Shown: piece after piece, positions 1 to 58,264 of the stretch | Layout of the letters: every line of letters begins with the position of its first letter | How positions within the stretch are numbered: the first letter of the stretch is position 1 | Assembly (NCBI GenBank): GCA_001781435.1 | Contig: MFLV01000009.1 | Location: forward strand, 435 to 58,698 | Reading direction: 5' to 3' | DNA: 58,264 nucleotides | DNA from: Candidatus Kaiserbacteria bacterium RIFCSPLOWO2_01_FULL_51_21 | Lineage (GTDB): Bacteria > Patescibacteriota > Minisyncoccia > Phycocordibacterales > 2-01-FULL-51-21 | Notes under the pieces: model-generated | What the model was told of the DNA's origin: nothing | What the model saw: only the letters and a program-made list of their open reading frames with translations | Databases searched by the model: none | Position numbers and translations under genes: made by a program

Positions 1-70
1 TCCGTTTGGAAAGAACGGCGTCCTTCGGGCGCTGTCAGATACGCTTCAGACAAGCGTCACGGACGCTGAA

Positions 71-448
71 ATGAGAATTACTCTTTATCGCAGCGGTAAA
101 AGTGAACCAAAGGAATCCGAAAAAATCCGTACGGCACTTAGCGTCGTCGAGCACACATGGCAGGAAGCTCTTACCAAAGCGATAGGGGAGCTTTCTCAAA
201 GCATTACGGTTCCCCGATCCGTTTTTCTCACCGCAGATCCCGACCTGGGAGAATGGTTCCGGGTTGCAATTTTGGAATGCACAATAGGCTCCCTTGCGGT
301 CGGCGCCTTAGGATTCAACGTCGTACTGCTGACTCCTGAACACTTTAGCAATCTTATAAGCTTCTCTCCGGGAATACTATCTGACTCCTTTCTCGACATT
401 GAAGCATTGTTTGCGCACAAGAATGTCCACCGTACAGTTGTCGAGTAG
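71..448 (+). CDS. hypothetical protein, possibly 5'-truncated by the window edge
   Basis: 125-aa ORF in the track. The same frame has no stop between nt 2 and 70, so the real start may lie upstream of the window. No family recognised. Confidence 0.4.
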   Translation: MRITLYRSGKSEPKESEKIRTALSVVEHTWQEALTKAIGELSQSITVPRSVFLTADPDLGEWFRVAILECTIGSLAVGALGFNVVLLTPEHFSNLISFSPGILSDSFLDIEALFAHKNVHRTVVE

Positions 449-480
449 CCGGATATCTCGTATACTGTTGAGCAATCGCT

Positions 481-1794
481 ATGGAAGAAAAAAACACCCT
501 ACAGGACATGGTGCCAAACGACCGCCGCTCTATTCGTCGGGTTGAAATTACTCCGCTTCGGCGCCCCCGTGATGTACGGGAACCGAGTCCCGCGATGCCG
601 CCTCCACCACCACCGAGGGTTCCTTCATTTGGGACAGAAAAGAAACGGAGATTCCCTGAGAAGAATCTGACTATTTGGATACTTGCTTCGGTGGTTGTCG
701 TGGGGCTCGGTTTTGCACTTTCCATTTTTTTTACAAAAACTACCATGGTGATAACCCTGAAAGAGTCTAGCCCAATTATTGATACTACTTTTGGAGCCCA
801 CAAAACTCCGGTTGCCGGGGAGCTTCCCTTTGAGGTCATAACCCTTGATAAGAACGGCTCGCTTGCTGTTCCGGCGACAGGCGAAGAAGAGGCGAACGTA
901 CGCGCCTCAGGGCAGATCATTATTTATAATAACTATGGCTCACAGGCACAACGCCTCGTACGTAATACCCGCTTTGAGTCAAGCGATAAAAGAATTTACC
1001 GAATTGATAAATCAGTCGTGGTGCCAGGTAAAACCGCAAGCGGTCCGGGAAGCCTTGAGGTCACCGTCTACGCTGACGAACCCGGTGAAAAATACAATGC
1101 GGATTTGATGGACTTCACTGTTCCCGGTTTTAAAGGAAGCCCTCAGTATGATAAGTTTTATGCTCGGTCAAAGACTCCTATGACGGGTGGATTCGTGGGA
1201 AAGAGGCTCACCGTTGATCCCGCGGCTCTTGAGAAAGCAAGGGAAACGATCCGTACTACGATAAAGGATGATCTTACTGCTTCTGCGGTAGCGCAAATAC
1301 CCGAGGATTTTGGATTGTTTGAAGGAGCTCTTTTTTTCGATTTTATCTCGCTTCCTCAAACTGATGCCGGTGGTACAGTTCAAATTCAAGAAAAAGGAGT
1401 TCTTCATGGGCTCTTATTTTCCAAAAGTGAGCTCGCTCGCGTCATTGCCGCAGCTTCTTCGGCCGCACCAGCAGAAGGGGTGCCTCTTTTCCTTGGTGAA
1501 GGCAGCTCGCTGACGTTCACCGTGGGTGCAGCAGACACCTATGCGCCATGGGAAAAAGAAAGCTTTTCTTTTACCTTGAAGGGCACCGCCAGGCTTGTCG
1601 CCAGCTTCAATGAGAACGCTCTGAAACAAGATCTCGCTGGAAAAACAAAATCAGCGCTTCCGACAGTACTCGCCGGCTATCCTGGTATCGATCATGCAGA
1701 GGTGGTTATGCGTCCCTTTTGGCGTCAGGAATTCCCAACCGATCCTCTGGACATAACTCTTTCAACGGCAGCCCAAGCCGAATTAAAGCAATAG
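481..1794 (+). CDS. hypothetical membrane-anchored protein with Pro-rich N-terminus
   Basis: 437-aa ORF with a PPPPPPRVP tract followed by one hydrophobic helix (ILASVVVVGLGFALSIFF). No family recognised. Confidence 0.6.
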   Translation: MEEKNTLQDMVPNDRRSIRRVEITPLRRPRDVREPSPAMPPPPPPRVPSFGTEKKRRFPEKNLTIWILASVVVVGLGFALSIFFTKTTMVITLKESSPIIDTTFGAHKTPVAGELPFEVITLDKNGSLAVPATGEEEANVRASGQIIIYNNYGSQAQRLVRNTRFESSDKRIYRIDKSVVVPGKTASGPGSLEVTVYADEPGEKYNADLMDFTVPGFKGSPQYDKFYARSKTPMTGGFVGKRLTVDPAALEKARETIRTTIKDDLTASAVAQIPEDFGLFEGALFFDFISLPQTDAGGTVQIQEKGVLHGLLFSKSELARVIAAASSAAPAEGVPLFLGEGSSLTFTVGAADTYAPWEKESFSFTLKGTARLVASFNENALKQDLAGKTKSALPTVLAGYPGIDHAEVVMRPFWRQEFPTDPLDITLSTAAQAELKQ

Positions 1795-1830
1795 ACTTGC
1801 GTACGTAATGCCAAAATCTACTATATGAAG

Positions 1831-1859
1831 TTGACACTTAGGAGCCCCTTTGGTAGACT
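1831..1859 (+). promoter_or_regulatory. sigma70-type promoter upstream of infA
   Basis: TTGACA (1831-1836), 17-nt spacer, TAGACT (1854-1859). The ATG lies 19 nt downstream with no Shine-Dalgarno (SD) motif. Confidence 0.5.
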
Positions 1860-1878
1860 GTAGCATCGTCCATCCGGA

Positions 1879-2097
1879 ATGGAACAAAACAAAAAACCCT
1901 TGACGAGCATAGGCGTCGTGGACGAGGCGCTTCCAAACACGTTATTTCGTGTCAGGCTAGAAGGGGAAAACGAGCAGACTTTGACCTACCTTTCAGGCCG
2001 TATGCGCATGTATCGTATTAAGGTTCTTGTCGGCGACCGAGTTGAGGTCGAACGGGATCCGTACGGAGGAAAGGGTAGGATCGTAAAAAGGCTTTAG
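1879..2097 (+). CDS. infA: translation initiation factor IF-1
   Basis: 72 aa, S1-like fold sequence (ALPNTLFRVRLEGENEQTLTYLSGRMRMYRIKVLVGDRVEVE). Confidence 0.95.
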   Translation: MEQNKKPLTSIGVVDEALPNTLFRVRLEGENEQTLTYLSGRMRMYRIKVLVGDRVEVERDPYGGKGRIVKRL

Positions 2098-2109
2098 CCA
2101 TAATACTGT

Positions 2110-2156
2110 GGGCGTAACAATCCCGGAAAACGGGAATGCGCCCTTGTTTCGTTTTG
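2110..2156 (+). terminator. intrinsic terminator after infA
   Basis: GGGCG (2110-2114) pairs with CGCCC (2139-2143), enclosing TCCCG-GAAAA-CGGGA, followed by TTGTTTCGTTTTG. Confidence 0.55.
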
Positions 2157-2194
2157 TAGAAAATAAACGAGTATAGCGAGTATTATTTTCACAA

Positions 2195-2308
2195 CCCTAG
2201 CCGTACTTTTGCAGAACAAAGATTTTGCGAAGCGCTGCGCCCATGAGGGAAGCACTACTGCGGTGCACGCACTGCGCGGGGTAGTGCAAAGGCAAAAGTA
2301 CGGCGGGG
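2195..2308 (+). other. GC-rich nested hairpin element in the infA-rpmJ spacer
   Basis: Outer arms CCCTAGCCGTACTTTTGC / GCAAAAGTACGGCGGGG; inner arms GCACTAC (2252-2258) / GTAGTGC (2281-2287). No ORF longer than 13 codons. Confidence 0.5.
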
Positions 2309-2351
2309 TCTAAGATTTCCTAGTTCACTTTTGTTCACAACGAAATCTAAG

Positions 2352-2465
2352 ATGAAAGTTAAAGCATCAGTAAAAAAAATTTGCTCCCAATGCCGCTCTT
2401 TACGGCGAAGAGGGAGGATTGTCGTTACCTGCGTTAATGCCCGCCATAAACAGCGGCAAGGATAA
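2352..2465 (+). CDS. rpmJ: 50S ribosomal protein L36
   Basis: Hand-translated 37 aa, [37 protein letters not shown]. Below the ORF-track size cutoff. Classical position between infA and rpsM. Confidence 0.93.
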
Positions 2466-2508
2466 ATGACGGCCTGCGGAGCGAGCTGCGACGCAGGTGC
2501 CGGAATTT

Positions 2509-2612
2509 ATCCAGCTCTAATTCTGAACATGAATTTATATCATTACAAGACAAATAGTTATTTTTACCCTTTCCGTAGCAGGGCTGTGTCAGTATCAGAA
2601 TTAGGGCTGGAT
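2509..2612. repeat. 104-bp element with 18-bp terminal inverted repeats and an AT-rich centre
   Basis: ATCCAGCTCTAATTCTGA (2509-2526) versus TCAGAATTAGGGCTGGAT (2595-2612). 17/18 positions are complementary; the odd position is G-U compatible. Confidence 0.6.
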
Positions 2613-2655
2613 GTAAGATTTTCTAACCTCGTTCCACTCGGTAATAAAATCTAAC

Positions 2656-3036
2656 ATGAGAATCGGCGGTATCAACATTCCTGACCAGAAACATCTTGTA
2701 TTCGCTCTTACGGCGATTTATGGCATTGGCCGCTCTCGTGCAGCTGCTATTTTATTGCAAGCGAACATTGACCCCATGAAACGCGGACGCGAAATGACGC
2801 TTGAAGAGGAAAATGTTGTCCGAAAGATTATTGAAGGATTTAAAGTTGAAGGGGATCTGCGGCGTGAAGTTGCAGGAAATATCAAACGGCTCAAAGATAT
2901 CAAGTCGTACCGGGGTAGCCGCCACACAAGGCGACTACCCTTGCGCGGACAACGCACGAAGACAAACTCACGCACCGTCCGCGGCAATGTCCGGAAGACT
3001 ATGACCTCGGGTCGGCGCAAGGTCGAAAAGACTTAG
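2656..3036 (+). CDS. rpsM: 30S ribosomal protein S13
   Basis: 126 aa; MRIGGINIPDQKHLVFALTAIYGIGRSRA matches the S13 N-terminus. Confidence 0.96.
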   Translation: MRIGGINIPDQKHLVFALTAIYGIGRSRAAAILLQANIDPMKRGREMTLEEENVVRKIIEGFKVEGDLRREVAGNIKRLKDIKSYRGSRHTRRLPLRGQRTKTNSRTVRGNVRKTMTSGRRKVEKT

Positions 3037-3060
3037 AGAGTGGCAGTTGAAGCTAAAATT

Positions 3061-3489
3061 ATGGGTAAGAAACGAATCGTAAAAAAAGGAGGGGAGTCAG
3101 AAGAGGGACCGGCAAAACAATCGGGGCATCTTTCGCGGCGGGAGCTCGGGGTTGGGACGCTCCACATTCACGCGACCTACAACAATACCAAAGTGCTTTT
3201 GGCGGATACTAGGGGCAATACGGTTGCCTGGTCATCAAGCGGCTCGCTTGGTTTTAAAGGTGCAAAAAAAGGAACACCGTTTGCCGCGGCAAAAGTCGGA
3301 GAGCTTATCGGGGAGCGTGCGACACAGCTCGGCATGAAGGAAGCGAATGCGGTTGTGCGTGGGGTCGGATCCGGTCGCGAATCGGCATTGCGCGCTTTTT
3401 CATCGAAGGGAATTCAAATTACCGGTATCAAAGACACCACCCCAATTCCGTTCAACGGACCGCGCCCTCCTAAACCTAGGAGGGTCTAG
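3061..3489 (+). CDS. rpsK: 30S ribosomal protein S11
   Basis: Contains LHIHATYNNTKVLLAD...GFKGAKKGTPFAA. ATG at 3061 preferred over the track's GTG at 3040. Confidence 0.93.
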   Translation: MGKKRIVKKGGESEEGPAKQSGHLSRRELGVGTLHIHATYNNTKVLLADTRGNTVAWSSSGSLGFKGAKKGTPFAAAKVGELIGERATQLGMKEANAVVRGVGSGRESALRAFSSKGIQITGIKDTTPIPFNGPRPPKPRRV

Positions 3490-3574
3490 AATTACGAAGT
3501 ATGAATTACAAGGTACGAGTCACGCGTTCAGAGTTATTTTATTCGAAATTCTTAATTCGAAATTCTTAATTCGT
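3490..3574. repeat. heptamer-repeat locus with inverted arms
   Basis: AATTACGAAGTATGAATTACAAGGTACGAG (3490-3520) faces five tandem ATTCKWA units (3541-3574). The array abuts the rpsD ATG. Confidence 0.8.
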
Positions 3575-4183
3575 ATGTTGGTTGGTCCAAAATACAAAAT
3601 TTGCAAACGTTTGGGAAATGGGGTTTTTGAAAAATGCCAAACTCAGAAATTTGCACTCTCCGAAGGGCGACGAGGTAAAAAACAAGGCTCGCGCCGCGGC
3701 GCGTCCGATTACGGGCGACAGCTTCTCGAAATGCAGCGGGTTCGCTTTACCTACGGTATGCCGGAGCGACAACTGTACCGGTATGTTAAAGAATCCCGTG
3801 CAGGGAAAACCGGGGATCCGACAGGACCGCTTTTTGCCAACTTAGAGCTTCGGTTGGATAATGCGGTATACCGGCTTGGATTTGCATCGACTCGCCGGCT
3901 TGCCCGTCAGCTTGTCGCCCATGGGCATATTACGGTGAACAGGGAGCGTGCTACCATTCCCTCGAGGATTCTTTCTGTGGGTGATGAAATCGGCGTCCGG
4001 GAAGGAAGTAAGCGGAGCATCTATATGCAGAATCTTTTGGAGGAGCTTCCTAACCGAACCGTGCCATCCTGGCTCACTCGTGATACGAGTGCGCTTACGG
4101 CAAAGATTGTAGCACTCCCAACCCGGGACAGCGCTGAGTCGCTCGCAAATCTTTCTGCGGTCATCGAATTTTATAGCCGTTAA
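3575..4183 (+). CDS. rpsD: 30S ribosomal protein S4
   Basis: MLVGPKYKICKRLG start and the S4 domain LELRLDNAVYRLGFASTRRLARQLVAHGHITVN. The track ORF 3347-4183 is a read-through extension. Confidence 0.94.
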   Translation: MLVGPKYKICKRLGNGVFEKCQTQKFALSEGRRGKKQGSRRGASDYGRQLLEMQRVRFTYGMPERQLYRYVKESRAGKTGDPTGPLFANLELRLDNAVYRLGFASTRRLARQLVAHGHITVNRERATIPSRILSVGDEIGVREGSKRSIYMQNLLEELPNRTVPSWLTRDTSALTAKIVALPTRDSAESLANLSAVIEFYSR

Positions 4184-4209
4184 TTCCTTATTTATTTAAT
4201 GCACACCCC

Positions 4210-5163
4210 ATGTCTGAATACCAAGTAACGCTTCCTTCGAAACCACGCGTCGTCTCCGAAGAGGAGTTTGCCGGCGCATATGAAATTGACGGCCTCTATC
4301 CTGGGTACGGCCACACCCTTGGCAATTCTCTCCGGCGTATTATTCTTTCTTCCCTTCCGGGGGCGGCGATAACCTCAATCAAAATCGACGGCGCTTCGCA
4401 TGAGTTCTCAACACTCCCCGGTGTGAAGGAGGATGTGGTAACCATACTTCTTAACCTTAAAAAAGTTCGTCTTCAGATGCTTACTGACACTCCCCAGGAA
4501 CTCTCTCTTTCGATAAAGGGTTCGAAAAAAGTGACCGCAGCAGATATTGAGGTGCCGGGTCAGGTGAATGTCTTGAATCCAAATCAACCAATCGCGGAGG
4601 TAACTGAGAAAAGCGGCAAACTCAATGTGATAATGACGGTGGAAAGAGGTCTCGGGTTTGTACCGAAAGAGGCGCTCCAGAAAGAAAAAGTTGAAATCGG
4701 CGTGATTGCTCTTGATGCAATTTTTACGCCCATTCGCCGGGTCAATTACGAAGTGGAAAATATGCGTGTCGGCGACCGGACCGATTTCAACCGCCTGAAA
4801 ATATTCATAGAGACTGACGGGACAATCCTCCCGCGGGAAGCGCTTGAGAAGTCAATCGAGGTTATGATTAACCAGCTCAAGTCAATTGTAGGCTTTAAAG
4901 AGGAAGAAATGCCGCTTGCTCCCGAATCTTCTGCTCCGCCAGAGCGGCCGAAAGCGGTGGATGCCGAGTTTTTGAAAACACGCATTGAATCACTTGACCT
5001 TTCCTCGCGCATTCAAGGAGCGCTCAGCGGCGCAAATATTCGGACGATTGGCGGTCTTGCTCGCAAAAGCGAAGATGACCTCCTTGAAATTGAGGGCCTG
5101 GGACAAAAGGCGGTGCAGGAGATAAAGCGCGCGCTTTCCGAGCACGGCATTACTTTGAAATAG
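4210..5163 (+). CDS. rpoA: DNA-directed RNA polymerase subunit alpha
   Basis: 317 aa with LGNSLRRIILSSLPGAAITSIKIDG and a C-terminal helix-hairpin-helix domain. Confidence 0.96.
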   Translation: MSEYQVTLPSKPRVVSEEEFAGAYEIDGLYPGYGHTLGNSLRRIILSSLPGAAITSIKIDGASHEFSTLPGVKEDVVTILLNLKKVRLQMLTDTPQELSLSIKGSKKVTAADIEVPGQVNVLNPNQPIAEVTEKSGKLNVIMTVERGLGFVPKEALQKEKVEIGVIALDAIFTPIRRVNYEVENMRVGDRTDFNRLKIFIETDGTILPREALEKSIEVMINQLKSIVGFKEEEMPLAPESSAPPERPKAVDAEFLKTRIESLDLSSRIQGALSGANIRTIGGLARKSEDDLLEIEGLGQKAVQEIKRALSEHGITLK

Positions 5164-5259
5164 TTTATAGTTTTAAATGAATCGTGAATAGGATATTTCA
5201 GCACACTCCTCGCAACCTCCCCCCACTAATCACTATCCCCTACTCACTGATCACTACCC

Positions 5260-5616
5260 ATGAAGCACCATAAAAAAATGCGGAAGTTCGGAAGGGAGCG
5301 CAGCGGGCGTCGTGCGCTTCTGCGCTCACTCCTGCGCGCCCTTATCATCCATGACGCAATTCAAACCACTGAAGCGCGGGCGAAAGAACTGCGACCGCTT
5401 ATTGAGCACCTGGTGACAAGAAGCAAAACTGACTCGCCGGCGAGTCGCCGGCTCGTCACGGCGCGTCTCGGTGGTGCTCCACGAGAGACGAAAAAATTAT
5501 TTGAGACAATCGCGCCTAAATTCAAAAATCGCGCTGGCGGATACACCCGTATTATAAAAATACACCGTCCCTCGAGCGACGCGAGAGAGGCAGCACAGAT
5601 TTCATTTGTTGAATAA
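5260..5616 (+). CDS. rplQ: 50S ribosomal protein L17
   Basis: 118 aa; RKFGRERSGRRALLRSLLRALIIHDAIQTTEARAKELRP. Confidence 0.94.
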   Translation: MKHHKKMRKFGRERSGRRALLRSLLRALIIHDAIQTTEARAKELRPLIEHLVTRSKTDSPASRRLVTARLGGAPRETKKLFETIAPKFKNRAGGYTRIIKIHRPSSDAREAAQISFVE

Positions 5617-5617
5617 C

Positions 5618-5965
5618 ATGCGCTTGTACACCATTAATGCGCAAGGGAGGTCCCTTGGACGAGTTGCCTCGGAGGCCGCACGGGTACTCCGCGGGAAAGA
5701 CACACCCCTATACCGGCGAGACCGGATTCCGGAAGTTATGGTGCGCATAGAAAACGCGGGTAAACTTCGCATTGACCCCCGTAAACTCCGCGGAAAAACC
5801 TATAGCCGATATTCTGGTTATCCCGGGGGGCTCCGATTCGAGACGCTTGAATCCCTTCAATCACGCCGCGGAGCTCCTGAGGTTCTGCGTCGTGCAGTCT
5901 TTGGGATGCTCCCAAAAAATAATAGTCGTGCCAAACTGATGAAGCAGCTCACGATAACTCTTTAA
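5618..5965 (+). CDS. rplM: 50S ribosomal protein L13
   Basis: MRLYTINAQGRSLGRVASEAARVLRGK. ATG at 5618, 2 nt after the rplQ stop, preferred over the track start at 5606. Confidence 0.9.
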   Translation: MRLYTINAQGRSLGRVASEAARVLRGKDTPLYRRDRIPEVMVRIENAGKLRIDPRKLRGKTYSRYSGYPGGLRFETLESLQSRRGAPEVLRRAVFGMLPKNNSRAKLMKQLTITL

Positions 5966-5967
5966 CT

Positions 5968-6369
5968 ATGCCTGAAAACATCCGATATATTGAAACGGTA
6001 GGACGCCGAAAAACCGCAACCGCGCGTGTCAGGCTCACGAAAAGCTCGCGAACAACCGTAACGGTGAACAACAAAGAACTTTCTGCCTACTTTCCGACCG
6101 AAGAGATGTGCCGCACCGCTCTTGAACCGCTTCAGAGGGAGCCGGGAGCGGATCACTTTTCAATTACCGCACTGGTGCGCGGCGGCGGGACGGTTGCCCA
6201 ATCGGAGGCACTCCGGCACGGTATTGCGCGCGCCCTTATCCGACACGACATCTCACTTCGACATAATCTCAAAAAGGCTGGTTTTCTAAAACGGGATCCG
6301 CGCGTTAAAGAGCGACGTAAATTTGGTTTGAAGAAAGCAAGGAAAGCTCCTCAATGGGCGAAGCGATAG
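5968..6369 (+). CDS. rpsI: 30S ribosomal protein S9
   Basis: 133 aa with GRRKTATARVRL and a C-terminal KKARKAPQWAKR. Confidence 0.95.
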   Translation: MPENIRYIETVGRRKTATARVRLTKSSRTTVTVNNKELSAYFPTEEMCRTALEPLQREPGADHFSITALVRGGGTVAQSEALRHGIARALIRHDISLRHNLKKAGFLKRDPRVKERRKFGLKKARKAPQWAKR

Positions 6370-6529
6370 CTTCGACTGTTGAGGAGCGGAAGGGGGTCGG
6401 GGAAACACTGCTGTTTCCACGCGCCGGTGGCGCGTGGAGCAGCCGATGTCGAGCAGAGCGAGACAGGCTGCAGGTGGACAGATGAATCTCAAACTTGCGA
6501 CTTAGCGTGAAAACAATTACCGACATGTA

Positions 6530-6557
6530 TTGACTCCCCCATTTTTTTGAGTAAAAT
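6530..6557 (+). promoter_or_regulatory. sigma70-type promoter of grpE-dnaK-dnaJ, leaderless-type spacing
   Basis: TTGACT (6530-6535), 16-nt spacer, TAAAAT (6552-6557). Only 9 nt remain before the grpE ATG at 6567. Confidence 0.6.
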
Positions 6558-6566
6558 GTATCCCAC

Positions 6567-7103
6567 ATGAGTGATTCCGAAGAGGAATTCATCCCGGAAG
6601 AGGAGGAAGAAAATCCTTCTTTAGCCGTCAAGAAACTCCGGGAGCGGCTGAAGAAATGCATTGAGGAGAAGCAAGAATATCTCGACGGCTGGCAGCGGAC
6701 AAAAGCGGATTTTGTGAATGCCCGCCGTGAAGAGGAGAAACGCCTAGCGGAGCTTTTGAAATTCGCCGAAGTGGCTCTGATTATGGACATTCTTCCGGTA
6801 CTCGACAGTTTTGACATGGCAATGAGTGATAAAGCGGCATGGGAGAGCGTTTCCAAAGAATGGCGCTCTGGCATGGAATCTATCGCCGCTCAGCTTGAAG
6901 GGGTGCTTAAAGAACATGGTGTTGGTCTCTTCAGCCCGCTTGGGGAGTCCTTTTCGCCGGTGGAACACGAAGCGATCGATACAATTGAAACGAGCGAGGA
7001 GGACAAGGACCATAAGGTTGCCGAAGTATTCCAGCGCGGTTATCGGTTGCAGGGGAAAGTGATTCGTCCGGCAAAGGTCAAAATTTTCAAATCTGTTTCT
7101 TAA
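6567..7103 (+). CDS. grpE: nucleotide exchange factor GrpE
   Basis: 178 aa: acidic N-terminus, a coiled-coil region, then a GrpE C-terminal beta domain. Sits immediately upstream of dnaK. Confidence 0.9.
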
Positions 7104-7121
7104 TTCGTACTTCGTAATTCA
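7101..7121. repeat. heptamer-repeat locus (three units)
   Basis: TAATTCGTACTTCGTAATTC starts in the grpE stop codon and ends 10 nt before the dnaK ATG. Confidence 0.7.
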
Positions 7122-7131
7122 ATTTAAACAT

Positions 7132-9042
7132 ATGGCAAAAATCTTGGGCATTGATCTCGGTACGACAAATTCAGCAATGGCAATTATCGAGGGAGGCGAG
7201 GCGCGTATCATCGAAAATGCCGAGGGTGCGCGCACTACGCCCTCAGTCGTGGCGCAATCGAAAACGGGTGAGCGTATCGTGGGACTTCTCGCGAAGCGGC
7301 AGGCGGTAACGAACCCAGGGAACACCGTTGTCGGCATCAAACGCTTCATGGGGCACCGTTTCGATGAGCCGGGGGTAATAAAGGACCGTGAGACCGCTTC
7401 ATTTAAAGTTGTGCAAAGCACGGATGGCGGCGCGCTTGTCGTTATGGGTGGCAAGGAATATCGCCCGGAGGAGATCTCCGCGATGATACTCCAAAAATTG
7501 AAAACCGACGCGGAGACGAAGCTCGGCGAAAAAATCACTGAAGCGATTATTACCGTACCCGCATATTTCAACGATTCTCAGCGCAAAGCGACTAAAGACG
7601 CCGGCACTATCGCCGGTTTGGAAGTAAAGCGCATTATCAATGAGCCGACTGCGGCGGCGCTTGCCTATGGCTTTAATAAAAAGAAGGATGAGAAAATCGT
7701 CGTCTATGACTTCGGCGGCGGCACTTTTGACATGTCGGTTCTCGAAGTCGGCGATGATGTTATCGAGGTGAAGGCAACCGGGGGCGACGGGCATCTTGGC
7801 GGGCGCGATATCGACCAGAAAATCATTAAATGGATTGCGGCGGAATTTAGAAAAGAATCCGGCATTGACGTGACCAAAGACCCGCTTGCTCTGCAGCGCC
7901 TTGATGAAGCGGCTGAAAAAGCGAAAGTCGAGCTCTCAACGGCTCTCGAAACCGAAATTAACATACCGTTCATCACTTCGGACGCTTCAGGGCCCAAGCA
8001 CCTTCTGCTTAAAATGACTCGAGCGGTGCTTGAGGAGCTTGCGCGTGAATTCATCGATCGCGCCGCCGTGATCGCTAAAGACACGCTCGCATCTTCGCCA
8101 TTCAAAATTTCTGATATTAATGAAATAATTTTAGTCGGAGGGCAAACGCGGATGCCGGCAATCCAAAAATCAGTCAAGGAACTTTTTGGAAAGGACCCCC
8201 ACATGGGCGTCAATCCCGATGAGGTGGTCGCCATTGGCGCGGCAATTCAGGCGGGGATACTTCAAGGCGATGTGAAGGACGTGCTTCTCCTTGATGTTAT
8301 TCCGCTCTCTCTTGGCATTGAAACGATGGGCGCGGTTGCGACGAAGCTCATCGAAAAAAACACCACGATTCCCACCTCCCGTTCTCAAATTTTTTCTACC
8401 GCTGCTGACAACCAAACGCAAGTGGAAATTCATATTGTGCAGGGAGAGCGCGCGATGGCGGGAGATAATAAATCGCTTGGCAGGTTTATCCTTGATGGCA
8501 TTCCACCCTCACCCCGTGGTATGCCGCAGGTAGAAGTAACCTTTGATATCGATGCGAACGGAATTCTTAACGTCAAAGCGAAAGACAAATCAAGCGGCAA
8601 AGAACAGTCGATCAGAATCGAGGCAAGCTCGGGCCTTTCAAAAGAGGAGATCGAAAAAATGAAAAAGGACTCTGAAATGCATGCGGCAGATGACCAAAAA
8701 AAGCGCGAGCTTATTGAAACTCGCAATGGCGCGGATCAATTGCAATACACCGCTGAAAAATCGTTGCGCGATAACGCCGCGGGTATTCCCGAGGAGTTGA
8801 AGAAATCGGTCCAGGAAAAAATTGACGCTTTGGCGAAAGTGAAGACCGCGGAGGATACTGCGGCAATTAAAGTAGCAACCGAGGGGCTATCACGCGAACT
8901 ACAAAAAATAGGGGAAGCTGTGGCGAAAGGAGCACCCAAAGACCAAGGGCCTGGTCAGGGCAGCCAAAACCCTCCTCCGAATGAGGGTGGAACGCGGGAT
9001 GCAGAATTCCGCGAGGGAGACGGTGAACAGCCAAAATCCTAA
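7132..9042 (+). CDS. dnaK: molecular chaperone DnaK (Hsp70)
   Basis: 636 aa; [17 protein letters not shown] and full Hsp70 architecture. Confidence 0.98.
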
Positions 9043-9112
9043 GGAGAAAGGCACGCTGTCTCCGGGCGGCACTATATTGCGTGAGAATCCCTAATACGAG
9101 ATACTTACATAC

Positions 9113-10174
9113 ATGGCAAAAGATTACTACCAATTGCTCGGGATCAGTAAAAATGCCTCAAAAGAGGATATCAAGAAGGCATTCCGAAAACTTGCCCACC
9201 AATATCATCCTGACAAGCAAGGAGGAGACGAGGATAAATTTAAAGAAGTAAGTGAGGCGTACAGCATTCTCTCCGACGATAAAAAACGGGCGGAATATGA
9301 TTCTTACGGGCATACGTTCGGGGGCGGGAAAACTCAGGAGGGCGGTTTTGATTTCTCCGGATTCCAAGGCGCCGGATTCGAAGACCTCGACCTTGGAAGC
9401 ATTTTTGGTGAATTTGGCGACCTCTTTGGCGGCGCCGGCCGGCCGCGGCAGAAACGCGGACGCGACATCTCTATTGACCTTGAGATTCCTTTCCGAGATT
9501 CAGTGTTCGGGATCGAGCGTAAAATTTTGATTGCAAAACTTTCTGTATGCCAGACCTGTCACGGCAGCGGAGCAAAAGAGGGAACCGAGCTTATTACCTG
9601 TAAAATTTGCAACGGCAACGGGAAAGTCCGCGAAACCCGCAATTCCATCTTCGGCACCTTTACGAATGTACGAGTATGCGGAGTGTGCAGCGGCACCGGC
9701 AAAACACCGAAAGAAAAATGCTCTACCTGCCGGGGGGCTGGTGTTATGCGTCGTGAGGAAGAAATCACGGTAACCATTCCACCCGGGCTTGATAACGGCG
9801 AAGTAATCCGCCTTGGCGGTATGGGGGAAGCGGCACAGGGAGGCGTCTCCGGAGACCTCTATATCAAAGTTCATGTCTTACCGCATCCGCTGTTCCATAA
9901 AGAAGGCGCGAATCTCGTGATGCCGCTCAGCGTCAAGCTCTCAGATGCACTTCTTGGAGCCGAGTATCCAGTACACACGTTCGATGGCACTATTACGGTG
10001 AAAATTCCAAACGGTATTTCTTTTGGGGAAGTTTTACGGGTGCGGGGGAAGGGAGTCCCCGTTGAACGCGGGAAGCGCGGAGATCTTTTGATTAAACTTA
10101 ATATTCAGCTTCCGAATAAGATTTCAAAAAAATCTGAGAAGCTTCTTGAGGAGCTCCGCAAAGAAGGAATCTAA
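9113..10174 (+). CDS. dnaJ: molecular chaperone DnaJ
   Basis: J domain with HPD, a G/F-rich linker and four CxxCxGxG repeats. Confidence 0.96.
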
Positions 10175-10707
10175 TGCTTAGTTCAAGTACCGGTTCGCTC
10201 ATAACGGATAGCGTCACCCGCGTCACGGGAGGATACCTTCCTTTTGATTATTTTCTCATCGGCTGCTTATTCGCGGTCCTCTTAGCCCTGTGCTGGTGGC
10301 TTGGCATTGGCCGCATGAGTATCGCGATTTTGAGCGTGTATGTCGCGCTCCTGCTCTACCAAAACTTCCCGTACCTCGAAAAACTTCTTATCTCAACAAC
10401 CTCGTCAAGAGACCTGTTCTTTTCTCATCTTCTTATTTTCCTCGCATTCGCTCTCTTCGGGTTTCTCGTTCTGAATCGACTGAACGCTCTTACCGGTTCG
10501 CTTAGTATGCTTCCCGGAACGTTTGAATACATTCTTCTTGCCGCTACTTCAACCGGCCTTCTCATCGCGATTGGCTACCATCTGTTTCTCATTGACCTCA
10601 TACACAATTTTGGGCTAACTATCGACCGGCTCTTCGCCCAGCCAAATTATTTCTTCTGGTGGCTCCTGGCACCGCTCGTTGCCATCTTCCTCTCCACCCG
10701 CCGGTAA
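10174..10707 (+). CDS. hypothetical polytopic membrane protein
   Basis: 177 aa with about five hydrophobic helices. The start overlaps the dnaJ stop (TAATG). Confidence 0.6.
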   Translation: MLSSSTGSLITDSVTRVTGGYLPFDYFLIGCLFAVLLALCWWLGIGRMSIAILSVYVALLLYQNFPYLEKLLISTTSSRDLFFSHLLIFLAFALFGFLVLNRLNALTGSLSMLPGTFEYILLAATSTGLLIAIGYHLFLIDLIHNFGLTIDRLFAQPNYFFWWLLAPLVAIFLSTRR

Positions 10708-10713
10708 CTAAGC

Positions 10714-11535
10714 CTACTTTTTCTTTTTGAGCTTTTTAAAAATCTGTGCATTAAGACGCTTGGCCTCTTCCCAAGCAAGATCAAAACTGTTCCGAAGCAT
10801 ATCGGCAATTTCCTTACTCTCGATTACTATTCCGAATTCCTCAACAGGTGAGACAAACACCACTTTATTGCCGTAGATACACATATCAGATGAGAACTGG
10901 TATTTCTCAGGAGGAATAAGGGCTATTTCAGAAGGGGGATGGGGCTGCTCATGCTTCATAAGCTCAAATAGCTCCTTTGTTGCCGGGTTAATGGCGTACA
11001 TCATAATTCCTCTTCTTCCTCTTTCTGAATCTTGTTTTTGAAAATCGGGCAAATGCTTGAATATCCTAGCGGCGTCTGCAAACACTCTTAAATCACTTAC
11101 TTTCTCTGTGATAAGCGGATCAAAATATGCTTTCCAAACCCCCTGTTTTCCTTCAAACATCTGAACCTTCGGACGATGTTTTGTATCCTTATGGAGGGCT
11201 TTTAGCTCAGGGACAGTGATTTTTATGTCATCTAACACTCCTGCATGTTTCTTTACAGAATCTTCGGCGACCTTAAGTAGAATTTCGGGGGAAGCAGCGA
11301 CATACTGTTGAATTTTTTTGTCTCCAGACATGTTCACAAACCCTTGCTTTTTGAGAGACTCCAAGACAACATATGCCGAACTCCGATTGACACCTGCTGT
11401 TCTTGCTGCCTCATTTACTGTAGCAACCTCAAGTTCAAGCAGGGCAAGATACATCTTGGCTTCTTTCTCGCTAAGCCCAAAGTCTGTTAAGGTTTTTATG
11501 AGCAAGTTGTTAGTTGGTGCAGACATCGGAGTCAA
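10714..11535 (-). CDS. TrmB-family transcriptional regulator
   Basis: N-terminal winged HTH (LSEKEAKMYLALLELEVATVNEAARTAGVNRSSAYVVLESLKKQGFV) and a TrmB-like C-terminal domain. Confidence 0.8.
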   Translation of the reverse strand: MTPMSAPTNNLLIKTLTDFGLSEKEAKMYLALLELEVATVNEAARTAGVNRSSAYVVLESLKKQGFVNMSGDKKIQQYVAASPEILLKVAEDSVKKHAGVLDDIKITVPELKALHKDTKHRPKVQMFEGKQGVWKAYFDPLITEKVSDLRVFADAARIFKHLPDFQKQDSERGRRGIMMYAINPATKELFELMKHEQPHPPSEIALIPPEKYQFSSDMCIYGNKVVFVSPVEEFGIVIESKEIADMLRNSFDLAWEEAKRLNAQIFKKLKKKK

Positions 11536-11544
11536 GAATAGCTG

Positions 11545-11560
11545 ACAATAAATTTATTGT
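11545..11560. promoter_or_regulatory. perfect 16-bp palindrome, candidate TrmB operator
   Basis: ACAATAAATTTATTGT lies 10 nt upstream of the trmB-like start. Related sites are ATTGTTGT-N9-ACAACAAT (11557-11581) and GACAACAATTTATAT (11680-11694). Confidence 0.45.
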
Positions 11561-11780
11561 TGTCCGAGTATAACAACAATAGTAAAGGAAATCAAGTAAA
11601 GGCTTACCGCTCTCTGTTTTTAATGATCGACAGCTTTTGACGGCTAGCCAGTAGCATTGAGTTATTTTTGTCTATCATCGACAACAATTTATATTAGAAC
11701 ACCATTTCCATCAGAGTTCATAGTGCGTCGAAGGTTAGCTTTTGAGGCTTACCCTCGACTTTGAAAACAGGAGAAGAGTC

Positions 11781-12515
11781 ATGTCTGATAGACAACACTC
11801 TCACAGGGAAGATGAACTGATCGTTTCCCCGAATATCAACCTTACTGAACTCGTTGAGGAGTTCAAAAAAGAATACGGACTCCATCGAACCATAGCTTTT
11901 TCGGGCGGCAGCGATGATCGCCCCGAAGGCATTGAGGACCGTGTTCTTGAAGCTTCTCTTGCAGAAGCTCTTCAGAAAAAGGAGCGCTACATCATCGCAC
12001 AGGCCATTGAACGTCTCCAAGGGTATCGTATCGCTATTCTATGCGGTGGCACAAAATGGGGCGTTCCAAACACGGCGGCACAGGAAGCAAAGCGGGTCGG
12101 CCTAACCACGATAGGTGTTTATCCCTTTACAGGGAAAAAACATGCTCTCGGGCCTGACTTTCTCGATCTACGCATCTGCGTCGAACCAGAATTTGGTGTC
12201 AGTCGTTGGGGTGACGAGAGCAGCATCTACGCAAAGCTACTTGATGGAGTCGTCGTCTACGGGGGAAGTGCCGGGACGCTTGTTGAAGTCGCGCACATCC
12301 TGAAGATGAACGAAGCGATGATCGATAAGAATGAGACACCTAAGCTCATCGTACCCATCTCTGGCACTGGAGGGGTTGCCGAAGGGCTTCCCTTTATCTG
12401 GGGAAAACCGCGCGTGCGCTCGGTCTCCATACCCTTGGAGAAAATCACGAGCGGTTCACGAGCAGCGGAGCTACTCATCGACCGTCTTAACCTTGACGAT
12501 TTCGTCGACATCTAG
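11781..12515 (+). CDS. LOG/SLOG-superfamily Rossmann protein (TIGR00725-like)
   Basis: ILCGGTKWGVPNTAAQEA and YGGSAGTLVE motifs. ATG at 11781 behind CAGGAGAAG preferred over the track start at 11742. Confidence 0.65.
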   Translation: MSDRQHSHREDELIVSPNINLTELVEEFKKEYGLHRTIAFSGGSDDRPEGIEDRVLEASLAEALQKKERYIIAQAIERLQGYRIAILCGGTKWGVPNTAAQEAKRVGLTTIGVYPFTGKKHALGPDFLDLRICVEPEFGVSRWGDESSIYAKLLDGVVVYGGSAGTLVEVAHILKMNEAMIDKNETPKLIVPISGTGGVAEGLPFIWGKPRVRSVSIPLEKITSGSRAAELLIDRLNLDDFVDI

Positions 12516-12531
12516 AAAAGGAGAGTGGATA

Positions 12532-14058
12532 ATGTCTGTCATCAAGGCACGTAAATTGGGTGGTTTTCTTGAGTTCAACCCGGCTGAACAAAGGGTCCTC
12601 GAGGACCTCAAACTCAAGATACTCCAAGCCTATGAAAGCTTCGGCTTTGTGCCGATCGAGACCTGTGCGGTTGAGCCGAAGGAAGTGCTCACCGCGAAAG
12701 GAGGTTCGATCGACAAACAAATCTACGCCGTCAGCCGTCTTGTTGGCGAAGTCGAACTAAACGCCTCTCTTGAAGAGGCGATCAAGAGGCTTTCTGAAAA
12801 TGGAGCCCCGAGCTTCCTGGAGTCCTACTTGAACGCCGATTCCCTAAAGGAGTTCAAGTTCGAGGAAGAGGATAGCGACGATGTGAAGGTGCTGAAGGTT
12901 ATCCGCGGTCTCGTCAAACGGTCGCAGACGGACATGGCACTTCATTTCGACCTCACAATTCCGTTCGCCCACTATGTCGCGAAGTATAAGAACGAGCTGG
13001 TGTTTCCATTCCGCCGCTACCAAATGCAGAAGGTTTGGCGGGGTGAGCGGCAGCAGTCTGGGCGTTATCGCGAGTTCTACCAGTGCGACATCGACGTGAT
13101 CGGCCGAGGGGAGCTGAGTCTCCTTGCGGACGCAGAAATGCCGAGCATCATTAGTCAAATCTTCGATAAGATGAACATCGGCAGGTTTGTTACCCGCATT
13201 AGTAACGCCAAGATCCAGCAGGAATACTTCCGCTACGCGGGTGTTCCCGAGGAACTTCTTGTCGTTGCAAAGGACGCCATCGACGAGCTGGGAAAGGTCG
13301 GCGTCAATAGGACAGTCACTTCTCTCAGCGTTGGTACGGGTATCTCCACGGATCGTGCGCGAGAGGTTGTTGGGTTCGTAACTCAAAGCGGCCTCTCGTC
13401 TGACGACCTGCTCAAAAAGCTCGCAACCATCCCTGTGAGTGATCGTTACCGTACGGGCTTGGCCGAACTCGGAGAGGTCATGGAAGGGGTACGGGTGTTT
13501 GGAGTTCCAGATACCCAGGTGCGGGTTGACCTCTCTGTCGCTCGCGGGCTCGACTACTACACGAGTACCGTCTACGAAACGGTACTCGTCGACCAGTCGG
13601 GAGTCGGGAGTGTCTGTGGAGGTGGCAGGTATGACGACCTCGCCAGTTACTACACCGATGAGAAATTCCCCGGTGTTGGAATTTCCATTGGACTTACGAG
13701 ACTTGTGGCTCGGCTTATAGGGGCCAAGCTCGTAGAGCCAAAACACACCGCCACTGCGTCCGTGCTTGTTACCACGCTCGGCTTTGCTCACATGCCCAAG
13801 TACACAAAAATCGCAAGACAACTCCGTGCGGCGGACATCAACACGGAACTCTATCTTGGCCTAGCGCCGATTGGCAAGCAACTCCAGTATGCCAATCGGA
13901 AAGGATTCCAGCTGGCCATCATCGCAGGCGACCGGGAGTTTGACCGGAATTGCGTCCAAATTCGAAACCTTGTCACTGGCAAAAGCGGCGAGTACCTAAC
14001 CGATTCGATCGTCACGGAGGTCAACTACATACTCGGTCTGATTCGCGAAGGTCGCTAG
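12532..14058 (+). CDS. hisS: histidyl-tRNA synthetase with an internal insertion of about 65 aa
   Basis: Class II motifs FRRYQMQKVWRGERQQSGRYREFYQCDIDVIG and GGGRYDDL, plus a C-terminal anticodon-binding domain. ATG at 12532 behind AAGGAGAG; the track ORF from 12331 overlaps the upstream gene. Confidence 0.9.
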   Translation: MSVIKARKLGGFLEFNPAEQRVLEDLKLKILQAYESFGFVPIETCAVEPKEVLTAKGGSIDKQIYAVSRLVGEVELNASLEEAIKRLSENGAPSFLESYLNADSLKEFKFEEEDSDDVKVLKVIRGLVKRSQTDMALHFDLTIPFAHYVAKYKNELVFPFRRYQMQKVWRGERQQSGRYREFYQCDIDVIGRGELSLLADAEMPSIISQIFDKMNIGRFVTRISNAKIQQEYFRYAGVPEELLVVAKDAIDELGKVGVNRTVTSLSVGTGISTDRAREVVGFVTQSGLSSDDLLKKLATIPVSDRYRTGLAELGEVMEGVRVFGVPDTQVRVDLSVARGLDYYTSTVYETVLVDQSGVGSVCGGGRYDDLASYYTDEKFPGVGISIGLTRLVARLIGAKLVEPKHTATASVLVTTLGFAHMPKYTKIARQLRAADINTELYLGLAPIGKQLQYANRKGFQLAIIAGDREFDRNCVQIRNLVTGKSGEYLTDSIVTEVNYILGLIREGR

Positions 14059-14083
14059 CCGCCGTGTAGTCCAGTTCACTTAT

Positions 14084-14124
14084 GCGCTCCATTCTTCTTT
14101 CGGGAAGGTGGAGCGTTCTTTTTG
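14084..14124 (+). terminator. intrinsic terminator after hisS
   Basis: GCGCTCCA pairs with TGGAGCG, with an inner CTTC/GAAG pair, followed by TTCTTTTTG. Confidence 0.6.
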
Positions 14125-14150
14125 TCAAGAGGAGAGAAGAGTGATATAAA
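14122..14150 (+). promoter_or_regulatory. sigma70-type promoter, leaderless-type spacing
   Basis: TTGTCA (14122-14127), 17-nt spacer, TATAAA (14145-14150). Only 6 nt remain before the ATG at 14157. Confidence 0.55.
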
Positions 14151-14156
14151 TGTGAA

Positions 14157-14711
14157 ATGCAAACGCGCAAGAAATATCAAATCGGTGTAATGGGTTCAGC
14201 CGCCGACCTTAACTATGCCCCAGAAATTGAGAGGATGGCTTTTAAAATCGGAAGAACTATTGCCGAATCAGGAAATATTATTGTATACGGAGCCGAGAAA
14301 GACTACGATTCGCTTTCCACTGCGGCGGCACGAGGAGCAAAGAGCGCAGGCGGTCTTACCGTTGGTGTGACGTATGGAAAGGGAAAAGAGGTTTGGGACA
14401 AAGAGGGAAATACGGATGTCCTTGTCGTAACCGGAGTTGAACGCGGGGGCGGACGAGAATTTGTACTCGTCAACTCTTGTGACGCCATCATTATCGTTTC
14501 AGGCGGCTCGGGGACGCTTACTGAAGCAGCAATGGCCTACCAACTAAACATTCCTATTGTTGCGCTTGTTGGTACCGGTGGATGGGCAGACAAACTTGCA
14601 GGAACATACATAGACGCGCGGGAGCGTATCAAAGTTGAGACAGCTAAAACGCCGGAAGAAGCCGTTGAAAAAGCCATTCAGATAATTCAAAAAGGTGTTC
14701 GAATTGTTTGA
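14157..14711 (+). CDS. LOG-family protein (TIGR00725-like)
   Basis: 184 aa; IGVMGSA...GAKSAGGLTVGV...SGGSGTLTEAAMA (PGGxGTxxE-type motif). Confidence 0.75.
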   Translation: MQTRKKYQIGVMGSAADLNYAPEIERMAFKIGRTIAESGNIIVYGAEKDYDSLSTAAARGAKSAGGLTVGVTYGKGKEVWDKEGNTDVLVVTGVERGGGREFVLVNSCDAIIIVSGGSGTLTEAAMAYQLNIPIVALVGTGGWADKLAGTYIDARERIKVETAKTPEEAVEKAIQIIQKGVRIV

Positions 14712-14792
14712 CAAGTTATTCTTAAAAATGCTAACATACATTTACCTAGATATGAGCAAGGAATTTCAAATGAATTCTCATAATCACCATGT

Positions 14793-14820
14793 TTTCCTCC
14801 TTGGAGGAGGAGGTTTATTT
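14793..14820 (+). terminator. intrinsic terminator-like hairpin
   Basis: TTTCCTCC-TTGGA-GGAGGAGG followed by TTTATTT. It lies inside a 24-codon His/Gly-rich mini-ORF (14752-14826). Confidence 0.45.
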
Positions 14821-14859
14821 TGGTGATTTTTGTCTTGACAAAATCATAACACCAAAGTC

Positions 14860-14884
14860 AATCCCTTCCTCGAAGGGATTTTTA
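14860..14884 (+). terminator. intrinsic terminator
   Basis: AATCCCTTC-CTC-GAAGGGATT followed by TTTAATT. Confidence 0.6.
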
Positions 14885-14929
14885 ATTGAGGAAGAGTTCT
14901 TTCACAGCAACCAACACTGAGAGGTATCA

Positions 14930-15811
14930 ATGTCTGCTCCAGACACTAACGAAGCAGAAGTATCCGCTCTTCCCTATGTCGTGTCAGCAGACGTACGTTT
15001 GCTACTCGAGGGATGGGCAAAGACCGCCGACTTCAAGATGCCGGAAGAGCGTTTTTTCGAAGAGCTACGTGAGGAATTCTCGACATACATGAAAAAAATT
15101 TTCCCATCGTTTGAATTCCTACACGAAAACACTATCCTCGCCGAGATGCAAGAGCTAATGAAAGAGTGCGGACTGCCAATCGTGAGTCTTGACCGTGCGT
15201 ATTGGCATTCCAACCTCGCGATCGAGTTATCGCGTAACGTGGGCACGGATATGTCAGACCTGGGTCTTGCTCCTCGCAGTGGAACACCTTCACTTGAGCA
15301 ACAGGTGAGTTTCATTGCTTCGCAGGCCGTAGAAGTTGTCCTTGTTGACGATGTGATCTTCAGTGGTGACCTAATCGAAAGTGTCATCACAAGTCTCAAA
15401 CGCTGCGGTGTGGGAGTAAGGGCAGTGTACGCCGCTGTCGGTGTAGCCAACGGCGTAAATCGCGTTCAGCAACACGTCGAGAAAGTTCGTTGTATACGTT
15501 TGTATCGGGCCGTCCGTGATGAGGTGTGTGAGCGCGATTTCTACCCGGGAGTGCCTTTTTCTGGCCGATCACTTGTCGGTGGTGATAATGTTGGGTTACC
15601 CTATGTCCTTCCTTTCGGGAATCCAGTTGAATGGGCGTCTATCCCGCAAGATTGCGTAGACGATTTCTCGCGGTTTTGTATCCGGCAGACACGTACCCTT
15701 TTCAGGGAAATTGGGCGTGTGTCAGAGCGAGAAGTGCGCTGTTGCGACCTGCCCAGAAAAGTACACAAAATCTCTAGCAGCAACAAGAGATTCGTCGATG
15801 TCCTCAGTTGA
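14930..15811 (+). CDS. type I phosphoribosyltransferase-like protein with a novel N-terminal domain
   Basis: 293 aa. PRPP-loop-like VEVVLVDDVIFSGDLI; the first 130 aa or so are not recognised. Confidence 0.6.
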   Translation: MSAPDTNEAEVSALPYVVSADVRLLLEGWAKTADFKMPEERFFEELREEFSTYMKKIFPSFEFLHENTILAEMQELMKECGLPIVSLDRAYWHSNLAIELSRNVGTDMSDLGLAPRSGTPSLEQQVSFIASQAVEVVLVDDVIFSGDLIESVITSLKRCGVGVRAVYAAVGVANGVNRVQQHVEKVRCIRLYRAVRDEVCERDFYPGVPFSGRSLVGGDNVGLPYVLPFGNPVEWASIPQDCVDDFSRFCIRQTRTLFREIGRVSEREVRCCDLPRKVHKISSSNKRFVDVLS

Positions 15812-15835
15812 TGTAAAGCGAAGCAGGATTACTCC

Positions 15836-15869
15836 TTGGCCGCCGCGCTTAAAAAACGGCGGCCAATTT
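15836..15869 (+). terminator. intrinsic terminator after the PRTase-like gene
   Basis: TTGGCCGCCG pairs with CGGCGGCCAA (10 bp), followed by TTT. Confidence 0.65.
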
Positions 15870-15890
15870 CTTAACTATACAAAGTAAATT

Positions 15891-15918
15891 TTGGCCTTGT
15901 GTGACACAAGCTTATATT
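15891..15918 (+). promoter_or_regulatory. candidate promoter with a palindromic operator in the spacer
   Basis: TTGGCC (15891-15896), 16-nt spacer, TATATT (15913-15918). The perfect palindrome CTTGTGT-G-ACACAAG (15896-15910) fills the spacer. Confidence 0.45.
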
Positions 15919-15923
15919 GTAAA

Positions 15924-15965
15924 ATGTCTGCATCCTATAGCCATTTGCGAATGGCGTTGGTTTGA
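15924..15965 (+). CDS. 13-codon ORF (MSASYSHLRMALV), candidate leader or substrate peptide
   Basis: The ATG is 5 nt after the -10 box and the TGA is 3 nt before the next ATG. No SD and no homology evidence. Confidence 0.2.
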   Translation: MSASYSHLRMALV

Positions 15966-15968
15966 TTA

Positions 15969-17489
15969 ATGCAACAAAAACTGACCGGAACTCCATCGAT
16001 TCAGCCGGCCAATCTCTTGGGTCTTATAAAATCCAAGGGTACTAATTACTGGATGAAAGTCAGAGAAAGGCAAATGCTGGAGCTTTTTCATGCCACATCT
16101 AAAAGGGTACCGGCGTATAAAGACTATTTGAAAAAGTCTAAGGTGAATCCTGAACGAATAGAGACGCTTAAAGATTTTGCGTCAATTCCACCAATCAATA
16201 AGAAAAATTACCTTCGTGTCTATCCTTTTGATAAACTCGTGTGGGACGGCGATATTAAAAAACCCATAACGATCCACGCGACATCAGGATCTACTGGCGA
16301 ACCCACTTATTTTCAAAAAGAATTCATCTTTGATCGAAGACGAGAGCTGATTCTTGAGAATTTTTTTAACTGCAACGAACTAACCTTAGAAGGGCCTACT
16401 TTATTCGTTATTACTTTCGGTATGGGAGTTTGGTCGGCTGGAATGAGCATATACACGGCTGCTTATCTAGCAACAAATAAAAATACTTACCCTATTTCTA
16501 TAATTTCTCCCGGTATTAATAAAATTGAAGTCCTTAAAATTTTAAAGAAGTTGGCACCTTACTACCAGCAAGTAATCATCGCCGGCTATCCTCCTTTTGT
16601 CAAAGATATTATCGACGATGCTCTTCGAGAAGGAATAGATATTAAAAAGTTTAATACCAGGTTTATTTTTACCGGGGAGAGTTTCACTGAAGAATTCAGA
16701 AATTATTTATCCGAAAAAGCGGGAATCAGAAACATTTTTACTGACACCATGAACACTTATGGAACGTCAGAATTAGGTGCTATGGCAGTAGAAACCCCAG
16801 CTTCAATTTTTATAAGAAGACTGGCACAAAAGAAAAATGTCTACAAAGAGTTATTTGGGGATGGCGTTAACATTCCAACGTTGGCTCAGTATATTCCTTA
16901 TTTTGTGAATTTTGAATGTGTAAGTGGGGACTTGTACTTTACCGGCAACAACACGATCCCTCTGGTTAGATATCAACCTGGAGATAGCGGTGGAGTTTTC
17001 ACCTTTCAGCAACTAGAAAATAGCTTGCTGAATGTAGACGTTAGATTAAAAGCAGAGTTTGAAAAGCTTGGTATCTCTAAATATATCCACAAACTCCCTT
17101 TTGTATATGTGTATGAAAGAAAGAACTTAGCCACAACTTTGTATGGTATTTTAATATACCCAGAATTTCTAAAAATAGCTTTGTTAAACAGACAACTTAA
17201 TCAATTTTTGACGGGTAAATTCACTATGATAAGAAAACATGATAAGAGGCAAAATCAATATCTAGAGATAAACCTGGAATTAAAGAAAGGAGTTTACTTT
17301 AAGAAATACTACGAGACAAAGACGCTAGAAAAAATAATTGAGACGCTAAAATTAAAAAGCTCTGAATTTAGAGAACTTTATAAAAACCTACAAAACAAAG
17401 CAAACCCAAAACTTGTATTTTGGCCATACGAAGACGAGAAATACTTCAAGCCCGGAATAAAACAAACTTGGGTAAAGAAAATATCTTAA
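15969..17489 (+). CDS. adenylate-forming enzyme, PaaK / coenzyme F390 synthetase-like
   Basis: 506 aa with HATSGSTGEPTYF and YQPGDSGG motifs. Resembles the phenylacetate-CoA ligase N-terminus (VPAYKDYLKKSKVNPERIETLKDFASIPPINKKNY). Confidence 0.75.
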   Translation: MQQKLTGTPSIQPANLLGLIKSKGTNYWMKVRERQMLELFHATSKRVPAYKDYLKKSKVNPERIETLKDFASIPPINKKNYLRVYPFDKLVWDGDIKKPITIHATSGSTGEPTYFQKEFIFDRRRELILENFFNCNELTLEGPTLFVITFGMGVWSAGMSIYTAAYLATNKNTYPISIISPGINKIEVLKILKKLAPYYQQVIIAGYPPFVKDIIDDALREGIDIKKFNTRFIFTGESFTEEFRNYLSEKAGIRNIFTDTMNTYGTSELGAMAVETPASIFIRRLAQKKNVYKELFGDGVNIPTLAQYIPYFVNFECVSGDLYFTGNNTIPLVRYQPGDSGGVFTFQQLENSLLNVDVRLKAEFEKLGISKYIHKLPFVYVYERKNLATTLYGILIYPEFLKIALLNRQLNQFLTGKFTMIRKHDKRQNQYLEINLELKKGVYFKKYYETKTLEKIIETLKLKSSEFRELYKNLQNKANPKLVFWPYEDEKYFKPGIKQTWVKKIS

Positions 17490-17490
17490 T

Positions 17491-18609
17491 ATGGAGAAAC
17501 CTACAATTTTTGACTCAACTCTTCATCAATTGAAAGAAATCAAAAGCAAATGTCAGCCTTATAAAACAATGGATACTTATAAGGAACAGTTAGAAGAACT
17601 GTTCCTTATAAGGAATCCTCGATTTAAATTTAATAATGACTATCAACAGGACTTCCGACAATTCCTGGAAGAGCATTCACAAAATAAGGACTTGCAAAGT
17701 TGCGGAAATTGGGTGTATTTTCCCTGGAACAGCTTGTTGGTTCATTATCTAAAGGATGATCTGCATCAAGAAGTAAGGACCGCAAGAAATAAGAATCTAA
17801 TTTCAGAAGACGAACAAGAGAGATTCTATAATTCCAGAGTCGGCATTGCTGGCTTAAGTGTAGGAAGTCATGGGGCAATAACTATTGCCCTTATGGGCGG
17901 CAGTAAGCATATGAAGCTGGCTGATCCTGATACAGTTTCCCCTTCAAACTTAAACAGGATAAGATTCACATTCGCTGAGGTTGGCGTAAACAAAGCAGAG
18001 TTAGTCGCACAATACATCTATCAGCTTAATCCTTATGCAGAAATCGATGTGTACTCACAGGGAGTAGATAAGAATAATCCAGGAGAATTTTTAGATGGAC
18101 TGGATATCCTAATCGAGGAATTGGATGACATTGAGATTAAAGTTAGCATTAGAGAGGAGGCAAAAAAAAGAAGTATCCCAGTAGTGATGGCTACAGATAA
18201 CGGGGACGATGTAATTCTTGACATCGAGAGATTTGATTTAAACCCTGACGCGCCCATTTTTTATGGGAAACTTGAAGGTCTAGACATAAGCGAGATAAAA
18301 AAATCACCACGTAAAATGTACGAGGCTATGGCAAAAATTATCGATGTATCGTTGGTACCGCCTAAAGTACTGCATTCGGTTATGGAGGTTGGGAAAACCA
18401 TATATTCTTGGCCACAGCTGGCATCTGCAGCAACTTTATCAGGAGCGGTTATTGCTTACATTGTAAGAAAAATTGTCCTAGGAGAAAAAATAAACGAGGG
18501 GAAATTGCGAGTTAATTTAGACCTGATATTTGACTCTGATTACAAAAAGAATGAGGGTCTAAGGAAGGAAGAATTGGGTAGATTTTTTAAAGCGCTTGGT
18601 GACCTATAA
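17491..18609 (+). CDS. ThiF/MoeB/E1-like adenylyltransferase family protein
   Basis: 372 aa. Rossmann motif VGIAGLSVGSHGAITIALMGG and DPDTVSPSNLNR. 1-nt gap from the upstream gene. Confidence 0.75.
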   Translation: MEKPTIFDSTLHQLKEIKSKCQPYKTMDTYKEQLEELFLIRNPRFKFNNDYQQDFRQFLEEHSQNKDLQSCGNWVYFPWNSLLVHYLKDDLHQEVRTARNKNLISEDEQERFYNSRVGIAGLSVGSHGAITIALMGGSKHMKLADPDTVSPSNLNRIRFTFAEVGVNKAELVAQYIYQLNPYAEIDVYSQGVDKNNPGEFLDGLDILIEELDDIEIKVSIREEAKKRSIPVVMATDNGDDVILDIERFDLNPDAPIFYGKLEGLDISEIKKSPRKMYEAMAKIIDVSLVPPKVLHSVMEVGKTIYSWPQLASAATLSGAVIAYIVRKIVLGEKINEGKLRVNLDLIFDSDYKKNEGLRKEELGRFFKALGDL

Positions 18610-18620
18610 TACTCAATGTA

Positions 18621-19667
18621 ATGGATAGAGAAATAATCAAAAAAATAATTGAAGCGGGGAATTATGCGCCATCGGGGAGTAACTCACAACCGTGGAGATT
18701 CGTTTCTAGTGGCAATGTCCTGTGTGTTATTGCTTTGCCTGAAAAAGACCATAAGATTTTCAATTTTAGAAACAGAGGTACATACATTGCTCACGGAGCG
18801 TTGATGGAAAATATTGAAATAGCTTCAAGGTTTTTTAATTACGAGCCACAATTTGAGCTTTTCCCAGAAAATGGAAACAGTTATAGAATAACTTTTTCTC
18901 CATCGAAAGAATCTAAACAAGTTGAACTATACGACTCAATTCTAAAAAGACATACCAATCGGAAATCATACGATACAAAACTTCTTTCTGCTGAGGAAAA
19001 GAAGTATCTTTTTCAAGAGACCAGTAGATTTCCACAATGTGAACTGGTAATTATTGAGGGTGAAAATATTTTGCAACTTGCTCGGAATCTGGCCTACGAC
19101 ATACTGATTTCATTGCAAAATAAGACCCTGCATCAGCTCCTTTTTCAGGAGATTTTATGGAGAGAAGAAGAGCAAAAACTTCGACAGGGCCTTTATGTAA
19201 AGACAATGGAGGTTACGCCTCCAAAAGCTTTTGTCTTCAAAATGCTTAAAAATTGGAACATAGCTAAGTTTCTCAACAAAATAAAATTTACCAAAAAAAT
19301 ATATGACGAGAATGTTAAAAAAATGGTCTCATCGGGGCTGATGGGTGCCATCATTGTTAATGACGATGATAGGAACTTTATTGATGCAGGAAGATTAATG
19401 GAAAATATATGGCTACGAGCCACAAAGCTCGGACTTAGTTTTCAAGTGACCACGGGAATTTTATTCTTATGGCAGCAAGTCAATTTTGGAGAGAAGGAGA
19501 AGTTTTCTGAAACAGAAATAACAACAGTAAATAACGCGTACAAGAATTTGGCAGAGACTCTCAAGGTGCAAAATAAAATAATTGCTCTAATTTTTCGAAT
19601 AGGAAAGGCAGATAAGCCAATGGCAGTCTCTTTCAAGAGACCTCCAAAGATAGAGTGGAGTAACTAA
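18621..19667 (+). CDS. tandem nitroreductase-fold (Acg-like) FMN oxidoreductase
   Basis: 348 aa with APSGSNSQPWRF and RHTNRKSY. The length fits two nitroreductase-like halves. Confidence 0.7.
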   Translation: MDREIIKKIIEAGNYAPSGSNSQPWRFVSSGNVLCVIALPEKDHKIFNFRNRGTYIAHGALMENIEIASRFFNYEPQFELFPENGNSYRITFSPSKESKQVELYDSILKRHTNRKSYDTKLLSAEEKKYLFQETSRFPQCELVIIEGENILQLARNLAYDILISLQNKTLHQLLFQEILWREEEQKLRQGLYVKTMEVTPPKAFVFKMLKNWNIAKFLNKIKFTKKIYDENVKKMVSSGLMGAIIVNDDDRNFIDAGRLMENIWLRATKLGLSFQVTTGILFLWQQVNFGEKEKFSETEITTVNNAYKNLAETLKVQNKIIALIFRIGKADKPMAVSFKRPPKIEWSN

Positions 19668-19687
19668 GCGAAATCATATTTTGAGGC

Positions 19688-21343
19688 ATGATATCAGCTT
19701 TCTTGAATATCCCAAATTTAGATCTTCTTTCAGTTGGCGTGGCGGTCGCGGGAATGGTTGTTTTGGGCTTTGTTACTCTTTTTAGTGATCTTCGAAATTC
19801 TTCTAACCGCATTTTCTTCTATTTGGCTACAACTGCTAGTATATGGGGTATTTTAAATTATTTCTCATACCAGCCATATCCTCCCGACCTCTCTCTGTGG
19901 TTACTGCGGTTGGTTATGTTTTTTGCTGTTTGGTCATCATTTTTTACTTTTACATTTGCATATGTATTTCCAGCGCCAAAAATAAATTTGTCTCGCTCTT
20001 TCAAATGGATTCTCATCCCCCTAACTTTTATAGTAACAACTTTAACCTTGACCCCGTTAGTATTTTCTCAAATAGCGGAAGTCACCTCAACAGGGAACAT
20101 TGCTCGAGTCATTAATGGTCCGGGTATTTTTGTATTTGGTTTGACTGTAATATCTCTCAACCTTGCTGGAATAGTCTTTCTAGTCCGAAAAATAATCAAA
20201 TCGAGCAAGATGGAACGCAAACCTATTCAAATTGTTTTAGTGGGATTTGTTTTAATGCTTTCTTTAATAATAATATTCAACTTTTTTTTGCCAGCATTTT
20301 TTGATAATCCAAGATTTATCCCACTCGGAGCGATGTTTTTATTCCCTTTCGTTGCTTTTACCGCATATGCAATCCTTAGACATAAACTTTTCAATATAAA
20401 GGTGGCAGGGGCCGGGCTTTTGGTCTTTGCTCTATCTATTACTGCCTTCGGCGAAGTGATTTTTGCTCGGGAGCTTTCGCTCATAATCTACCGTAGCAGT
20501 ATTTTTGTTTTAGTGTTGGCCTTTGGTACTTTACTCATCCGAGAAGTTCTTCGTGAAGTCCGGCAACGAGAAGAAATTGAACTTTTGGCGCGGGATTTGT
20601 CGAAGGCTAATACTCGATTAAGGGAGTTGGATCGGCAGAAGTCGGAGTTTGTGTCGATTGCGTCGCATCAATTACGAAGCCCGCTAACAGCAATCCGTGG
20701 ATACGCGTCTCTTGTGCTTGAGGAATCGTATGGGAAGCTTCCCGAGGGAGCAAAAGAGGCGGTGAGACGCATCGCAGACTCAAGCTACCAAATGGTTAAT
20801 TCCGTTGAAGACTTTTTAAACGTGTCGCGTATCGAGCAGGGAAGGATGAAGTACGATTTGGCGGTCTTTGACTTAAGTCAGATGATCCAAAAAGTGGTGG
20901 ATGAAATGCTTCCGGTGGCGCAAAAGAAAGGTCTTGGCCTTACCTACGAAGCGGCAAAGAATGAAAAATACAGCATCAAGGCGGACGAAGGAAAAATCCG
21001 CCAAGTTATTGCTAATATTGTTGATAATTGCATTAAATACACACCGAGGGGGTCGATACACGTCAACTTGCAACGAACCCCTCGACCGAGCTCGGGGCAA
21101 GCAACAGACAAACTACTCACCACCATTACGGACACCGGGGTAGGGATGTCAAAAGAAACGCTTGAGCGGCTATTCAGCAAGTATGTCCGAGCCGACAACG
21201 CGAGCCGCACCAACGTTGGTGGCACCGGACTCGGTCTCTATGTTGCCAAACAATTCGTCGACGCCCACAACGGTCGCATCTGGGCCAAATCAGCAGGAGA
21301 AGGCAAGGGCTCCAGTTTCTTTATCGAACTGAACGCCGCTTGA
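19688..21343 (+). CDS. sensor histidine kinase with a multi-TM N-terminal domain
   Basis: About eight hydrophobic helices, then HisKA (SHQLRSPLTAIRGYAS) and HATPase (DTGVGMSKE, GGTGLGLYVAKQFV). No response regulator in the window. Confidence 0.88.
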   Translation: MISAFLNIPNLDLLSVGVAVAGMVVLGFVTLFSDLRNSSNRIFFYLATTASIWGILNYFSYQPYPPDLSLWLLRLVMFFAVWSSFFTFTFAYVFPAPKINLSRSFKWILIPLTFIVTTLTLTPLVFSQIAEVTSTGNIARVINGPGIFVFGLTVISLNLAGIVFLVRKIIKSSKMERKPIQIVLVGFVLMLSLIIIFNFFLPAFFDNPRFIPLGAMFLFPFVAFTAYAILRHKLFNIKVAGAGLLVFALSITAFGEVIFARELSLIIYRSSIFVLVLAFGTLLIREVLREVRQREEIELLARDLSKANTRLRELDRQKSEFVSIASHQLRSPLTAIRGYASLVLEESYGKLPEGAKEAVRRIADSSYQMVNSVEDFLNVSRIEQGRMKYDLAVFDLSQMIQKVVDEMLPVAQKKGLGLTYEAAKNEKYSIKADEGKIRQVIANIVDNCIKYTPRGSIHVNLQRTPRPSSGQATDKLLTTITDTGVGMSKETLERLFSKYVRADNASRTNVGGTGLGLYVAKQFVDAHNGRIWAKSAGEGKGSSFFIELNAA

Positions 21344-21360
21344 AGTGGAAAATTGATTAA

Positions 21361-21828
21361 CTATTTCTTTCTAATTTTACGCGCAAGCTTGGCGAGTTTT
21401 GTGTCATTTGCTCGCTTGTAATCGTGTGAGGAAATGTAGCCTTCGTATTTGTTGAAGTACTTATCGACGCTTGAGGCAATTTTTTTCCATTTTCCCGTCT
21501 TGGCAGTCCCGTGCATAGGAAAAAGTTTTGTGTGAGCATGATCTACCCCGTATCCTTCAAACACCAGTGCGGTTCGACCGACACCTCTCAGTTTTGAATC
21601 GAAAAGTTTAGCAACCTTTTTGCTCGCCAGCGTAAGTTCAGAAAGAACAACATCAGAAAGGTCAAAAGTGTAGCTCGGATAATGTTTTTTAGGAATGATG
21701 ACCGTAACTCCCTCTGTATTCGGGAATATGGACAGGAACGCGAGGTGCTTCCTATCCTCCCACACCTTATGACTTGGTGCTTTCCCGGAAACTATATCGC
21801 AGAAGATGCAATCAGGTTTTGTTTGCAT
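21361..21828 (-). CDS. HIT-family hydrolase
   Basis: CIFCDIVSGKAPSHKVWEDRKHLAFLSIFPNTEGVTVIIPKKH and DHAHTKLFP. Confidence 0.8.
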   Translation of the reverse strand: MQTKPDCIFCDIVSGKAPSHKVWEDRKHLAFLSIFPNTEGVTVIIPKKHYPSYTFDLSDVVLSELTLASKKVAKLFDSKLRGVGRTALVFEGYGVDHAHTKLFPMHGTAKTGKWKKIASSVDKYFNKYEGYISSHDYKRANDTKLAKLARKIRKK

Positions 21829-21959
21829 GGATAGAAAATACCGCTAAAGCGACAATTTGTCTCATTTCATCCAAGGTTTTTATCTTTTTTCCCATACTCC
21901 TTATTTAAATACCATTATACCTTAGTTCTGCAGAACATTGGTATAGACCGTACATAGAC

Positions 21960-21987
21960 TTGACAAGGATTTGGGGCCTAGTATACT
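21960..21987 (+). promoter_or_regulatory. consensus sigma70 promoter of the T-box leader
   Basis: TTGACA (21960-21965), 16-nt spacer, TATACT (21982-21987). Confidence 0.7.
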
Positions 21988-21993
21988 GCTTTG

Positions 21994-22254
21994 TAGGTAA
22001 AACCCTTGACTGAGGTCCCTGCACAGCAGGGGTTGGGCCTTGGTCGTCCTGAGGTTATTCGAAGGACAGGGTGGCTTCTGCGGAAGTGGAAGCCCGGGTT
22101 CGCCCGTTATCGCGATAATCGATGTCGTCCGCAAGGATGGAGTCGATGAGGTCCTAAACGCCAACAGGCGTCGGATGAAAAGGGTGGCAACGCGGAGGAC
22201 TCTTCGCCCCTTTGTACGTTTAGAACGTGCACAGAGGCGAGGAGTTTTTTGTTT
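21994..22254 (+). promoter_or_regulatory. T-box riboswitch leader, probably tRNA-Trp responsive, with terminator
   Basis: T-box sequence AAAAGGGTGGCAACGCGG (22178-22195). The antiterminator can be drawn as AAAGGG / 7-nt bulge UGGCAAC / GCGGAG-GACU-CUUCGC / CCCUUU. The competing terminator is ACTCTTCGCCCCT (22199-22211) / AGAGGCGAGGAGT (22233-22245) plus TTTTTTGTTT. Confidence 0.75.
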
Positions 22255-22292
22255 GGTGCAATCCTGATGCTACGAACACAGGAGAGAAGGGC

Positions 22293-22469
22293 ATGAAAAA
22301 CGACATCTTGGAACGTGCGAAGAAGGCTCTAGGGGCGGACTCCAGCGATGAACTCTTCGCAATGATCCGCAAGGGGAATGGGCAAGCATTCATCGATGGG
22401 TTGAGCGACCAGGACGAGGAAATCCTCGACCGATGGTACCGGTCTCGGCAAGACCAACTCGGTCGCTGA
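22293..22469 (+). CDS. small acidic hypothetical protein (58 aa)
   Basis: ATG at 22293 behind GGAGAGAAGG (MKNDILERAKKALG...). The longer track ORF from 22227 would overlap the T-box terminator. Confidence 0.45.
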   Translation: MKNDILERAKKALGADSSDELFAMIRKGNGQAFIDGLSDQDEEILDRWYRSRQDQLGR

Positions 22470-22487
22470 TGCACTAACCTATAGGTA

Positions 22488-22531
22488 GCAGGGAATGAGG
22501 AGAAATCCTCATTCCCTCTGCCAAATTTTTT
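22488..22531 (+). terminator. very stable GAAA-tetraloop hairpin, terminator-like
   Basis: GCAGGGAATGAGGA-GAAA-TCCTCATTCCCTCTGC, then CAAATTTTTT. Confidence 0.45.
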
Positions 22532-22568
22532 GAAATCACGTATCATGTAAGAAATCGGAAAAATTTCC

Positions 22569-23780
22569 ATGCAAAACAAAAAGCAAAACTACGGAGGAGC
22601 CTATGTGCCGGAAATGCTGCTTCCGACATTGCATGCTATTGAAAAAGAACTTGAGAGAGCCCTGAAAGATCCCGCTTTCATAAAGGAGTTTCAGGGACTT
22701 TTGAAAGACTTTGCCGGAAGACCAACCCCACTTACTTTTGCAAAAAACATCACTGAGCAGTTTGGCGGCGCGAAATGCTATCTCAAAAACGAGGGACTCA
22801 ATCATACTGGCGCGCACAAGATAACACACTGCATCGGCCAGGCGCTTATCGCAAAACGCCTTGGCAAAACGACACTCATTGCAGAAACTGGCGCTGGCCA
22901 GCACGGACTTGCTACCGCAACCGTCGCGGCAAAGCTTGGCTTCAAGTGCAAAATATTTATGGGAAGTGAAGATATGTCGCGGCAGAGGCCGAACGTCTTT
23001 TGGATGGAGAGGCTTGGCGCCGAGGTCATCCCCGTCACGTACGGAAGTCGGACGCTTAAGGATGCCGTCAACGAAGCGCTAAAATACTGGATGCAAAATC
23101 TTTCCGATACCCACTACGTTATAGGGTCAGTCTTGGGTCCAAGTCCATACCCGCGAATGAATCGGGTATTTCAATCTGTTGTCGGCAGAGAGGTAAGAGA
23201 GCAAATGAAGGATTTTGAAGGGAAACTTCCTGATGTCGTAATCGCCTGTGTCGGCGGCGGCAGTAACGCAATGGGAATTTTTTCCGAGTTTCTCAATGAG
23301 AAAAGTGTTTCTCTTGTGGCGGTTGAAGCAGGAGGAGTCGGAAATGCGCTTGGGGAACATGCTTCAAAGGCTCGTTCTGGAGAACTTGGCATTGCCCAAG
23401 GGTATAAATCGCTTTTCTTGCAAGATAACGGGCAGATCGCACCCACTCACAGCATCTCGGCAGGTCTGGACTATCCCGGCCTTGGCCCAGAGTTGGCGGC
23501 TCTTAAAGAGGAAGGAAGGGTGGAGTTCCAATCTGCAAGCGATAGCGAGACACTCTCTGCGGTAGACCTTCTTGCGCGCACTGAGGGAATAATTCCCGCG
23601 CTTGAATCTGCGCACGCCCTTGCCTACGCCGTAAAGCTTTTACCCACACTTGCTAAAGAGAAAATTGTTGTGGTGAATATTTCAGGGCGCGGGGATAAAG
23701 ACCTCTTTCTTATCGCCCGGGCAATGAAGGATCAGTCGTTTCGTGATTTCCTATTGGAAGAACACCAGCGGTATGAGTAA
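22569..23780 (+). CDS. trpB: tryptophan synthase beta chain
   Basis: 403 aa with the PLP-lysine motif HTGAHKITH and a GGGSNAMG loop. Confidence 0.96.
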   Translation: MQNKKQNYGGAYVPEMLLPTLHAIEKELERALKDPAFIKEFQGLLKDFAGRPTPLTFAKNITEQFGGAKCYLKNEGLNHTGAHKITHCIGQALIAKRLGKTTLIAETGAGQHGLATATVAAKLGFKCKIFMGSEDMSRQRPNVFWMERLGAEVIPVTYGSRTLKDAVNEALKYWMQNLSDTHYVIGSVLGPSPYPRMNRVFQSVVGREVREQMKDFEGKLPDVVIACVGGGSNAMGIFSEFLNEKSVSLVAVEAGGVGNALGEHASKARSGELGIAQGYKSLFLQDNGQIAPTHSISAGLDYPGLGPELAALKEEGRVEFQSASDSETLSAVDLLARTEGIIPALESAHALAYAVKLLPTLAKEKIVVVNISGRGDKDLFLIARAMKDQSFRDFLLEEHQRYE

Positions 23781-24555
23781 GCTCACCGACATCCTTTCTG
23801 CGAAAAGAGAAAAGCCTCTTTTGATGACACACCTTATTACCGGGTATCCCACGCTCGAGAGTTCCCTTGGAATTGCCCGGGCAATGATTCGCGGAGGAGC
23901 TTCAATTCTTGAAATTCAGATTCCTTTTTCCGACCCTGTCGCCGATGGACCGGCGATTGTTGAGGCCTCTCACGAGGCGCTTCGCGGTCACGTCAAAGTG
24001 GAGGACGCTCTCGCTCTTGCGAAAAAACTTGGAGAGGAACACACTACCCCGCTGGTGCTCATGAGCTACGCAAATCCGATTTTCCGCTACGGCATCACCC
24101 GATTTGTGGAGCATGCGGCGGAGGCTGGGGTTGCGGGGATTATTCTTCCCGATATACCAATAGATACAGAGGAAGGAAAAGAGTTTCTCGCGGCCGCAAA
24201 AAAATTCTCGGTGCATCCGATTCTTGTCGTCTCTCCCGGCGTCCCCGAAGAAAGACTGCGCTTTCTGACAAAAGAAGCAAGCGGCTTCATCTACTCAACC
24301 TCGCGGCAGGGAATAACAGGGGCAGACAGTAAATTCGGCTCGGAACTTAAGAACTTTCTTTCCCTGCTTCATAAGATGACCGATATTCCCGTCGCGGTTG
24401 GTTTTGGCGTAAAATCAAAAGAAGATGTACTCTCTCTTGCTTCTCAAGCGGAGATTATTGTTGTCGGAAGCGCTTTTGTCTCGCTCATCAAAAATACTGA
24501 GCTCAAAACAGTCCCGCTTGCAATAGAGGATCTCGTCAAAAAATTGCTTCCATAA
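23773..24555 (+). CDS. trpA: tryptophan synthase alpha chain
   Basis: MSKLTDIL...EIQIPFSDPVADGPAIVEAS. ATG at 23773 overlaps the trpB stop (ATGAGTAA). Confidence 0.92.
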   Translation: MSKLTDILSAKREKPLLMTHLITGYPTLESSLGIARAMIRGGASILEIQIPFSDPVADGPAIVEASHEALRGHVKVEDALALAKKLGEEHTTPLVLMSYANPIFRYGITRFVEHAAEAGVAGIILPDIPIDTEEGKEFLAAAKKFSVHPILVVSPGVPEERLRFLTKEASGFIYSTSRQGITGADSKFGSELKNFLSLLHKMTDIPVAVGFGVKSKEDVLSLASQAEIIVVGSAFVSLIKNTELKTVPLAIEDLVKKLLP

Positions 24556-24652
24556 ATTCTATCAGGAGTAACCTAGAAAAATTCAAACCTTTCTAAGGTC
24601 AGCCACTGATACAGCTTTCAAAACAAGCCCTGATTTGTTAAACTTTTCCCGT

Positions 24653-25633
24653 ATGCCAGAAGGAAAGAAAATACTGCTCTCGGGAACCCAGCCGAGCGGA
24701 CGGCTCCATATCGGGAACTACCTCGGGGCGCTTCGGCAATTCGTCGAACTCCAGAAGACCCATGAGAGCTTTTTCATGATTGCCGATTATCATGCGCTCA
24801 CGAGCGTCCAGGACGGCGGCAAACTTGCCGAAAATACCCTGAACCTTGCAATGGATTATTTGGCTATCGGCATTGACCCGGAGGAATCAGTTATTTTCAA
24901 GCAATCGGACGTGCCAGAGCATATGGAGCTTGCATGGATTTTCAATTGCATCACCACGATGCCCTACCTTATGCGCGCGCATGCGTTCAAAGACGCCGAG
25001 GCAAAAAACAAAGAAATCAGCGTGGGCAAATTTGAGTATCCCATGCTCATGGCGGCAGACATCCTCCTGTATGAGACCGAGGTTGTGCCAATCGGACAAG
25101 ACCAGAAACAGCACGTAGAGATTACCCGTGACACTGCGGAAAAATTCAACCGAATCTTCGGCGAAACTTTTGTCCTGCCAGCGCCGCTTATTCTCGACGA
25201 AGTGGCAACCGTACCCGGCATTGACGGACGCAAGATGAGCAAGAGCTACGGCAACGACATCGGACTCTTTGCTGATGACGGTGAAATAGAATCCAAGGTG
25301 ATGAGTATTGTGACTGATTCAAAAGGAGTGGGGGAAACGAAAGACCCAGAGACCTGTACGGTGTTTGCGCTCCATAAATTCTTCAGCCAAAACGAGCTTC
25401 CGGACATCGAGCGGCGCTATCGAGATGGCTCCATGAGTTATAAAGAGTCAAAAGAAATTCTCGCAAAAAATCTTAAAGACTTCATCGCGCCGCTTCGGGA
25501 GAAGCGAAAAACATTCGAACGCGACCATGATAGAGTCATTGAAATACTCAAAAAAGGAGGGGCGTTTGCCCGCGAGCGGGCGCAAAAGAAAATGGCAGAT
25601 GTGCGATTAAAAGTCGGAACGACACTGTACTGA
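24653..25633 (+). CDS. trpS: tryptophanyl-tRNA synthetase
   Basis: GTQPSGRLHIGNYLGA (HIGH-type) and KMSKS. ATG at 24653 preferred over the TTG at 24635. Confidence 0.95.
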   Translation: MPEGKKILLSGTQPSGRLHIGNYLGALRQFVELQKTHESFFMIADYHALTSVQDGGKLAENTLNLAMDYLAIGIDPEESVIFKQSDVPEHMELAWIFNCITTMPYLMRAHAFKDAEAKNKEISVGKFEYPMLMAADILLYETEVVPIGQDQKQHVEITRDTAEKFNRIFGETFVLPAPLILDEVATVPGIDGRKMSKSYGNDIGLFADDGEIESKVMSIVTDSKGVGETKDPETCTVFALHKFFSQNELPDIERRYRDGSMSYKESKEILAKNLKDFIAPLREKRKTFERDHDRVIEILKKGGAFARERAQKKMADVRLKVGTTLY

Positions 25634-25659
25634 CAACCAACAACTAACAACCGACCACC

Positions 25660-26991
25660 ATGCAACGAATATACATTGAGAATCTTCAGAAACATGTCGG
25701 CAAAGAAGCAATCATTGCCGGATGGGTGGATGTGCGCCGCGACCACGGCAAGCTCATTTTCATTGACCTGCGTGACCGCACGGGAAAAGTGCAGTGCGTC
25801 ATCGTGCCGAGCGCTCTAAAAGCATACGAGGCAGGAAAAGACCTGCGCTCCGAGTGGGTGGTACAGATGACCGGAGTGGTGCAGGAGCGGCCGGGAAATA
25901 TGCGAAACGACAAAGAACCGAACGGGACGATTGAACTGGCGGTTTCGGAAATCGAAGTGCTTTCCCGTGCGGCAGAAATGCCCTTCGAGCTCGGGACGGA
26001 ACTAAATCTCGATACCTATCTTGACCATTTGCCACTCACCCTTCGCACGCCTCGCGCGCGAGACATTTTTACCTTGCAGGCAACACTCGTAGAAGAATAT
26101 CGAACAGTATTGCGTAATCAAGGGTTTACTGAATTTCAGGCACCGGGAATTGTCGGCGGTGATGCAGAGGGAGGGGCTGCGGTCTTTAAGGTGGAATATC
26201 TCAAGGATAAGGCTGCCTATCTTGCAACGAGTCCGCAATTTTACAAGCAAATCATGGTCGGAATTTTTGAACGAGTATTCACAATTGCGAAAGTATTTCG
26301 CGCAGAAGAGCATGCAACATCTAGACACCTGAATGAATACTCAACCCTTGATTTTGAAATGGGGTTCGTACGCGACCACCATGATGTGATGGAAACACTT
26401 GAAAAAGCGCTACGGCATTTGGTAAAGGCCGTTTCAGAAAAGCATTCCGACATACTCATACGTTTCGGCATGGAAATACCGCTCCTGCCGCAGAACATTC
26501 CTGTGATGAAGTTGCGGGAAGCACAGGAAATCATCACAAAAGAAACCGGCGAGGACTGTGTCAACGAACCCGACCTTGAACCGGCACACGAACGTTTTCT
26601 TTGCGAGTACGCTCGAAAGAATCTCAATTCAGATTTTCTGTTTGTGACGCATTACCCGGTTTCCAAACGCCCGTTTTATACCTATGAGGACGAAACTGAC
26701 CCCGGCTTCACTAAAAGTTTTGACCTTCTTTTTCGCGGTGTTGAAATCGTGACGGGAGGACAGCGAATTCACGATTACAATACACTGGTTGAAAAAATAA
26801 AAGCAAAAAATCTGAACCCGGAAAAGTTTTCTTTTTATTTAGAGGCGTTCAAGTATGGCATGCCACCCCATGGAGGGTGTGCCATCGGTCTTGAACGATT
26901 GACCCAAAAATTCCTCGGGCTTGAGAACGTCAAAGAAGCGGCACTTTTTCCGCGCGATATGAATCGCATTGACACTCTGCTCTCGCAATAG
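25660..26991 (+). CDS. aspS: aspartyl-tRNA synthetase, archaeal/eukaryal type
   Basis: 443 aa with an OB-fold N-terminus, FRAEEHATSRHLNEYSTLDFEM and GGCAIGLERL. An AsnRS identity cannot be fully excluded from sequence alone. Confidence 0.8.
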   Translation: MQRIYIENLQKHVGKEAIIAGWVDVRRDHGKLIFIDLRDRTGKVQCVIVPSALKAYEAGKDLRSEWVVQMTGVVQERPGNMRNDKEPNGTIELAVSEIEVLSRAAEMPFELGTELNLDTYLDHLPLTLRTPRARDIFTLQATLVEEYRTVLRNQGFTEFQAPGIVGGDAEGGAAVFKVEYLKDKAAYLATSPQFYKQIMVGIFERVFTIAKVFRAEEHATSRHLNEYSTLDFEMGFVRDHHDVMETLEKALRHLVKAVSEKHSDILIRFGMEIPLLPQNIPVMKLREAQEIITKETGEDCVNEPDLEPAHERFLCEYARKNLNSDFLFVTHYPVSKRPFYTYEDETDPGFTKSFDLLFRGVEIVTGGQRIHDYNTLVEKIKAKNLNPEKFSFYLEAFKYGMPPHGGCAIGLERLTQKFLGLENVKEAALFPRDMNRIDTLLSQ

Positions 26992-27056
26992 CAAAAGATA
27001 GACAAACTTATTAAAGTATGTTACTATGCCCAACGTCATAGTAAGTTAGTTTTTGT

Positions 27057-28517
27057 ATGATTTTTACAACAATTCGGGAATCTAAAGGCAAAGTGTCGAC
27101 TGACACAACGCTGGTTTCTTTTCGGCAGGATACAAATCCGCCTGCGCTCGTCTCGAGCGCAGGCGGAGCGACTCTTTTTATTGGTATCGGCAAGCGCGAA
27201 GAAATAACGCACCGTAAACTTGCGATGCTTGCGCGCAAGGTCGTTCAAATTTCAAAACAACACCGGCTCAAAAAAATAACCATCCGGCTTGACGACTTCC
27301 ATTTCCCAAAAACACGCGCCCTAAACGAAAAGGGACTTGCTGAACTTCTTGCACAAAATTTTGAGCTTGCCAACTTCGAATTTACTAAGTTGAAAACAAC
27401 TCCGCCAGAAGGCTGGCCAGTTGTGGAGGAACTCGAAATAATTCATTCCAACATTCTCAAGAATGTTGGAATGAAGGGTCTGCGGCAAGGGCTTCTGCGC
27501 GGCCGGCTCATCGGAGAGGAGGTCAACGCTTGCCGCACCCTTGCCAACACTCCGGGCGGTGACATGACCCCAAAAGCCCTTGCCGAAGCGGCTAAAGAGG
27601 CGGCAAAAGGCACAAAAATAGATGTCACGGTTCTCGGTCAAAAAGCCCTCGAAAACCTTAAAATGGGGGCAATTCTGGGCGTTGCACGGGGTTCGCAGGA
27701 GGAGCCACAGTTCATCATCATGGAGTACTGGGGCGCCGGCCCTTCGGCTCGCTCCGCTCGTTCAGGACAACCAAAACCAGTGGTTTTGGTTGGTAAAGGA
27801 GTTACTTTTGACAGCGGGGGACTCAACGTGAAGCCCGGGGACTCAATGTATGAAATGCATATGGATATGTCGGGAGGGGCGGCAGTCATTCATGCAATTG
27901 TGCTCGCGGCAAAACTCGGACTCAAGAAAAATGTCGTCGGGCTCATTCCGGCAGTTGAAAATATGCCTTCCGGTTCAAGCTATCATCCCGGCGATGTGCT
28001 CCGCTCGCTTTCCGGAAAAACAATCGAAGTTTTAAATACCGACGCGGAAGGGAGAGTAATTCTCGCCGATGCCCTTACCTATGCGAAGCAATACCAGCCG
28101 CGGCTCGTGGTGGACGTGGCAACACTCACTGGCGCCGCGCTTGTTGCTCTTGGCCAGCACGCCTCCGCAATTCTTACGCGAGACCCTAAACTTGAAAAAC
28201 TCTTCCAAGAACTCGGCGAAGAATCTGGGGATTATGTCTGGCCGATGCCGCTCTGGGACGAATACGAGGAATATGTGAAAGGAACTTTTGGTGACGTCTC
28301 AAATATCGCTTCAAGCGGGAATACGCGCTATGGAGGGGTCATCAACGGCGCAATGTTCCTCTATCAATTTACGAAAAAAGAGGACGGCTCGGCGGCATAC
28401 CCGTGGGTGCATATCGACATGGCTCCGCGTATGACCTCGGCGCCCTCTGACAATCTCGCCAAAGGCGCCACTGGCGAGCCCGTCCGGCTACTTCTTAAAG
28501 TCATTGAACGATTATAA
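27057..28517 (+). CDS. pepA: leucyl aminopeptidase (M17)
   Basis: 486 aa with the NTDAEGRVILADAL signature. Confidence 0.93.
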   Translation: MIFTTIRESKGKVSTDTTLVSFRQDTNPPALVSSAGGATLFIGIGKREEITHRKLAMLARKVVQISKQHRLKKITIRLDDFHFPKTRALNEKGLAELLAQNFELANFEFTKLKTTPPEGWPVVEELEIIHSNILKNVGMKGLRQGLLRGRLIGEEVNACRTLANTPGGDMTPKALAEAAKEAAKGTKIDVTVLGQKALENLKMGAILGVARGSQEEPQFIIMEYWGAGPSARSARSGQPKPVVLVGKGVTFDSGGLNVKPGDSMYEMHMDMSGGAAVIHAIVLAAKLGLKKNVVGLIPAVENMPSGSSYHPGDVLRSLSGKTIEVLNTDAEGRVILADALTYAKQYQPRLVVDVATLTGAALVALGQHASAILTRDPKLEKLFQELGEESGDYVWPMPLWDEYEEYVKGTFGDVSNIASSGNTRYGGVINGAMFLYQFTKKEDGSAAYPWVHIDMAPRMTSAPSDNLAKGATGEPVRLLLKVIERL

Positions 28518-28546
28518 AGGTAATTCTCACAAATCTTAAGATATTC

Positions 28547-29170
28547 GTGGCACACAAAAAGTCTCTTATATTAGGCTATTTTTCTTGCATAAATACTTTT
28601 CTTCAGAAAGTACACTGTTTTGATTGCGTTAGGTGGTTTCGTAATAAAGTATGGGATTCTCCACAATTTCTTATTAAACTCATATCTCTTTCAAGCATTG
28701 TCACAATTTTTATTTCACTCCAGCTTTTTTCCGTCTCAGAAAAATTAAACGACCTTCAGTTCTCAACCTTAAACGCGAGCGGCTACAGAGACAGATTTAT
28801 TTCAAAAAATGATAACGTTATACTTCTTGGAGAATTGAGTCGAATCAGTAAATTGAAAGTTACCGATATGAGCCTACTGAAACAAGCTTATAAATACTAT
28901 TTAGCTGCCAAAGACCCTTCTTTATCAGATGAGTATATTAATGAAGAACTTAAAAAAATAACTTCGTTGCAAGATTATCAAAATTTAATTGGATTAGATG
29001 TTATTGAGGAAATAAATGCTTACGTTCTTGAAAGTAATAAAAAAACTTTTTCCTTAAGAGAAGACCAACTTTTTTGGCTTAAGACGCTTATCTTGATTCA
29101 GATTATAAATATGCTTTTTACTGTTCGTCTAGCAAAAATAACTACCACAAAATACGTCCGAGTAAGCTGA
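28547..29170 (+). CDS. AT-rich orphan membrane protein
   Basis: 207-aa ORF with a GTG start, two hydrophobic helices and no recognised family. A sampled 60-nt line counts 28% GC. Confidence 0.4.
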   Translation: MAHKKSLILGYFSCINTFLQKVHCFDCVRWFRNKVWDSPQFLIKLISLSSIVTIFISLQLFSVSEKLNDLQFSTLNASGYRDRFISKNDNVILLGELSRISKLKVTDMSLLKQAYKYYLAAKDPSLSDEYINEELKKITSLQDYQNLIGLDVIEEINAYVLESNKKTFSLREDQLFWLKTLILIQIINMLFTVRLAKITTTKYVRVS

Positions 29171-29218
29171 AGCGTGTTGTACTCAAGGCTAGGTGTACAA
29201 TTTTGATACAATGATGTT

Positions 29219-29947
29219 ATGAAAGAATTCAAAGTCAAAATCGGAATGTTTGAGGGGCCGCTTGATTTGCTGCTGAATCTCATCGAGGAGCGCAAATTGC
29301 ATATCAACGACGTTTCGCTTGCGGCGGTTACGGACGAGTACATCAACTATGTAAAGTCCCTGTCCGAGCTTCCGGTCGCGCAAACCGCCAATTTCATCCT
29401 CGTTGCCTCGACGCTTCTTCTCATTAAATCAAAATCGCTCTTGCCAGTCCTCGACTTGACCCCCGAAGAGCAGGGGAGTATCGATGATTTGGAGCGGCGC
29501 CTCAAACTTCACAAACTTTTCAAGGACCTCTCCCGAGTCGTAAAAGAACAGTTCGGGCTCGTTGCACTTTTTCCAAAAACCCCCTCAAAAGAAGTTGAGC
29601 CTATTTTTTCGCCGGACAAAACTATGACCCTTCCAGCGCTCGGACAGTCAATACGAGCGGTATTAGCCGCCCTGCCGCAGAAAACATTTCTCCCAAAAGC
29701 AGCAGTTGAAAAAATAATGACGCTCGAGCAAATGATTGACCGGCTTTCTACGCGGATCAGCTCGGCTCTTAAAACAAGTTTCCGTGATTTTGCCGGAATA
29801 GGAAAAGCGAAAAAAGTCGAAGTTATTTTAAGCTTTCTCGCTATCTTAGAACTCGTAAAACGCGGCGCTATTTCCGTCACCCAAAACGAACACTTTGAGG
29901 ACATTGCCATCGAGAGCGGGGAAGTGGGAGTTCCGAAATACCACTAA
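29219..29947 (+). CDS. scpA: segregation and condensation protein A
   Basis: FEGPLDLLLNLIEERKLHINDVSLAAVTDEY. Confidence 0.92.
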   Translation: MKEFKVKIGMFEGPLDLLLNLIEERKLHINDVSLAAVTDEYINYVKSLSELPVAQTANFILVASTLLLIKSKSLLPVLDLTPEEQGSIDDLERRLKLHKLFKDLSRVVKEQFGLVALFPKTPSKEVEPIFSPDKTMTLPALGQSIRAVLAALPQKTFLPKAAVEKIMTLEQMIDRLSTRISSALKTSFRDFAGIGKAKKVEVILSFLAILELVKRGAISVTQNEHFEDIAIESGEVGVPKYH

Positions 29948-29993
29948 ATTACATTGTCCTTGAGCCTTTTTTTGGCTATGCTAGAGAGATTGT

Positions 29994-30557
29994 ATGGAAC
30001 TTTCAGCCAAAATAGAGGCACTTCTTTTCTTTCGCGGTGAGCCGGTCGGAAAGCGGGAACTTGCCAAGATGCTCGGGAGCAAGGATGCGGAAATAGAACA
30101 AGGCATAACGGAACTGAAGTCAAAACTTGAAAATCGGGGCATTGCTCTCCTTGAGAAAGACGATGAGGTGGAACTTCGCACCGCGCCGGAAGCAAGCGAG
30201 CTTATAGAAAAAATCCGCAAAGAAGAGCTCTCCCGAGATCTCGGTAAGGCTGGCGCGGAAACACTCGCCATTATTCTCTACCGCAATCCAGTGACTCGCG
30301 CCGATATCGACTACATCCGCGGAGTAAACTCCACTTTTATCTTGCGCAATCTTCTCATTCGCGGGCTCGTTGAGCGGGTGCAGAATCCGAACGACCAGCG
30401 CAGTTTCCACTATAAACCGACCTTCGAGCTTCTCGCGCATCTCGGAATCAAAAATATTTCCGAACTCCCGGAATACACCTCGGTGCAGGAAGAACTCGAA
30501 AAATTTACCGTATCCCAAAAAGCAGAGGAGGAAGACAGTGAAAAAGAACATGCGTGA
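29994..30557 (+). CDS. scpB: segregation and condensation protein B
   Basis: IEALLFFRGEPVGKRELAKML and tandem winged-helix architecture. Confidence 0.9.
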   Translation: MELSAKIEALLFFRGEPVGKRELAKMLGSKDAEIEQGITELKSKLENRGIALLEKDDEVELRTAPEASELIEKIRKEELSRDLGKAGAETLAIILYRNPVTRADIDYIRGVNSTFILRNLLIRGLVERVQNPNDQRSFHYKPTFELLAHLGIKNISELPEYTSVQEELEKFTVSQKAEEEDSEKEHA

Positions 30558-31524
30558 AATCCATCAACAACTCCTGCTTGGTTTTTTTGCAATGCTTAGT
30601 GTCGGAGGCGCGTTTCTTTTTGCTCTCTCCATGCCGCGAGGAGAGACCCCACGGCAAGAAGCCACCGTAATCACCTCACTTCCGACCCCCGCTCCCGACC
30701 TCTTCAAAGACCTCTCGCTTGAGGCTAAGGCGGTTATCGTTATCGACTGGAGCCGTAACCAAGTGCTCTTTGAAAAAAACGCCAACGCGCAATTACCGCT
30801 TGCCTCGCTTTCGAAACTCATGACCGTGGTCGTTGCAGATGAGGTGCTTCCTAAAGGAAGTGCCGTCACTATCCGTCCTAAAGATGCAAAACAAAGCGAT
30901 AATGCGCCACTGCGAGCCGGAGAGCAGTGGCGCCTTAAAGACCTTCTTGATTTCACCCTGATTGGCTCTTCAAACAGCGGCGCTTCTGCACTTGCAAGCG
31001 AGGCTACCGCTGCGCTCCACGGAGAAACGGAAGAAAAGAATATACAACCCTCTTCAGTATTTCTCGAGCGGATGAACCAAAAAGCGGCAGAGCTTGGACT
31101 CTCGCAAACCTATTTCCTCAATGAAACCGGTCTCGATCAAAGCTCGGAGGTTCCCGGTAACAACGGTTCCGCCCGAGATATGGCGAAACTTCTCGGTTAC
31201 ATCATTACTAGCCGACCCGAATTGTTAGACGCGACCAGATATCCGGAATTCAGCGCCGTGACAGTCGGCAACACTCGCTACAGAGTACAGAACACCGATA
31301 CCGCCCTTGGCCACATTCCGGGACTTATCGGATCAAAAACGGGGCTTACTGATCTTGCGGGGGGCAATTTAGCCGTGGCATTTGACGCCGGCATTGAACA
31401 TCCAATCATTGTAGTGATCCTTGGCTCATCGCAGGAAGGGCGATTCGTTGATATTCAAAAGCTCGTGGACACCTCACTTTCCTGTCTTGCTCTAGGCTGT
31501 CGTAATAGTGTCTCAAATTTATGA
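30550..31524 (+). CDS. D-alanyl-D-alanine carboxypeptidase (S11 family)
   Basis: Signal anchor, then SLSK (SxxK), SSNSG (SxN) and KTGLT (KTG). ATG at 30550 overlaps the scpB stop; the track ORF from 30370 is an extension. Confidence 0.88.
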   Translation: MREIHQQLLLGFFAMLSVGGAFLFALSMPRGETPRQEATVITSLPTPAPDLFKDLSLEAKAVIVIDWSRNQVLFEKNANAQLPLASLSKLMTVVVADEVLPKGSAVTIRPKDAKQSDNAPLRAGEQWRLKDLLDFTLIGSSNSGASALASEATAALHGETEEKNIQPSSVFLERMNQKAAELGLSQTYFLNETGLDQSSEVPGNNGSARDMAKLLGYIITSRPELLDATRYPEFSAVTVGNTRYRVQNTDTALGHIPGLIGSKTGLTDLAGGNLAVAFDAGIEHPIIVVILGSSQEGRFVDIQKLVDTSLSCLALGCRNSVSNL

Positions 31525-31721
31525 TCCCGTTAGAGATTAGAAAAGTTGGTTTTAGTTTGAGAGACACTTACTGCATTTTCAAGAACATTCTCACGAACCT
31601 CAACATCATGAACGGAAACGCCTTCAACAGACAGCGCCAGGTCGAAAAGATTATTTTTCATGTTCAGATAAAAAAGTCCAGTAAGCAACGCATGCTGGGC
31701 GTTTCCTATCTCTAACGGGAT
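31521..31721 (+). repeat. CCCGTTAGA-arm palindromic junction element, copy 1 (long variant)
   Basis: Arms ATCCCGTTAGAGAT (31524-31537) / ATCTCTAACGGGAT (31708-31721). It contains track ORF 31521-31715 (64 aa), and ATGAT flanks both ends. Confidence 0.85.
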
Positions 31722-32790
31722 GATTATCGACGTCGTTAAAGTGATTCTTCCCGCAGCGCTTGCTTTTAGTATTGGTATGGCGATTACGCCGGCACTTACT
31801 CACTACCTCTACACGTACAAAGCCTGGAAGAAACAAGTTCGGAGCCGAGCTATTGATGGCAGGGAAGCCATCATCTTTAACGAATTACACAAAGAAAAAG
31901 AAATCGGAACTCCGCGTATGGGCGGAGTGGTTATTTGGCTCTCGGCAGCTTTCACAATCGTCGGAATCTGGCTTTTGGCCGAGCTTTTTCCCGGAAGCAT
32001 TTTCACAAAACTCGATTTTTTAAGTCGCAACCAAACCTGGATACCTTTTTTCACGCTCATTGCTGGTGCACTCGTCGGACTTATCGACGACTTATTCGAG
32101 GTTATGGGACGAGGCGGGTATATCGGCGGGGGACTTTCGCTTACGAAACGCCTTCTTGTCGTTGCTGGGATTGCTCTTTTCGTAGGATGGTGGTTCTACA
32201 GTAAACTTGAAATCACAACCATCGGGATGTTTTTTGGCGCAAGCGTGTCGGTTGGCATTTTTATTATTCCCATTTTTGTACTGGTCACGCTTGCACTCTA
32301 TGCAAGTGGCGTTATCGACGGCATTGACGGTCTTGCCGGGGGAGTATTCTCAACTATTTTTCTCGCTTATGCGGGCATCGCCTTTTATCAGGGACAAATA
32401 GATTTAGCCGCCTTTTGTGCGACGGTTGCCGGCGGCATATTGGCGTTTTTATGGTTCAATATTCCGCCGGCGCGCTTCTACATGTCAGAAACGGGGACCA
32501 TGGGACTCACCATAACGCTTGCGGTCGTCGCTTTTATGACCGACTCACTTGGAGAGGGGCACGGGCTCATTGTTCTCCCGATCGTCGCCTTCCTTCTCCT
32601 CATCACCGTTGCCTCGGTGCTTCTCCAGGTTATATCGAAAAGACTGCGTAAAGGGAAAAAGATATTCCGCATTGCGCCCCTCCACCATCATTTCGAAGCT
32701 ATCGGCTGGCCACCGTATAAAGTAACCATGCGTTTTTGGGTCCTCGGCATCATCTTCGGCCTCGTCGGCATGATTCTTGCCTTCCTTTAG
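31720..32790 (+). CDS. mraY: phospho-N-acetylmuramoyl-pentapeptide transferase
   Basis: 356-aa polytopic protein with GTPRMGGVVIW and the C-terminal APLHHHFE motif. Confidence 0.95.
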   Translation: MIIDVVKVILPAALAFSIGMAITPALTHYLYTYKAWKKQVRSRAIDGREAIIFNELHKEKEIGTPRMGGVVIWLSAAFTIVGIWLLAELFPGSIFTKLDFLSRNQTWIPFFTLIAGALVGLIDDLFEVMGRGGYIGGGLSLTKRLLVVAGIALFVGWWFYSKLEITTIGMFFGASVSVGIFIIPIFVLVTLALYASGVIDGIDGLAGGVFSTIFLAYAGIAFYQGQIDLAAFCATVAGGILAFLWFNIPPARFYMSETGTMGLTITLAVVAFMTDSLGEGHGLIVLPIVAFLLLITVASVLLQVISKRLRKGKKIFRIAPLHHHFEAIGWPPYKVTMRFWVLGIIFGLVGMILAFL

Positions 32791-32801
32791 CAACACGCGG
32801 C

Positions 32802-32923
32802 ATGAATCCCGTTAGAAATCACGGACAGGCTGGTACAATATGTTACTAAAGGTCAAATATATCAACAATAAACAAAAGAGCACGGCGCTTCGGAAAAAGT
32901 CCGTGCCCTATTTCTAACGGGAT
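32802..32923 (+). repeat. CCCGTTAGA-arm palindromic junction element, copy 2
   Basis: Arms ATCCCGTTAGAAAT (32806-32819) / ATTTCTAACGGGAT (32910-32923), extended by CACGGAC/GTCCGTG. Confidence 0.85.
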
Positions 32924-34019
32924 GAAAAGCCACAGCTTCGATCGCTCCATCTTTTTTTTGACGATACTTCTCGTGGTCGTGGGATTTTTTGTTTTCACTT
33001 CAGCTTCACTTGGGCTTCTCTCTCGTGTCGACGGAGCCCACTTCGCGCGCACCGCGTTCACTCAGGCGTTCCTCGGCATCGGACTGGGGTTTGTGGGACT
33101 ACTCACAGCCATAAACATCCGCTACCGCTTTTGGAGAAAATACGCTCTTCTTATTTTTATTGCAGCGCTTATTGCGACAAGTCTGGTCTTCGTACCAGGG
33201 CTCGGCTTCAGCTCCGGCGGCGCAACACGCTGGATTCATATCGGGCCCTTGTCGTGGCAGCCGGCTGAATTCCTGAAGCTTGCATTCGTCATCTACCTTG
33301 CGGCATGGCTTTCCGGGGCCCGCGGCAAAGTACAGCATTTTCGGTCCAGCATTATCCCGTTCCTCCTCATTACCGCTTTTACCGGCACCTTACTCCTCTT
33401 AGAGCCTGACACAGGGACTTTCATGGTCATCGTCACCGCCGGTCTTGCCATGCTTATTGCCGCCGGGGTGCGGTGGCGCGATATTGCGATTCTTGTGTGT
33501 GTGGTGCTTATCGGTCTTGCCGGACTTGCCGCTACGCGACCGTATATAAAAGACCGTATCGTAACGTTTATCGACCCGATGCATGACCCCCAAGGATCAA
33601 GCTACCAGCTTCAGCAATCACTTATTGCCGTCGGCTCAGGAGGGCTCCTCGGAAGGGGATTTGGACTCAGCGTTCAAAAGTTCAGTTATCTTCCGGAACC
33701 ATCGGGCGATTCGATTTTTGCGGTTGCTGCCGAAGAATTTGGATTTCTTGGAAGCATCACGCTCGTCGGCTTGTTCTTACTGCTGGGACTTCAGGGGCTC
33801 AAGGTGGCGGCGCGTGCACCTGATACATTCGGTGGACTCTTGGCCGTCGGGATTGTTATACTCATCGTATCCCAGTCATTTATCAACATCGCCTCCATGG
33901 TAGGGGTACTGCCGCTCACCGGCCTGCCGATGCTTTTTATAAGTCATGGGGGTACCGCAATGCTCTTTGGCCTTTTTGAAATTGGAATTTTGCTTAATAT
34001 TTCGAAATACCGAGCCTAA
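32922..34019 (+). CDS. ftsW: cell division / peptidoglycan polymerase FtsW (SEDS family)
   Basis: 365 aa, ten-TM SEDS pattern, between mraY and murG. Confidence 0.9.
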   Translation: MKSHSFDRSIFFLTILLVVVGFFVFTSASLGLLSRVDGAHFARTAFTQAFLGIGLGFVGLLTAINIRYRFWRKYALLIFIAALIATSLVFVPGLGFSSGGATRWIHIGPLSWQPAEFLKLAFVIYLAAWLSGARGKVQHFRSSIIPFLLITAFTGTLLLLEPDTGTFMVIVTAGLAMLIAAGVRWRDIAILVCVVLIGLAGLAATRPYIKDRIVTFIDPMHDPQGSSYQLQQSLIAVGSGGLLGRGFGLSVQKFSYLPEPSGDSIFAVAAEEFGFLGSITLVGLFLLLGLQGLKVAARAPDTFGGLLAVGIVILIVSQSFINIASMVGVLPLTGLPMLFISHGGTAMLFGLFEIGILLNISKYRA

Positions 34020-34029
34020 ATTGAAATAT

Positions 34030-34056
34030 GAATTACGAAGTACAAATTACGAATAA
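34030..34056. repeat. heptamer-repeat locus (complement orientation)
   Basis: GAATTACGAAGTACAAATTACGAATAA lies between the ftsW stop and element copy 3. Confidence 0.7.
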
Positions 34057-34061
34057 ATAGG

Positions 34062-34184
34062 ATGAATCCCGTTAGAAGTCGAGAACCCGCAACAACTTTC
34101 AATATGGCAATGGTCGAAAATATCCAACGTAGTTCGTGGGTAGGAATAAGCGCCAACAGGTGCGCGTCCTACTTCTAACGGGAT
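34062..34184 (+). repeat. CCCGTTAGA-arm palindromic junction element, copy 3
   Basis: Arms ATCCCGTTAGAAGT (34066-34079) / ACTTCTAACGGGAT (34171-34184). An open 38-codon frame spans 34062-34178. Confidence 0.85.
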
Positions 34185-35316
34185 GAAAATACTTTTTACC
34201 GGAGGAGGCACCGGGGGACATTTTTATCCAATCATCGCCGTTGCCGAGGAGGTGAATGCTCTCGTTGAAGAGCGGAAACTCTTGAGACCTTCGCTCTATT
34301 ACGCCGGGCCGACTCCCTTTGAAGAACGTCTGCTGTTTGAGAACGGCATTGAATTCCGGAAAAGTCCGGCTGGGAAGGTCCGCCGCTATTTTTCGCTTCT
34401 CAATATCACTGATGCGATTAAAACGGCTTTTGGCATTTTGAAGGCGCTTTTTCAAGTTTTCAGCATTTATCCGGACGTCGTTTTCAGCAAAGGCGGGTAC
34501 GCGAGTTTTCCGACGGTGCTCGCCGCGCGGCTATTTAAGATACCGCTTGTGATCCACGAATCAGACGCGACGCCGGGAAAAGTAAACCGTTTCGCAGGGA
34601 AATTTGCTGAACGGATTGCCATTGCGTATCCTGAAGCCGCAAGCTTTTTCCCAAAAGGGAAGACGGCGTTAGTCGGAAATCCTATCCGAAAGGCTCTGCG
34701 GACCGTTGCACGGGAAGGCGCCTACGAATTTTTGCGTCTTTCATCAGAGCTCCCCGTCATTGTGATACTCGGCGGCTCCCAAGGAGCGCAAAAACTCAAC
34801 GACGTGGTGCTCGGCGCCTTACCGGAACTCGTTGAGCGTTATCAAATTATTCACCAGACGGGCGATGCTTTATTTCAAGATGTAGAGAGAACTGCTCGCG
34901 TGGTGCTCGAAAAAAGCCAGAATGGCAGCCGGTACAAAGTATTTCCCTATCTGAATGAACTGGCGCTCCGCATGTCGGCGGGCGTTGCGACCGTCATCGT
35001 TTCCCGTGCAGGATCAGGAGCCATTTTTGAGATTGCACAGTGGGGAATTCCGAGCATTATCGTCCCACTGCCTGAACTTGTCTCACACGACCAAACAAAA
35101 AACGCCTTTACCTACGCGCGTTCTGGAGCTGCGGTCGTTATTGAGCAAGACAATCTCACGGCACACCTTTTGGTATCCGAGATCACCCGCCTCATTGATA
35201 ACCCGAATATCCGAGAAAAAATGAAGGCAGGAGCAGCGTCATTCGCCAAGCCCAAAGCGGCGCGGGAGGTTGCGGAAGCAATCCTTGATATTGCGCTTAA
35301 ACATGAATCCCGTTAG
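34183..35316 (+). CDS. murG: UDP-N-acetylglucosamine--N-acetylmuramyl-(pentapeptide) pyrophosphoryl-undecaprenol N-acetylglucosamine transferase (lipid II synthase)
   Basis: MKILFTGGGTGGHFYPIIAV. The stop TAG (35314-35316) lies inside the left arm of element copy 4. Confidence 0.95.
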   Translation: MKILFTGGGTGGHFYPIIAVAEEVNALVEERKLLRPSLYYAGPTPFEERLLFENGIEFRKSPAGKVRRYFSLLNITDAIKTAFGILKALFQVFSIYPDVVFSKGGYASFPTVLAARLFKIPLVIHESDATPGKVNRFAGKFAERIAIAYPEAASFFPKGKTALVGNPIRKALRTVAREGAYEFLRLSSELPVIVILGGSQGAQKLNDVVLGALPELVERYQIIHQTGDALFQDVERTARVVLEKSQNGSRYKVFPYLNELALRMSAGVATVIVSRAGSGAIFEIAQWGIPSIIVPLPELVSHDQTKNAFTYARSGAAVVIEQDNLTAHLLVSEITRLIDNPNIREKMKAGAASFAKPKAAREVAEAILDIALKHESR

Positions 35317-35425
35317 AGGTCGCGAACCCGCAACCACTGATGCTATGATTAAGGTCGAATATTTTGAAATTAACGTTGTAGTTAAATCGCACTCCACTGG
35401 GTGCGCGTTCTACCTCTAACGGGAT
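35303..35425 (+). repeat. CCCGTTAGA-arm palindromic junction element, copy 4
   Basis: Arms ATCCCGTTAGAGGT (35307-35320) / ACCTCTAACGGGAT (35412-35425). An open 38-codon frame spans 35303-35419. Confidence 0.85.
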
Positions 35426-36821
35426 GAAGCTACTTGAGGAGCTTGAGCAATTGTTTGTGACACCCGCCTTAGCCACAAATAGAAAAGTGGTGGTGCGTAC
35501 TGCGCCTTCACCAACCGGCAATCTCCACATAGGAACCGCGCGCTTAGCGCTTTTCAATTACCTTTTCGCACGCAAACACGGGGGGAAGATCATTTTGCGC
35601 ATTGAGGATACCGATACCACCCGCTCAAAAAAAGAGTTTGAGGACGATATTCTTGAAAGCCTACGCTGGCTCAGTCTCTCTCATGACGAGTTCTACCGCC
35701 AATCTGAACGGGGAAGCGTCTACCAAAAACATCTTCTGCGTCTCATTAAGGAAAAGAAAGCGTATCTTTCGCGCGAACCATCGCAGAGTAATCCGGCGGT
35801 GGAGATTGAGGTCGTCCGGCTACGAAACCAAAACAGGATAATCTCATTTGAGGACGAAATTCGTGGAACCATTTCGTTTGATACGATGGAGCTCGGTGAT
35901 TTTGTAATCGCACGCTCGCTTTCCGACGCCCTGTACCATTTCGCCGTTGTGGTTGATGACGTCGAGATGGGAGTAACCCATGTGATTCGGGGCGATGATC
36001 ATATCTCGAATACGCCGCGGCATATCCTCATACAGGAAGCGCTTGGCGCCCCGCGCCCCGTCTACGCGCACATCCCTCTTGTTCTCGCACCTGACCACTC
36101 AAAATTATCTAAACGCCATGGCGCAACAGCAATTCGGGAATATCGCGAGCAAGGATTTTTGCCCGAGGCGCTTATAAACTATCTCGCTCTGCTCGGCTGG
36201 AACCCCGGCACGACTCAAGAATTATTCACTCTTTCCGAACTCATAAAAGAGTTCGACTTGAGTCAGGTGCATAAAAGCGGAGCAATATTCGACATTGAAA
36301 AACTCCGGTGGTTCAATCGGGAATACCTCCGCCGCCTCCCGCCGGCGGAAGCTCTTGCCCTGATAGGGAACGCCCTGCCGGAGGCTATCAAGGCCTTGCC
36401 TCACTTTTCAGAAGAGCGTCTGCAAAAAGTAGCCCCGCTTCTTATTGAGCGCATTGCGGTTTTTTCCGATATTGCGAAGCTTGTCAAGGAGGAAGAGCTC
36501 CAGTATTTTTTTGAACGTCCCGCCGTTGCTCCGGAAGATCTTGCGTGGAAAGATACAAATGCCGCGACGATCGCCGAGCATTTACAATACCTCTGTGAAA
36601 AACTGGGAGATATCCCTGAGAAAATGTTCACTCAAGATACCGTAAGGGAAGCGATTTTCGGATATGCGACCGAAAAGGGAAGGGGAGCGGTGCTCTGGCC
36701 CATGCGCTATGCCCTCTCAGGGAAAAAACAATCACCCGACCCCTTTGTGCTCTCCGGTATCTTTGGAAAAGAAGAAACCATTGCCCGCCTCACCGCCGCC
36801 TCTGCTACAATAGCGAAATGA
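35424..36821 (+). CDS. gltX: glutamyl-tRNA synthetase
   Basis: PSPTGNLHIGTARLAL (HIGH-type) and KLSKRHG. Confidence 0.95.
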   Translation: MKLLEELEQLFVTPALATNRKVVVRTAPSPTGNLHIGTARLALFNYLFARKHGGKIILRIEDTDTTRSKKEFEDDILESLRWLSLSHDEFYRQSERGSVYQKHLLRLIKEKKAYLSREPSQSNPAVEIEVVRLRNQNRIISFEDEIRGTISFDTMELGDFVIARSLSDALYHFAVVVDDVEMGVTHVIRGDDHISNTPRHILIQEALGAPRPVYAHIPLVLAPDHSKLSKRHGATAIREYREQGFLPEALINYLALLGWNPGTTQELFTLSELIKEFDLSQVHKSGAIFDIEKLRWFNREYLRRLPPAEALALIGNALPEAIKALPHFSEERLQKVAPLLIERIAVFSDIAKLVKEEELQYFFERPAVAPEDLAWKDTNAATIAEHLQYLCEKLGDIPEKMFTQDTVREAIFGYATEKGRGAVLWPMRYALSGKKQSPDPFVLSGIFGKEETIARLTAASATIAK

Positions 36822-38104
36822 AATCTTGGGTACTCGCAGTAGCACTTGCGCTATTCGCACTCGGCCTCTTTACCGTGCCTGCGGCCGCCGCCGCTACTGC
36901 AGACGAACTGCGGAGTAAAATAGCGGAAAAAAATGACGCTATTCTTAATCTCGAAAAAGAAATTAAGGAATACCAGAGACAACTAGAAACCACCGGTAAA
37001 GAAAAACAAAGTCTCCAGAACGCCGTTGCATTGCTTGACCTTTCACGCAAGAAAATCAGCGCGGATATACGCATTACCGAGAACAAGATAGCGGCAACCG
37101 ACCTTCATCTTTCCGAGCTTTCACTTCAAATCACTGACAAGGAGACGCGCATTGCTCTTTCTCTCTCTGCGGTGGGAGCAGGACTTCGGACTCTTGCGAT
37201 CATGGATGCCGACGCACCCATAGTTTATATCCTTCGGGGAGAAAATATGAGTGAGGCGTGGCAGCAACTTGAAGAACTCGACCGTTTTCAGCAATCAATC
37301 GATAAACACGTTGAGGACCTCCGACAGTTCAAGGAAGATCTTGAGAATACAAAAGCTCAGACCGAGATGGCGCGGAAAAAATTAGTCAGCCTCAAAATCG
37401 AACTGGCAAATCAAAAAAAAGTGCTTGATGCCAACCGACAGGAAACAAGCGCGCTTCTCGCCGCGACAAAAAACAAAGAGTCTAATTATCAAAAGCTTCT
37501 TGCAGAAAAACAGACGCTTCACCGGCAGTTTGAAGAGGAACTTTCCGCCTATGAGGCCGAGCTTCGTTTTACCATTGACCCGACGCTTCTTCCAAAAACC
37601 GGCTCGGGCGTCCTTTCCTGGCCGCTTGACGCCGTCTTTATCACTCAATATTTCGGCAATACCGAATTCGCAACAAGAAATGCGCAGGTCTATAATGGGG
37701 AAGGGCACAACGGAATCGATCTGCGCGCGGCACCTGGGACGCAGGTAAGGGCCGCCTCCTCCGGCGTAGTGCAAGGCACCGGCAACACCGACACTACCTG
37801 CCGAGGCGCTTCCTACGGGCAATGGGTTCTTATCCGGCATAACAACGGGCTTTCAACCCTCTACGCGCATTTATCGGTCATCGCTGTTTCGCAAGGACAA
37901 TCAGTTTCAGTGGGGCAAATCATCGGATACAGCGGATCGACCGGATACGCGACCGGCCCCCACCTTCATTTCACGGTGTATGCAACGCAAGGAGTGGAAA
38001 TTTCACAACTCAAAAGCCGCGCGCTTGCCTGTAAAGGAAAAATTTATACGCTACCCCTTGTCAAGGATCGCGGAGCCTATTTAAATCCGCTATCGTACCT
38101 TTAA
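36818..38104 (+). CDS. M23-family peptidoglycan endopeptidase with a coiled-coil N-terminal domain (EnvC-like)
   Basis: Signal peptide and a long heptad-rich region, then GHNGIDLRA and GSTGYATGPHLHFTVY. The start overlaps the gltX stop (ATGA). Confidence 0.88.
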   Translation: MKSWVLAVALALFALGLFTVPAAAAATADELRSKIAEKNDAILNLEKEIKEYQRQLETTGKEKQSLQNAVALLDLSRKKISADIRITENKIAATDLHLSELSLQITDKETRIALSLSAVGAGLRTLAIMDADAPIVYILRGENMSEAWQQLEELDRFQQSIDKHVEDLRQFKEDLENTKAQTEMARKKLVSLKIELANQKKVLDANRQETSALLAATKNKESNYQKLLAEKQTLHRQFEEELSAYEAELRFTIDPTLLPKTGSGVLSWPLDAVFITQYFGNTEFATRNAQVYNGEGHNGIDLRAAPGTQVRAASSGVVQGTGNTDTTCRGASYGQWVLIRHNNGLSTLYAHLSVIAVSQGQSVSVGQIIGYSGSTGYATGPHLHFTVYATQGVEISQLKSRALACKGKIYTLPLVKDRGAYLNPLSYL

Positions 38105-38168
38105 TCTATCCGCAGAATTCCCCGACGGCTTGCCGCGGGGATAGGACGAGCGAGATTTTAACTATTGC

Positions 38169-39158
38169 CTATCCAGTACGATTACTACTGTTATTTCCGC
38201 CGTGGAAGCGTTCGTGGATATCCCGAAGACGCTTGTTTGTAACGTGGGTATACACCTGTGTCGTAGCAACGTTTTTGTGTCCAAGAAGTTCCTGGACGCT
38301 TCTAAGATCGGCGCCATGAGCAAGTAAGTCTGTCGCATATGAGTGGCGTAAGGTATGCGGCGTCACTTTCTTTGAGAGACCCGCGAGCCGAGCGCATCGC
38401 GAGATCATCATCTGTATAGCGCGAACAGAGAGTCGGCGGTCTTCATCTTCAGAAGCGCCCGATCGAGTATTGATAAAAAGAGGCTTATAGACATCGCGTC
38501 GTGAAGCCAAATACTTTCGGAGCCATTCGGCTGCGCGAGGAGAAATAAAAATAGTTCGGATGTGTTTCCCTTTGCCTACAATTGAGAGCTCAAAGGTTCG
38601 ACGGGGATTCTTGTCCTTAAGAAAGGATACCTGATCAGTAGTGAGGGAGGTAAGTTCCGAGATACGCATGCCGGACGAGAAAAAAAGCTCCATGATCGCC
38701 CGATCACGCGCTCCGGAGAAAGTTGCGGTATCCGGTATCACCAGCATTTTCTCGAAATCATCGACCTCAAGAAATGAAATAGTTTCTTCATTTTTCTGTT
38801 TCGCCAGTTTTACTTTCGAAGAGGGGAGTGACTCAATATCGCGCTCGGCAAGATAGTTGAGAAAAGCGCGCAGAGCGATTAGGTAATAGTTCTGAGATTT
38901 TTTGCCTAAGTAGCTGCCGTGGGGCGTTTTGTAGGTACGCGCAAGATACAAGCGGTAGTCCCAAATATGTCCCGCAACAAGCTCATGGGGAAGGAGTTTT
39001 TCATTATCAGTTTCCTTGAGCCACAGAACAAAAAGCTTAAGATACTGCTCGTAGTTTCTCTGGGTGTTGTTAGATAGACCCTTCTCGACTTCGCAGTAAT
39101 CGATAAAGTCAGGAATATGTTTTGCAACAGGGGTTGTGCTTTTGTGAGCAGAGACCAT
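38169..39158 (-). CDS. tyrosine site-specific recombinase, XerC/XerD family
   Basis: 329 aa with an N-terminal SAM-like domain and the catalytic region HTLRHSYATDLLAHGADLRSVQELLGHKNVATTQVYTHV. Confidence 0.9.
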   Translation of the reverse strand: MVSAHKSTTPVAKHIPDFIDYCEVEKGLSNNTQRNYEQYLKLFVLWLKETDNEKLLPHELVAGHIWDYRLYLARTYKTPHGSYLGKKSQNYYLIALRAFLNYLAERDIESLPSSKVKLAKQKNEETISFLEVDDFEKMLVIPDTATFSGARDRAIMELFFSSGMRISELTSLTTDQVSFLKDKNPRRTFELSIVGKGKHIRTIFISPRAAEWLRKYLASRRDVYKPLFINTRSGASEDEDRRLSVRAIQMMISRCARLAGLSKKVTPHTLRHSYATDLLAHGADLRSVQELLGHKNVATTQVYTHVTNKRLRDIHERFHGGNNSSNRTG

Positions 39159-39300
39159 TTGTTTTAGAGCGTAGGGGATTAATAGATTCTTTTCGTATTA
39201 GTTAAGGATTACGCCTATCGTACTACTTCGCACAATATATGTAAAGCGAAGGACAGGTGCTTTCTTCATGTCTGTCACTATCCTCATGAAATATATACCA

Positions 39301-39326
39301 AAAACCCGCCATACGGCGGGTTTTTT
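39301..39326. terminator. bidirectional intrinsic terminator
   Basis: AAAA-CCCGCC-ATAC-GGCGGG-TTTTTT, directly downstream of the minus-strand SLT gene. Confidence 0.7.
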
Positions 39327-39332
39327 CTTTTC

Positions 39333-39674
39333 TTACGAATTGTTCCAGCAAGAGGCAGACGAGTTCCAGGGCTTCGTACCTTGCTCCTCAAAGAGATGGC
39401 GCGCATATGCCATGTTGTCGCCGATGTCGCCAAGGTCAAGACCCAATTCTTCGGCTTCCTTGCCGTGATAGAGAGTGTTGATCTGCATTACTCCAACGTC
39501 GTAAGGATTTTTTTCGCCTCGCAGTGTTTTGCCGTTTTTGTCGAAGTGTCGGAATCGTGATTCGCACTCGGCAATTTCAGCAAGCACCGGCTCATCGCTG
39601 AAATACGCTCGGACATGGTCCTCAACAGTCACCGGACGGCTAAAAACGAGTCCGCTTTCGGCGTCAAGAGACAT
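39333..39674 (-). CDS. SLT-domain lytic transglycosylase-like protein; the start codon is uncertain
   Basis: CESRFRH...NPYDVGVMQINTLYHG. The in-frame upstream codons encode a TM helix but contain no ATG, GTG or TTG (see findings). Confidence 0.75.
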   Translation of the reverse strand: MSLDAESGLVFSRPVTVEDHVRAYFSDEPVLAEIAECESRFRHFDKNGKTLRGEKNPYDVGVMQINTLYHGKEAEELGLDLGDIGDNMAYARHLFEEQGTKPWNSSASCWNNS

Positions 39675-39973
39675 AGGTATTCCGAACGAAGAGCTTGCAA
39701 TCAGGATAGCGATAATCGGAAATATAATAAGCCAATTGTCTAAGTGCTAAAGGTGGTATTCGTACCACTTTGGGCTTGCCCACAAGAATCTGTCGACAAA
39801 GGCAGAAACTGAAAGCCCGCCCAACAAAAAATCCGGCACAGCCGAATTTCTTATAGTCTAGCACTTAATCAATCCCCTGTCAATACTTCCCGACACTTCA
39901 CCCTATCTGTCAAACAAGTAAAAGAAGGCTCTGTTGAGCCAAAAAAATCTTGACGGCCCGCCGCTCTACTGGG

Positions 39974-40132
39974 CTACTTTTTATGCTTTTTTTGAGACTT
40001 TTTTCTTAAGTGTTTAAAAATTTCAACTTGCCGTAGCCGTTCCCGCGCTTCCCTCTTTGTCTTGTAGCGCCCGAACACCCGGCCAGTGCGCTCGGAAAGC
40101 GCCACCCACTTCCCTTTCAGCTTTTTAAGCAT
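39974..40132 (-). CDS. small basic hypothetical protein (52 aa)
   Basis: Hand-translated MLKKLKGKWVALSERTGRVFGRYKTKREARERLRQVEIFKHLRKKSQKKHKK. Below the ORF-track cutoff. Confidence 0.4.
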   Translation of the reverse strand: MLKKLKGKWVALSERTGRVFGRYKTKREARERLRQVEIFKHLRKKSQKKHKK

Positions 40133-40193
40133 ATTTGTTACTGATGGATATCATCTTTTGTCGCGTCACAGGTAATCATCTCTCCTTTAGTTA

Positions 40194-40264
40194 TCGGGCT
40201 GCCGGGAGTCGAACCCGGGTTGCATGACCCCCAGCCATGCGTAATGCCGTTATACCACAGCCCG
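40194..40264 (-). tRNA. tRNA-Pro (anticodon GGG), no encoded CCA
   Basis: Hand-folded. Acceptor CGGGCTG/CAGCCCG; anticodon stem CATGG/TCATG with loop CTGGGGG; T arm CCGGG-TTCGACT-CCCGG; discriminator A. Confidence 0.85.
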
Positions 40265-40304
40265 TTTTGACCTCGAGATTATACGCTATGAAGTGCTCTC
40301 ACGG

Positions 40305-41159
40305 CTATCGGCGAGAAATGAGCTCAAGGGCTCCATGCAACCCTCCAAAATCGCCAAGTGCCGCTTCTTTGATATCAGGAAGCTCCTGAAAGACCGTGCA
40401 AATTTCTTTTACATACTCTCTTACACGCTCAATCTTGATGCCATTTTTTTTGAGAATCATGGCTCCTCCGAGAACAACTATCTCCGGAGACCAATGAACA
40501 ATCGTGTTATGGAGCCCATAGGACAGAAACCGGGCAAGCTCGTCCCAAACCGCAGGATTTATAATTTCCGAGGGCGCTTGCCCAAACCGCCTCTTGACTG
40601 CAGCGCCGGAAACATATTCCTCAAGATGGCCGATGTTCATGTGCTTTTCTCCAACACGGCAACCCTCACACATTTCTCCTCCAATATCGATTATTTGGTG
40701 CCCGGGTTCAAAACCAAAGGTGTTGAAATCTATTTCGCCTTGAACGATACGGGCGCCACCGACTCCGGTGCTTATCGTAAGGTACGCGACAATTGATTTT
40801 TCTCTGCCTGCGCCGCGGCGCGCTTCGCCAAGACCGGCAAGGGCGGCATCATTCTCAATGAGAACCGGCGCAGAAAAAATCTTTTCAAGTTCACTGTGAA
40901 GCGGCTTCCCCGCCCAAGCCTTAAGATGCGGCGCCCTCACAAGCATTTTCTTCTCCCGATCAAGGGTTCCGGGCACTCCACCGCCAACCGCTTGTACGTG
41001 CCTCCCCTTCGCAACCTCGCTTCCGATTTTCCGGATACATTCCATCCCGACTTTGAAATCGCTCGGGGTAGCCACAACGCGGGGCTCTTCGAATACCGCG
41101 CCGTCAACTGAAAAAGCCATTCGAGTCTTGGAGCCGCCAATGTCAAAAAGAAGATACAT
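40305..41159 (-). CDS. ROK-family sugar kinase (glucokinase-like)
   Basis: MYLLFDIGGSKTRMAF and the ROK-type sugar kinase fold pattern. Confidence 0.8.
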   Translation of the reverse strand: MYLLFDIGGSKTRMAFSVDGAVFEEPRVVATPSDFKVGMECIRKIGSEVAKGRHVQAVGGGVPGTLDREKKMLVRAPHLKAWAGKPLHSELEKIFSAPVLIENDAALAGLGEARRGAGREKSIVAYLTISTGVGGARIVQGEIDFNTFGFEPGHQIIDIGGEMCEGCRVGEKHMNIGHLEEYVSGAAVKRRFGQAPSEIINPAVWDELARFLSYGLHNTIVHWSPEIVVLGGAMILKKNGIKIERVREYVKEICTVFQELPDIKEAALGDFGGLHGALELISRR

Positions 41160-41162
41160 GGA

Positions 41163-42119
41163 TTAATCCTTCATACGCTCTTTGAGCGAACTAATAAGCG
41201 GAGTGCGTATCGCCTCGTTTCCATACGCGCCGGCAAGTGAAAGAGAGGTGGCAATCGCAAGATGCACCGAACCGAATATTTTTTGCATCGGCTCACCGTG
41301 TAGAGAAAGGCTCATGGTTTCTACGTTCTGTTTCCGATACAGCTCCTGCGTGATACTCATGCGCTTCAGGATACGGGGATGATCCTGCGTATCAACCAGA
41401 AAAATTACCTTGGATGGAAAAGAGGGACGCCGGCCGTCAAATCCTTCGATTTCGTTGTGGCTCATCTCCGGAACACTTGTGCAAAAAGCAGGGATTTTCG
41501 CCGTTTCGTTGAAAGTTATCTTCCAATAATACGCTAAAGGAAAGTTTGTGGTCGACGCGTATATGAGAGGGACCTTTTGGGCAAGTGACTGCGCGAGGAC
41601 TCTCCCCTCTTCATGAGTCCTTGCCGCGCTCAGTGTATGCGAAAGTCCCTGGAAATTAGCAACAAGATTTTTGGCGTTCGTAAGCGCCGCAAGCGCGATT
41701 GCCAAATACCCCGTTGACATCCGTGGAGGCAGGCTTGTGTGCGGTAGTTTGACGAGCGTCAGGTGTCGCTTTAGAGCAAAGTTGAGCAATTCCCCACCCC
41801 CCGCAATGACCGCAAGCGAAAAGCCACGATTTTCTACAGTACGCGCAAAATCAAGCGTTTCTTCGGTATTCCCCGAGGCGGAACTCGCAATAAAAAGAGT
41901 GTCTGGAAAAAGCGCCTCGGGAAGAAGGGGGAGCCCGTAATCACGGTGAGTGATGAAGCCGAGAGCCGGATCGATAGTATTGAGAAGTCCGGCAACAAGA
42001 GCTGAGCCGCCCATGCCGCCCACAACCGTCAGACGCCCCTTGCGCAGACGTTCCTGATTTTCCACGATCGGCTGAAAAGAAAATTGATTTGGAAATGCAA
42101 TAAGTTCTTGCGGGATCAT
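41163..42119 (-). CDS. bifunctional phosphoglucose/phosphomannose isomerase (SIS domains)
   Basis: 318 aa with VVGGMGGSALVAGLL. Size and pattern match archaeal-type PGI/PMI. Confidence 0.75.
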   Translation of the reverse strand: MIPQELIAFPNQFSFQPIVENQERLRKGRLTVVGGMGGSALVAGLLNTIDPALGFITHRDYGLPLLPEALFPDTLFIASSASGNTEETLDFARTVENRGFSLAVIAGGGELLNFALKRHLTLVKLPHTSLPPRMSTGYLAIALAALTNAKNLVANFQGLSHTLSAARTHEEGRVLAQSLAQKVPLIYASTTNFPLAYYWKITFNETAKIPAFCTSVPEMSHNEIEGFDGRRPSFPSKVIFLVDTQDHPRILKRMSITQELYRKQNVETMSLSLHGEPMQKIFGSVHLAIATSLSLAGAYGNEAIRTPLISSLKERMKD

Positions 42120-44104
42120 ACATTATTTACAGGGTTACAAGCGATACAGAGTCCCATGGTTTCTAATTTTTCAAGATAGTTGATAACGGTGTGTACAAAT
42201 TCTGCATGGCTCCATACCAAAGGCGCCGCGGATATCTGCTCCCCGCTCCAAGGGTTCAGTTGCTCAGAAAGTACGCCGGAGGGCAGGGCGTGCGCCACCA
42301 CCCACTCGAGCCATTCTTTGATTTCCACGAAATCTTTCTCGCCCTTTGCCGTGAGAGTAAGATACTGTGCGAACCACAGCGTCGTAATGAACCACGGATT
42401 CGATTCGCGGACACCCTCCACCCTATAGTATTCGTCGTAAGAAAATCGCGGTACGCCGCGGATTCCTTCTTTGAGAAAAAGATGTCCACGAAGAACTTCT
42501 GAGAATTTCGCAAGTCGGGGGTCTTCCGGCAGCAAAACGCCGAAATGAAATAAGCCGAAAAAACTGCTCATATCAAGAGTGGTGTCCGCAAGTATTTTTT
42601 TATCCCCCGCAACCTGTATGAGTTTAAGAAATATGCCGCTTTTCGCATCATAGAGATATTTGAGAATCATTTCTTTAATAGCGAGCGCTCCCTTATTGTA
42701 GGTCCGAGCCGCATCCTCTTTACCAAGAAGGTTCGCAAAATTTGCCGCTGCCATGAGAGCACCGTAGCGCGCACTCATCGTGTAGGTGGTAATGCCGTAT
42801 TTCTGCTCCCAGAGATCATAACTTGGGTGTGGAAGACCTAATGCTGTTTCTTCATAGGTAAGCAAGAAATCTGCGACACTCTTTATGAGCGAGCCGTATA
42901 TGCTTTCAATAAACTCAATGTCTTTCGTTAATCGGTAGTGTTTCCAAAGCGCAAAAAGCACAATTGATGACTCATCCTCCTGAATCGGCAGCTCAGGCTT
43001 CCCTTCTCGAAGCCATGCCTCCCACGAAGAGCCGAGAGACTGGTCGGGACGGTATTTGTGCATGAAGTAACCTTTGCCAGCGGCGACGTCGCCGCAAAAT
43101 TCAAAGAATTTTCTGGCGACACCAAAATCTCCCGCACGATCAAGCGCCATTGCGGCAAACGCCCCGTCGCGCGGCCACATATACGCATAACTATCTCGGC
43201 CATGCTGGAGCATATCCGAATCGCTTGAAGCGATAATGGAGCCGTTATTATCGGCATGCGTGCGAATGATAAAAAGCGACCTTTTAAACTGAGCGATAAC
43301 CCCCTCACTCAAACCGTAGAAACTGAAATTTTGTCGATTTACCCACGCCCGCCAAAAGTCACGGGTGGTTCGGGTGAGATGTGCCGGCGTTTTTTCAAGA
43401 ACATAAGCGTTCAGTGCGTGAACTTCCGCAATAGACTCTCCTACCGCAACCCAGTACTCTACGATTTTTGGCTCATGCGCGAGCGAAAGTGAGACGCCGA
43501 TGACAGAATCGACCGTGCCGTGCTCAATAGGATTTTTGGCAAGTACGCCGTCAGCCGCATCGGTGTGGGTCCCTTCACGTCCTTCAACTTCAAAAAGCCC
43601 GACGCTGTAATCGTCAAAATTTGTCTTATTATGGCGGGCATTAATAAGAAAAACGCGGCGCCCTTTGTAATGGATAATCGCCTCACAACGAGGATCAAAG
43701 TAGACCGTATCGCCGCCATGTGCCTGCGAGAGTTCGAATTGATGCGAAAAAAATACTTTTATATCCCGGGTTCCCTCTCGCAGATTTTCTAGAGTGAATT
43801 CGCGGACCAAAATGTTTTTCTCGTTATAGACAACATCAGTACTGGTACAGGCAATACCGAGCGTCGTATTTGTCGCAACCACCTTTCCTGCAGCGGTTTC
43901 TTTGTCGTACTCGATGCGTATATCCCAGGACGGGTCGGAAAACCAGCGAAGCTGTCCGTCCGCGAATACTCCCACCCGATGCACCTGCCCGACGCCGAGA
44001 TGATTCTCAAGTCCGACATAGGGAAAATAAAAATCACGAACTTGGGCACGGGCATCGAGACCCACAAGGATATGCCCATTGCCAAGTGTAACCGCGCGGG
44101 GCAT
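42116..44104 (-). CDS. glycoside hydrolase family 15 (glucoamylase/glucodextranase-like)
   Basis: 662 aa with YMWPRDGAFAAMAL and a C-terminal (alpha/alpha)6-type region. Confidence 0.8.
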   Translation of the reverse strand: MPRAVTLGNGHILVGLDARAQVRDFYFPYVGLENHLGVGQVHRVGVFADGQLRWFSDPSWDIRIEYDKETAAGKVVATNTTLGIACTSTDVVYNEKNILVREFTLENLREGTRDIKVFFSHQFELSQAHGGDTVYFDPRCEAIIHYKGRRVFLINARHNKTNFDDYSVGLFEVEGREGTHTDAADGVLAKNPIEHGTVDSVIGVSLSLAHEPKIVEYWVAVGESIAEVHALNAYVLEKTPAHLTRTTRDFWRAWVNRQNFSFYGLSEGVIAQFKRSLFIIRTHADNNGSIIASSDSDMLQHGRDSYAYMWPRDGAFAAMALDRAGDFGVARKFFEFCGDVAAGKGYFMHKYRPDQSLGSSWEAWLREGKPELPIQEDESSIVLFALWKHYRLTKDIEFIESIYGSLIKSVADFLLTYEETALGLPHPSYDLWEQKYGITTYTMSARYGALMAAANFANLLGKEDAARTYNKGALAIKEMILKYLYDAKSGIFLKLIQVAGDKKILADTTLDMSSFFGLFHFGVLLPEDPRLAKFSEVLRGHLFLKEGIRGVPRFSYDEYYRVEGVRESNPWFITTLWFAQYLTLTAKGEKDFVEIKEWLEWVVAHALPSGVLSEQLNPWSGEQISAAPLVWSHAEFVHTVINYLEKLETMGLCIACNPVNNV

Positions 44105-44116
44105 CGTGTAAGAAAT

Positions 44117-44425
44117 CTATGAGCGGTACTCCTTGAGAGCTATCGCAACCGCCCGGGCAGCTCCGGCGCGGTTCTTTGCCTTTTGAAGCGCCCGCGCGCA
44201 GTGTTGGTCTTTCAGCACTTCAGAAACCCACTTTGCAAAATCATTCCGGCCCCGATTCACGTGGTAGGCATATATCGCATCATTCATCCCGCTTGAGAGC
44301 GCGCTCTGAAGCGCTCGCAAGTCTCCGAGAATGAGACCGGAACATACCCAAAAGGACTCCGAGGATGCGGCATGGGTAAGTTTCCGCGGGGAGCTTGCTT
44401 TACGAGTTACGGATTTTTTTCTCAT
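44117..44425 (-). CDS. small conserved protein accompanying GH57 (DUF5752-like, from memory)
   Basis: 102 aa; YHVNRGRNDFAKWVSEVLKDQHCARAL. The family assignment is recalled, not searched. Confidence 0.5.
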   Translation of the reverse strand: MRKKSVTRKASSPRKLTHAASSESFWVCSGLILGDLRALQSALSSGMNDAIYAYHVNRGRNDFAKWVSEVLKDQHCARALQKAKNRAGAARAVAIALKEYRS

Positions 44426-44440
44426 ATAAAAACAAAAGAA

Positions 44441-45706
44441 CTAATTGCTAATAACCGCCCGCTCTCTCCGGTTTCCCGACATCCGCGGCGAGCGGCGCGT
44501 TTGCCGAGTGCGTTCCTTTTGTAACCGTAATTTTACATCAGAGAGCACATTCATAAAAGCAATATACGCATCATAGGGCGATTGATACGGATTAAAGTAC
44601 TTATGCACATCCCCATCGGCAAACCACTTGGTGCACATGTAGTAGAAATGGTCCGATGTCTGGAGATAACGCCAATCTTCAATAAGCTTCGCGTCATCCG
44701 TATGAAGCACCTCCTCCTCAAGAGCATACAGCGCCGCGATTGCGGAGCGCTGAATGTCGTTGCCAACCCACGCAGAAAGGTCCCTCTCCGTATCCGCCCA
44801 CGTCAGGATATAGGGAACATCAATCTCGCCTACCGGCTCATAGGCTGCGGCAGTTTGGGACGGTGTTTTGAAAACGGTATCCGGGTGCTTTAGCAGTTCG
44901 CCGGGAAGCGCAGATAAAAAATGAAAAATGCCACTGTCTTCCCATTGGTGCTCGCCGAAGGTTTCGTAATCCATAAAAAGATTGACGGTCTGCCCGTCGC
45001 CATGGTGCGCATTGACCCACTCGGCAAATTTTGGAGCAGTTAAGGGCCATCCCTTCCAGCTGCGCTCCGAAAAGCGAAACGCAACATCGTCGGAGAGCCG
45101 GTAATTTTTAAGGAGCACCTTTATTTTTTTACAGCCGGGGGGACGATACAGGAAATTCGGACTTCGTGAGGCAAGGGCATGATCCCAACCTTCAGCCATA
45201 ATGCCGATGTAGCCGTGCGCTTCAGCCCACGTCGCCAAGTCGTTCCGATATGAGAGTTCGGTGTTCCGGAGTACCTTGGGTACTACGCCAAACAATCGCC
45301 GTATGGTGCGTTCGTGAAGCTCAATTTGGCGCTCAAATTCAGGAAGCGAGTAGAAAAAAGCAAGCGAATGATAGTGGGTGTCGGCAAGAATTTCAACCCG
45401 ACCGGTCGCAATGAGACGCTTAAATGAATCAAGCACCTCGGGAAAATTTTCTTCAAGCTGGTCGAGCAAAACACCAGAAAAAGAAAAAGAAAACGTGAAC
45501 TCTGGATGCCTCTGTAAGAGATCTTGAAGCGTCTGGTTCGTTGGCAGATACGACTTCCCCGCGACTTTTGCGAGTACCCGCCGATTGTTGAGGTCCGTTT
45601 CCGTGGCGTCGTTAAAATAACCGTGGTCGCGTCCGATATCGAACACCCGGTATCGCTTGATGCGCCTTGGCTGATGAACGTGAAAATAATGGCAAACGGA
45701 AAGCAT
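44441..45706 (-). CDS. glycoside hydrolase family 57 (alpha-amylase / glucanotransferase-like)
   Basis: N-terminal CHYFHVHQPRR, typical of GH57. Confidence 0.85.
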   Translation of the reverse strand: MLSVCHYFHVHQPRRIKRYRVFDIGRDHGYFNDATETDLNNRRVLAKVAGKSYLPTNQTLQDLLQRHPEFTFSFSFSGVLLDQLEENFPEVLDSFKRLIATGRVEILADTHYHSLAFFYSLPEFERQIELHERTIRRLFGVVPKVLRNTELSYRNDLATWAEAHGYIGIMAEGWDHALASRSPNFLYRPPGCKKIKVLLKNYRLSDDVAFRFSERSWKGWPLTAPKFAEWVNAHHGDGQTVNLFMDYETFGEHQWEDSGIFHFLSALPGELLKHPDTVFKTPSQTAAAYEPVGEIDVPYILTWADTERDLSAWVGNDIQRSAIAALYALEEEVLHTDDAKLIEDWRYLQTSDHFYYMCTKWFADGDVHKYFNPYQSPYDAYIAFMNVLSDVKLRLQKERTRQTRRSPRMSGNRRERAVISN

Positions 45707-45816
45707 GAGTACGAATTACGAAGTACGAGTTACGAAGTACGAGTTACGAAGTACGAGAAAATTGAAGAGTGCCAAGTTCATGATTCGTAATTCTTAATTC
45801 GTTATTCGTAATTCGG
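45707..45816. repeat. heptamer-repeat locus with facing arms
   Basis: Seven AKTACGA units (45707-45757), a 25-nt spacer, then ATTCGTAATTCTTAATTCGTTATTCGTAATTCGG (45783-45816). The right arm encodes the last residues of the glycosyltransferase. Confidence 0.85.
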
Positions 45817-47032
45817 CTAAAATCCTATGGTACAGCATAACACATTTTTCCGCGGCTTTTCCCCATGTAAGTTTCTGTGCTTCTTCTTTTCCGCTGCGCG
45901 AGAGTTGTTTTTTAAGCGGCGGATAGCGAAGCACTGAAATAATTTTATTCGCCATTTCTTCAGTATCCCAGAAGTCCACCTTAAGCGCGTGGGTAATGAC
46001 TTCGGATACGCCGGACTGTTTTGAAATAAGCACGGGGGTATCGGCAAGAAGCGACTCAAGAGGGGTAATGCCGAAAGGCTCCGAGACCGAAGGAAGAACA
46101 AATAAATCAGCCGCGCGATACAGCCGCTCTAAATCAGCGCCTCGTACAAACCCGCTGAAGAAAACATTTTCCGCGATGCCGATCTCCGCCGCAAGTCGTA
46201 TCATCTGCCGCTCCATATCACCCGAGCCGGCGATAATGAAAAACGTTTTAGGATTTTCGTCGAGAACGCGTTTTGCCGCCCGCAAAAAGTAATCAGGGCC
46301 TTTTTGAAGCGTGAGCCGCCCGACATAGAGCACAATTTTGTAGCCGGGAATCTTAAGCGGGAGGGGCCCCACTCCGTTTTGATATGAGCCGCCTTCTGCA
46401 GTATGAAAATCAACATCAACGCCGTTATGAACCACATGAACCTTCTTCTCTTCAATATGATATCGCTCGATAATCATCCGTCTTGTGTATTCTGAGACAG
46501 CAACGACTGCATCTGCCTCTTCCATCCCCTCTTTTTCTATTGCGTACACACGGCTGTCGGCATGTTCTCCCCCTCCCTGATCAAATCCAGTGGCATGTAC
46601 ATGCACGATAAGGGGTTTCCGGGAAATGCGCTTTGCTTCAATGCCCGCAGGGAATGAGAGCCAGTCATGGGCATGAATAATGTCAAAGTCCTCTCCCTCA
46701 ATAAGTTTCCGAACAAGAGCCGCGTAACGCAAAACCTCCGAGAACAAATTTTCTCCATATATATCTCCCTCTCCCGAGCGCCACCGCGAATACTCTGCGG
46801 CTGTCCGGTAAGGAGTTAAACCCGTCCGAACTCCTTTGAACGCAACCTGTTCAATACCGGCAAAGAGAAAACGCACTGAAGGCTCCGCAATGTTTATGTG
46901 CTTAGGAAGAACAAAGAGAATGTCAACGTTTTCCTTAGCAAGAGCGCGCGCCAAGCCGCTGCAGGCTACGCCTAAACCACCGCTATTGTAGGGAGGAAAC
47001 TCCCAGCCGAACATGAGTACTCGCAATGACAT
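45794..47032 (-). CDS. glycogen-synthase-like glycosyltransferase (GT4/GT5 type)
   Basis: MSLRVLMFGWEFPPYNSGGLGVAC and EPFGITPLESL. ATG at 47032 preferred over the TTG at 47044. Confidence 0.85.
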   Translation of the reverse strand: MSLRVLMFGWEFPPYNSGGLGVACSGLARALAKENVDILFVLPKHINIAEPSVRFLFAGIEQVAFKGVRTGLTPYRTAAEYSRWRSGEGDIYGENLFSEVLRYAALVRKLIEGEDFDIIHAHDWLSFPAGIEAKRISRKPLIVHVHATGFDQGGGEHADSRVYAIEKEGMEEADAVVAVSEYTRRMIIERYHIEEKKVHVVHNGVDVDFHTAEGGSYQNGVGPLPLKIPGYKIVLYVGRLTLQKGPDYFLRAAKRVLDENPKTFFIIAGSGDMERQMIRLAAEIGIAENVFFSGFVRGADLERLYRAADLFVLPSVSEPFGITPLESLLADTPVLISKQSGVSEVITHALKVDFWDTEEMANKIISVLRYPPLKKQLSRSGKEEAQKLTWGKAAEKCVMLYHRILAELRITN

Positions 47033-47099
47033 ATTAAATATCAAAAATCAAAGAGCAAAAAAACACGGAATTTATTTTTTATATCTACTATTTGCTGTT

Positions 47100-47702
47100 T
47101 TATCTGTTTATCCAAGGAACCGGAAACTGATCAAACTCCGGGAGAAGCTTTTTATCGTACAAAAGCCGCGAGATGACTTCGGCATGACAGAGCGCTCCCG
47201 TAAGCGCGTTATGCGGCTTTGGTTCTTCAGGAATTCCGCAATAGTTCAAAACGGCATCAAGGTTAAGAGCTGAACGCTTGTGTTCTTGGTCAATGGGAGG
47301 TGCCATGCCGCGCTTCACCATATGCATGTAAGCAAGCGAATGGGTATCGATTGTCCGATGCGCAAGTGGCCAGTTGGTATGTCCCGCACGCTCGGCGGCT
47401 GATTTCAAAAAATCGCGGTCAAAAGATGGGTTCTGTCCTGCAAGCGTCCGCTCTTCGGCGTTGAGCGCAAAGTCAATGAACAAACGAGTCAATTCCCCCT
47501 CCCCCTGCTTGCGCGAATCCGTGATCTGCTCGCGCGTATAGCCATTGACCGCAAGCGCTTCCTCTTCGATGCGCGCACCATCCCATATGCGACACTCCTC
47601 ATAGAAGCGGCGCTCCGGGTGTTCCAGTTCAAGAGCCCCGACACTCACAATTGAGTGCTTATGATGTTCAGTCCCCGATGCCTCTACATCTACTACTATC
47701 AC
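47100..47702 (-). CDS. DEDD-family 3'-5' exonuclease (DnaQ-like)
   Basis: VVDVEASG, a motif II-like stretch (NPSFDRDFL), and H...D near the C-terminus. GTG start. Confidence 0.75.
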   Translation of the reverse strand: MIVVDVEASGTEHHKHSIVSVGALELEHPERRFYEECRIWDGARIEEEALAVNGYTREQITDSRKQGEGELTRLFIDFALNAEERTLAGQNPSFDRDFLKSAAERAGHTNWPLAHRTIDTHSLAYMHMVKRGMAPPIDQEHKRSALNLDAVLNYCGIPEEPKPHNALTGALCHAEVISRLLYDKKLLPEFDQFPVPWINR

Positions 47703-47715
47703 ACTGATATTTATT

Positions 47716-47748
47716 ATTCGTAATTCTTAATTCGTACTTCGTAATTCG
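47716..47748. repeat. heptamer-repeat locus
   Basis: ATTCGTAATTCTTAATTCGTACTTCGTAATTCG, identical to 49504-49536. Confidence 0.85.
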
Positions 47749-47752
47749 CTTT

Positions 47753-48172
47753 CTATAGTCCCTTGCAATTTGCCGCTGGATGATAGCCGGCGAGCCGCGC
47801 CTCTTCTGTGGTGGCAAACCAAATCTTATTTTCCTCCTTAATCGCTTTTACGCCCGAGCATGACGGCAGGTAGTAAGCGCTGCCATTTCGAGAAGCAACG
47901 AATTGCCCCTCGGCTGTCGACTCGGCCAACTTTTCAATAACTTCTGCCCGCGTGGCAATTCCCTCTTGAGCCGCAGCCGTTTGCGCAGTATTAACAATGG
48001 TAAGAGGTATTTTTGTTTCTTGAACCTTTGAGAGCCGGCCGAGTCCGAAACTGCCGCAACCGACCAAAATAATAACGAGGGCAATCAGGAGATCCCGGGA
48101 TTTGCCAAAAGAAACAAGCTCTGCTATTATTGCAGGCACAATCATTGTTTTCAGTATATCTCGCAACGGCAT
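47753..48172 (-). CDS. membrane-anchored protein with a C-terminal sunset/Ada-like Cys motif
   Basis: A TM helix, then GSAYYLPSCSGVKAIKEENKIWFATTEEARLAGYHPAANC. Confidence 0.6.
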   Translation of the reverse strand: MPLRDILKTMIVPAIIAELVSFGKSRDLLIALVIILVGCGSFGLGRLSKVQETKIPLTIVNTAQTAAAQEGIATRAEVIEKLAESTAEGQFVASRNGSAYYLPSCSGVKAIKEENKIWFATTEEARLAGYHPAANCKGL

Positions 48173-48206
48173 TCAAAAGAAGTTACTTATCCGCAGGTTT
48201 ATCGTT

Positions 48207-48235
48207 ATTCGTACTTCGTAACTCGTACTTCGTAC
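48207..48235. repeat. heptamer-repeat locus
   Basis: ATTCGTACTTCGTAACTCGTACTTCGTAC ends 4 nt before the rpmA ATG. Confidence 0.75.
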
Positions 48236-48239
48236 CCTT

Positions 48240-48512
48240 ATGGCATCAAAAAAAGCGGGCGGAACAGCTAAAAACCTTCGCGACTCTAACCCGAAATACT
48301 TGGGGGTGAAGCTCTCTGCCGGCCAAAGTGCCCGTACCGGGATGGTGATACTGCGCCAGCGCGGTACCCGCGTCCTCCCCGGCCGCAATGTCGGCATCGG
48401 CAAAGACCATACCCTCTTCGCGCTCAAGGACGGTACGGTGACTTTCAGAACCAAGCGCAAGGTTGGCTTCAACAACCAAACCAAGGTTAAAAACGTCGTT
48501 GAGGTACTCTAA
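48240..48512 (+). CDS. rpmA: 50S ribosomal protein L27
   Basis: [24 protein letters not shown]...[14 protein letters not shown]. Confidence 0.95.
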
Positions 48513-48514
48513 TC

Positions 48515-48541
48515 AAAAACCCGCCTCTCGGCGGGGTTTTG
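48515..48541 (+). terminator. intrinsic terminator after rpmA
   Basis: AAAAA-CCCGCC-TCTC-GGCGGG-GTTTT. Confidence 0.75.
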
Positions 48542-48616
48542 ATTCAATCTAGTTGACTTGACAAATAGTCATTTCATTGCTACATATTAAGAAGTGCAAT
48601 TTGAGGGAGAATCCCG

Positions 48617-49009
48617 ATGAAGCGGCTCTGTTTCTCTGTACTTTCCATGCTCTGCGGTCTTGCCATCTTGGCTACAGCTACCGGCGTGATAGCAGACATT
48701 CACCCGGATAACGTTTTCCAACTCGTCCTTTACGTCATTGGAGCAATCTCTCTGGTGACCTCTATCAACTACGCTATCGAGGCAGGGGCGACAGGCAAAA
48801 TAGCATCCGAGGTCGACTTTCCGCTCGATTCCGATGTGCTCTGGGAAGTCCTGGCAAGCGAGGTTCGAGAGAAAACCGTCTATGCCATTCTCCAAAGCCC
48901 GAGCGGTAAGGTGATCGCCCGAAAATTCCAGGGGGATGCCAAGCTACCTCCGTTCTTCACACGCAAGGACAAGGAGTTCGTCGGCTTCAAGAAGCCCGAG
49001 CCAGCTTGA
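48617..49009 (+). CDS. hypothetical membrane protein
   Basis: 130 aa with two N-terminal hydrophobic helices. No family recognised. Confidence 0.5.
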   Translation: MKRLCFSVLSMLCGLAILATATGVIADIHPDNVFQLVLYVIGAISLVTSINYAIEAGATGKIASEVDFPLDSDVLWEVLASEVREKTVYAILQSPSGKVIARKFQGDAKLPPFFTRKDKEFVGFKKPEPA

Positions 49010-49012
49010 TGC

Positions 49013-49055
49013 CGCCCGACGAAAGCGCCTGCTTTCGTCGGGCGCTTTTGTTTTT
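49013..49055. terminator. bidirectional intrinsic terminator
   Basis: CGCCCGACGAAAGC pairs with GCTTTCGTCGGGCG (14 bp), followed by TTTTGTTTTT. It lies between the convergent 48617 ORF and rplI. Confidence 0.8.
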
Positions 49056-49497
49056 AAAGAGATTGAATCTGTAATATAAAAACCGCCCGTTGCCCTTCTG
49101 TTGAAACAACAATCTCCCGCTCCCCTATTTCTTTAATTGGCTCCGGCAGCTCAATGACGTCTGCAGGAATTTCAAAATGAGCGCGGGCTTGAATTGCTGC
49201 AGCAATATCTGCGCGGTGAATACCTTTGAACAAATGCCCTTTTTCGTTCGCCTTCGCTTCAATGATAATAGTCGTTCCGTTAAGTGAGGTGATATTTTTC
49301 AGAAGTAGATCTGCTTGAAGCTCTTTCTCTTCAACCGAACGCTCGTACTGCGCCTCTAATGCCTTGACATGCTTGGGCGTCGCCGGAGCTGCAAATCCGC
49401 GCGGAATCAGAAAATTTCTCGCATGCCCCTCGGCAACATTTTTCACTTCGCCTTTCCGTCCTATCCCTGCAATCTCGCGCAGTAATACTATTTGCAT
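49054..49497 (-). CDS. rplI: 50S ribosomal protein L9
   Basis: MQIVLLREIAGIGRKGEVKNVAEGHARNFLIPRGFA. Confidence 0.94.
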   Translation of the reverse strand: MQIVLLREIAGIGRKGEVKNVAEGHARNFLIPRGFAAPATPKHVKALEAQYERSVEEKELQADLLLKNITSLNGTTIIIEAKANEKGHLFKGIHRADIAAAIQARAHFEIPADVIELPEPIKEIGEREIVVSTEGQRAVFILQIQSL

Positions 49498-49503
49498 TTT
49501 CTT

Positions 49504-49568
49504 ATTCGTAATTCTTAATTCGTACTTCGTAATTCGACTCCTAATTCCTGCTTCCTTATTCCTGATTC
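49504..49568. repeat. heptamer-repeat locus with a degenerate tail
   Basis: A 33-nt core identical to 47716-47748, then ACTCCTAATTCCTGCTTCCTTATTCCTGATTC, which runs into the 3' end of the protease gene. Confidence 0.85.
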
Positions 49569-50785
49569 AATAACTTTATCGCCGCATCAAGCTGTGGATC
49601 GCGCCCGGCTTTTACGTCATCTTCAGTGCGTTTGATTTCAATATCAGGGTCAAGTCCGTGTTCGGAAATCGAACGTCCATTCGGGGTAAGCCAGCGCGCG
49701 ATAGTCACCTTGAGCGACGCTTTGTCAGTAATATCCACGAGTTCCTGCACCGAGCCCTTACCGAACGTGCGCGTGCCAATGAGTTTTGCCTTGCCGTGTT
49801 CTTGAAGAGCGCCGGCAAGAATTTCCGAAGCGGATGCCGAGCCGCCATCCATAAGAATCGCCATTTTGAGCTCGTCGGTAAAGACATCGTACCCGCGGCT
49901 GCGATGTAAAATCGGTTTGCCGTTTTTGCCTTGTTCTTCACTCACCACTACTTTGCCGGCGGGCAGAAACCAGCTCGCCATATCAACCGCCGCCTCGAGA
50001 TATCCTCCCGGATTGCCTCGCAGGTCAAGGATGAGCTTGGGGGTGCCGGAGAGCGCAAACTCGCGCAGTGCTCCGCGGAAGAGATTCGCCGAAACTGCGG
50101 AGAAATTATAAAGGGAAATAATAAACACACCGTCCTGTTTCTTTGTCTCAATGGTCGGAATTTCAATAACATCCCGAGTAACGGGTATTACCCTGGGCTC
50201 GTTCTCGTCCGTCCGGAGAATAGTGAAACGCACCACCGTGCCGCGCGGGCCGCGAATGAGCTTCACCGCCTTATCGACAGGCATCGCGTCTGCCGAGACA
50301 TCATCAATTTTAGTGATTTTATCCCCGCTCAGAAGACCAGCGCGGATTGCCGGAGAGCCCTTAAGCGGAGTTATCACTACAAGCGCGTTATCCCGAATGC
50401 CAATCTCCATTCCGACTCCCTCAAAGGAGCCGCTGATATCCGCTTGAAAAATTTCTGATTCTTCCGGCGGGAAAAAAACCGTATAAGGATCCCCGAACGA
50501 GCCGGTAAGTCCGGAGATAAGACCGTATATCTTCTTTTCGTCTGAGAGTTCTTGCGTCGTCGAAGCCGGAACGAATTTTTCATTCAAAACGTTCCAAGTC
50601 CTCCACACTGGCGCAAAGTTGACCCCCGCGGGTTCCGCGTCAAGGGAGGAAGTAAAAATACTGGGAAGAGGTTCTGGCAACACCAGAGAGCCGCTTACAA
50701 CGACCCCTGCAGAAAAACCTCCGGCAAAAAACAGCACGCATACGAGTGCAAAGAGGAAAATAGACCTTCCGGAGACAAAATGCAT
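49556..50785 (-). CDS. carboxy-terminal processing protease (S41 family)
   Basis: Signal anchor, PDZ domain (PLKGSPAIRAGLLSGDKITKIDD) and DLRGNPGGYL. Confidence 0.92.
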   Translation of the reverse strand: MHFVSGRSIFLFALVCVLFFAGGFSAGVVVSGSLVLPEPLPSIFTSSLDAEPAGVNFAPVWRTWNVLNEKFVPASTTQELSDEKKIYGLISGLTGSFGDPYTVFFPPEESEIFQADISGSFEGVGMEIGIRDNALVVITPLKGSPAIRAGLLSGDKITKIDDVSADAMPVDKAVKLIRGPRGTVVRFTILRTDENEPRVIPVTRDVIEIPTIETKKQDGVFIISLYNFSAVSANLFRGALREFALSGTPKLILDLRGNPGGYLEAAVDMASWFLPAGKVVVSEEQGKNGKPILHRSRGYDVFTDELKMAILMDGGSASASEILAGALQEHGKAKLIGTRTFGKGSVQELVDITDKASLKVTIARWLTPNGRSISEHGLDPDIEIKRTEDDVKAGRDPQLDAAIKLLNQE

Positions 50786-50820
50786 CTGTGCATTATCGCA
50801 GATGCTTGAAAGGCGGGCAA

Positions 50821-50975
50821 CCCCGTTAGAAGTAGGTCGTTCAGACTCTGATGAGTCTTCAGACTCGATGAGGCGCGTGCGTTAGAAAATGCCCTATCGA
50901 AATCAAACCCGCACTTGCGAGAATAATTTTAGTATTCCCCAAATGACACTGTGTCGCCCGCGACTTCTAACGGGG
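50821..50975 (-). repeat. CCCGTTAGA-arm palindromic element, copy 5 (diverged, between divergent genes)
   Basis: Arms CCCCGTTAGAAGT (50821-50833) / ACTTCTAACGGGG (50963-50975). The arm-adjacent sequence matches copies 3 and 4 when read on the minus strand. Confidence 0.75.
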
Positions 50976-50982
50976 CAACCCC

Positions 50983-50988
50983 TATAAT
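50983..50988 (+). promoter_or_regulatory. -10 box (TATAAT) 6 nt upstream of the corA-like ATG
   Basis: A perfect TATAAT. No clear -35; that region is occupied by the right arm of element copy 5. Confidence 0.45.
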
Positions 50989-50994
50989 GAAAGT

Positions 50995-51909
50995 ATGGTG
51001 AATCGATACGAGCATAACGGTTTGGTTTGGGTTGACCTTGAGACACCAACCGAAACAGAGGTTCGTCAGATAATGGAAGAATTTACGATTGACCCCTTAG
51101 TGGCGGAGGAGCTTCTCATACCCTCGGTAAAACCAAAAGTGGAATCTTACCGAAATTATATTTACCTCATTCTTCACTTTCCCGCGTTCAAACATACGCA
51201 CACCGACAATCGGGAGCAGGAAATTGATTTCATCGTCGGAAAACGTTTCCTCATTACCGCTCGCTACGACACCATCGATCCGCTCCATAAGTTTGCCAAG
51301 GTTTTCGAAGTACACTCGATTCTTGAAAAAAAAGACCAGGTGAAACACGGGGGATTTCTTCTCTACCACATGATCCGGAAACTGTATAAAGCAGTGGAGC
51401 ATGAACTCGATTTCATACGCGATGAGCTTGTCGATGTTGAGCAGAAAATTTTTGAAGGCCGCGAAAGAGAAATGGTCGTGAAGCTCTCGGAACTCTCCCG
51501 CGCGCTCCTTTGCTTCAAGCAGTCCCTTTCCATGCACCGCGCAACCCTCGAATCGTTTGACCACGCCGCCGGCCGTTTCTTCGGCACCACGTTCTCCTAT
51601 CATATGAGAAGCGTCGTCGGGCTCTACCAGCGAGTTCAGGAAGATATCATAGGAAACTTGGATACGCTAAGTGAGCTTCGGGAGACCAACAACTCCCTGC
51701 TCTCCATAAAACAGAACGAGATCATGAAGACGCTTACCCTCATGGCATTCACCACTTTTCCACTCGTTCTCATTGCCGCAATTTTCAGCATGGATACGAA
51801 AAACACTCCGTTCATCGGGAACCCCTTTGATTTTTGGATTGTTCTCGGTATCATGCTCTGTGCCACAGGGGTATTTTTCTCTTTCTTCAGACACCGCGGC
51901 TGGCTGTAG
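50995..51909 (+). CDS. corA: CorA-family cation transporter with SMD in place of the GMN motif
   Basis: 304 aa with the CorA cytoplasmic domain pattern and two C-terminal TM helices. The loop reads IFSMDTKNTPF where YGMNF is expected. Confidence 0.75.
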   Translation: MVNRYEHNGLVWVDLETPTETEVRQIMEEFTIDPLVAEELLIPSVKPKVESYRNYIYLILHFPAFKHTHTDNREQEIDFIVGKRFLITARYDTIDPLHKFAKVFEVHSILEKKDQVKHGGFLLYHMIRKLYKAVEHELDFIRDELVDVEQKIFEGREREMVVKLSELSRALLCFKQSLSMHRATLESFDHAAGRFFGTTFSYHMRSVVGLYQRVQEDIIGNLDTLSELRETNNSLLSIKQNEIMKTLTLMAFTTFPLVLIAAIFSMDTKNTPFIGNPFDFWIVLGIMLCATGVFFSFFRHRGWL

Positions 51910-51912
51910 GCA

Positions 51913-51942
51913 CGAATTACGAATTAAGAAGTACGAATTACG
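51913..51942. repeat. heptamer-repeat locus (complement orientation)
   Basis: CGAATTACGAATTAAGAAGTACGAATTACG ends 3 nt before the cysS GTG. Confidence 0.8.
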
Positions 51943-51945
51943 TTT

Positions 51946-53337
51946 GTGCCGCTTCGACTCCACAACACGCTTACCGGAACCCTTGAGCGGTTTGAACCGC
52001 TTCAAAGCGGCGCGGTACGCATGTACAATTGCGGACCAACCGTGTATGACTTTGTGCACATCGGGAATCTCCGCTCCTACGTGTTTGTCGATACACTCCG
52101 CCGCACTTTTGAATACGAGGGTTTTCAGGTGAAGCAGGTGATGAATATTACCGATATCGGACATCTCCAGAGTGATGCTGATGAGGGAGAAGACAAGATG
52201 GTTCTGGCACTGAGACGCCAAGGCTATGAAGAGACACTTGAGAACCTCTACGCTGTCGGCACAACCTACGCCGATGCCTTTAAGCAAGACTTGCTGAAGC
52301 TAAACGTGGAGATGGCTGAAACACTCCCCCGTGCAAGCGAACACATCCCTGAACAAATTGCTCTCATCGAGGCTTTAGAAAAGCAGGGTTACGCGTATCG
52401 AATCTCCAATGGCGTCTATTTTGATACCGCTAAACTCCCGACCTATGGCAAACGCATGCGCCATGCGCTTAGCGGCGACGAAGCAGGTGCGCGTGTAGAA
52501 ACAAATCTAGAGAAGCACAACCAGCGCGATTTCGCGCTCTGGAAACTTGGAGGCACCATTGGTTGGGAAAGCCCGTGGGGCAAAGGATTCCCTGGCTGGC
52601 ACACCGAATGTGCTGCTATGTCAATGAAATATTTAGGCGAAAGCTTCGATATTCACACCGGAGGTGAAGACCTGAAGTTCCCCCACCATGAAAATGAGAT
52701 TGCGCAGGCCGAAGCCTTAACCCGTAAAACTTTTGCGCGCTATTTTCTTCATAACGCATTCGTCACGATTGCGAATGAAAGAATGGCGAAATCGAAACAA
52801 AATTTTTTCACCCTGCGCGACATTGAAACAAAGGGGATTTCCCCTCTTGCCCTTCGATACCTTTTCTTGACTTCGCACTATCGCTCACCTCTCCATTTTA
52901 CGTGGGAGGCACTCGCTGGCGCTCAAACAGCACTCAACCGATTGGAGCATACCATTGCAAGTAGCACTACTGATACCGGGAAAATCAGTACGATATATCG
53001 TACTGATTTTCTGAATGCACTTGAGGATGATTTGAATACGCCGCAGGCGCTTGCGGTCGCTTGGAATATGATAAAAGATGATTCACTTTCCCCTCCCGAT
53101 AAGCGCGCGACCCTTCTCGATATGGATCGCGTCCTTGGACTTGATTTGGAGCATGCAAAGAGCAACACCATATTGCTGAGTGATCTTCCAGAAAGGGTTC
53201 GGAATCTCGTTGAGGAACGCGAAACCGCCCGGGCAAATAAAGATTGGGCGAAGGCCGATGCGCTTCGGGAAAAGATTATCGGTATGGAGTTTGAAATTGA
53301 AGACACTGATGCGGGACCGAGACTCGGTAAAAGGTAA
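51946..53337 (+). CDS. cysS: cysteinyl-tRNA synthetase
   Basis: HIGNLRSY (HIGH-type) and KMAKSK (KMSKS-type). GTG start. Confidence 0.94.
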   Translation: MPLRLHNTLTGTLERFEPLQSGAVRMYNCGPTVYDFVHIGNLRSYVFVDTLRRTFEYEGFQVKQVMNITDIGHLQSDADEGEDKMVLALRRQGYEETLENLYAVGTTYADAFKQDLLKLNVEMAETLPRASEHIPEQIALIEALEKQGYAYRISNGVYFDTAKLPTYGKRMRHALSGDEAGARVETNLEKHNQRDFALWKLGGTIGWESPWGKGFPGWHTECAAMSMKYLGESFDIHTGGEDLKFPHHENEIAQAEALTRKTFARYFLHNAFVTIANERMAKSKQNFFTLRDIETKGISPLALRYLFLTSHYRSPLHFTWEALAGAQTALNRLEHTIASSTTDTGKISTIYRTDFLNALEDDLNTPQALAVAWNMIKDDSLSPPDKRATLLDMDRVLGLDLEHAKSNTILLSDLPERVRNLVEERETARANKDWAKADALREKIIGMEFEIEDTDAGPRLGKR

Positions 53338-53533
53338 ACGGGTCACCTATGTGGTGGTCCGTTTTTGTTAGTTTTGGTGTTTTGCTTTTTTGCTTTGATA
53401 AGGAAGCAAAGCGCCACAGCGCATATCACAAGCTCAATAACGCCCCAATTATTACGGCCTTGCTGTACTATGCATACTTTTTTCAGCAATGTTACGCACA
53501 GGTTGTGCACTGAAAGCTCCCCATAAGGAGAAT

Positions 53534-53560
53534 TTGACGAAAAATTGCCTGTGCTAGAAT
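53534..53560 (+). promoter_or_regulatory. promoter of dnaB with extended -10, leaderless-type spacing
   Basis: TTGACG (53534-53539), 15-nt spacer, TGC-TAGAAT (53552-53560). Only 6 nt remain before the ATG at 53567. Confidence 0.5.
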
Positions 53561-53566
53561 ACCCCC

Positions 53567-54958
53567 ATGGCAAATGCTTCCCCCAAACTTCGCATTCCGC
53601 CGCAGAACGTAGAATCCGAGAAAGCATTGCTCGGAAGTATCTGCCTGAAACCCGAGGGGATGCATGACATCATTGATATTGTTTCTCCCGATGCCTTTTA
53701 TGCGGAAAAGCATCGCATTATTTTTAATGTGATGCTCGAGCTTTTTGGAAAGGGCGATCCGATTGATCTCCTTTCTCTTTCCTCCCGCCTCAAGGAGCGC
53801 AGCCAGCTTGAGCATGCCGGCGGCTCTTCCTATCTTGCGGAGCTCGTGAGCGCCGTTCCTTCAGCTTCAAACCTTAAGCATTACGCGGAGCTTGTGCAGA
53901 AAAAGTACATGATGCGCTCCCTTATCGAGGCGGCAGATGGGATAAGTCAGCTTGGCTATGATGAAAGCCGCGACCTTGAAGAAGTGCTTGATGAAGCAGA
54001 AAAGAAGATTTATGAAGTTACCGCAACGCCGACCCTGCATAAATTTGTTGACCTCCGTAACATCTTGGGCGAGGCATGGGAGCGGCTTGACCGTCTGCAT
54101 AAAGCGAAAGACGAGCTCCGCGGCATACGAACCGGTTTTCGCGACCTCGACAATATGCTCGCGGGACTTCAGAAATCCGACCTCATTATCCTCGCCGCGC
54201 GCCCCTCAATGGGCAAGACATCTCTTGCGCTCGACATCGCCAGGCAAAGTTCGACGCTCTATAATACGCACGTCGGCATTTTCTCCCTTGAAATGAGCTC
54301 CCAGCAAATTGTTGACCGTATGCTCGCCGCCGAATCGAAAGTCAATTCCTGGAAACTGCGCACCGGAAAGCTCACGAGTGACGATGAATTTGACCGTATT
54401 CGCGATTCGCTCGATAAGCTTTCGAGCGCGCCGATCTTCATCGATGACCAGCCGGCAAACACCGTTCTCAAAATGCGCTCGGTCGCCCGCCGACTCAAAA
54501 GCGAAAAAGGCCTTGGTCTCATTATCGTGGATTATCTTCAGCTCATGGCGCCCACAAACGCCCGCGCCTCGGATTCGATGGTTCAGCAAGTGACCGAGAT
54601 TTCCCGCTCCCTTAAAACACTCGCTCGCGAGTTGGATGTTCCGGTTCTCGCGCTCTCCCAGCTTAGCCGGGCGATTGAACAGCGCCGCGGCAAGCCCCGC
54701 CTCTCCGACCTTCGTGACAGCGGATCGATAGAACAAGATGCGGATGTCGTCATGTTCATTCACCGCGATGACAAATACAACGAAAGCTCGACGAAACCGG
54801 GCATCGCGGAAATCTTGATTGAAAAGCACCGCAACGGTCCTACCGGCAAAATCGAGCTTTATTTCGACGAAAAACGGACAACCTTCCTCTCAATGGAAAA
54901 GAGTGACTTTGGTGATTCAGGGAGCGGAACGGCAGAAGAAGAGCCCGTTCCCTACTGA
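53567..54958 (+). CDS. dnaB: replicative DNA helicase DnaB
   Basis: PPQNVESEKALLGSICL and the Walker A motif AARPSMGKTSLALDIA. Confidence 0.96.
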   Translation: MANASPKLRIPPQNVESEKALLGSICLKPEGMHDIIDIVSPDAFYAEKHRIIFNVMLELFGKGDPIDLLSLSSRLKERSQLEHAGGSSYLAELVSAVPSASNLKHYAELVQKKYMMRSLIEAADGISQLGYDESRDLEEVLDEAEKKIYEVTATPTLHKFVDLRNILGEAWERLDRLHKAKDELRGIRTGFRDLDNMLAGLQKSDLIILAARPSMGKTSLALDIARQSSTLYNTHVGIFSLEMSSQQIVDRMLAAESKVNSWKLRTGKLTSDDEFDRIRDSLDKLSSAPIFIDDQPANTVLKMRSVARRLKSEKGLGLIIVDYLQLMAPTNARASDSMVQQVTEISRSLKTLARELDVPVLALSQLSRAIEQRRGKPRLSDLRDSGSIEQDADVVMFIHRDDKYNESSTKPGIAEILIEKHRNGPTGKIELYFDEKRTTFLSMEKSDFGDSGSGTAEEEPVPY

Positions 54959-54966
54959 TTTGCCCC

Positions 54967-54998
54967 ATTCTTAATTCGTAATTCGTACTTCTTAATTC
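54967..54998. repeat. heptamer-repeat locus
   Basis: ATTCTTAATTCGTAATTCGTACTTCTTAATTC. It shares a 22-nt string with the reverse complement of 51913-51942. Confidence 0.8.
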
Positions 54999-55007
54999 TG
55001 ATTATTG

Positions 55008-55628
55008 ATGAGCACTCTTGATAAACTGGCGGAGCTTTTTGCGCGCTTTCCCGGCATAGGGCCAAGGCAATCAAAGCGTTTTGTGTATTATCTCCTTGCC
55101 GCTCCCATCGGCGTCAGGGAAGAACTCTCTCGATTGGTGCTTGCATTAAAAAAAATGGTGAACGTGTGTTCCGAATGCCAGCGTTTTTTTACCTCAAATG
55201 GAAATCAGCAAACGCTCTGTTCCACTTGCGCCGACCCGAACCGGGATAACACGCTCCTTATGATAGTCGAAAAAGACGTTGACCTTGAAAATATTGAGCG
55301 CGCCGGCGCCTGGAGCGGAAAATATTTCGTTCTCGGTGGAACAATACCGATTTTGGAAAAAAATCCTCATGAGCGAGTTCGATCAAAACAAATCCAGAAA
55401 CTTATTGAAAATCGCGGGAAAAACAATGGGCTCAAAGAGGTCGTCCTTGCCCTTTCTCTCACGAGCGAGGGAGAAAACACTGCCGAGTTTTTGCAGAGCT
55501 CTCTTGCTCCGCTTTCCACAGCATACGGCTTTAAACTCTCGACCCTTGGGCGCGGTCTTTCAACGGGCTCGGAGCTTGAGTACTCGGACCCCGACACTAT
55601 CCGAAACGCTCTCAAAAATCGCCAATAA
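55008..55628 (+). CDS. recR: recombination protein RecR
   Basis: HhH N-terminus, the C4 zinc finger CSECQRFFTSNGNQQTLCSTC and a Toprim region. ATG at 55008 preferred over the TTG at 55005. Confidence 0.92.
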   Translation: MSTLDKLAELFARFPGIGPRQSKRFVYYLLAAPIGVREELSRLVLALKKMVNVCSECQRFFTSNGNQQTLCSTCADPNRDNTLLMIVEKDVDLENIERAGAWSGKYFVLGGTIPILEKNPHERVRSKQIQKLIENRGKNNGLKEVVLALSLTSEGENTAEFLQSSLAPLSTAYGFKLSTLGRGLSTGSELEYSDPDTIRNALKNRQ

Positions 55629-55705
55629 AATGAAAGACATCCAATGTCCTTCATTCAAGTGTTCAAAGAACTAAGTCAAATGATGGACCTACGAGGTCCA
55701 TCATT

Positions 55706-56026
55706 TTAAGAGATTGAATTGATTTTTACTTTCAGAAACGGTTGGCGATGTCCCCTTTTTTTGAAATAGCGGCTTTTGGCTTTGTATTTGATGACTGTGA
55801 CTTTGCGTGCGCGCCCGGCGGTAACAACAGTGCCAGTAGCTTTTGCCCCGGAAACCGTCGGGGTGCCAATGACTGATTCCTTCCCGTCATCGGTAAGAAG
55901 CACGGTATCAAAAGTAACCTTGTCCCCTTCCTGCTTTTCGCCAGGAAGTTTTTCAATGGTAATAACATCCCCCGCGGAGATCTTGTACTGTTTCCCGCCC
56001 GTTTGTATAACTGCAAATCCGCTCAT
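55706..56026 (-). CDS. rplU: 50S ribosomal protein L21
   Basis: MSGFAVIQTGGKQYKISAGD. ATG at 56026 chosen by similarity to the usual L21 N-terminus; the track start at 56086 adds 20 unlikely residues. Confidence 0.88.
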   Translation of the reverse strand: MSGFAVIQTGGKQYKISAGDVITIEKLPGEKQEGDKVTFDTVLLTDDGKESVIGTPTVSGAKATGTVVTAGRARKVTVIKYKAKSRYFKKRGHRQPFLKVKINSIS

Positions 56027-56036
56027 AAGTGCATTG

Positions 56037-56065
56037 AGCATAGCTAAATTGAGCTCAAATGGCAA
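56037..56065 (-). promoter_or_regulatory. candidate promoter of rplU, near-leaderless spacing
   Basis: On the minus strand: TTGCCA, 17-nt spacer, TATGCT, then 10 nt to the ATG. Confidence 0.4.
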
Positions 56066-56297
56066 TGATTTAAGCGCGATTGACATTCTTGCTGAGGTGT
56101 GCTACGTTGACTTTGGAGCGTAACTTGAAACGGTCAGGTAGACGACCCGAAACGTCCTTCGGACAACCTTCTGGCTCCTTGGGAAAAATCAAGGCCTTAA
56201 GGAAGTACGGTACTCCACCCTTCACCCAACTCCTAACAGGGGTAAGCGGGTATGATGGTTCCTTTTCTTGGTTCAACCCATGAGAAGGAGCTACAAG

Positions 56298-56978
56298 ATG
56301 TCGACATTCTCATTCCGACTGATCAAATACACTTATCGCAACCGAATCCAATACGACGATGGTCCTGGAAGTTTCAGGCACATTGTTGCGGATGAATCGT
56401 CCCACGTCCGATGGGAACGACACAATTTGCCCGAATCCTTCGGCACAAGCCTGTTGGAGCACGGGATAACTGGCGAGGTGGACTCACCCGACGGCTGGCA
56501 CGAGTATCGGTATGTGGTTGAGCGCCAAGCCACGGGCACTGACGAGTGGAAGTACGTGGGGGACATCCGCAAGGATAAGGTTCGAGACATCAACGCCCCC
56601 TACGACGACTACCCTGATCAGAGCGACTTCGAGGAGAAGCCTGAGGAGTACCACTGCTTCGAATGCGGTGCTCCCGTAACTTCGGCCGCGGAGACCTTGT
56701 GCGAGGCGTGCGAGTTGGAGGAGCAGACCAAGTACCACGAGCGTGAGCTCGAGTACGAGGAAAACCCGGTCGACAGGTTCACTTTTCACGAGTGCGCGTG
56801 GTGCAACACTGACTTCGAGGGCGAGGGTTTCCTCTGCGAAGAATGCGACACTAGGCTTATGGAGATGGAACGTGAGTCCGTAAGAGACCTGTTCCGCTTC
56901 AGAATCCTCAGCCAAGATTGGTGGGAGAACATTTACTACCACCTTTACTGGTACTGGCGTGGACTGACAAGACGCTAA
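56298..56978 (+). CDS. hypothetical protein with two CxxC...CxxC zinc-ribbon-like motifs
   Basis: ATG at 56298 behind GAAGGAG. Motifs CFECGAPVTSAAETLCEAC and CAWCNTDFEGEGFLCEEC, plus an aromatic C-terminus WWENIYYHLYWYW. Confidence 0.6.
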   Translation: MSTFSFRLIKYTYRNRIQYDDGPGSFRHIVADESSHVRWERHNLPESFGTSLLEHGITGEVDSPDGWHEYRYVVERQATGTDEWKYVGDIRKDKVRDINAPYDDYPDQSDFEEKPEEYHCFECGAPVTSAAETLCEACELEEQTKYHERELEYEENPVDRFTFHECAWCNTDFEGEGFLCEECDTRLMEMERESVRDLFRFRILSQDWWENIYYHLYWYWRGLTRR

Positions 56979-56992
56979 GCTTTTACACGAGC

Positions 56993-57024
56993 CCCCGCGA
57001 TAACATCAACGGGGTTCTTTCTTT
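56993..57024 (+). terminator. intrinsic terminator
   Basis: CCCCG-N12-CGGGG followed by TTCTTTCTTT. Confidence 0.5.
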
Positions 57025-57061
57025 ATACTTAGAGGCTTAGCCTCCAAGTGGGGGGTCTTTG

Positions 57062-58120
57062 TTATTCGCTGCGCTCCGGTCCCTCAATCGCGGCAACTTC
57101 CATGCCAGCGGCGGTGCCGGTAATGCGAAGCACATCCTTGTCGATTTTTCCGAGCTCTTTGTAGGCGGTGTTGTAGGCGTTCACGCTCGTGGACATCGCA
57201 TTGCCGAGTTTTTTCATAAATTCATCATAATTGCCAAGATGGCGCCCGAGCTCTTCCACGCGCTTACGGATTTCTTTTGCCGACTCTTCAATCTGAAGCG
57301 ACCGAAGCCCCTGAAGCACGGTCTGCAAATAGGCCATGAAAGATGTGGGTGAGACAATAATCACCTTCTTTTGCTGAAAGGCATATTCAATAAGGTCGCG
57401 AGTATTTGTTTTCACCGTGCCCACTTGATTAATGAGAAGGTCGTAGTAGACGCCCTCGGAAGGAATGAACATGAAGGCAAAGTCCATCGTGTTCTCGGTC
57501 GGACGGATGTATTTTGCCGTCTCATCAATCCGGTTCTTCAAGTCCTGCTTGAAAAGTTTCTCCAAGCGCTCGCGCTCCGTCGCGTCGCGCGTCTCCAAAA
57601 TGCGATTGTAATTTTCAAGCGAAAACTTTGAATCAATTGGAAGTATTCGTCCTTGGTCGAGAAAAATCACGGCATCGACAATTTCTCCGTTTGGAAACGC
57701 GTATTGCATCTGAAAGCGCCCGGGCGGCAGGACATTTTTGAGGACGGTCTCAAGGTAGTATTCACCGAGCACTCCGCGCTGTTTCGGATTTTTCAAAATA
57801 TCCTGAAGATTTTGCAGCTGGTCGGCGAAGGAAACAACCTGCCGGTTGGTCTCGTCGAGTTTGGTAAGTCCTGCCGTCACCTCGCGCACGATTTTGTGCG
57901 ATTCTGCAAGCTGGGTACGAACGGTGTCGTGCATCACCTTGGTGCTCTCCCCAACCTTTGCTTCAAGCGTTTTCGCGAGTTCCTGCACCTGATTTTGCAA
58001 CAGCAGCATTCCTTGGCTGTTTTCTCCGCTCGCACGGCGACGGCTCCAGAGCCACAGCGAAATGCCGTTGAGAATCAAAAGAACTATCACCGCGATACCG
58101 ATTAAAACAGTCGTACTCAT
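57062..58120 (-). CDS. rmuC: DNA recombination protein RmuC
   Basis: 352 aa with an N-terminal TM helix, a coiled coil and the RmuC nuclease-like C-terminal domain pattern. Confidence 0.88.
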   Translation of the reverse strand: MSTTVLIGIAVIVLLILNGISLWLWSRRRASGENSQGMLLLQNQVQELAKTLEAKVGESTKVMHDTVRTQLAESHKIVREVTAGLTKLDETNRQVVSFADQLQNLQDILKNPKQRGVLGEYYLETVLKNVLPPGRFQMQYAFPNGEIVDAVIFLDQGRILPIDSKFSLENYNRILETRDATERERLEKLFKQDLKNRIDETAKYIRPTENTMDFAFMFIPSEGVYYDLLINQVGTVKTNTRDLIEYAFQQKKVIIVSPTSFMAYLQTVLQGLRSLQIEESAKEIRKRVEELGRHLGNYDEFMKKLGNAMSTSVNAYNTAYKELGKIDKDVLRITGTAAGMEVAAIEGPERSE

Positions 58121-58126
58121 ATTATT

Positions 58127-58153
58127 ATTATATCATGCACCCACATTTACGAA
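58127..58153 (-). promoter_or_regulatory. promoter of rmuC with extended -10, leaderless-type spacing
   Basis: On the minus strand: TTCGTA, 15-nt spacer, TGA-TATAAT, then 6 nt (AATAAT) to the ATG at 58120. Confidence 0.5.
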
Positions 58154-58264
58154 GCGCAGCGTTCTTTTATACCATTCCCTGGTCTAATTCGTACGAATGG
58201 TACGTACAACAATGGCGGGGAGGTTAAGATTTTGGAAGATAGGGGTTTAAAAGGTTTTTTGTTA

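Follow-up and report, generated by a model that had tools for sequence, protein, structure and literature searches.

A four-gene cassette of Patescibacteria that may couple an N-acyl-oxazolone pathway to a membrane sensor kinase

Introduction

A compact, low-GC group of four genes in a 58,264-nucleotide stretch of contig MFLV01000009.1 (this whole stretch is referred to as the window) raises the question of what a PaaK-like ligase, a ThiF-like enzyme, a nitroreductase-type oxidase and a histidine kinase would make or sense together. The original prediction was that two adenylation-dependent steps and a flavin-dependent step modify a small peptide or a cofactor. Our analysis found this set of chemical steps plausible and points to a different substrate class, in that the cassette would encode the N-acyl-oxazolone pathway in a form particular to Patescibacteria, together with a membrane sensor kinase dedicated to it, a reading to which we assign a probability of about 0.55.

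Results and Discussion

Organization and boundaries of the cassette

The four tightly packed genes form an operon-like cassette with intergenic gaps, from gene 1 to gene 4, of 1, 11 and 20 nt, and the ORF coordinates (Table 1) match the spacing and the operon-like unit that had been predicted. The 5' edge of the unit is marked by a terminator-like hairpin, in which a GC-rich stem of 10 perfect base pairs (TTGGCCGCCG / CGGCGGCCAA) encloses a loop of 11 nt, with a weak T-tract, and which bears out the predicted terminator; it was absent from our automatic terminator scan because its loop exceeds the 8-nt limit of that scan. The predicted promoter of the cassette is only a partial consensus match, and 17 such promoter-like matches occurred in this region against 15.1 expected from shuffled sequences, which is not above expectation. 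No dehydrogenase, aminotransferase or receiver gene was found in the 58-kb window.

Table 1. Positions of the cassette features in the window, with the basis of each assignment and GC content.
Feature	Position	Strand	Basis or description	GC
Terminator-like hairpin	15836-15869	+	Direct reading and RNA fold; closes upstream PRTase-like gene	
Low-GC tract	about 15850-20500	n/a	Sliding GC, GC3 per gene, mosaic identity pattern	
Promoter-like site	15891-15918	+	TTGGCC-16-TATATT; 9/12 consensus match only	
Gene 1, ligase	15969-17489	+	ORF, 506 aa	0.360
Ligase P-loop T105-SGSTGEP-112	16281-16304	+	Invariant residues	
Ligase invariant C-terminal K498	17460-17462	+	Family comparison	
Gene 2, ThiF	17491-18609	+	ORF, 372 aa	0.385
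ThiF Gly-rich loop; LADPD...NLNR	aa 118-126; aa 143-156	+	Sequence	
ThiF Mg-ATP Asp D212 in EELDD	18124-18126	+	Sequence	
Gene 3, Acg-like flavin-dependent oxidase	18621-19667	+	ORF, 348 aa	0.364
Oxidase APSGSNSQPW; R110-HTN-R114; Q275	aa 16-25; aa 110-114; aa 275	+	Sequence	
Gene 4, histidine kinase	19688-21343	+	ORF, 551 aa	
Kinase sensor half, HisKA_7TM	19688-20560	+	Pfam PF16927, 49.5 bits (cut-off 28.6)	
Kinase linker and catalytic core	20561-21343	+	HisKA 64.7 bits, HATPase_c 89.1 bits	
hisS				0.54
Rest of window				0.495

Genes 2 and 3 resemble a split oxazolone synthetase

All three enzyme motifs quoted in the original prediction were located, namely HATSGSTGEPTYF at ligase aa 103-115, GIAGLSVGSHGAITIALMGG at ThiF aa 118-137 and PSGSNSQPWRF at oxidase aa 17-27. 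The gene 2 product matched Pfam ThiF at 2e-24 and the NCBIfam model NF005901 ('Rv1355c family') at 7.4e-93 (312 bits, model positions 26-341), in comparison to 83 bits for the next-best ThiF-type NCBIfam model; its sole cysteines are residues 21 and 71, and no CxxC zinc or sulfur-transfer motif is present in the protein. The gene 3 product matched the Acg family at 6e-32 and NF005901 at 9e-49 (166 bits, model positions 374-713), giving a rough bit sum of 478 for the two proteins against a cut-off of 476 for the fused protein. Together they align collinearly, over the full length, with actinobacterial fusion proteins of the Rv1355c family, with which they have in common the motifs GxxGLSVG, LADxD..NLNR, EExD, WPQL, APSGxNxQPW and RxxNR. 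The top PDB match of the AF2 model of the oxidase (pLDDT 93) was Acg 2YMV (E 2.8e-14, TM 0.70/0.74; next match 7e-6), which is also the closest structure for the TrzS oxidase domain (PMC12856293).

Rv1355c was shown in 2025 to be TrzS, a single protein made up of a ThiF-like ATP-dependent cyclase and an Acg-like flavin oxidase, which converts N-acyl-tryptophan to an oxazolone and requires O2 for desaturation (PMC12856293). ATP-dependent cyclisation and flavin-dependent desaturation of N-acyl aromatic amino acids are common to TrzS, OxzB and TyzBC (PMC12856293, PMC10404671, bioRxiv 10.1101/2020.06.11.147165). By homology, gene 2 is the counterpart of the ThiF-like ATP-dependent cyclase half of TrzS/Rv1355c, and gene 3 the counterpart of its Acg-like tandem-nitroreductase FMN oxidase half; TrzS/Rv1355c is fused, whereas TyzB and TyzC are two separate proteins, as are the products of genes 2 and 3. 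The earlier comparison to Rv1355c/MoeY was therefore apt, as both halves of NF005901 were matched, while the remark that its function is unknown is superseded. Since Rv1355c is the oxazolone synthetase TrzS, a small-molecule oxazolone pathway is far better supported than the peptide or cofactor (F390/F420) modification that had been proposed.

Gene 1 is a candidate amide-forming ligase

Gene 1 probably encodes an adenylate-forming ligase with a PaaK-type (ANL) fold that belongs to an uncharacterised Patescibacteria family (466 clusters at E<=1e-30). Its AF2 model (pLDDT 85.9) has the two-domain PaaK fold, the adenylation motifs are kept (including Y264-GTSELG and Y335-QPGDSGG), and Foldseek matched the model to PaaK2 2y4o at 1.7e-21 (TM 0.61/0.70) and to ClxA 9s3l at 5.7e-13. 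There was no Pfam match, and assignment as a PaaK or F390 synthetase was rejected on scores far under the NCBIfam family cut-offs (51 against 646 bits and 35 against 459 bits, respectively), such that the fold named in the original prediction is retained and the family membership is not.

In every described oxazolone cluster an N-acyltransferase takes the place that is held here by the PaaK-fold ligase; a search of the window and of 4,012 ORFs from CPR loci with a TrzA-type acyltransferase HMM gave no match, and our literature search found no report of this ligase as a partner of an oxazolone synthetase. CoA-independent amide formation is known for enzymes of the PaaK fold (PMC12519233). The predicted product class of the ligase is either an amide or a CoA thioester, and an N-acyl amino acid is our proposal.

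Gene 4 encodes a 7TM histidine kinase

Hydropathy analysis of the kinase identified about eight hydrophobic or transmembrane segments (aa 13-288) without a large loop, followed by a core with an H-box (S326-HQLRSPL, His327), an N-box (aa 446-452), and G1 (aa 482-487) and G2 (aa 512-517) motifs. No response regulator was detectable anywhere in the 58-kb window, so both the helix count and the missing partner agree with what had been predicted. The receivers associated with cassette loci lack DNA-binding output domains; therefore simple operon regulation is not evident.

Conservation of the cassette in Patescibacteria

The four-gene cassette occurs in hundreds of ultra-small Patescibacteria. Among 47 well-flanked Patescibacteria loci (6 kb or more on each side), ThiF lay beside the ligase in all 47, the oxidase was found in 42 and the kinase in 39, with the oxidase absent from five and the kinase from eight; all four genes were present in 38/47, a strong co-conservation of the enzyme trio and the kinase that removes the objection of a trio conserved nowhere else. 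Natural fusions joined ligase and ThiF in either order (ligase-ThiF, P0370; ThiF-ligase, P0444), and an ELFV dehydrogenase was fused to the ligase (P0371) or to ligase and ThiF together (P0462). Directly upstream of the ligase, a dehydrogenase or aminotransferase was found in 37 of 76 loci. The cassette is surrounded by housekeeping genes in conserved synteny, and a recurrent small ORF, YcaO, E2/JAB or beta-grasp partner was found nowhere among the conserved neighbours, in line with the earlier remark that YcaO-type logic is missing.

Base composition and probable allele replacement

The low-GC tract (0.30-0.42 GC in 300-nt windows) covers the ligase, ThiF, oxidase and kinase sensor domain. 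The GC drop begins just 3' of the hairpin. At its other end the tract stops short of the cassette end, within the kinase gene (about 20,350-20,650), where GC3 is 0.34 in the sensor half, as low as in the enzyme genes, versus a host-like 0.56 in the catalytic half. The cassette-minus-flank GC difference of -0.105 was beyond all 81 comparison loci (median -0.018, minimum -0.094). The computed profile thus has the predicted discontinuity and the objection of a flat profile falls away, although the original hand counts were inaccurate (0.62 for hisS).

The catalytic half of the kinase is 70.6% identical to the L025 kinase, L025 being the nearest relative when judged by DnaK/DnaJ. The pattern of nearest relatives is mosaic, those of the sensor half differing from those of the catalytic half. 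From these patterns, the enzymes and the kinase sensor half appear to have been imported, in contrast to the kinase core and the flanks, which agree with the closest relative. Composition supports the proposed foreign origin, which is best viewed as the replacement of one allele by another at a syntenic locus of ancestral origin, with the break falling within the kinase gene, and not as an inserted island.

Co-variation of the enzymes with the sensor half

Comparison of divergence across 51 cassettes showed that ThiF and oxidase divergence follows the sensor half of the kinase and not its core. Controlling for the kinase core, partial Mantel correlations with the sensor half were r = 0.49 for ThiF and r = 0.57 for the oxidase (both p <= 0.0005), in comparison to r = 0.03 (p = 0.21) between oxidase and kinase core. 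The ligase evolves more in the manner of the host and kinase core than in that of ThiF and the oxidase (Spearman of ligase versus ThiF 0.07). As a rule, kinase cores evolve more slowly than sensor domains, and co-variation of adjacent genes can also come from physical linkage in recombination, without a ligand-receptor relationship; counter-examples are L055/L061 versus L068/L073, in which the enzymes are alike and the sensor halves different. The co-variation of the sensor half with the enzymes suggests that the cassette may specify both a small-molecule signal and the receptor for it, and lends support to the original idea that the kinase could sense the product.

Proposed pathway and alternative explanations

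In the oxazolone pathway that we propose, the ligase would substitute for the acyl-CoA N-acyltransferase of described clusters by adenylating a carboxylic acid and joining it to an amino acid. In relatives this acid is likely to be a 2-oxo or aryl acid that comes from the amino-acid dehydrogenase or aminotransferase encoded next to the ligase or fused to it. Coupling of acid and amino acid may be direct, as it is for ClxA and NatL2, two amide ligases with the PaaK fold. ThiF would then adenylate the carboxylate of the resulting N-acyl amino acid and close the oxazolone ring, and the oxidase would install the C-alpha/C-beta double bond. Many Patescibacteria are fermentative anaerobes and TrzS desaturation needs O2, so a different electron acceptor may be required. 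The 7TM kinase, which has no large loop, would bind the lipophilic product or an intermediate as its ligand, and in relatives it may signal to stand-alone receivers, of which there are one or two. A foreign allele would have replaced the enzyme genes and the kinase sensor half together in this genome, the pattern expected of a matched signal/receptor pair.

The same chemistry could instead yield a membrane- or stress-related lipid, with a kinase that only regulates the operon or reads an unrelated envelope cue and a linkage that reflects co-regulation and synteny. We consider this somewhat doubtful, even though stress and lipid roles of oxazolones, including mycobacterial tyrazolones, are under discussion (PMC12856293, PMC10404671) and the kinase-free loci, the syntenic housekeeping surroundings and the locus pairs with like enzymes and unlike sensors all agree with it. 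The correlation of ThiF and oxidase with the sensor half rather than the core of the same gene, the end of the imported segment at the sensor/catalytic junction and the receivers without DNA-binding outputs argue against it. It is unlikely that the ligase is an ordinary acyl-CoA synthetase (e.g. for arylacetates) feeding an unlinked N-acyltransferase or other pathway, with the ThiF and oxidase substrate made elsewhere: its adjacency to ThiF in all 47 well-flanked loci, the ThiF fusions in both orders and the triple fusion with a dehydrogenase, the lack of a TrzA-type acyltransferase in any locus and the low PaaK and F390 equivalog scores weigh against this, although phenylacetate-CoA ligases and the BT_0428 aryl-CoA ligase come closest in structure and the ligase evolves more like the host and kinase core than like its enzyme partners.

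Activation of a polypeptide C-terminus by ThiF, whether RiPP/TOMM-like, microcin C/PaaA-like or in ubiquitin-like conjugation or defence, is very improbable. The ThiF-family proteins MccB, PaaA and E1s do adenylate peptide or protein C-termini, and weak matches were seen to PaaA in the PDB (4e-4) and to PADLOC E1-E2 models (at most 38 bits); against these stand the 312 bits to the oxazolone-synthetase family (at most 83 to other NCBIfam ThiF-type models), gaps too small for a precursor peptide gene, the neighbours described above and the absence of CxxC from ThiF. Scarcely credible is a cofactor or RNA-modification role (molybdopterin or thiamin sulfur transfer, F420/F390 chemistry or ct6A-type tRNA cyclisation), which the older annotations MoeY/MoeW and 'coenzyme F390 synthetase', a PDB match to TcdA (5e-8) and weak structural matches to the BluB and FbiB nitroreductase folds would favour. 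MoeB, ThiF and TcdA models scored 35-81 bits, well below the Rv1355c family, the F390 model likewise fell short of its cut-off, no ThiS/MoaD partner, rhodanese domain or zinc motif accompanies the genes, and the MoeW/MoeY annotations have been experimentally superseded (PMC10404671, PMC12856293).

Several observations weigh against the proposed oxazolone reading, among them the loci that lack the oxidase or the kinase, the absence of dehydrogenase, aminotransferase and receiver genes from the window, and two residues of the TrzS oxidase domain. The TrzS R540A variant has low FMN content (PMC12856293), and the probable Arg540 equivalent, by an approximate mapping, is Ile in the window's oxidase and unconserved in CPR. 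The equivalent of TrzS Gln651 is Q275 in the window's oxidase and His in many relatives.

Organization and base composition of the cassette

The four open reading frames (Table) lie where the original prediction had placed them, separated by 1, 11 and 20 nt as it had claimed, and all of the peptide motifs that it quoted were found in their translations. The upstream hairpin that it had read as a terminator has a perfect 10-bp GC-rich stem and an 11-nt loop. The promoter assigned to the cassette exists as a 9/12 consensus match, but such matches were no commoner here than in shuffled sequence; the leader fold upstream of the cassette was unremarkable (z = -1.3), and an Rfam search gave no match within or upstream of the cassette. 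The predicted drop in GC content is real, with values of 0.36–0.385 in the enzyme genes against 0.495 in the rest of the window, although the hand counts behind it were wrong, hisS having a GC content of 0.54 and not 0.62. The observation of a four-gene, low-GC cassette was therefore confirmed.

Table. Features of the window discussed in the text, with coordinates in nucleotides
Feature	Coordinates	Strand	Length (aa)	GC3	Remark
SLOG/LDcluster4 paralog	11781-12515	+			LOG-like, TIGR00725
hisS	12331-14058	+	575		mechanical ORF, over-extended 5'
SLOG/LDcluster4 paralog	14157-14711	+			LOG-like, TIGR00725
Phosphoribosyltransferase-like	14930-15811	+	293		weak similarity
Hairpin	15836-15869				
Gene 1, ligase	15969-17489	+	506	0.35	ORF call
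Gene 2, ThiF	17491-18609	+	372	0.36	ORF call
Gene 3, oxidase	18621-19667	+	348	0.35	ORF call
Gene 4, kinase	19688-21343	+	551		ORF call
Kinase sensor half	19688-20560	+		0.34	7TM domain
Kinase catalytic half	20561-21343	+		0.56	kinase core
HIT family (HinT-like)	21361-21828	-			convergent with kinase
Region upstream of trpB	21960-22469	+			
Sigma-70-like promoter	21960-21987	+			strong, 11/12
T-box-like leader	21997-22214	+			weak match
Small ORF	22227-22469	+	80		
trpB	22569-23780				
trpA	23743-24555				
TrpRS	24635-25633				
tRNA-Pro (GGG)	40194-40264	-			

The ThiF and oxidase genes as a putative split oxazolone synthetase

Pfam searches of genes 2–4 recovered a ThiF core, a short nitroreductase N-terminus and a HisKA_7TM/HisKA/HATPase_c kinase. 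Against the NCBIfam models, residues 13–349 of gene 2 matched positions 26–341 of the 722-position model NF005901 ('Rv1355c family protein'; 7e-93, 312 bits) and gene 3 matched positions 374–713 of the same model (9e-49, 166 bits), and because each gene matches one half of NF005901 the two were identified as a split Rv1355c. Other ThiF-type models (ThiF, MoeB, TcdA, E1) scored at most 83 bits on gene 2, and gene 3 also matched the Acg family model (6e-32). The original prediction had cited Rv1355c/MoeY as a precedent of unknown function; the family was the right one, but the functional statement has been superseded, as Rv1355c is now known as TrzS, a fused ThiF and flavin-dependent oxidase (FDO) oxazolone synthetase (PMC12856293).

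Concatenated ThiF and oxidase sequences of 11 Patescibacteria loci, aligned by MAFFT with 13 fusion proteins of the Rv1355c family (Mycobacterium, Rhodococcus, Nocardia, Gordonia, Jiangella, Leucothrix and others), proved collinear with the latter from end to end. The motifs GxxGLSVG, LADxD...NLNR, EExD, WPQL, APSGxNxQPW and RxxNR were invariant across the alignment, and the ThiF domain is of the Rv1355c type, including the family-specific N- and C-terminal extensions. The scan for Rv1355c orthologs yielded 80 sequences without the M. smegmatis or M. tuberculosis TrzS, and TrzS residue numbering is accordingly approximate. The invariant aspartate of EExD is D212 in the window ThiF and D199 in a 709-aa M. 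senegalense ortholog, and it matches, by position only, the Mg-ATP aspartate D217 of TrzS_Msmeg. In TrzS the D217A substitution abolished cyclase activity and R540A was desaturase-deficient, with Arg540 and Gln651 of TrzS_Msmeg lying near the FMN and substrate site (PMC12856293). With the numbering offset inferred in both cases, the equivalent of Gln651 is Q275 in the window oxidase but histidine in many of its Patescibacteria (CPR) relatives, and the probable Arg540 column, which reads DRIRFLT in mycobacteria versus DILISL in the window, is not conserved in CPR.

Gene 2 contains no CxxC zinc or sulfur-transfer motif, its sole cysteines being residues 21 and 71, and its best PDB sequence matches were 9EGB and 9EGC. 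The FDO partner is present as an Acg-like tandem-nitroreductase gene 11 nt downstream. An AlphaFold (AF2) model of this oxidase (pLDDT 93) had the Acg homologue 2YMV as its best PDB match by far (E 2.8e-14, TM 0.70/0.74; next match 7e-6), which is also the closest solved structure to the TrzS oxidase domain. Sequence, architecture and predicted fold together assign the ThiF/FDO core to the oxazolone synthetase family.

A PaaK-fold ligase in the position of the N-acyltransferase

Gene 1 had no Pfam match and no AMP-binding match at E<=0.01. The PaaK/F390-synthetase identity originally given to it was not upheld, as the similarity is weak and N-terminal and falls far under the equivalog cut-offs of the PaaK models TIGR02155 (51.5 bits, cut-off 646.3) and NF041878 (44.6, 700) and of the F390 synthetase model TIGR03335 (35.3, 458.7). 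Nevertheless, its AlphaFold model (pLDDT 85.9) showed a complete two-domain PaaK-type ANL fold, for which Foldseek returned PaaK2 2y4o (1.7e-21, TM 0.61/0.70), ClxA (5.7e-13), BT_0428 and 2-hydroxyisobutyryl-CoA ligase. Residues of the P-loop (T105-P112), Y264-G265, G338-D339 and the C-terminal K498 were invariant in 28 homologs, and by its position K498 is probably the A10 lysine. The modelled two-domain fold, together with the P-loop, Y-G-x-[ST]-E, G-D and C-terminal lysine, places the predicted protein in the ANL superfamily. Its own family comprises 466 clusters at 50% identity (E<=1e-30), whose named members are all Patescibacteria. In comparison to characterised PaaK-fold adenylases (the phenylacetate-CoA ligases 2Y4O and 4R1L; ClxA and NatL2, PMC12519233), the window ligase has the same two-domain ANL fold, P-loop and C-terminal lysine but is only about 15% identical and some 70 residues longer, besides scoring below the PaaK/F390 cut-offs.

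In every described oxazolone system, the N-acyl amino acid is supplied by an acyl-CoA-dependent N-acyltransferase (PMC12856293, PMC10404671, bioRxiv 10.1101/2020.06.11.147165). Here, the PaaK-fold ligase occupies the slot of this enzyme (OxzA/TyzA/TrzA). An HMM for the TrzA position, built from 32 ORFs of actinobacterial loci, found no match in 4,012 ORFs from CPR loci or in the window ORFs, and no acyltransferase family was among the recurrent cassette neighbours. CoA-independent N-acylation is chemically precedented for this fold, because ClxA and NatL2 form amide or ester bonds straight from the acyl-adenylate without CoA (PMC12519233).

Conservation, neighbouring genes and fusions

A single-sequence scan with the ligase recovered three loci only, and an alignment-based scan of GTDB species representatives was used instead. 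Ligase relatives were found in at least 257 species-level genomes, the best 80 of the 257 being all Patescibacteria. The lineages included Paceibacteria/Parcubacteria groups and Wolfe-, Lipton-, Harrison-, Kaiser-, Vogel-, Magasanik-, Roizman- and Kerfeldbacteria, together with MAGs labelled Saccharibacteria and one MAG bearing an automated 'Gammaproteobacteria' label. ORFs were called on 88 loci and labelled by iterated profiles. Flanks of 6 kb or more on either side were available for 47 loci, two of them duplicates. Among these, ThiF was always present (47/47), the oxidase was found in 42 and the 7TM kinase in 39, and all four genes occurred together in 38, so that the trio plus kinase does recur in the gene-neighbourhood search that the original prediction had proposed. 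The main gene order was ligase-ThiF-FDO-kinase, followed by ligase-FDO-ThiF-kinase and by a third arrangement with FDO-ThiF upstream of the ligase.

Neighbour clustering showed that a short ELFV-type amino-acid dehydrogenase or a HisC-type class I/II aminotransferase lies immediately upstream of the ligase, and in the same orientation, in together 37 of 76 non-redundant loci; the window has no dehydrogenase, aminotransferase or receiver gene. The best NCBIfam match of the ELFV dehydrogenase was tryptophan dehydrogenase ScyB at about 280 bits versus a cut-off of 600, and is thus not an equivalog match; ScyB may just be the only model on hand for a short Leu/Phe/Val/Trp dehydrogenase clade. Fusion proteins were found among the homologs in the combinations ligase-ThiF (P0370, 863 aa), ThiF-ligase (P0444, 880 aa), dehydrogenase-ligase (P0371, 847 aa) and dehydrogenase-ligase-ThiF (P0462, 1,242 aa), with ThiF parts matching the Rv1355c family at 257–302 bits. 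These gene fusions argue that dehydrogenase, ligase and ThiF act in one pathway.

Other neighbours, namely the HIT and SLOG/PRTase genes, a 154-aa upstream ORF and a 309-aa ORF between oxidase and kinase, were rejected as cassette members since each is confined to few lineages or explained by synteny. The 309-aa protein, seen in six loci (L031, L051, L058, L068, L073 and L083), had no Pfam or NCBIfam match and could provide an extra tailoring step.

The sensor kinase and its co-variation with the cassette enzymes

The kinase exceeded the Pfam cut-offs for PF16927 (49.5 bits), PF00512 (64.7) and PF02518 (89.1), with the 7TM domain at residues 13–288 and HisKA from residue 317, and its catalytic motifs are intact (H327, N-box 446–452, G1 482–487, G2 512–517). 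In two NCBI MAG records the DNA is identical, yet the gene is called as a 377-aa product without the sensor half. No cognate response regulator or receiver gene was found in the 58-kb window; elsewhere, roughly one locus in three has between one and three stand-alone receiver genes next to the cassette or in its vicinity.

Pairwise identities were calculated for five segments of 51 complete cassettes (1,275 pairs) and compared by partial Mantel tests with 2,000 permutations. The oxidase and ThiF followed the sensor half of the kinase, whereas the ligase, the most conserved segment (mean identity 50%), agreed marginally more closely with the kinase core than with the sensor half.

Table. Partial Mantel correlations between cassette enzymes and the two halves of the kinase
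Comparison	Controlling	r	p
ThiF vs sensor half	kinase core	0.49	<=0.0005
Oxidase vs sensor half	kinase core	0.57	<=0.0005
Ligase vs sensor half	kinase core	0.26	0.001
ThiF vs kinase core	sensor half	0.10	0.024
Oxidase vs kinase core	sensor half	0.03	0.21
Ligase vs kinase core	sensor half	0.36	<=0.0005

The correlation of the oxidase with the sensor half (0.61) was higher than the 0.39 found for one half of the kinase gene against the other, a contrast that linkage alone would hardly explain. Counter-examples were also present, as loci L055/L061 and L068/L073 have alike enzymes and unlike sensor halves; L068 and L073 are among those carrying the extra 309-aa gene. Because the locus pairs are phylogenetically non-independent, the co-variation of sensor half and cassette enzymes across Patescibacteria is regarded as suggestive.

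A putative foreign allele with a breakpoint inside the kinase gene

Sliding GC content dropped in the intergenic region at about 15,700–15,950 and rose again at about 20,350–20,650, the 3' boundary lying inside the kinase gene at the junction of the 7TM domain and HisKA. The same step is seen in GC3 (Table), with flanking genes at about 0.50–0.64, and the difference between cassette and flank GC in the window (-0.105) was a contrast beyond all 81 comparison loci. The foreign origin originally proposed was therefore borne out as a compositional break, but one that ends within the kinase and is better described as allelic replacement at an ancestral, syntenic locus.

Judged by housekeeping genes, the window is most closely related to locus L025 (DnaK 83%, DnaJ 74%), to which BLAST identities were 70.6% for the kinase core, 49% for the ligase, 47.5% for ThiF, 24.7% for the oxidase and 45.9% for the sensor half. 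With locus L004 the ranking was reversed, as the kinase core was only 40% identical in comparison to 61% for the ligase, 64% for ThiF, 55% for the oxidase and 51% for the sensor half. Among the eight locus pairs with kinase cores at least 72% identical, seven had ligase >=74%, ThiF >=80% and sensor >=69% identity, the exception being the window/L025 pair (49%, 45% and 46%, respectively). Linear regression gave only modest z-scores for this pair (-0.2 to -2.3), since the data set contains many mosaic pairs, and the replacement reading therefore rests on the reversed ranking and on the step in GC3. The flank order DnaK-DnaJ ... cassette ... TrpRS-Asx-tRNA synthetase is common to several relatives. 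We read these results as an ancestral locus in which a foreign allele of lower GC content has taken over the stretch that begins with the ligase and ends with the sensor domain.

Sixteen contigs with an identical SLOG or HIT protein were all 99.4–100% identical to the window, cassette included, and are silent on allele polymorphism. Window positions 8407–24711 are 100% identical over 16.3 kb to contig MFKS01000018.1 of GCA_001779665.1 (L172), and contigs from several other metagenomes are 99.4–100% identical; one population has therefore been sampled repeatedly.

Proposed pathway and comparison with known systems

By homology, genes 2 and 3 are predicted to encode an ATP-dependent cyclase of the ThiF type and an FMN oxidase of the Acg type, gene 1 an adenylate-forming enzyme and gene 4 an intact histidine kinase, and we put the probability that the cassette specifies an oxazolone-type pathway somewhat above even, at about 0.55. 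In such a pathway, the dehydrogenase or aminotransferase found in many relatives would interconvert a hydrophobic or aromatic amino acid and its 2-oxo acid, and the ligase would adenylate a carboxylic acid and then acylate the amino group of the amino acid, or alternatively make an acyl-CoA. ThiF would adenylate the free carboxylate to close the oxazol-5-one ring, the oxidase would desaturate C-alpha/C-beta and the loop-less 7TM kinase would sense the product in the membrane. Caveats to the oxazolone reading are the lack of conservation at the probable Arg540 equivalent, the O2 requirement of the TrzS oxidase (PMC12856293), the loci at which the oxidase or kinase is absent, and the absence of dehydrogenase, aminotransferase and receiver genes from the window. 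There are weak hints of an aromatic substrate, e.g. tryptophan, because TrzS, the closest characterised family, is Trp-specific, the neighbouring dehydrogenases resemble ScyB, other lineages repeatedly have TrpRS to one side or the other of the cassette, and trpBA and TrpRS lie just downstream in the window.

Other known uses of ThiF-like proteins account less well for the cassette. Assignment to a defence system was rejected, PADLOC having given only weak E1-E2 matches through the ThiF core and none for the ligase or oxidase. For a TOMM/SagBCD azole cluster, no YcaO, precursor peptide or SagB dehydrogenase was found in the cassette or among the recurrent neighbours of 88 loci, and the oxidase is of Acg/FDO and not SagB type. 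A sulfur-carrier E1 (ThiF/MoeB) is likewise disfavoured, as CxxC and a beta-grasp ThiS/MoaD partner gene are lacking and MoeB/ThiF models reached at most 81 bits versus cut-offs of 150–450.

Oxazolone synthetases were discovered between 2020 and 2025 (bioRxiv 10.1101/2020.06.11.147165, PMC10404671, PMC12856293). TrzS converts N-acyl-L-tryptophan, made by the N-acyltransferase TrzA (Rv1356c), into the oxazolone N-acyl tryptazolone (Kleetz et al., J Biol Chem 2025, PMC12856293). The window resembles TrzA-TrzS (Rv1356c-Rv1355c; Mycobacterium, Rhodococcus) in the collinearity of its ThiF and oxidase halves with the actinobacterial fusions, and signalling genes adjoin both loci, with c-di-GMP genes flanking trzAS in M. 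tuberculosis (PMC12856293) and a GGDEF-domain gene near the Rv1355c-family fusion gene of a Rhodococcus qingshengii plasmid (L089, NZ_CP042915.1, locus positions 1849–6097). It differs in that TrzS is fused whereas the window halves are separate genes, in having a PaaK-fold ligase in place of the TrzA acyltransferase, in its host (Patescibacteria and not Actinomycetota) and in the 7TM histidine kinase, which belongs to the conserved unit only in the Patescibacteria version. In Thiolinea, Leucothrix and Acidimicrobiaceae (L160, L169, L147), Rv1355c-family proteins of 960–1019 aa carry an extra N-terminal stretch of about 280 aa with no Pfam match, which may be a fused acyltransferase-like domain; their lengths fit NCBIfam PRK14852. 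TyzACB of M. tuberculosis (Rv2336, Rv2337c, Rv2338c; N-acyl-tyrazolone; J Biol Chem 2023, PMC10404671) is similar in architecture, with adjacent, separate genes for ThiF (TyzB) and a single-domain-size FDO of about 340 aa (TyzC), but TyzA is an acyl-CoA-dependent N-acyltransferase and not an adenylating ligase, and no kinase is associated. OxzAB of Pseudoalteromonas rubra (de Rond et al., bioRxiv 10.1101/2020.06.11.147165) shares ThiF plus nitroreductase, ATP-dependent ring closure and a small-molecule substrate, but is proteobacterial, has a fused OxzB with OxzA as N-acyltransferase, and lacks an associated ligase or kinase.

No description of the ligase-ThiF-oxidase-kinase cassette was found in the searchable literature, and a full-text search for Patescibacteria/CPR with oxazolone, ThiF, nitroreductase or PaaK returned nothing relevant. 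What appears to be new is the presence of an oxazolone-type module in Patescibacteria, its adenylating ligase instead of an acyltransferase (backed by the fusions), the recruited amino-acid dehydrogenase or aminotransferase genes, and the conservation of the module with a 7TM kinase whose sensor half co-varies. The original interpretation is partly supported.

In pherotype loci such as staphylococcal agrBDC and Bacillus comQXP, the exchangeable, polymorphic segment consists of the signal-making genes and the membrane sensor half of a histidine kinase whose core is conserved. The window shows the same pattern of enzymes and sensor half versus conserved core, although the signals of those loci are ribosomal peptides and the product predicted here is a small heterocycle derived from an N-acyl amino acid. 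Tentatively, and with rather less confidence than the pathway itself, the cassette may represent widespread small-molecule signalling in Patescibacteria, in which ligase, ThiF and oxidase would make an oxazolone or related N-acyl dehydroamino-acid derivative, the 7TM kinase would be the receptor with relay to stand-alone receivers, and enzymes and sensor domains would be exchanged as 'pherotype' modules. The physiological role of oxazolones was called a major unresolved question by the TrzS authors, who noted their resemblance to signalling molecules (PMC12856293), and a module genetically tied to a co-varying receptor kinase makes this question directly testable. If the signalling reading is true, the product would represent a class of bacterial autoinducer or host-sensing cue that is new in its chemistry, and would give natural oxazolones their first physiological role. 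Patescibacteria are ultra-small, mostly uncultured and possess very few regulatory systems; the cassette points to a possible signalling system in this poorly understood bacterial radiation, and a conserved signal/receptor pair would be a rare handle on how these bacteria sense neighbours or hosts. The ligase family is also a possible CoA-independent route to N-acyl amino acids, of interest for biocatalysis.

Other features of the window

Members of the HIT family hydrolyse acyl or aminoacyl adenylates. The HIT-family gene beyond the kinase has a 66% identical homolog near the L019 cassette, but this association is not a general one. Ahead of trpBA and TrpRS, a strong promoter precedes a T-box leader match that is full-length but weak (30 bits, E 8.6e-4, gathering score 93) and may be a divergent Trp T-box, followed by the 80-aa ORF. 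On the other side of the cassette, the two SLOG paralogs flank hisS, which in identical public contigs starts at 12532 and encodes 508 aa, and the phosphoribosyltransferase-like gene follows them; the SLOG+PRTase pair is also adjacent in L044 (72% and 50% identity). The tRNA-Pro gene was the sole RNA gene in the window at Rfam gathering thresholds.

Follow-up and report, generated by a model that had tools for sequence, protein, structure and literature searches.

Palindromic copies in the dac-gltX operon

The window analysed here (the whole stretch of DNA, 58,264 nt, from Candidatus Kaiserbacteria bacterium RIFCSPLOWO2_01_FULL_51_21) carries the genes dac, mraY, ftsW, murG, gltX and M23, whose identities were confirmed by Pfam. 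Five palindromic copies of one element are present in it, four of them in this operon and the fifth a variant located elsewhere (Table 1). An initial annotation had located all five, with coordinates that hold to within 1 nt when the upstream ATG(A)A is counted, and had recognised the final ATG as the start of mraY, ftsW, murG or gltX: the A of each of these start codons is the final base of the respective copy. The ATGA(A)...TGA(A) that it took for the element ends proved to be a target-site duplication of 3-4 bp, lying outside the element.

Table 1. Copies of the element, their reading frames and a candidate target in the window
Feature	Position	Strand	Length	Flanking duplication	Description
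Copy 1	31525..31720	+	196 nt	3 bp; TGA 31522-31524 / TGA 31721-31723	mraY start; derivative with the least deletion
Relay ORF, copy 1	31521..31715	+	64 codons		MIPLEI...GVSYL-stop; ATG overlaps the dac stop (ATGA); TAA in right arm, 4 nt upstream of mraY ATG at 31720
Copy 2	32807..32922	+	116 nt	4 bp; TGAA 32803-32806 / 32923-32926	ftsW start
Short ORF, copy 2	32802..32849	+	15 codons		from duplicated ATG; MNPVRNHGQAGTICY-stop; stops early, 73 nt before ftsW ATG at 32922
Copy 3	34067..34183	+	117 nt	TGAA 34063-34066 / 34184-34187	murG start
Relay ORF, copy 3	34062..34178	+	38 codons		MNPVR...CASYF-stop; TAA 4 nt upstream of murG ATG at 34183
Copy 4	35308..35424	+	117 nt	TGAA 35304-35307 / 35425-35428	gltX start
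Relay ORF, copy 4	35303..35419	+	38 codons		MNPVR...CAFYL-stop; TAA 4 nt upstream of gltX ATG at 35424
Unoccupied candidate target	36818..36822	+			ATGAA at gltX/M23 overlap; fits family consensus ATGRR
Copy 5	50821..50975	+	155 nt	CAA/CAA	variant; ends CCCC/GGGG vs TCCC/GGGA elsewhere

The terminal inverted repeats are perfect in each window copy and measure 13-14 bp (TCCCGTTAGAnnT / AnnTCTAACGGGA). A search with TCCCGTTAGA, allowing at most one mismatch, gave 11 matches against 3.2 expected, eight of them being exact arms, and a relaxed inverted-repeat scan of the window found no sixth copy. Inside the arms, copy 1 still has the ACGGAAACGCC...GGCGTTTCCTA helix, as well as AGGTCGAAAAGATTATT, a remnant of the codons A-R-S-R-E, while the extended helix of copy 2 reads CACGGAC/GTCCGTG. 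The insertion of copy 4 changed the C-terminus of MurG from ..HEAT to ..HESR, the present stop (TAG, 35314-35316) coming from the left arm of the copy. Unlike the operon copies, copy 5 does not occupy a start codon. It is flanked by divergent genes, and the TATAAT of corA, a leaderless gene, follows it immediately.

The four consecutive operon insertions are more clustered than a random pick among the approximately 14 ATGRR starts in the window would give, and local hopping is one possible source of this cluster. The gltX/M23 overlap, which had been pointed out as an unoccupied version of the same site, agrees with the family consensus and is a candidate target.

Target site and distribution of the family

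Further copies were sought beyond the window, as the initial annotation had proposed, and the same element was found in at least 109 other genomes, belonging to Patescibacteria, Omnitrophota and Planctomycetota, at more than 120 loci. The element is widespread in ultra-small (CPR/Patescibacteria) bacteria; sub-families are visible within this large family, and the interior is hypervariable across it.

The element inserts with duplication of its target. The flanking 4-nt sequences are identical in 91 of 128 family members, and the duplicated flank differs by target (TGAA, TGGA, TGCG and others). The target logo is A-T-G-R-R (79, 81, 81, 74 and 79 of 81 sites, respectively) and the layout is nearly always ATGRR/element/TGRR, with a 4-bp target-site duplication and the last A of the element restoring the ATG. 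Filled and empty sites could be compared directly at four junctions between two loci which are 77% identical (L172 and L166), for example ATGCG-element-TGCGTAT (filled) versus ATGCGTAT (empty). Moreover, nested and tandem insertions were seen at three loci (L040, L057 and L010). Variants ending in C/G are also located at ATGRR, where the host start is turned into GTG, so that targeting is intrinsic to the element.

The initial annotation had tied the element to stop/start junctions of a cell-wall operon. It occurs at start codons generally: of 130 elements, 109 have a terminal A which, with the following TG, opens an ORF of 50 aa or more, and the genes downstream match 149 Pfam families.

The full-length cassette and its GIY-YIG nuclease

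Full-length copies of the element, 278-279 bp long, have the same arms enclosing one ORF of 84-92 aa which encodes a GIY-YIG nuclease (UPF0213/Slx1-like); this ORF was located between the arms in two loci (L061 and L012). The captured host ATG can serve as its start (M-x-PVRD), and it closes in the right arm (..SYL, TAA), 4 nt upstream of the host ATG. All 120 closest homologues (PF01541) end in [AVT]S[YC][LF] followed by the stop, that is, the translated right arm, and 15 of them show the M-x-PVRD start (captured ATG plus left arm). The same arms and the TAA-CGGG-ATG(host) arrangement were found in seven independent genomic contexts, five of which have a TGGA, TGAA or TGAAA duplication. The full-length copies match PF01541, with the motifs YTY..YTG..R..E; this domain is no longer present in the window copies. 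The dN/dS of the nuclease is 0.07-0.25 (about 0.1) at dS 0.34-1.15, the arms being invariant; on these values the nuclease is under purifying selection and appears to be functional.

Eukaryotic Slx1 is a structure-specific nuclease partnered with Slx4, and we know of no function or mobile context reported for 1ZG2 (BH0048; E = 1e-9) or 1YWL (EF2693; E = 1e-5), the nearest solved structures to the nuclease. Both have been classed as minimal bacterial Slx1-family domains and have the same single-domain architecture as the present protein (PMC1564403).

The element at the operon junctions originates from this cassette. The window copies align with the full-length form at the ARSRE and LGASYL codons, and the N-terminus of the copy 1 ORF (MIPLEI) matches MVPLEI of one full-length nuclease (P0106). 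Relative to the host gene, 56 copies of the family lie as the nuclease ORF does and 5 the other way round. The interior of copies 2-4 resembles the parent only in short motifs, and their local alignment scores against it do not discriminate orientation. The YCCT "pyrimidine bulge" and the shared "GGTCGAAA core", which had been described as structural features, are remnants of GIY-YIG codons (..L-G-A-S-Y.. and A-R-S-R-E, respectively). Like MITEs, which measure less than about 500 bp and have no functional coding capacity, the window copies are short (116-196 nt) and their ORFs are remnants, with no Pfam or NCBIfam match. The window palindromes are best described as non-autonomous, internally deleted, MITE-like derivatives of the 278-279 bp GIY-YIG cassette, and the nuclease encoded by the longer relative with identical termini is a candidate mobilising enzyme. 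An intact GIY-YIG gene is absent from the 58-kb window, so mobilisation in trans is not visible there; furthermore, each exact nuclease protein occurs in only one genomic context, and therefore no very recent jump was caught.

Origin and tolerance of the element

The best explanation, with a probability of about 0.8, is a selfish mobile cassette which inserts at start codons, the window copies being its internally deleted derivatives, and which is tolerated through regeneration of the ATG. Selfish insertion had been one of the options of the initial annotation, and it is borne out by the duplications, the empty sites, the nested and tandem insertions, the nuclease-bearing longer version and the occurrence in more than 100 genomes. 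Its hunch of novelty has also held, as no earlier description of the element was found as far as a limited literature search reached.

It is unlikely that the copies are ordinary MITEs of a DDE-type IS, with the GIY-YIG ORF as a passenger or as an independent homing-endonuclease gene using the same sites. Terminal inverted repeats together with a target duplication of 3-5 bp classically mark DDE transposition and, to our knowledge, no GIY-YIG nuclease acts as a transposase; however, the 278-279 bp unit fits the nuclease ORF only, and this ORF extends into both arms. The right-arm ending of all 120 closest homologues and the purifying selection on the arm-bearing nuclease gene also argue against such an origin, and about 1.7 Mb of retrieved loci contained neither a longer element with these termini nor a genuine arm lacking its partner.

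The likeness to known bacterial repeats is nevertheless considerable. Correia/NEMIS (Neisseria), RUP, ERIC and Nezha likewise occur in multiple short, non-coding copies, which have terminal inverted repeats and a target-site duplication, and bacterial MITEs are co-transcribed with their neighbours as hairpins and derived by internal deletion of a longer element. The present element differs from them in several respects: the parent is a 278-bp unit with a minimal GIY-YIG nuclease only, not a DDE IS; the target is a start codon (ATGRR), restored by the terminal A; there is a strong bias in how the element is oriented towards the host gene; and the distribution is cross-phylum, with few copies per genome. 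As regards the nuclease, the free-standing GIY-YIG genes such as T4 Seg ("intronless homing") are likewise small selfish genes between host genes, which use host expression signals and leave the host gene intact. Homing endonucleases, in contrast, have extra DNA-binding domains, lack inverted repeats and target duplication, and spread into the cognate allele through repair, whereas the element described here encodes a bare catalytic domain of 83-92 aa, recognises a target of about 5 nt, has inverted repeats and occupies the start of each of dozens of unrelated genes. Identity as a free-standing homing endonuclease was rejected on the absence of an extra DNA-binding module, the inverted repeats with duplication and the unrelated target genes.

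A host-selected structured RNA, acting either as a processing site of the RNase III type or as a switch which sequesters the start codon and tunes the expression of each cistron of the cell-wall operon, is quite improbable, in spite of the strength of the structures. Folding of the window junctions, which had been suggested in the initial annotation, gave hairpins of -37 to -46 kcal/mol, far above shuffles (z -3.8 to -5.7), with the A of the host ATG as the last paired base. The compensatory arm changes noticed in the window are real and extend to the family (211 of 218 pairs at the two variable arm positions are Watson-Crick in 109 members, with eight dinucleotide types), and the copies show a strong bias in their orientation towards the host gene (56 versus 5). 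Against this, the opposite strand folds just as well, and the mismatches show no G-U preference (5 G-U versus 2 A-C in the arms, 12 versus 16 in the second helix). The interior is hypervariable, and Rfam gave no match, whether the whole window was scanned at the gathering threshold or 31400-35600 at E values of up to 10. Moreover, the ftsW-orthologous junctions of relatives are plain in 78 of 80 operons, the copies in the two occupied loci being of different sub-types, and the target-site duplications and empty sites indicate arrival by insertion. The envisaged RNA device serving the dac-mraY-ftsW-murG operon in particular is not upheld. Some old insertions (secG in L044 and L084; L220 and L240) have kept perfect arms despite a decayed first ATG, in a family collected with a search pattern that demanded perfect arms; the hairpin could hold an acquired host-level role in such cases.

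That the copies are genuine small genes, encoding peptides of 38-64 aa (MNPVR...SYF/SYL) translationally coupled between cell-wall genes, is very hard to maintain: copies 1, 3 and 4 have open ORFs and the family is enriched in them, but the peptides share only arm-dictated residues, the frame of copy 2 ends after 15 codons, Pfam and NCBIfam give no match, and alignment identifies the sequences as what deletions have left of the nuclease gene. Finally, a cassette moved by site-specific recombination, integron-like or other, in which the palindrome would serve as an attC-like site, is barely credible: the arm GTTAGA / TCTAAC resembles the attC core GTTRRRY / RYYYAAC and the full-length unit combines an ORF lacking a promoter with a palindromic site, but attC has the polarity 5'-RYYYAAC ... 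GTTRRRY-3' and a linked IntI integrase, while here the core-like boxes are in reverse polarity (GTTAGA 5', TCTAAC 3'), the target-dependent duplication indicates staggered cutting rather than a fixed crossover core, and no integrase or cassette array was found near the copies.

For the selfish cassette, the following mechanism is proposed. The cassette enters 5'-ATGRR-3', which nearly always is a gene's start codon, with duplication of TGRR, and its nuclease may mobilise it, perhaps by cleaving the arms when these are folded into a cruciform or hairpin. The terminal A rebuilds the downstream ATG together with the first bases of codon 2, leaving the host coding sequence untouched. The original upstream ATG, which would retain the host promoter and initiation context (often leaderless), becomes the start of the element's own reading frame, terminating at the right-arm TAA (TAA-CGGG-ATG) or in an ATGA overlap. 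A comparable tolerance is known from the Rickettsia palindromic elements, which are also palindromic mobile repeats surviving in expression units with the host product spared; these are inserted in frame within coding sequences and are incorporated into the protein, while the element described here stays outside the host ORF through the start duplication. Eukaryotic introner elements offer an analogy in principle, since insertion and target duplication recreate the neutralising signal (splice sites in introners, start codon plus stop here), but they differ in domain of life, machinery and level (splicing versus translation re-initiation).

The relay architecture is a property of the family, being present in all full-length elements examined. 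In 29 of the 86 family copies, the ORF from the first ATG extends as far as the right arm, against 11.6 +/- 3.1 (maximum 22) in dinucleotide shuffles, while the frame +1 ORF does so in 5 of 86. The remaining 57 of the 86 have early stops in the relay frame, so that re-initiation at the arm TAA is not the sole route to expression of the host gene. The translational-coupling relay of the initial annotation thus stands as a tolerance route, with the frames of copies 1, 3 and 4 running to the right-arm TAA; together with selfish insertion it is the part of that interpretation which survived, the operon-specific RNA device having fallen. Ribosomes entering the element would open the hairpin in which the host ATG is buried, and could re-initiate on the host gene, which is probably expressed in this way. 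By this relay, the dac, mraY, ftsW, murG and gltX cistrons of the window would be chained to one another via short relay ORFs.

Elements at the junctions of the cell-wall operon

The genes dac (Peptidase_S11), mraY, ftsW, murG and gltX and an M23 peptidase gene, identified with Pfam, are consecutive in the window and all lie on the forward strand; perfect inverted arms, TCCCGTTAGAnnT ... AnnTCTAACGGGA, bound four elements, one at each junction from dac to gltX. The palindromic copies described in the initial annotation, four at these junctions and a fifth of variant type, were recovered by arm and inverted-repeat scans, and a relaxed inverted-repeat scan of the window yielded no copy beyond the five. 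Eleven matches to the 10-mer arm with no more than one mismatch were counted in the window, versus 3.2 expected.

Repeat elements and periodic motif runs in the window
Feature	Position	Length	Location	Ends or flanks
Copy 1	31525-31720	196 nt	dac/mraY junction	perfect arms; flanking direct repeat TGA
Copy 2	32807-32922	116 nt	mraY/ftsW junction	perfect arms; flanking direct repeat TGAA
Copy 3	34067-34183	117 nt	ftsW/murG junction	perfect arms; flanking direct repeat TGAA
Copy 4	35308-35424	117 nt	murG/gltX junction	perfect arms; flanking direct repeat TGAA
Copy 5	50821-50975			CCCC/GGGG
8-nt motif run	7103-7116
8-nt motif run	34034-34054
8-nt motif run	45710-45751
8-nt motif run	47716-47743
8-nt motif run	48207-48234
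8-nt motif run	49504-49531
8-nt motif run	51918-51938
8-nt motif run	54974-54987
8-nt motif run	58187-58198

The compensatory changes noticed earlier in the arms are real: two variable positions differ among the copies and are complementary in every one of them. The junction hairpins were likewise borne out on folding, every copy forming a long hairpin (-37 to -46 kcal/mol, z -3.8 to -5.7), and the opposite strand folds equally well. As for the ends, first read as ATGA(A) and TG, the host ATG does stand at the end of the element, where it is composed of the last A of the operon copy and the following direct repeat (TGA or TGAA), but the flanks are that direct repeat. Four consecutive operon genes are occupied by four dissimilar copies; their differing arm dinucleotides (GA, AA, AG, GG) are not claimed as a device against cross-pairing, the chance of four different ones being about 5-10% from the family frequencies.

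At 35296-35316, copy 4 has removed the overlap between murG and gltX, formerly of 14 nt: murG now stops at a TAG supplied by the left arm, and the insertion has altered its last residues from HEAT to HESR. Comparable silent edits are likely in the upstream genes at other operon-internal insertions. In the stretch 50821-50994, copy 5 ends 12 nt upstream of the TATAAT of corA, from which an S41 peptidase gene diverges, and thus occupies the place of a -35 region. A second, unrelated repeat family in the window is an 8-nt periodic motif (TACGAAKT / GTACGAAT), runs of which occupy nine or more intergenic regions, on either strand; the spacer immediately upstream of copy 3 contains one of them.

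Insertion and start-codon targeting

The region around ftsW was compared with 80 orthologous metagenomic loci, of 45-75% protein identity. The element is present in only two of them, the other 78 having plain short junctions. One carrier, L172, holds four copies within 9 kb, and L166, which is most closely related to it (77% identity at the nucleotide level), can be aligned up to every copy, with all sites empty: ...AATCAATGCGTATTC... in L166, for example, corresponds to ...ACAATGCG[element]TGCGTATCT... in L172. Furthermore, a 32-nt minimal element is nested within another in L040, the right arm of one element hosts another in L057, and a tandem array, E1-TGAA-E2-TGAA-E3, is found in L010 (5898-6200). 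The middle element of this array has other arms (TCCCGTAGTAG... / ...CACTACGGGA), so that sister families with other arm sequences exist. Absence from 78 of the 80 orthologues, the empty sites and the nested and tandem insertions establish that the elements are mobile. Of the two readings put forward in the initial annotation, a conserved device of the cell-wall operon is thereby excluded, and a selfish insertion is upheld by these observations together with the target duplications.

An RNA switch or processing site selected by the host is disfavoured by the same absence from orthologous loci, as well as by a hypervariable interior, folding that is symmetric on both strands and the lack of any Rfam match, whether the gathering threshold was applied or E values of up to 10 were allowed. 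Some old insertions have kept perfect arms after decay of the first ATG (the original host ATG upstream of the element), and for this reason such a role is possible as a secondary, acquired one. A small hammerhead-like ribozyme, suggested by the CTGATGA and GAAA strings that copies 4 and 5 contain, was rejected: the interior is unconserved family-wide and has no Rfam match.

A scan with the exact two-arm pattern, using one genome per species, placed the family in at least 120 loci of at least 109 assemblies. The hosts among the matches listed include numerous Patescibacteria lineages (Saccharibacteria, Paceibacterota/Parcubacteria, Doudna-, Kerfeld- and Kazan-type), Omnitrophota and Planctomycetota; viral contigs scanned with the arm pattern gave zero matches. 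Identical 4-nt flanks were found in 91 of the 128 elements having enough flank. In 109 of 130 elements the terminal A plus TG begins an ORF, on either strand, that is 50 aa or longer, and 96 of these 109 still have the upstream ATG. Reconstruction of the target gave A-T-G-R-R (79, 81, 81, 74 and 79 of 81 sites, respectively). A few copies have other duplications (CTTA, AAAA, CTAA), from which the length of the duplication can be set at 4 bp. Variants with C/G ends instead of T/A also lie at ATGRR, the host start becoming GTG; the choice of target is thus a property of insertion and not of survival only. Moreover, with orientation called by the subterminal YCCT marker (local alignment of the miniature interiors to the full-length element being uninformative), 56 copies are oriented, relative to the host gene, as the nuclease ORF is and 5 are the other way round, a bias that argues for either directional integration or strand-specific selection.

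The ORFs downstream of the elements are ordinary genes, belonging to 149 Pfam families. Several are repeatedly occupied: secG four times (L042, L044, L064, L084), pheT four times (L051, L074, L096, L103) and a hibernation factor three times (L053, L094, L115), while the dcw cluster is occupied in L086, L137, L172 and the window. In distant genomes, different element sub-types recur at these genes more often than expected if some 900 genes were hit uniformly; the secG copies of L044 and L084 appear to be a single old insertion that two species have inherited and in which the first ATG has decayed.

The GIY-YIG nuclease and the miniature copies

Lone or long-range arms were sought in all fetched loci and, although most were decayed partners of short copies, two long copies were exposed (L061 and L012), in which the arms surround an ORF of about 84 aa with GIY-YIG motifs. 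The best 120 of 374 protein relatives have 80-100% identity and a length of 83-92 aa, and they match PF01541; every one of them terminates in [AVT]S[YC][LF], the translated right arm (TCC TAY YTC TAA), and fifteen longer ones among them start with M-x-P-V-R-D (one with MVPLEI), which corresponds to the captured ATG joined to the left arm. The unit measures 278-279 bp in each of the seven independent genomic contexts read. It starts with TCCCGTTAGAGAT (CCCCGTTAGAGAT in L061) and ends with ATCTCTAACGGGA (...GGGG in L061; one inserted A in the arm of L220), the nuclease stop being followed by CGGG (ACGGG in L220) and then the host ATG; a TGGA, TGAA or TGAAA duplication at an ATG is present in five of the seven. 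The hosts include TraG/VirD4-like, typA, racemase, 6-phosphogluconate dehydrogenase and VirB4-like genes. A comparison of eight full-length copies gave dN/dS values of 0.07-0.25 at dS 0.34-1.15, with unchanged arms, so both protein and arms are under selection. The closest solved relatives are the UPF0213 proteins 1ZG2 and 1YWL, which a phylogenomic study (PMC1564403) assigns to the branch of the Slx1 family that consists of minimal, stand-alone bacterial proteins.

No intact nuclease gene was found within the 58-kb window, whose copies, judging from their alignment, are deletion derivatives of full-length elements. They retain the arms, a subterminal GGCG(C/T)TTCCTA (codons L-G-A-S-Y) and AGGTCGA(R)A..ATTAT (codons A-R-S-R-E-L), the motif that holds the conserved Glu of the GIY-YIG domain; the shared core of the initial annotation corresponds to these last codons. 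Copy 1 also retains the ACGGAAACGCC segment (codons L-R-K-R-L). In the nuclease ORF a perfect 9-bp inverted repeat, GGAAGCGCC (L-R-K-R-L) ... GGCGCTTCC (L-G-A-S), about 170 nt apart (L201:1595-1610 and 1755-1775), is conserved in all full-length copies. The pyrimidine bulge and extended helix reported earlier stem from this repeat of the gene, as does the second helix of the miniature copies. Two deletion types occur family-wide, retaining either the 5' third of the gene with a local hairpin or, as in the window, the 3' part.

More distant GIY-YIG ORFs, which share about 38-44% identity with the arm-bearing family, were seen on the reverse strand at L003:4400-4760 and L010:2150-2560; each is flanked by two copies of the 5' half of a tRNA gene, and in L003 there is a TCCCGATG..CATCGGGA hairpin too. 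Insertion at the 5' end of a gene, with rebuilding downstream, may be a broader habit of such nuclease cassettes.

The full-length unit has space for one protein only, and its gene is physically fused to both arms. At the variable arm positions 211 of 218 pairs are Watson-Crick, with 8 dinucleotide types; the few arm mismatches show no G-U excess (5 G-U versus 2 A-C), and those of the second helix, in an ungapped, crude analysis with register errors, number 12 G-U versus 16 A-C. This fits pairing selected as a DNA hairpin or cruciform rather than as RNA. Since eukaryotic Slx1 is a structure-specific nuclease, cutting by the minimal Slx1-like enzyme at the base of the extruded palindrome would be a reasonable mechanism. 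The family may represent a hitherto unrecognised class of prokaryotic transposon, a reading to which we assign a probability of roughly 0.35: its sole protein, a minimal Slx1-like GIY-YIG nuclease expressed from the host promoter and initiation site, would act on the cruciform or hairpin of its own arms and integrate directionally at start codons, the host gene would be re-initiated from a rebuilt ATG 4 nt past the nuclease stop, and the window copies would be its MITEs.

It is considerably less probable that the elements are ordinary MITEs of a DDE-type transposase with the nuclease as a passenger, no DDE-type IS having been seen in about 1.7 Mb of loci. The short frames of the miniature copies are unlikely to be genuine micro-proteins, as their peptides share arm-encoded residues only, and an integron attC-like site fails on wrong polarity, variable duplication and the lack of an integrase.

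Tolerance by the host and implications

A model of how the insertions are tolerated can be drawn from anatomy and statistics. A TATAAT-like box lies 6-7 nt before the first ATG in 31 of 86 upstream flanks, versus 6.6% expected, and an SD-like motif in only 9 of 86, the host genomes using few Shine-Dalgarno sites; thus the first ATG would keep the native, often leaderless, initiation context of the gene. The window genome looks similar: it appears largely devoid of Shine-Dalgarno sites and has TATAAT/TACAAT-like boxes 7-8 nt before many ATGs (e.g. a TACAAT that precedes the M23 gene and lies within the 3' end of gltX, 36800-36822, and TATAAT before corA), which points to widespread leaderless mRNAs.

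In full-length copies the nuclease frame opens at the first ATG, or at an internal one some 8 codons further on, and its stop lies 4 nt upstream of the host ATG. Of 86 miniature copies, 29 have a frame that runs from the first ATG to an ATGA overlap or to the TAA in the right arm, versus 11.6 +/- 3.1 (maximum 22) in dinucleotide-preserving shuffles and 5 of 86 for frame +1; in many others it ends early. The translational-coupling relay proposed initially holds in part: the frame is open to the right arm in copies 1, 3 and 4 (64, 38 and 38 codons), but that of copy 2 closes after 15. A stop codon 4 nt ahead of a start is a classic arrangement for termination-reinitiation. A ribosome starting at the first ATG, in its native context, would read into the element, unwind the left arm and so free the host ATG, and termination 4 nt upstream would lead to re-initiation on the host gene.

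The outline, that of a MITE accompanied by a selfish nuclease gene, is familiar; the combination of start-codon targeting with ATG regeneration, capture of the host initiation site by the gene of the element, a built-in re-initiation stop and a minimal GIY-YIG nuclease as sole cargo is not, and a limited literature check found no published description of it. Unlike introns and inteins, which splice themselves out, the element does not excise in this way, nor does it hide between genes: its route to harmlessness would be a different one, in which the start codon is captured, host signals express the nuclease and the ribosome is returned to the host gene. If the GIY-YIG nuclease does mobilise it, a further nuclease class would be added to the prokaryotic transposase chemistries, and the widespread, function-less UPF0213 or minimal Slx1-like proteins would acquire a role. 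For the annotation of CPR/Patescibacteria genomes, such insertions yield duplicated ATGs, spurious ORFs of 15-64 aa and altered C-termini, as in murG here. Finally, the element may be used as a natural probe of leaderless initiation and termination-reinitiation in unculturable organisms.

Follow-up and report, generated by a model that had tools for sequence, protein, structure and literature searches.

Mobile hairpin elements on the start codons of murG and gltX as candidate ribosome relays

Two open frames in front of murG and gltX

The window (the whole 58,264-nucleotide stretch of Candidatus Kaiserbacteria bacterium RIFCSPLOWO2_01_FULL_51_21 that was analysed) comes from a 0.6-Mb genome, in which four consecutive junctions of cell-wall and division genes each carry one copy of a short element; a fifth copy lies further downstream. 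The features are as follows.

31526..31719, + strand: element copy 1 (194 nt, long subfamily), preceding mraY (31720-32790)
32808..32921, + strand: element copy 2, in front of ftsW (32922-34019)
34062..34178, + strand: copy 3 frame, 38 codons, from the original start codon of murG (34062-64) to a TAA (34176-78) in the right terminal repeat
34067..34183, + strand: element copy 3, T-CCCGTTAGA...TCTAACGGG-A, with the direct repeat TGAA at 34063-66 and 34184-87
34183..35316, + strand: murG, with glycosyltransferase family 28 N- and C-terminal domains
35303..35419, + strand: copy 4 frame, 38 codons, from the original start codon of gltX to a TAA (35417-19) in the right terminal repeat
35308..35424, + strand: element copy 4, with the direct repeat TGAA at 35304-07 and 35425-28
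35424..36821, + strand: gltX, class I Glu/Gln tRNA synthetase
50822..50974, - strand: element copy 5, in opposite orientation, with the direct repeat GCAAC

As originally predicted, frames of 38 codons lie open at 34062-34178 and 35303-35419, and their peptides were reproduced exactly; both end in TAA-CGGG-ATG, where the ATGs are the starts of MurG and GltX. At 11 nt downstream of 35303, the stop codon of murG (TAG, 35314-35316) falls inside the left arm of copy 4. The left end of this copy supplies the final three codons of murG together with the stop. Copies 3 and 4 are palindromic and ~117 nt long; they are homologous, as had been stated, differ at 40/117 positions, and have frames of equal length because of this shared ancestry. 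A third copy in the source genome, 115 nt long (G000:C10:34508), also has 38 codons.

Copy 1 does keep 64 codons open, in a frame (31521-31715) that runs from its left ATG to the TAA of the repeat. Copy 2, which had been described as frameshifted, is without a full open frame; ftsW shares its reading frame with the left ATG (32802) of this copy, and a stop closes that frame after 15 codons. No start codon flanks copy 5, which adjoins the -35-like hexamer TTGCCC (50820-50815) of a promoter-like site; from the end of the -10 box of this site it is 6 nt to the start codon (ATG) of the gene at 49556-50785.

An element family inserted at start codons

The family has termini of the form Y-CCCGTTAGA...TCTAACGGG-R and a target duplication of ~4 bp. 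These terminal inverted repeats are found at both ends of all five window copies; the source genome has 22 and 28 exact termini, where ~2.4 of each are expected, and 26 curated element copies. Perfect terminal pairing extends over a median of 12 nt in 253 copies (14 bp in each of copies 3 and 4); in 218 of the 253, complementarity is also found at arm positions 10-12, with 18 different triplets. Where the copies sit on start codons, the two bases that flank the element are complementary to each other in 90/93 cases and the 4-bp repeat is identical in 67/93, its sequence varying from site to site (TGAA, TGGA, TGAG, TTGA and TTTA among others). Terminal variants of the element family were also seen (CACGTTAGA, and the CCCGTGAGA family).

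Insertion occurs at start codons or at -35-like hexamers, the signal being rebuilt by the insertion itself, and the orientation relative to the gene is 41 in one direction vs 3 in the other. Copies 3 and 4 are inserted directly after the A of the murG and gltX start codons. The last base of the element (A or G) and the duplicated TG rebuild a start codon on the right, while the original ATG stays on the left: the final A of copy 3 (34183) is the first base of the rebuilt ATG of murG, and the final A of copy 4 (35424) starts that of gltX. What had been called the element ATG is accordingly the host gene's own start codon, its left-side copy kept by the target duplication; the TAA, the stop of the proposed relay, and the CGGG after it both turn out to be plain terminal repeat. 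The target duplication thus explains the ATG of the frames, and the terminal repeat their TAA.

Empty sites are found in a genome of the same genus (G001), which has a single ATGAA/start codon at all four junctions (mraY, ftsW, murG, gltX), with a single ATGAAT at the ftsW junction, and in which murG and gltX overlap at the empty site. The 12-mer TCTAACGGGATG, present in 128 of the 401 sampled genomes of the order, has 0 copies in G001, and the 9-mer has 1 copy there vs 3 in the control; copies with exact termini also occur in contigs labelled as several other phyla. When contigs of 4 DNA runs were compared with the elements, none joined across an empty site, and the depth peaks and 'joints' at the arms in the DNA runs are other family members with different interiors.

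The RNA of the elements is predicted to fold into a hairpin of -45.8 kcal/mol in copy 3 (z -5.0) and -45.7 kcal/mol in copy 4 (z -5.8), in which, as folded in silico, the A and U of the downstream rebuilt AUG are paired. The sense-strand RNA is the more stable one in 57/93 copies (-37.9 vs -36.1 kcal/mol), a modest effect of 1.8 kcal/mol on average. Rfam 15 at gathering score matched tRNA alone, and 31450-35480 gave nothing at E-values up to 1, so that a known structured RNA family is rejected for this region. No Shine-Dalgarno enrichment was found in the source genome (50/388 gene starts vs a background of 12.1%, with crude start calls). In several of its genes a -10-like box lies 5-8 nt ahead of the ATG, a hint that leaderless translation is common in this genome.

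A full-length form with a GIY-YIG nuclease gene

The full-length form of the element is 275-279 nt long, and its sole encoded protein is a predicted GIY-YIG nuclease of ~95 aa. Its reading frame opens at the host ATG (MNPVRD...) and closes with ...LSLTG-TGA, where the TGA overlaps the rebuilt ATG; stop and start are thus arranged as an ATGA overlap in full-length forms and as TAA-CGGG-ATG in copies 1, 3 and 4. The protein matches the Pfam GIY-YIG profile PF01541 over positions 1-71 of 78 (E 6.2e-18, 65.3 bits, cut-off 22.6), its best solved relative being the UPF0213 protein 1zg2 (E 3.5e-5). Among the best 120 protein clusters, 94 start with M-x-P-[VL]-R and 112 end in L-[ST]-G.

Element termini flank 4 of the 17 small GIY-YIG matches in five element-rich genomes; two of these loci are intact (L142, L147), one is broken (L145), and one has variant termini (L153). 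A direct pattern search of 401 genomes for forms of 288-318 nt gave matches in 2; of the loci read, L136 consists of two tandem elements, and L138, 288 nt long, has no intact frame. The source genome has no full-length form, and its only small GIY-YIG gene is without element termini. In copy 1, ACGGAAACGC..TTCAA has been retained, a match to the part of the full-length form that codes for the nuclease. GGTCGAA, put forward as a conserved core, is indeed present in both 38-codon frames, but as a general core of the family it is rejected: GGTCGA occurs in 11/93 start-codon copies and in 2/93 on the other strand, and it resembles the stretch of the nuclease gene that codes for ARSRE.

Four features of a MITE are found here, namely terminal inverted repeats, duplications that differ from site to site, empty sites, and a longer coding form with the same termini; judged by these sequence features, copies 3 and 4 belong, as internally deleted and non-autonomous members, to a family of mobile elements predicted to form hairpins. 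An IS1380/piggyBac-like parent had been suspected from the CCC termini and a duplication of 4-5 bp. It was rejected: NF033539 had matches in 12 of 401 genomes, one of them over the cut-off, and the 6 loci that were read are all without the element termini. The architecture of the parent, as it can be read from the DNA, is that of a relay, from the host ATG through the nuclease frame to a TGA that overlaps the rebuilt ATG.

Openness of the host-ATG frame across the family

Taken alone, the openness of the two window frames is within chance; when 27-40 random substitutions in the interior were simulated, the frame of copies 3/4 stayed open with p = 0.34-0.44. At the level of the family, frame openness is far beyond chance. 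Over two samples, one of genome contigs with the source genome and one of independent metagenomes, the host-ATG frame is stop-free in 63/119 start-codon copies where it is out of frame with the gene, vs 24/238 control frames, and in 1/31 where it is in frame. The first sample has 20/35 stop-free frames in the TAA class and 9/23 in the ATGA class, vs 12/116 control frames, with 0/16 in the in-frame class and 2/17 in oriented copies away from start codons; the corresponding metagenome counts are 23/39 and 11/22 vs 12/122 control frames, with 1/15 in the in-frame class. The left-ATG frame is therefore stop-free ~5 times more often than control frames in both samples, and only when it is out of frame with the gene. 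In the first sample this excess persists under cluster weighting (57 clusters, median interior identity 0.48), for which copies were clustered at 65-80% identity; single linkage at 60% chained all of them together. In the right half of the element the TAA-ending frame has a higher baseline of openness (17/39 in other classes vs 26/35 in its own, p = 0.01). Composition may account for part of the signal.

Early stops are found in 56/119 out-of-frame and 30/31 in-frame copies, and yet these copies lie before genes such as ftsW (copy 2). With early stops in about half of the out-of-frame copies, the full relay is not obligatory, and as such copies sit before genes of this kind, termination beside the rebuilt ATG is not required.

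The peptides encoded by the open frames of different copies are unrelated to one another, and those of copies 3 and 4 matched no family in a Pfam search. Substitutions among the 38-codon copies fall on the three codon positions as 16/13/11, 13/9/10 and 11/11/5, and 17-20 codons per pair differ non-synonymously vs 3-4 synonymously. No sign of selection on the peptides is seen, and the substitutions are even over the codon positions.

A possible ribosome relay

Comparison of ~250 relatives suggests that ribosomes read through the start-codon hairpins to the rebuilt start codon. A mobile hairpin that sits on a start codon and is crossed by a ribosome relay through the element frame is the reading to which we give somewhat better than an even chance. 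Ribosomes would initiate at the host's original ATG, read into the element and open the hairpin that buries the rebuilt AUG; they would stop at the TAA of the repeat, 4 nt upstream of the rebuilt ATG, or at the ATGA overlap, and then re-initiate on the host gene. The 38-residue peptides themselves would be without function, and selection would act on the open frame and against in-frame fusions. What survives of the relay model as originally proposed is its architecture, which fits, and the open frames of the family (63/119 vs 24/238); its full form is not obligatory, about half of the copies stopping early.

The frames could also be mere by-products of the anatomy of the element (a duplicated ATG, a TAA in the repeat, deletion of a coding parent), with any translation of them having no effect and the rebuilt ATG used independently, for example through breathing of the hairpin. 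This is rather unlikely in our estimate, even though the target duplication and the terminal repeat fully account for the ATG and the TAA, the two window frames are within chance, their peptides are without conservation, and about half of the family copies have early stops. It leaves unexplained why out-of-frame copies are open in 63/119 cases vs 24/238 controls while in-frame copies are open in 1/31, and why only 2/17 are open in oriented copies away from start codons; moreover, the rebuilt AUG is paired in a predicted hairpin of about -46 kcal/mol, in a genome with no Shine-Dalgarno signal.

Processing of the hairpin in the RNA, for example by RNase III, would split the cistrons and leave a 5' end at the rebuilt AUG for leaderless-like translation, making the frames irrelevant. 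The long perfect stem (14 bp in copies 3/4, a median of 12 terminal pairs in 253 copies) would suit such processing, as would the hint of common leaderless translation from the -10-like boxes 5-8 nt before several ATGs and the slightly more stable sense RNA (57/93); a cut within the stem would nevertheless leave a leader of several nucleotides, and processing predicts neither a frame-specific scarcity of stops nor an avoidance of in-frame fusions, so that we consider it improbable. That the 38-codon frames encode a functional small protein is hardly credible and was rejected for want of a Pfam family or a signature of selection: the three source-genome copies with 38 codons do share the ends MNPVR... 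and ...ASY[FL] and a common KVE segment, but similar peptide ends are encoded by the inverted repeats, substitutions are even over codon positions with mostly non-synonymous codon differences, and the open frames of other copies encode unrelated peptides.

If the ribosome relay is real, it would show how essential genes of a 0.6-Mb genome can carry a selfish element on their start codons and yet not be silenced, and the family would offer a natural system for the study of re-initiation and hairpin melting in bacteria that apparently do not use Shine-Dalgarno sequences. For annotation, frames of 30-64 codons and 'MNPVR...' N-termini of this origin should not be called new small proteins, and caution is advisable at gene starts that adjoin these elements.

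Comparison with known systems

A literature search found no description of such a start-codon element. The Correia elements of Neisseria, the enterobacterial ERIC and the pneumococcal RUP and BOX elements are bacterial MITEs that are co-transcribed as hairpins. Like these, the present elements are short, non-autonomous and present in many copies per genome; they have terminal inverted repeats and a target duplication, and they lie in transcribed intergenic positions with a stable predicted hairpin fold. Unlike them, they hit start codons or -35-like hexamers exactly and rebuild the signal, their orientation to the gene is strongly biased (41 vs 3), their parent has a ~95-aa GIY-YIG nuclease and no DDE transposase, and the host-ATG frame tends to stay open.

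In Rickettsia, palindromic elements are in-frame insertions that are translated along with the host protein. They resemble the present family in being palindromic, mobile and tolerated in or by essential genes of a reduced genome through preservation of the frame, whereas this family avoids in-frame read-through into the host protein (1/31). Translational coupling proceeds by termination and re-initiation at ATGA or at closely spaced stop/start junctions; here, too, 4 nt separate the stop from the next start, or the two overlap, and the start would be masked by a predicted hairpin that a ribosome coming from upstream would open, but the upstream frame is no gene, being a mobile insertion read from the former start of the host.

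Free-standing GIY-YIG homing endonuclease genes are of the phage T4 seg/mob type, and homing copies a gene into one cognate site without target duplication. The present family differs from this in occupying dozens of different sites per genome, in its 4-bp duplication and inverted-repeat termini, and in its deletion derivatives. What it has in common with homing endonuclease genes, and with the GIY-YIG insertions in CPR rRNA genes, is the form of a selfish element with a GIY-YIG nuclease as its sole gene; the CPR insertions are described as not being introns and as not having the look of spread by homing (PMC11270868).

A parallel in architecture concerns Ssn, a small stand-alone GIY-YIG gene that lies between NTS/SRM repeats, where the accessible part of the source also describes many solo copies of the repeat and has the authors remark on the IS-like repeat-gene-repeat architecture (Chenal et al. 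2025, PMC11893778). The parent element likewise consists of a small GIY-YIG gene bounded by repeats that also occur solo; it departs from Ssn, as described in that part of the source, in its target duplication, its insertion at start codons and its use of the host ATG (PMC11893778). In the window the NTS/SRM consensus has 0 matches at <=3 mismatches, and the Ssn/NTS motif was rejected for the repeats.

A broader reading is one that we hold tentatively and at somewhat less than an even chance. A distinct kind of autonomous element of ~275 bp, encoding the ~95-aa GIY-YIG nuclease only, would insert at start codons, borrow the translation start of the host for this nuclease and return the ribosome to the gene at an ATGA or a TAA-4-nt-ATG junction. 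Selection would keep its deletion derivatives, copies 3 and 4 among them, readable and unfused to the host protein, in genomes apparently without Shine-Dalgarno-driven initiation, and the 38-codon frames would be working relays. If autonomous, it would be the smallest autonomous mobile element known to us, and a repeat-bounded nuclease gene of this kind combined with a target duplication would, if confirmed, constitute an unusual transposition machinery.

Insertion at start codons

The original prediction singled out two 38-codon open frames, at 34062-34178 and 35303-35419, as a possible translational coupling relay. Translation returns exactly the predicted peptides, and both frames close with TAA-CGGG-ATG; the left arm of copy 4 does contain the murG stop (TAG, 35314-35316), and the copy 1 frame does span 64 codons. 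Copy 2 indeed lacks a full open frame, stopping after 15 codons, and copy 5 has no start codon at its flank. Both 38-codon frames are scars left by a mobile hairpin that seeks out start codons.

Genes in the window
30370-31524, D-Ala-D-Ala carboxypeptidase-like gene
31720-32790, mraY-like glycosyltransferase family 4 gene
32922-34019, ftsW
34183-35316, murG
35424-36821, gltX

The termini CCCGTTAGA...TCTAACGGG, common to all five window copies, occur exactly 22 and 28 times in the whole 629-kb source genome (28 contigs), against about 2.4 of each expected. Of the 26 copies curated there (50-194 nt long), 18 have their right end against the ATG or GTG that opens a frame 80 or more codons long. 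In a genome of the same genus, G001 (MurG 70% identical), the 12-mer TCTAACGGGATG is absent and the 9-mer shows no excess (one copy, against three in a reversed control). All four junctions of that genome carry a single start codon and no insert, reading ...ATGATTGTT at mraY, ...ATGAATTCC at ftsW, ...ATGAAAATT at murG and ...AAACATGAAAACGCTTGA at gltX, where murG and gltX overlap. It follows that the copies in the window inserted at start codons. The overlap before insertion was 14 nt, with the stop TGA at +12..14 of the gltX ATG (G001 locus L002, 2618-2634). In the window (35300-35316), where copy 4 has inserted, a TAG from the left repeat of the element lies just as far from the left ATG, the original gltX start, and murG keeps its length, ending in KHESR vs KHENA in G001.

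The source genome also holds a second, shorter palindromic family with termini CCCGTGAGAT...ATCTCACGGG, often with GTATAC-like flanks; none of it lies in the window.

Second palindromic family in the source genome (contig:positions)
C4:738-796, C8:10681-10721, C10:3714-3772, C11:8201-8299, C26:3872-3964

Structure and distribution of the element

Searching species-representative genomes for exact termini spaced 85-115 nt yields at least 130 elements in at least 127 loci; the record titles of the listed loci (MAG labels) name many Patescibacteria groups as well as Omnitrophota, Planctomycetota, Deltaproteobacteria and others. Among the matches listed, 75/130 lie against a start codon that opens a frame of 80 codons or more; together with 18 from the source genome, these form a start-codon set of 93. 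The asymmetry of the arms orients 63 copies among the matches listed: CCCG is preceded by T in 45 and C in 16, and CGGG is followed by A in 45 and G in 16. In the listed matches, the arm with the extra YARR is gene-proximal in 41 cases and gene-distal in 3. In the start-codon set, the bases flanking CCCG and CGGG are mutually complementary in 90/93 copies and the four outer bases identical in 67/93, a five-base repeat being identical in only 54/93. These sequences are most simply read as an element Y-CCCG...CGGG-R that duplicates 4 bp (TGAA, TGGA, TGAG, TTGA, TTTA); the element's final base would form, with the duplicated TG, the present ATG or GTG of the gene (the rebuilt ATG). A few copies, such as 1 and 5, are better fitted by a 5-nt repeat, and the boundary is thus uncertain by one base. 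Arm positions 10-12 take 18 different triplets, yet are complementary in 218/253 distinct copies.

At two other loci, L136 (G129:C13:12466-12781) and L032, two elements stand back to back with one ATGGT or ATGAAT junction in common; a new copy can therefore land on a start codon rebuilt by an earlier one. With groundwater and soil metagenome contigs aligned to 31400-36000, depth jumps many-fold exactly at the element arms (for example, 231.8 at 32786-32939 vs about 3-5 alongside), and many contigs differ in their interiors. Those communities carry many and diverse members of the family.

A full-length form encoding a GIY-YIG nuclease

A PF01541 search of five element-rich genomes of the order returns 22 matches; with five in frames of 423-495 aa set aside, element termini bound four of the remaining 17. 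Two are intact (L142, 278 nt; L147, 275 nt), one is broken (L145) and one has variant termini (L153). Read from ATGAAT|CCCGTTAGA..., the intact forms encode a GIY-YIG protein of 94-95 aa that begins MNPVRD... and ends ...LSLTG, its TGA overlapping the rebuilt ATGA of the host gene. This nuclease matches Pfam GIY-YIG (E 6e-18), with the UPF0213 protein 1zg2 as best solved relative. Its relatives number 3617 at E up to 1e-5 in a large protein collection; among the top 120 clusters, the length is exactly 95 aa in 95, the start M-x-P-[VL]-R in 94 and the end L-[ST]-G in 112, both ends being encoded by the terminal repeats. Copy 1 keeps ACGGAAACGC..TTCAA from the nuclease-coding part, and the GGTCGAA of copies 1-4 resembles the parental CGGTCGAGAGAA (ARSRE). 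Copies 3 and 4 end at the TAA of the repeat, not at ATGA, because their right half is read one base off the nuclease frame.

The source genome has one small GIY-YIG gene (C2:5614-5832, minus strand, 80 aa), stand-alone and without element termini, sharing 40% identity across 65 residues with the nuclease of the element; the only match in element-free G001 lies in a 448-aa frame. On this comparison of one genome with one, the stand-alone gene is a candidate trans-acting mobiliser.

Open frames across the family

Within the window, the frames are not more than by-products. Between copies 3 and 4 and another copy, of 115 nt, 27-40 of 117 positions differ, and nothing points to selection on the peptides: substitutions fall evenly over codon positions (16/13/11, 13/9/10, 11/11/5), with 17-20 non-synonymous and 3-4 synonymous codon differences per pair. 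Under simulated random substitution at that level the frame stays open with p = 0.34-0.44.

Across the family, the comparative counts argue that the frames are more than by-products. The first sample comprises the 74 of 93 start-codon copies whose start codon lies 6 nt before CCCG. A metagenome scan with the same terminus pattern plus ATG gave 129 matches, of which 2 duplicates and 24 with too short a downstream frame or flank were dropped; 27 of the 103 kept have no start codon at -6, leaving 76 for analysis.

Copies with stop-free interior, by class (left-to-right start distance modulo 3)
TAA class: host-ATG frame 20/35, other forward frames 4/35 and 3/35 (first sample); host-ATG frame 23/39 (metagenome)
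ATGA-overlap class: host-ATG frame 9/23, other forward frames 4/23 and 1/23 (first sample); host-ATG frame 11/22 (metagenome)
In-frame-with-gene class: host-ATG frame 0/16, other forward frames 2/16 and 4/16 (first sample); host-ATG frame 1/15 (metagenome)

By Fisher tests on the first sample, the 29/58 stop-free out-of-frame copies exceed the control frames (12/116, p = 2e-8), copies at non-start sites (2/17, p = 0.005) and in-frame copies (0/16, p = 1e-4). Each of the three reverse frames lacks stops in 8-12 of the 74 copies, and oriented non-start-codon copies are stop-free in 2/12 (TAA class), 0/5 (ATGA class) and 0/9 (in-frame class). Interiors are nearly unrelated (median identity 0.48), and the pattern holds after weighting by 57 clusters. 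Metagenome control frames are stop-free in 12/122 (p = 5e-11). The excess carries the caveat that the right half of the TAA frame is open in 17/39 copies of other classes vs 26/35 in its own (p = 0.01). In both intact parents, read by eye, a TGA interrupts the TAA frame 15-18 nt ahead of the TAA, so inheritance alone does not account for the openness. The open frames encode peptides unrelated to one another.

The coupling relay is thereby partly supported: the family-wide statistics favor it, while the frames of copies 3 and 4, on their own, are within chance.

Proposed translation through the element

Predicted RNA folds reach -45.8 kcal/mol for copy 3 (z -5.0) and -45.7 kcal/mol for copy 4 (z -5.8), with the A and U of the rebuilt AUG paired in the predicted 14-bp closing stem, AUCCCGUUAGA.../...UCUAACGGGAU. 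Across 388 long frames of the genome, the stretch ahead of the first ATG shows no enrichment of the Shine-Dalgarno motifs GGAG/GAGG/AGGA (50/388, 12.9%, vs a background of 12.1%, on crude start calls), and several element-bearing genes have -10-like boxes just ahead of the left ATG. A/T-rich, -10-like sequences also stand close to many starts of the source genome. Translation in this organism may be mostly leaderless or coupled.

Taken together, the fold, the lack of Shine-Dalgarno enrichment and the -10-like boxes make the relay the most likely working of element-bearing genes. Ribosomes would begin at the original ATG of the host, melt the hairpin while translating, terminate either at ATGA or at the TAA lying 4 nt ahead of the rebuilt start, and then initiate again at the gene. 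The parent would express its nuclease by the same route, and deletion derivatives that keep the route without fusion to the host protein would be preferentially retained. Since about half of the copies stop early, copy 2 ahead of ftsW among them, the rebuilt ATG must also be reached by some weaker route.

Copies at promoter-like hexamers

Copy 5 and several other copies in the source genome adjoin TTGAC- or TTGCC-like hexamers rather than start codons. Copy 5 adjoins a promoter-like site (50792-50820, minus strand): a -35-like TTGCCC, a 17-nt spacer and an extended -10 box, GATAAT, whose end is 6 nt from the ATG of a 409-aa gene. On the other side of the copy (50983-50997, plus strand), the ATG at 50995 has a TATAAT 6 nt ahead of it. 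Both flanking genes look leaderless.

Intergenic regions contain repeated runs of a 7-nt unit (GAATTAC / GAAGTAC and complement), on either strand, one of them directly upstream of copy 3 and the original murG ATG; they may be promoter-associated repeats.

7-nt runs in the window
3489-3594, 34023-34058, 45699-45822, 47710-47755, 48201-48246, 49484-49543, 51907-51942, 54961-55006

Comparison with known systems

A link to IS1380 was rejected, as the element termini are absent from all six IS1380 transposase loci read among the matches in 401 genomes, and the element in the window matches no Rfam family. In the Ssn system, GIY-YIG genes are flanked by a dispersed repeat in a layout that its authors note to be IS-like (PMC11893778); its NTS motif is not found in the window at up to 3 mismatches. 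GIY-YIG-encoding insertions that do not appear homing-like are described for CPR rRNA genes (PMC11270868). We found no account in the literature of GIY-YIG elements bounded by repeats and inserting at start codons. In structure, the element corresponds to a MITE, with terminal inverted repeats, a target duplication, empty sites and a longer coding form.
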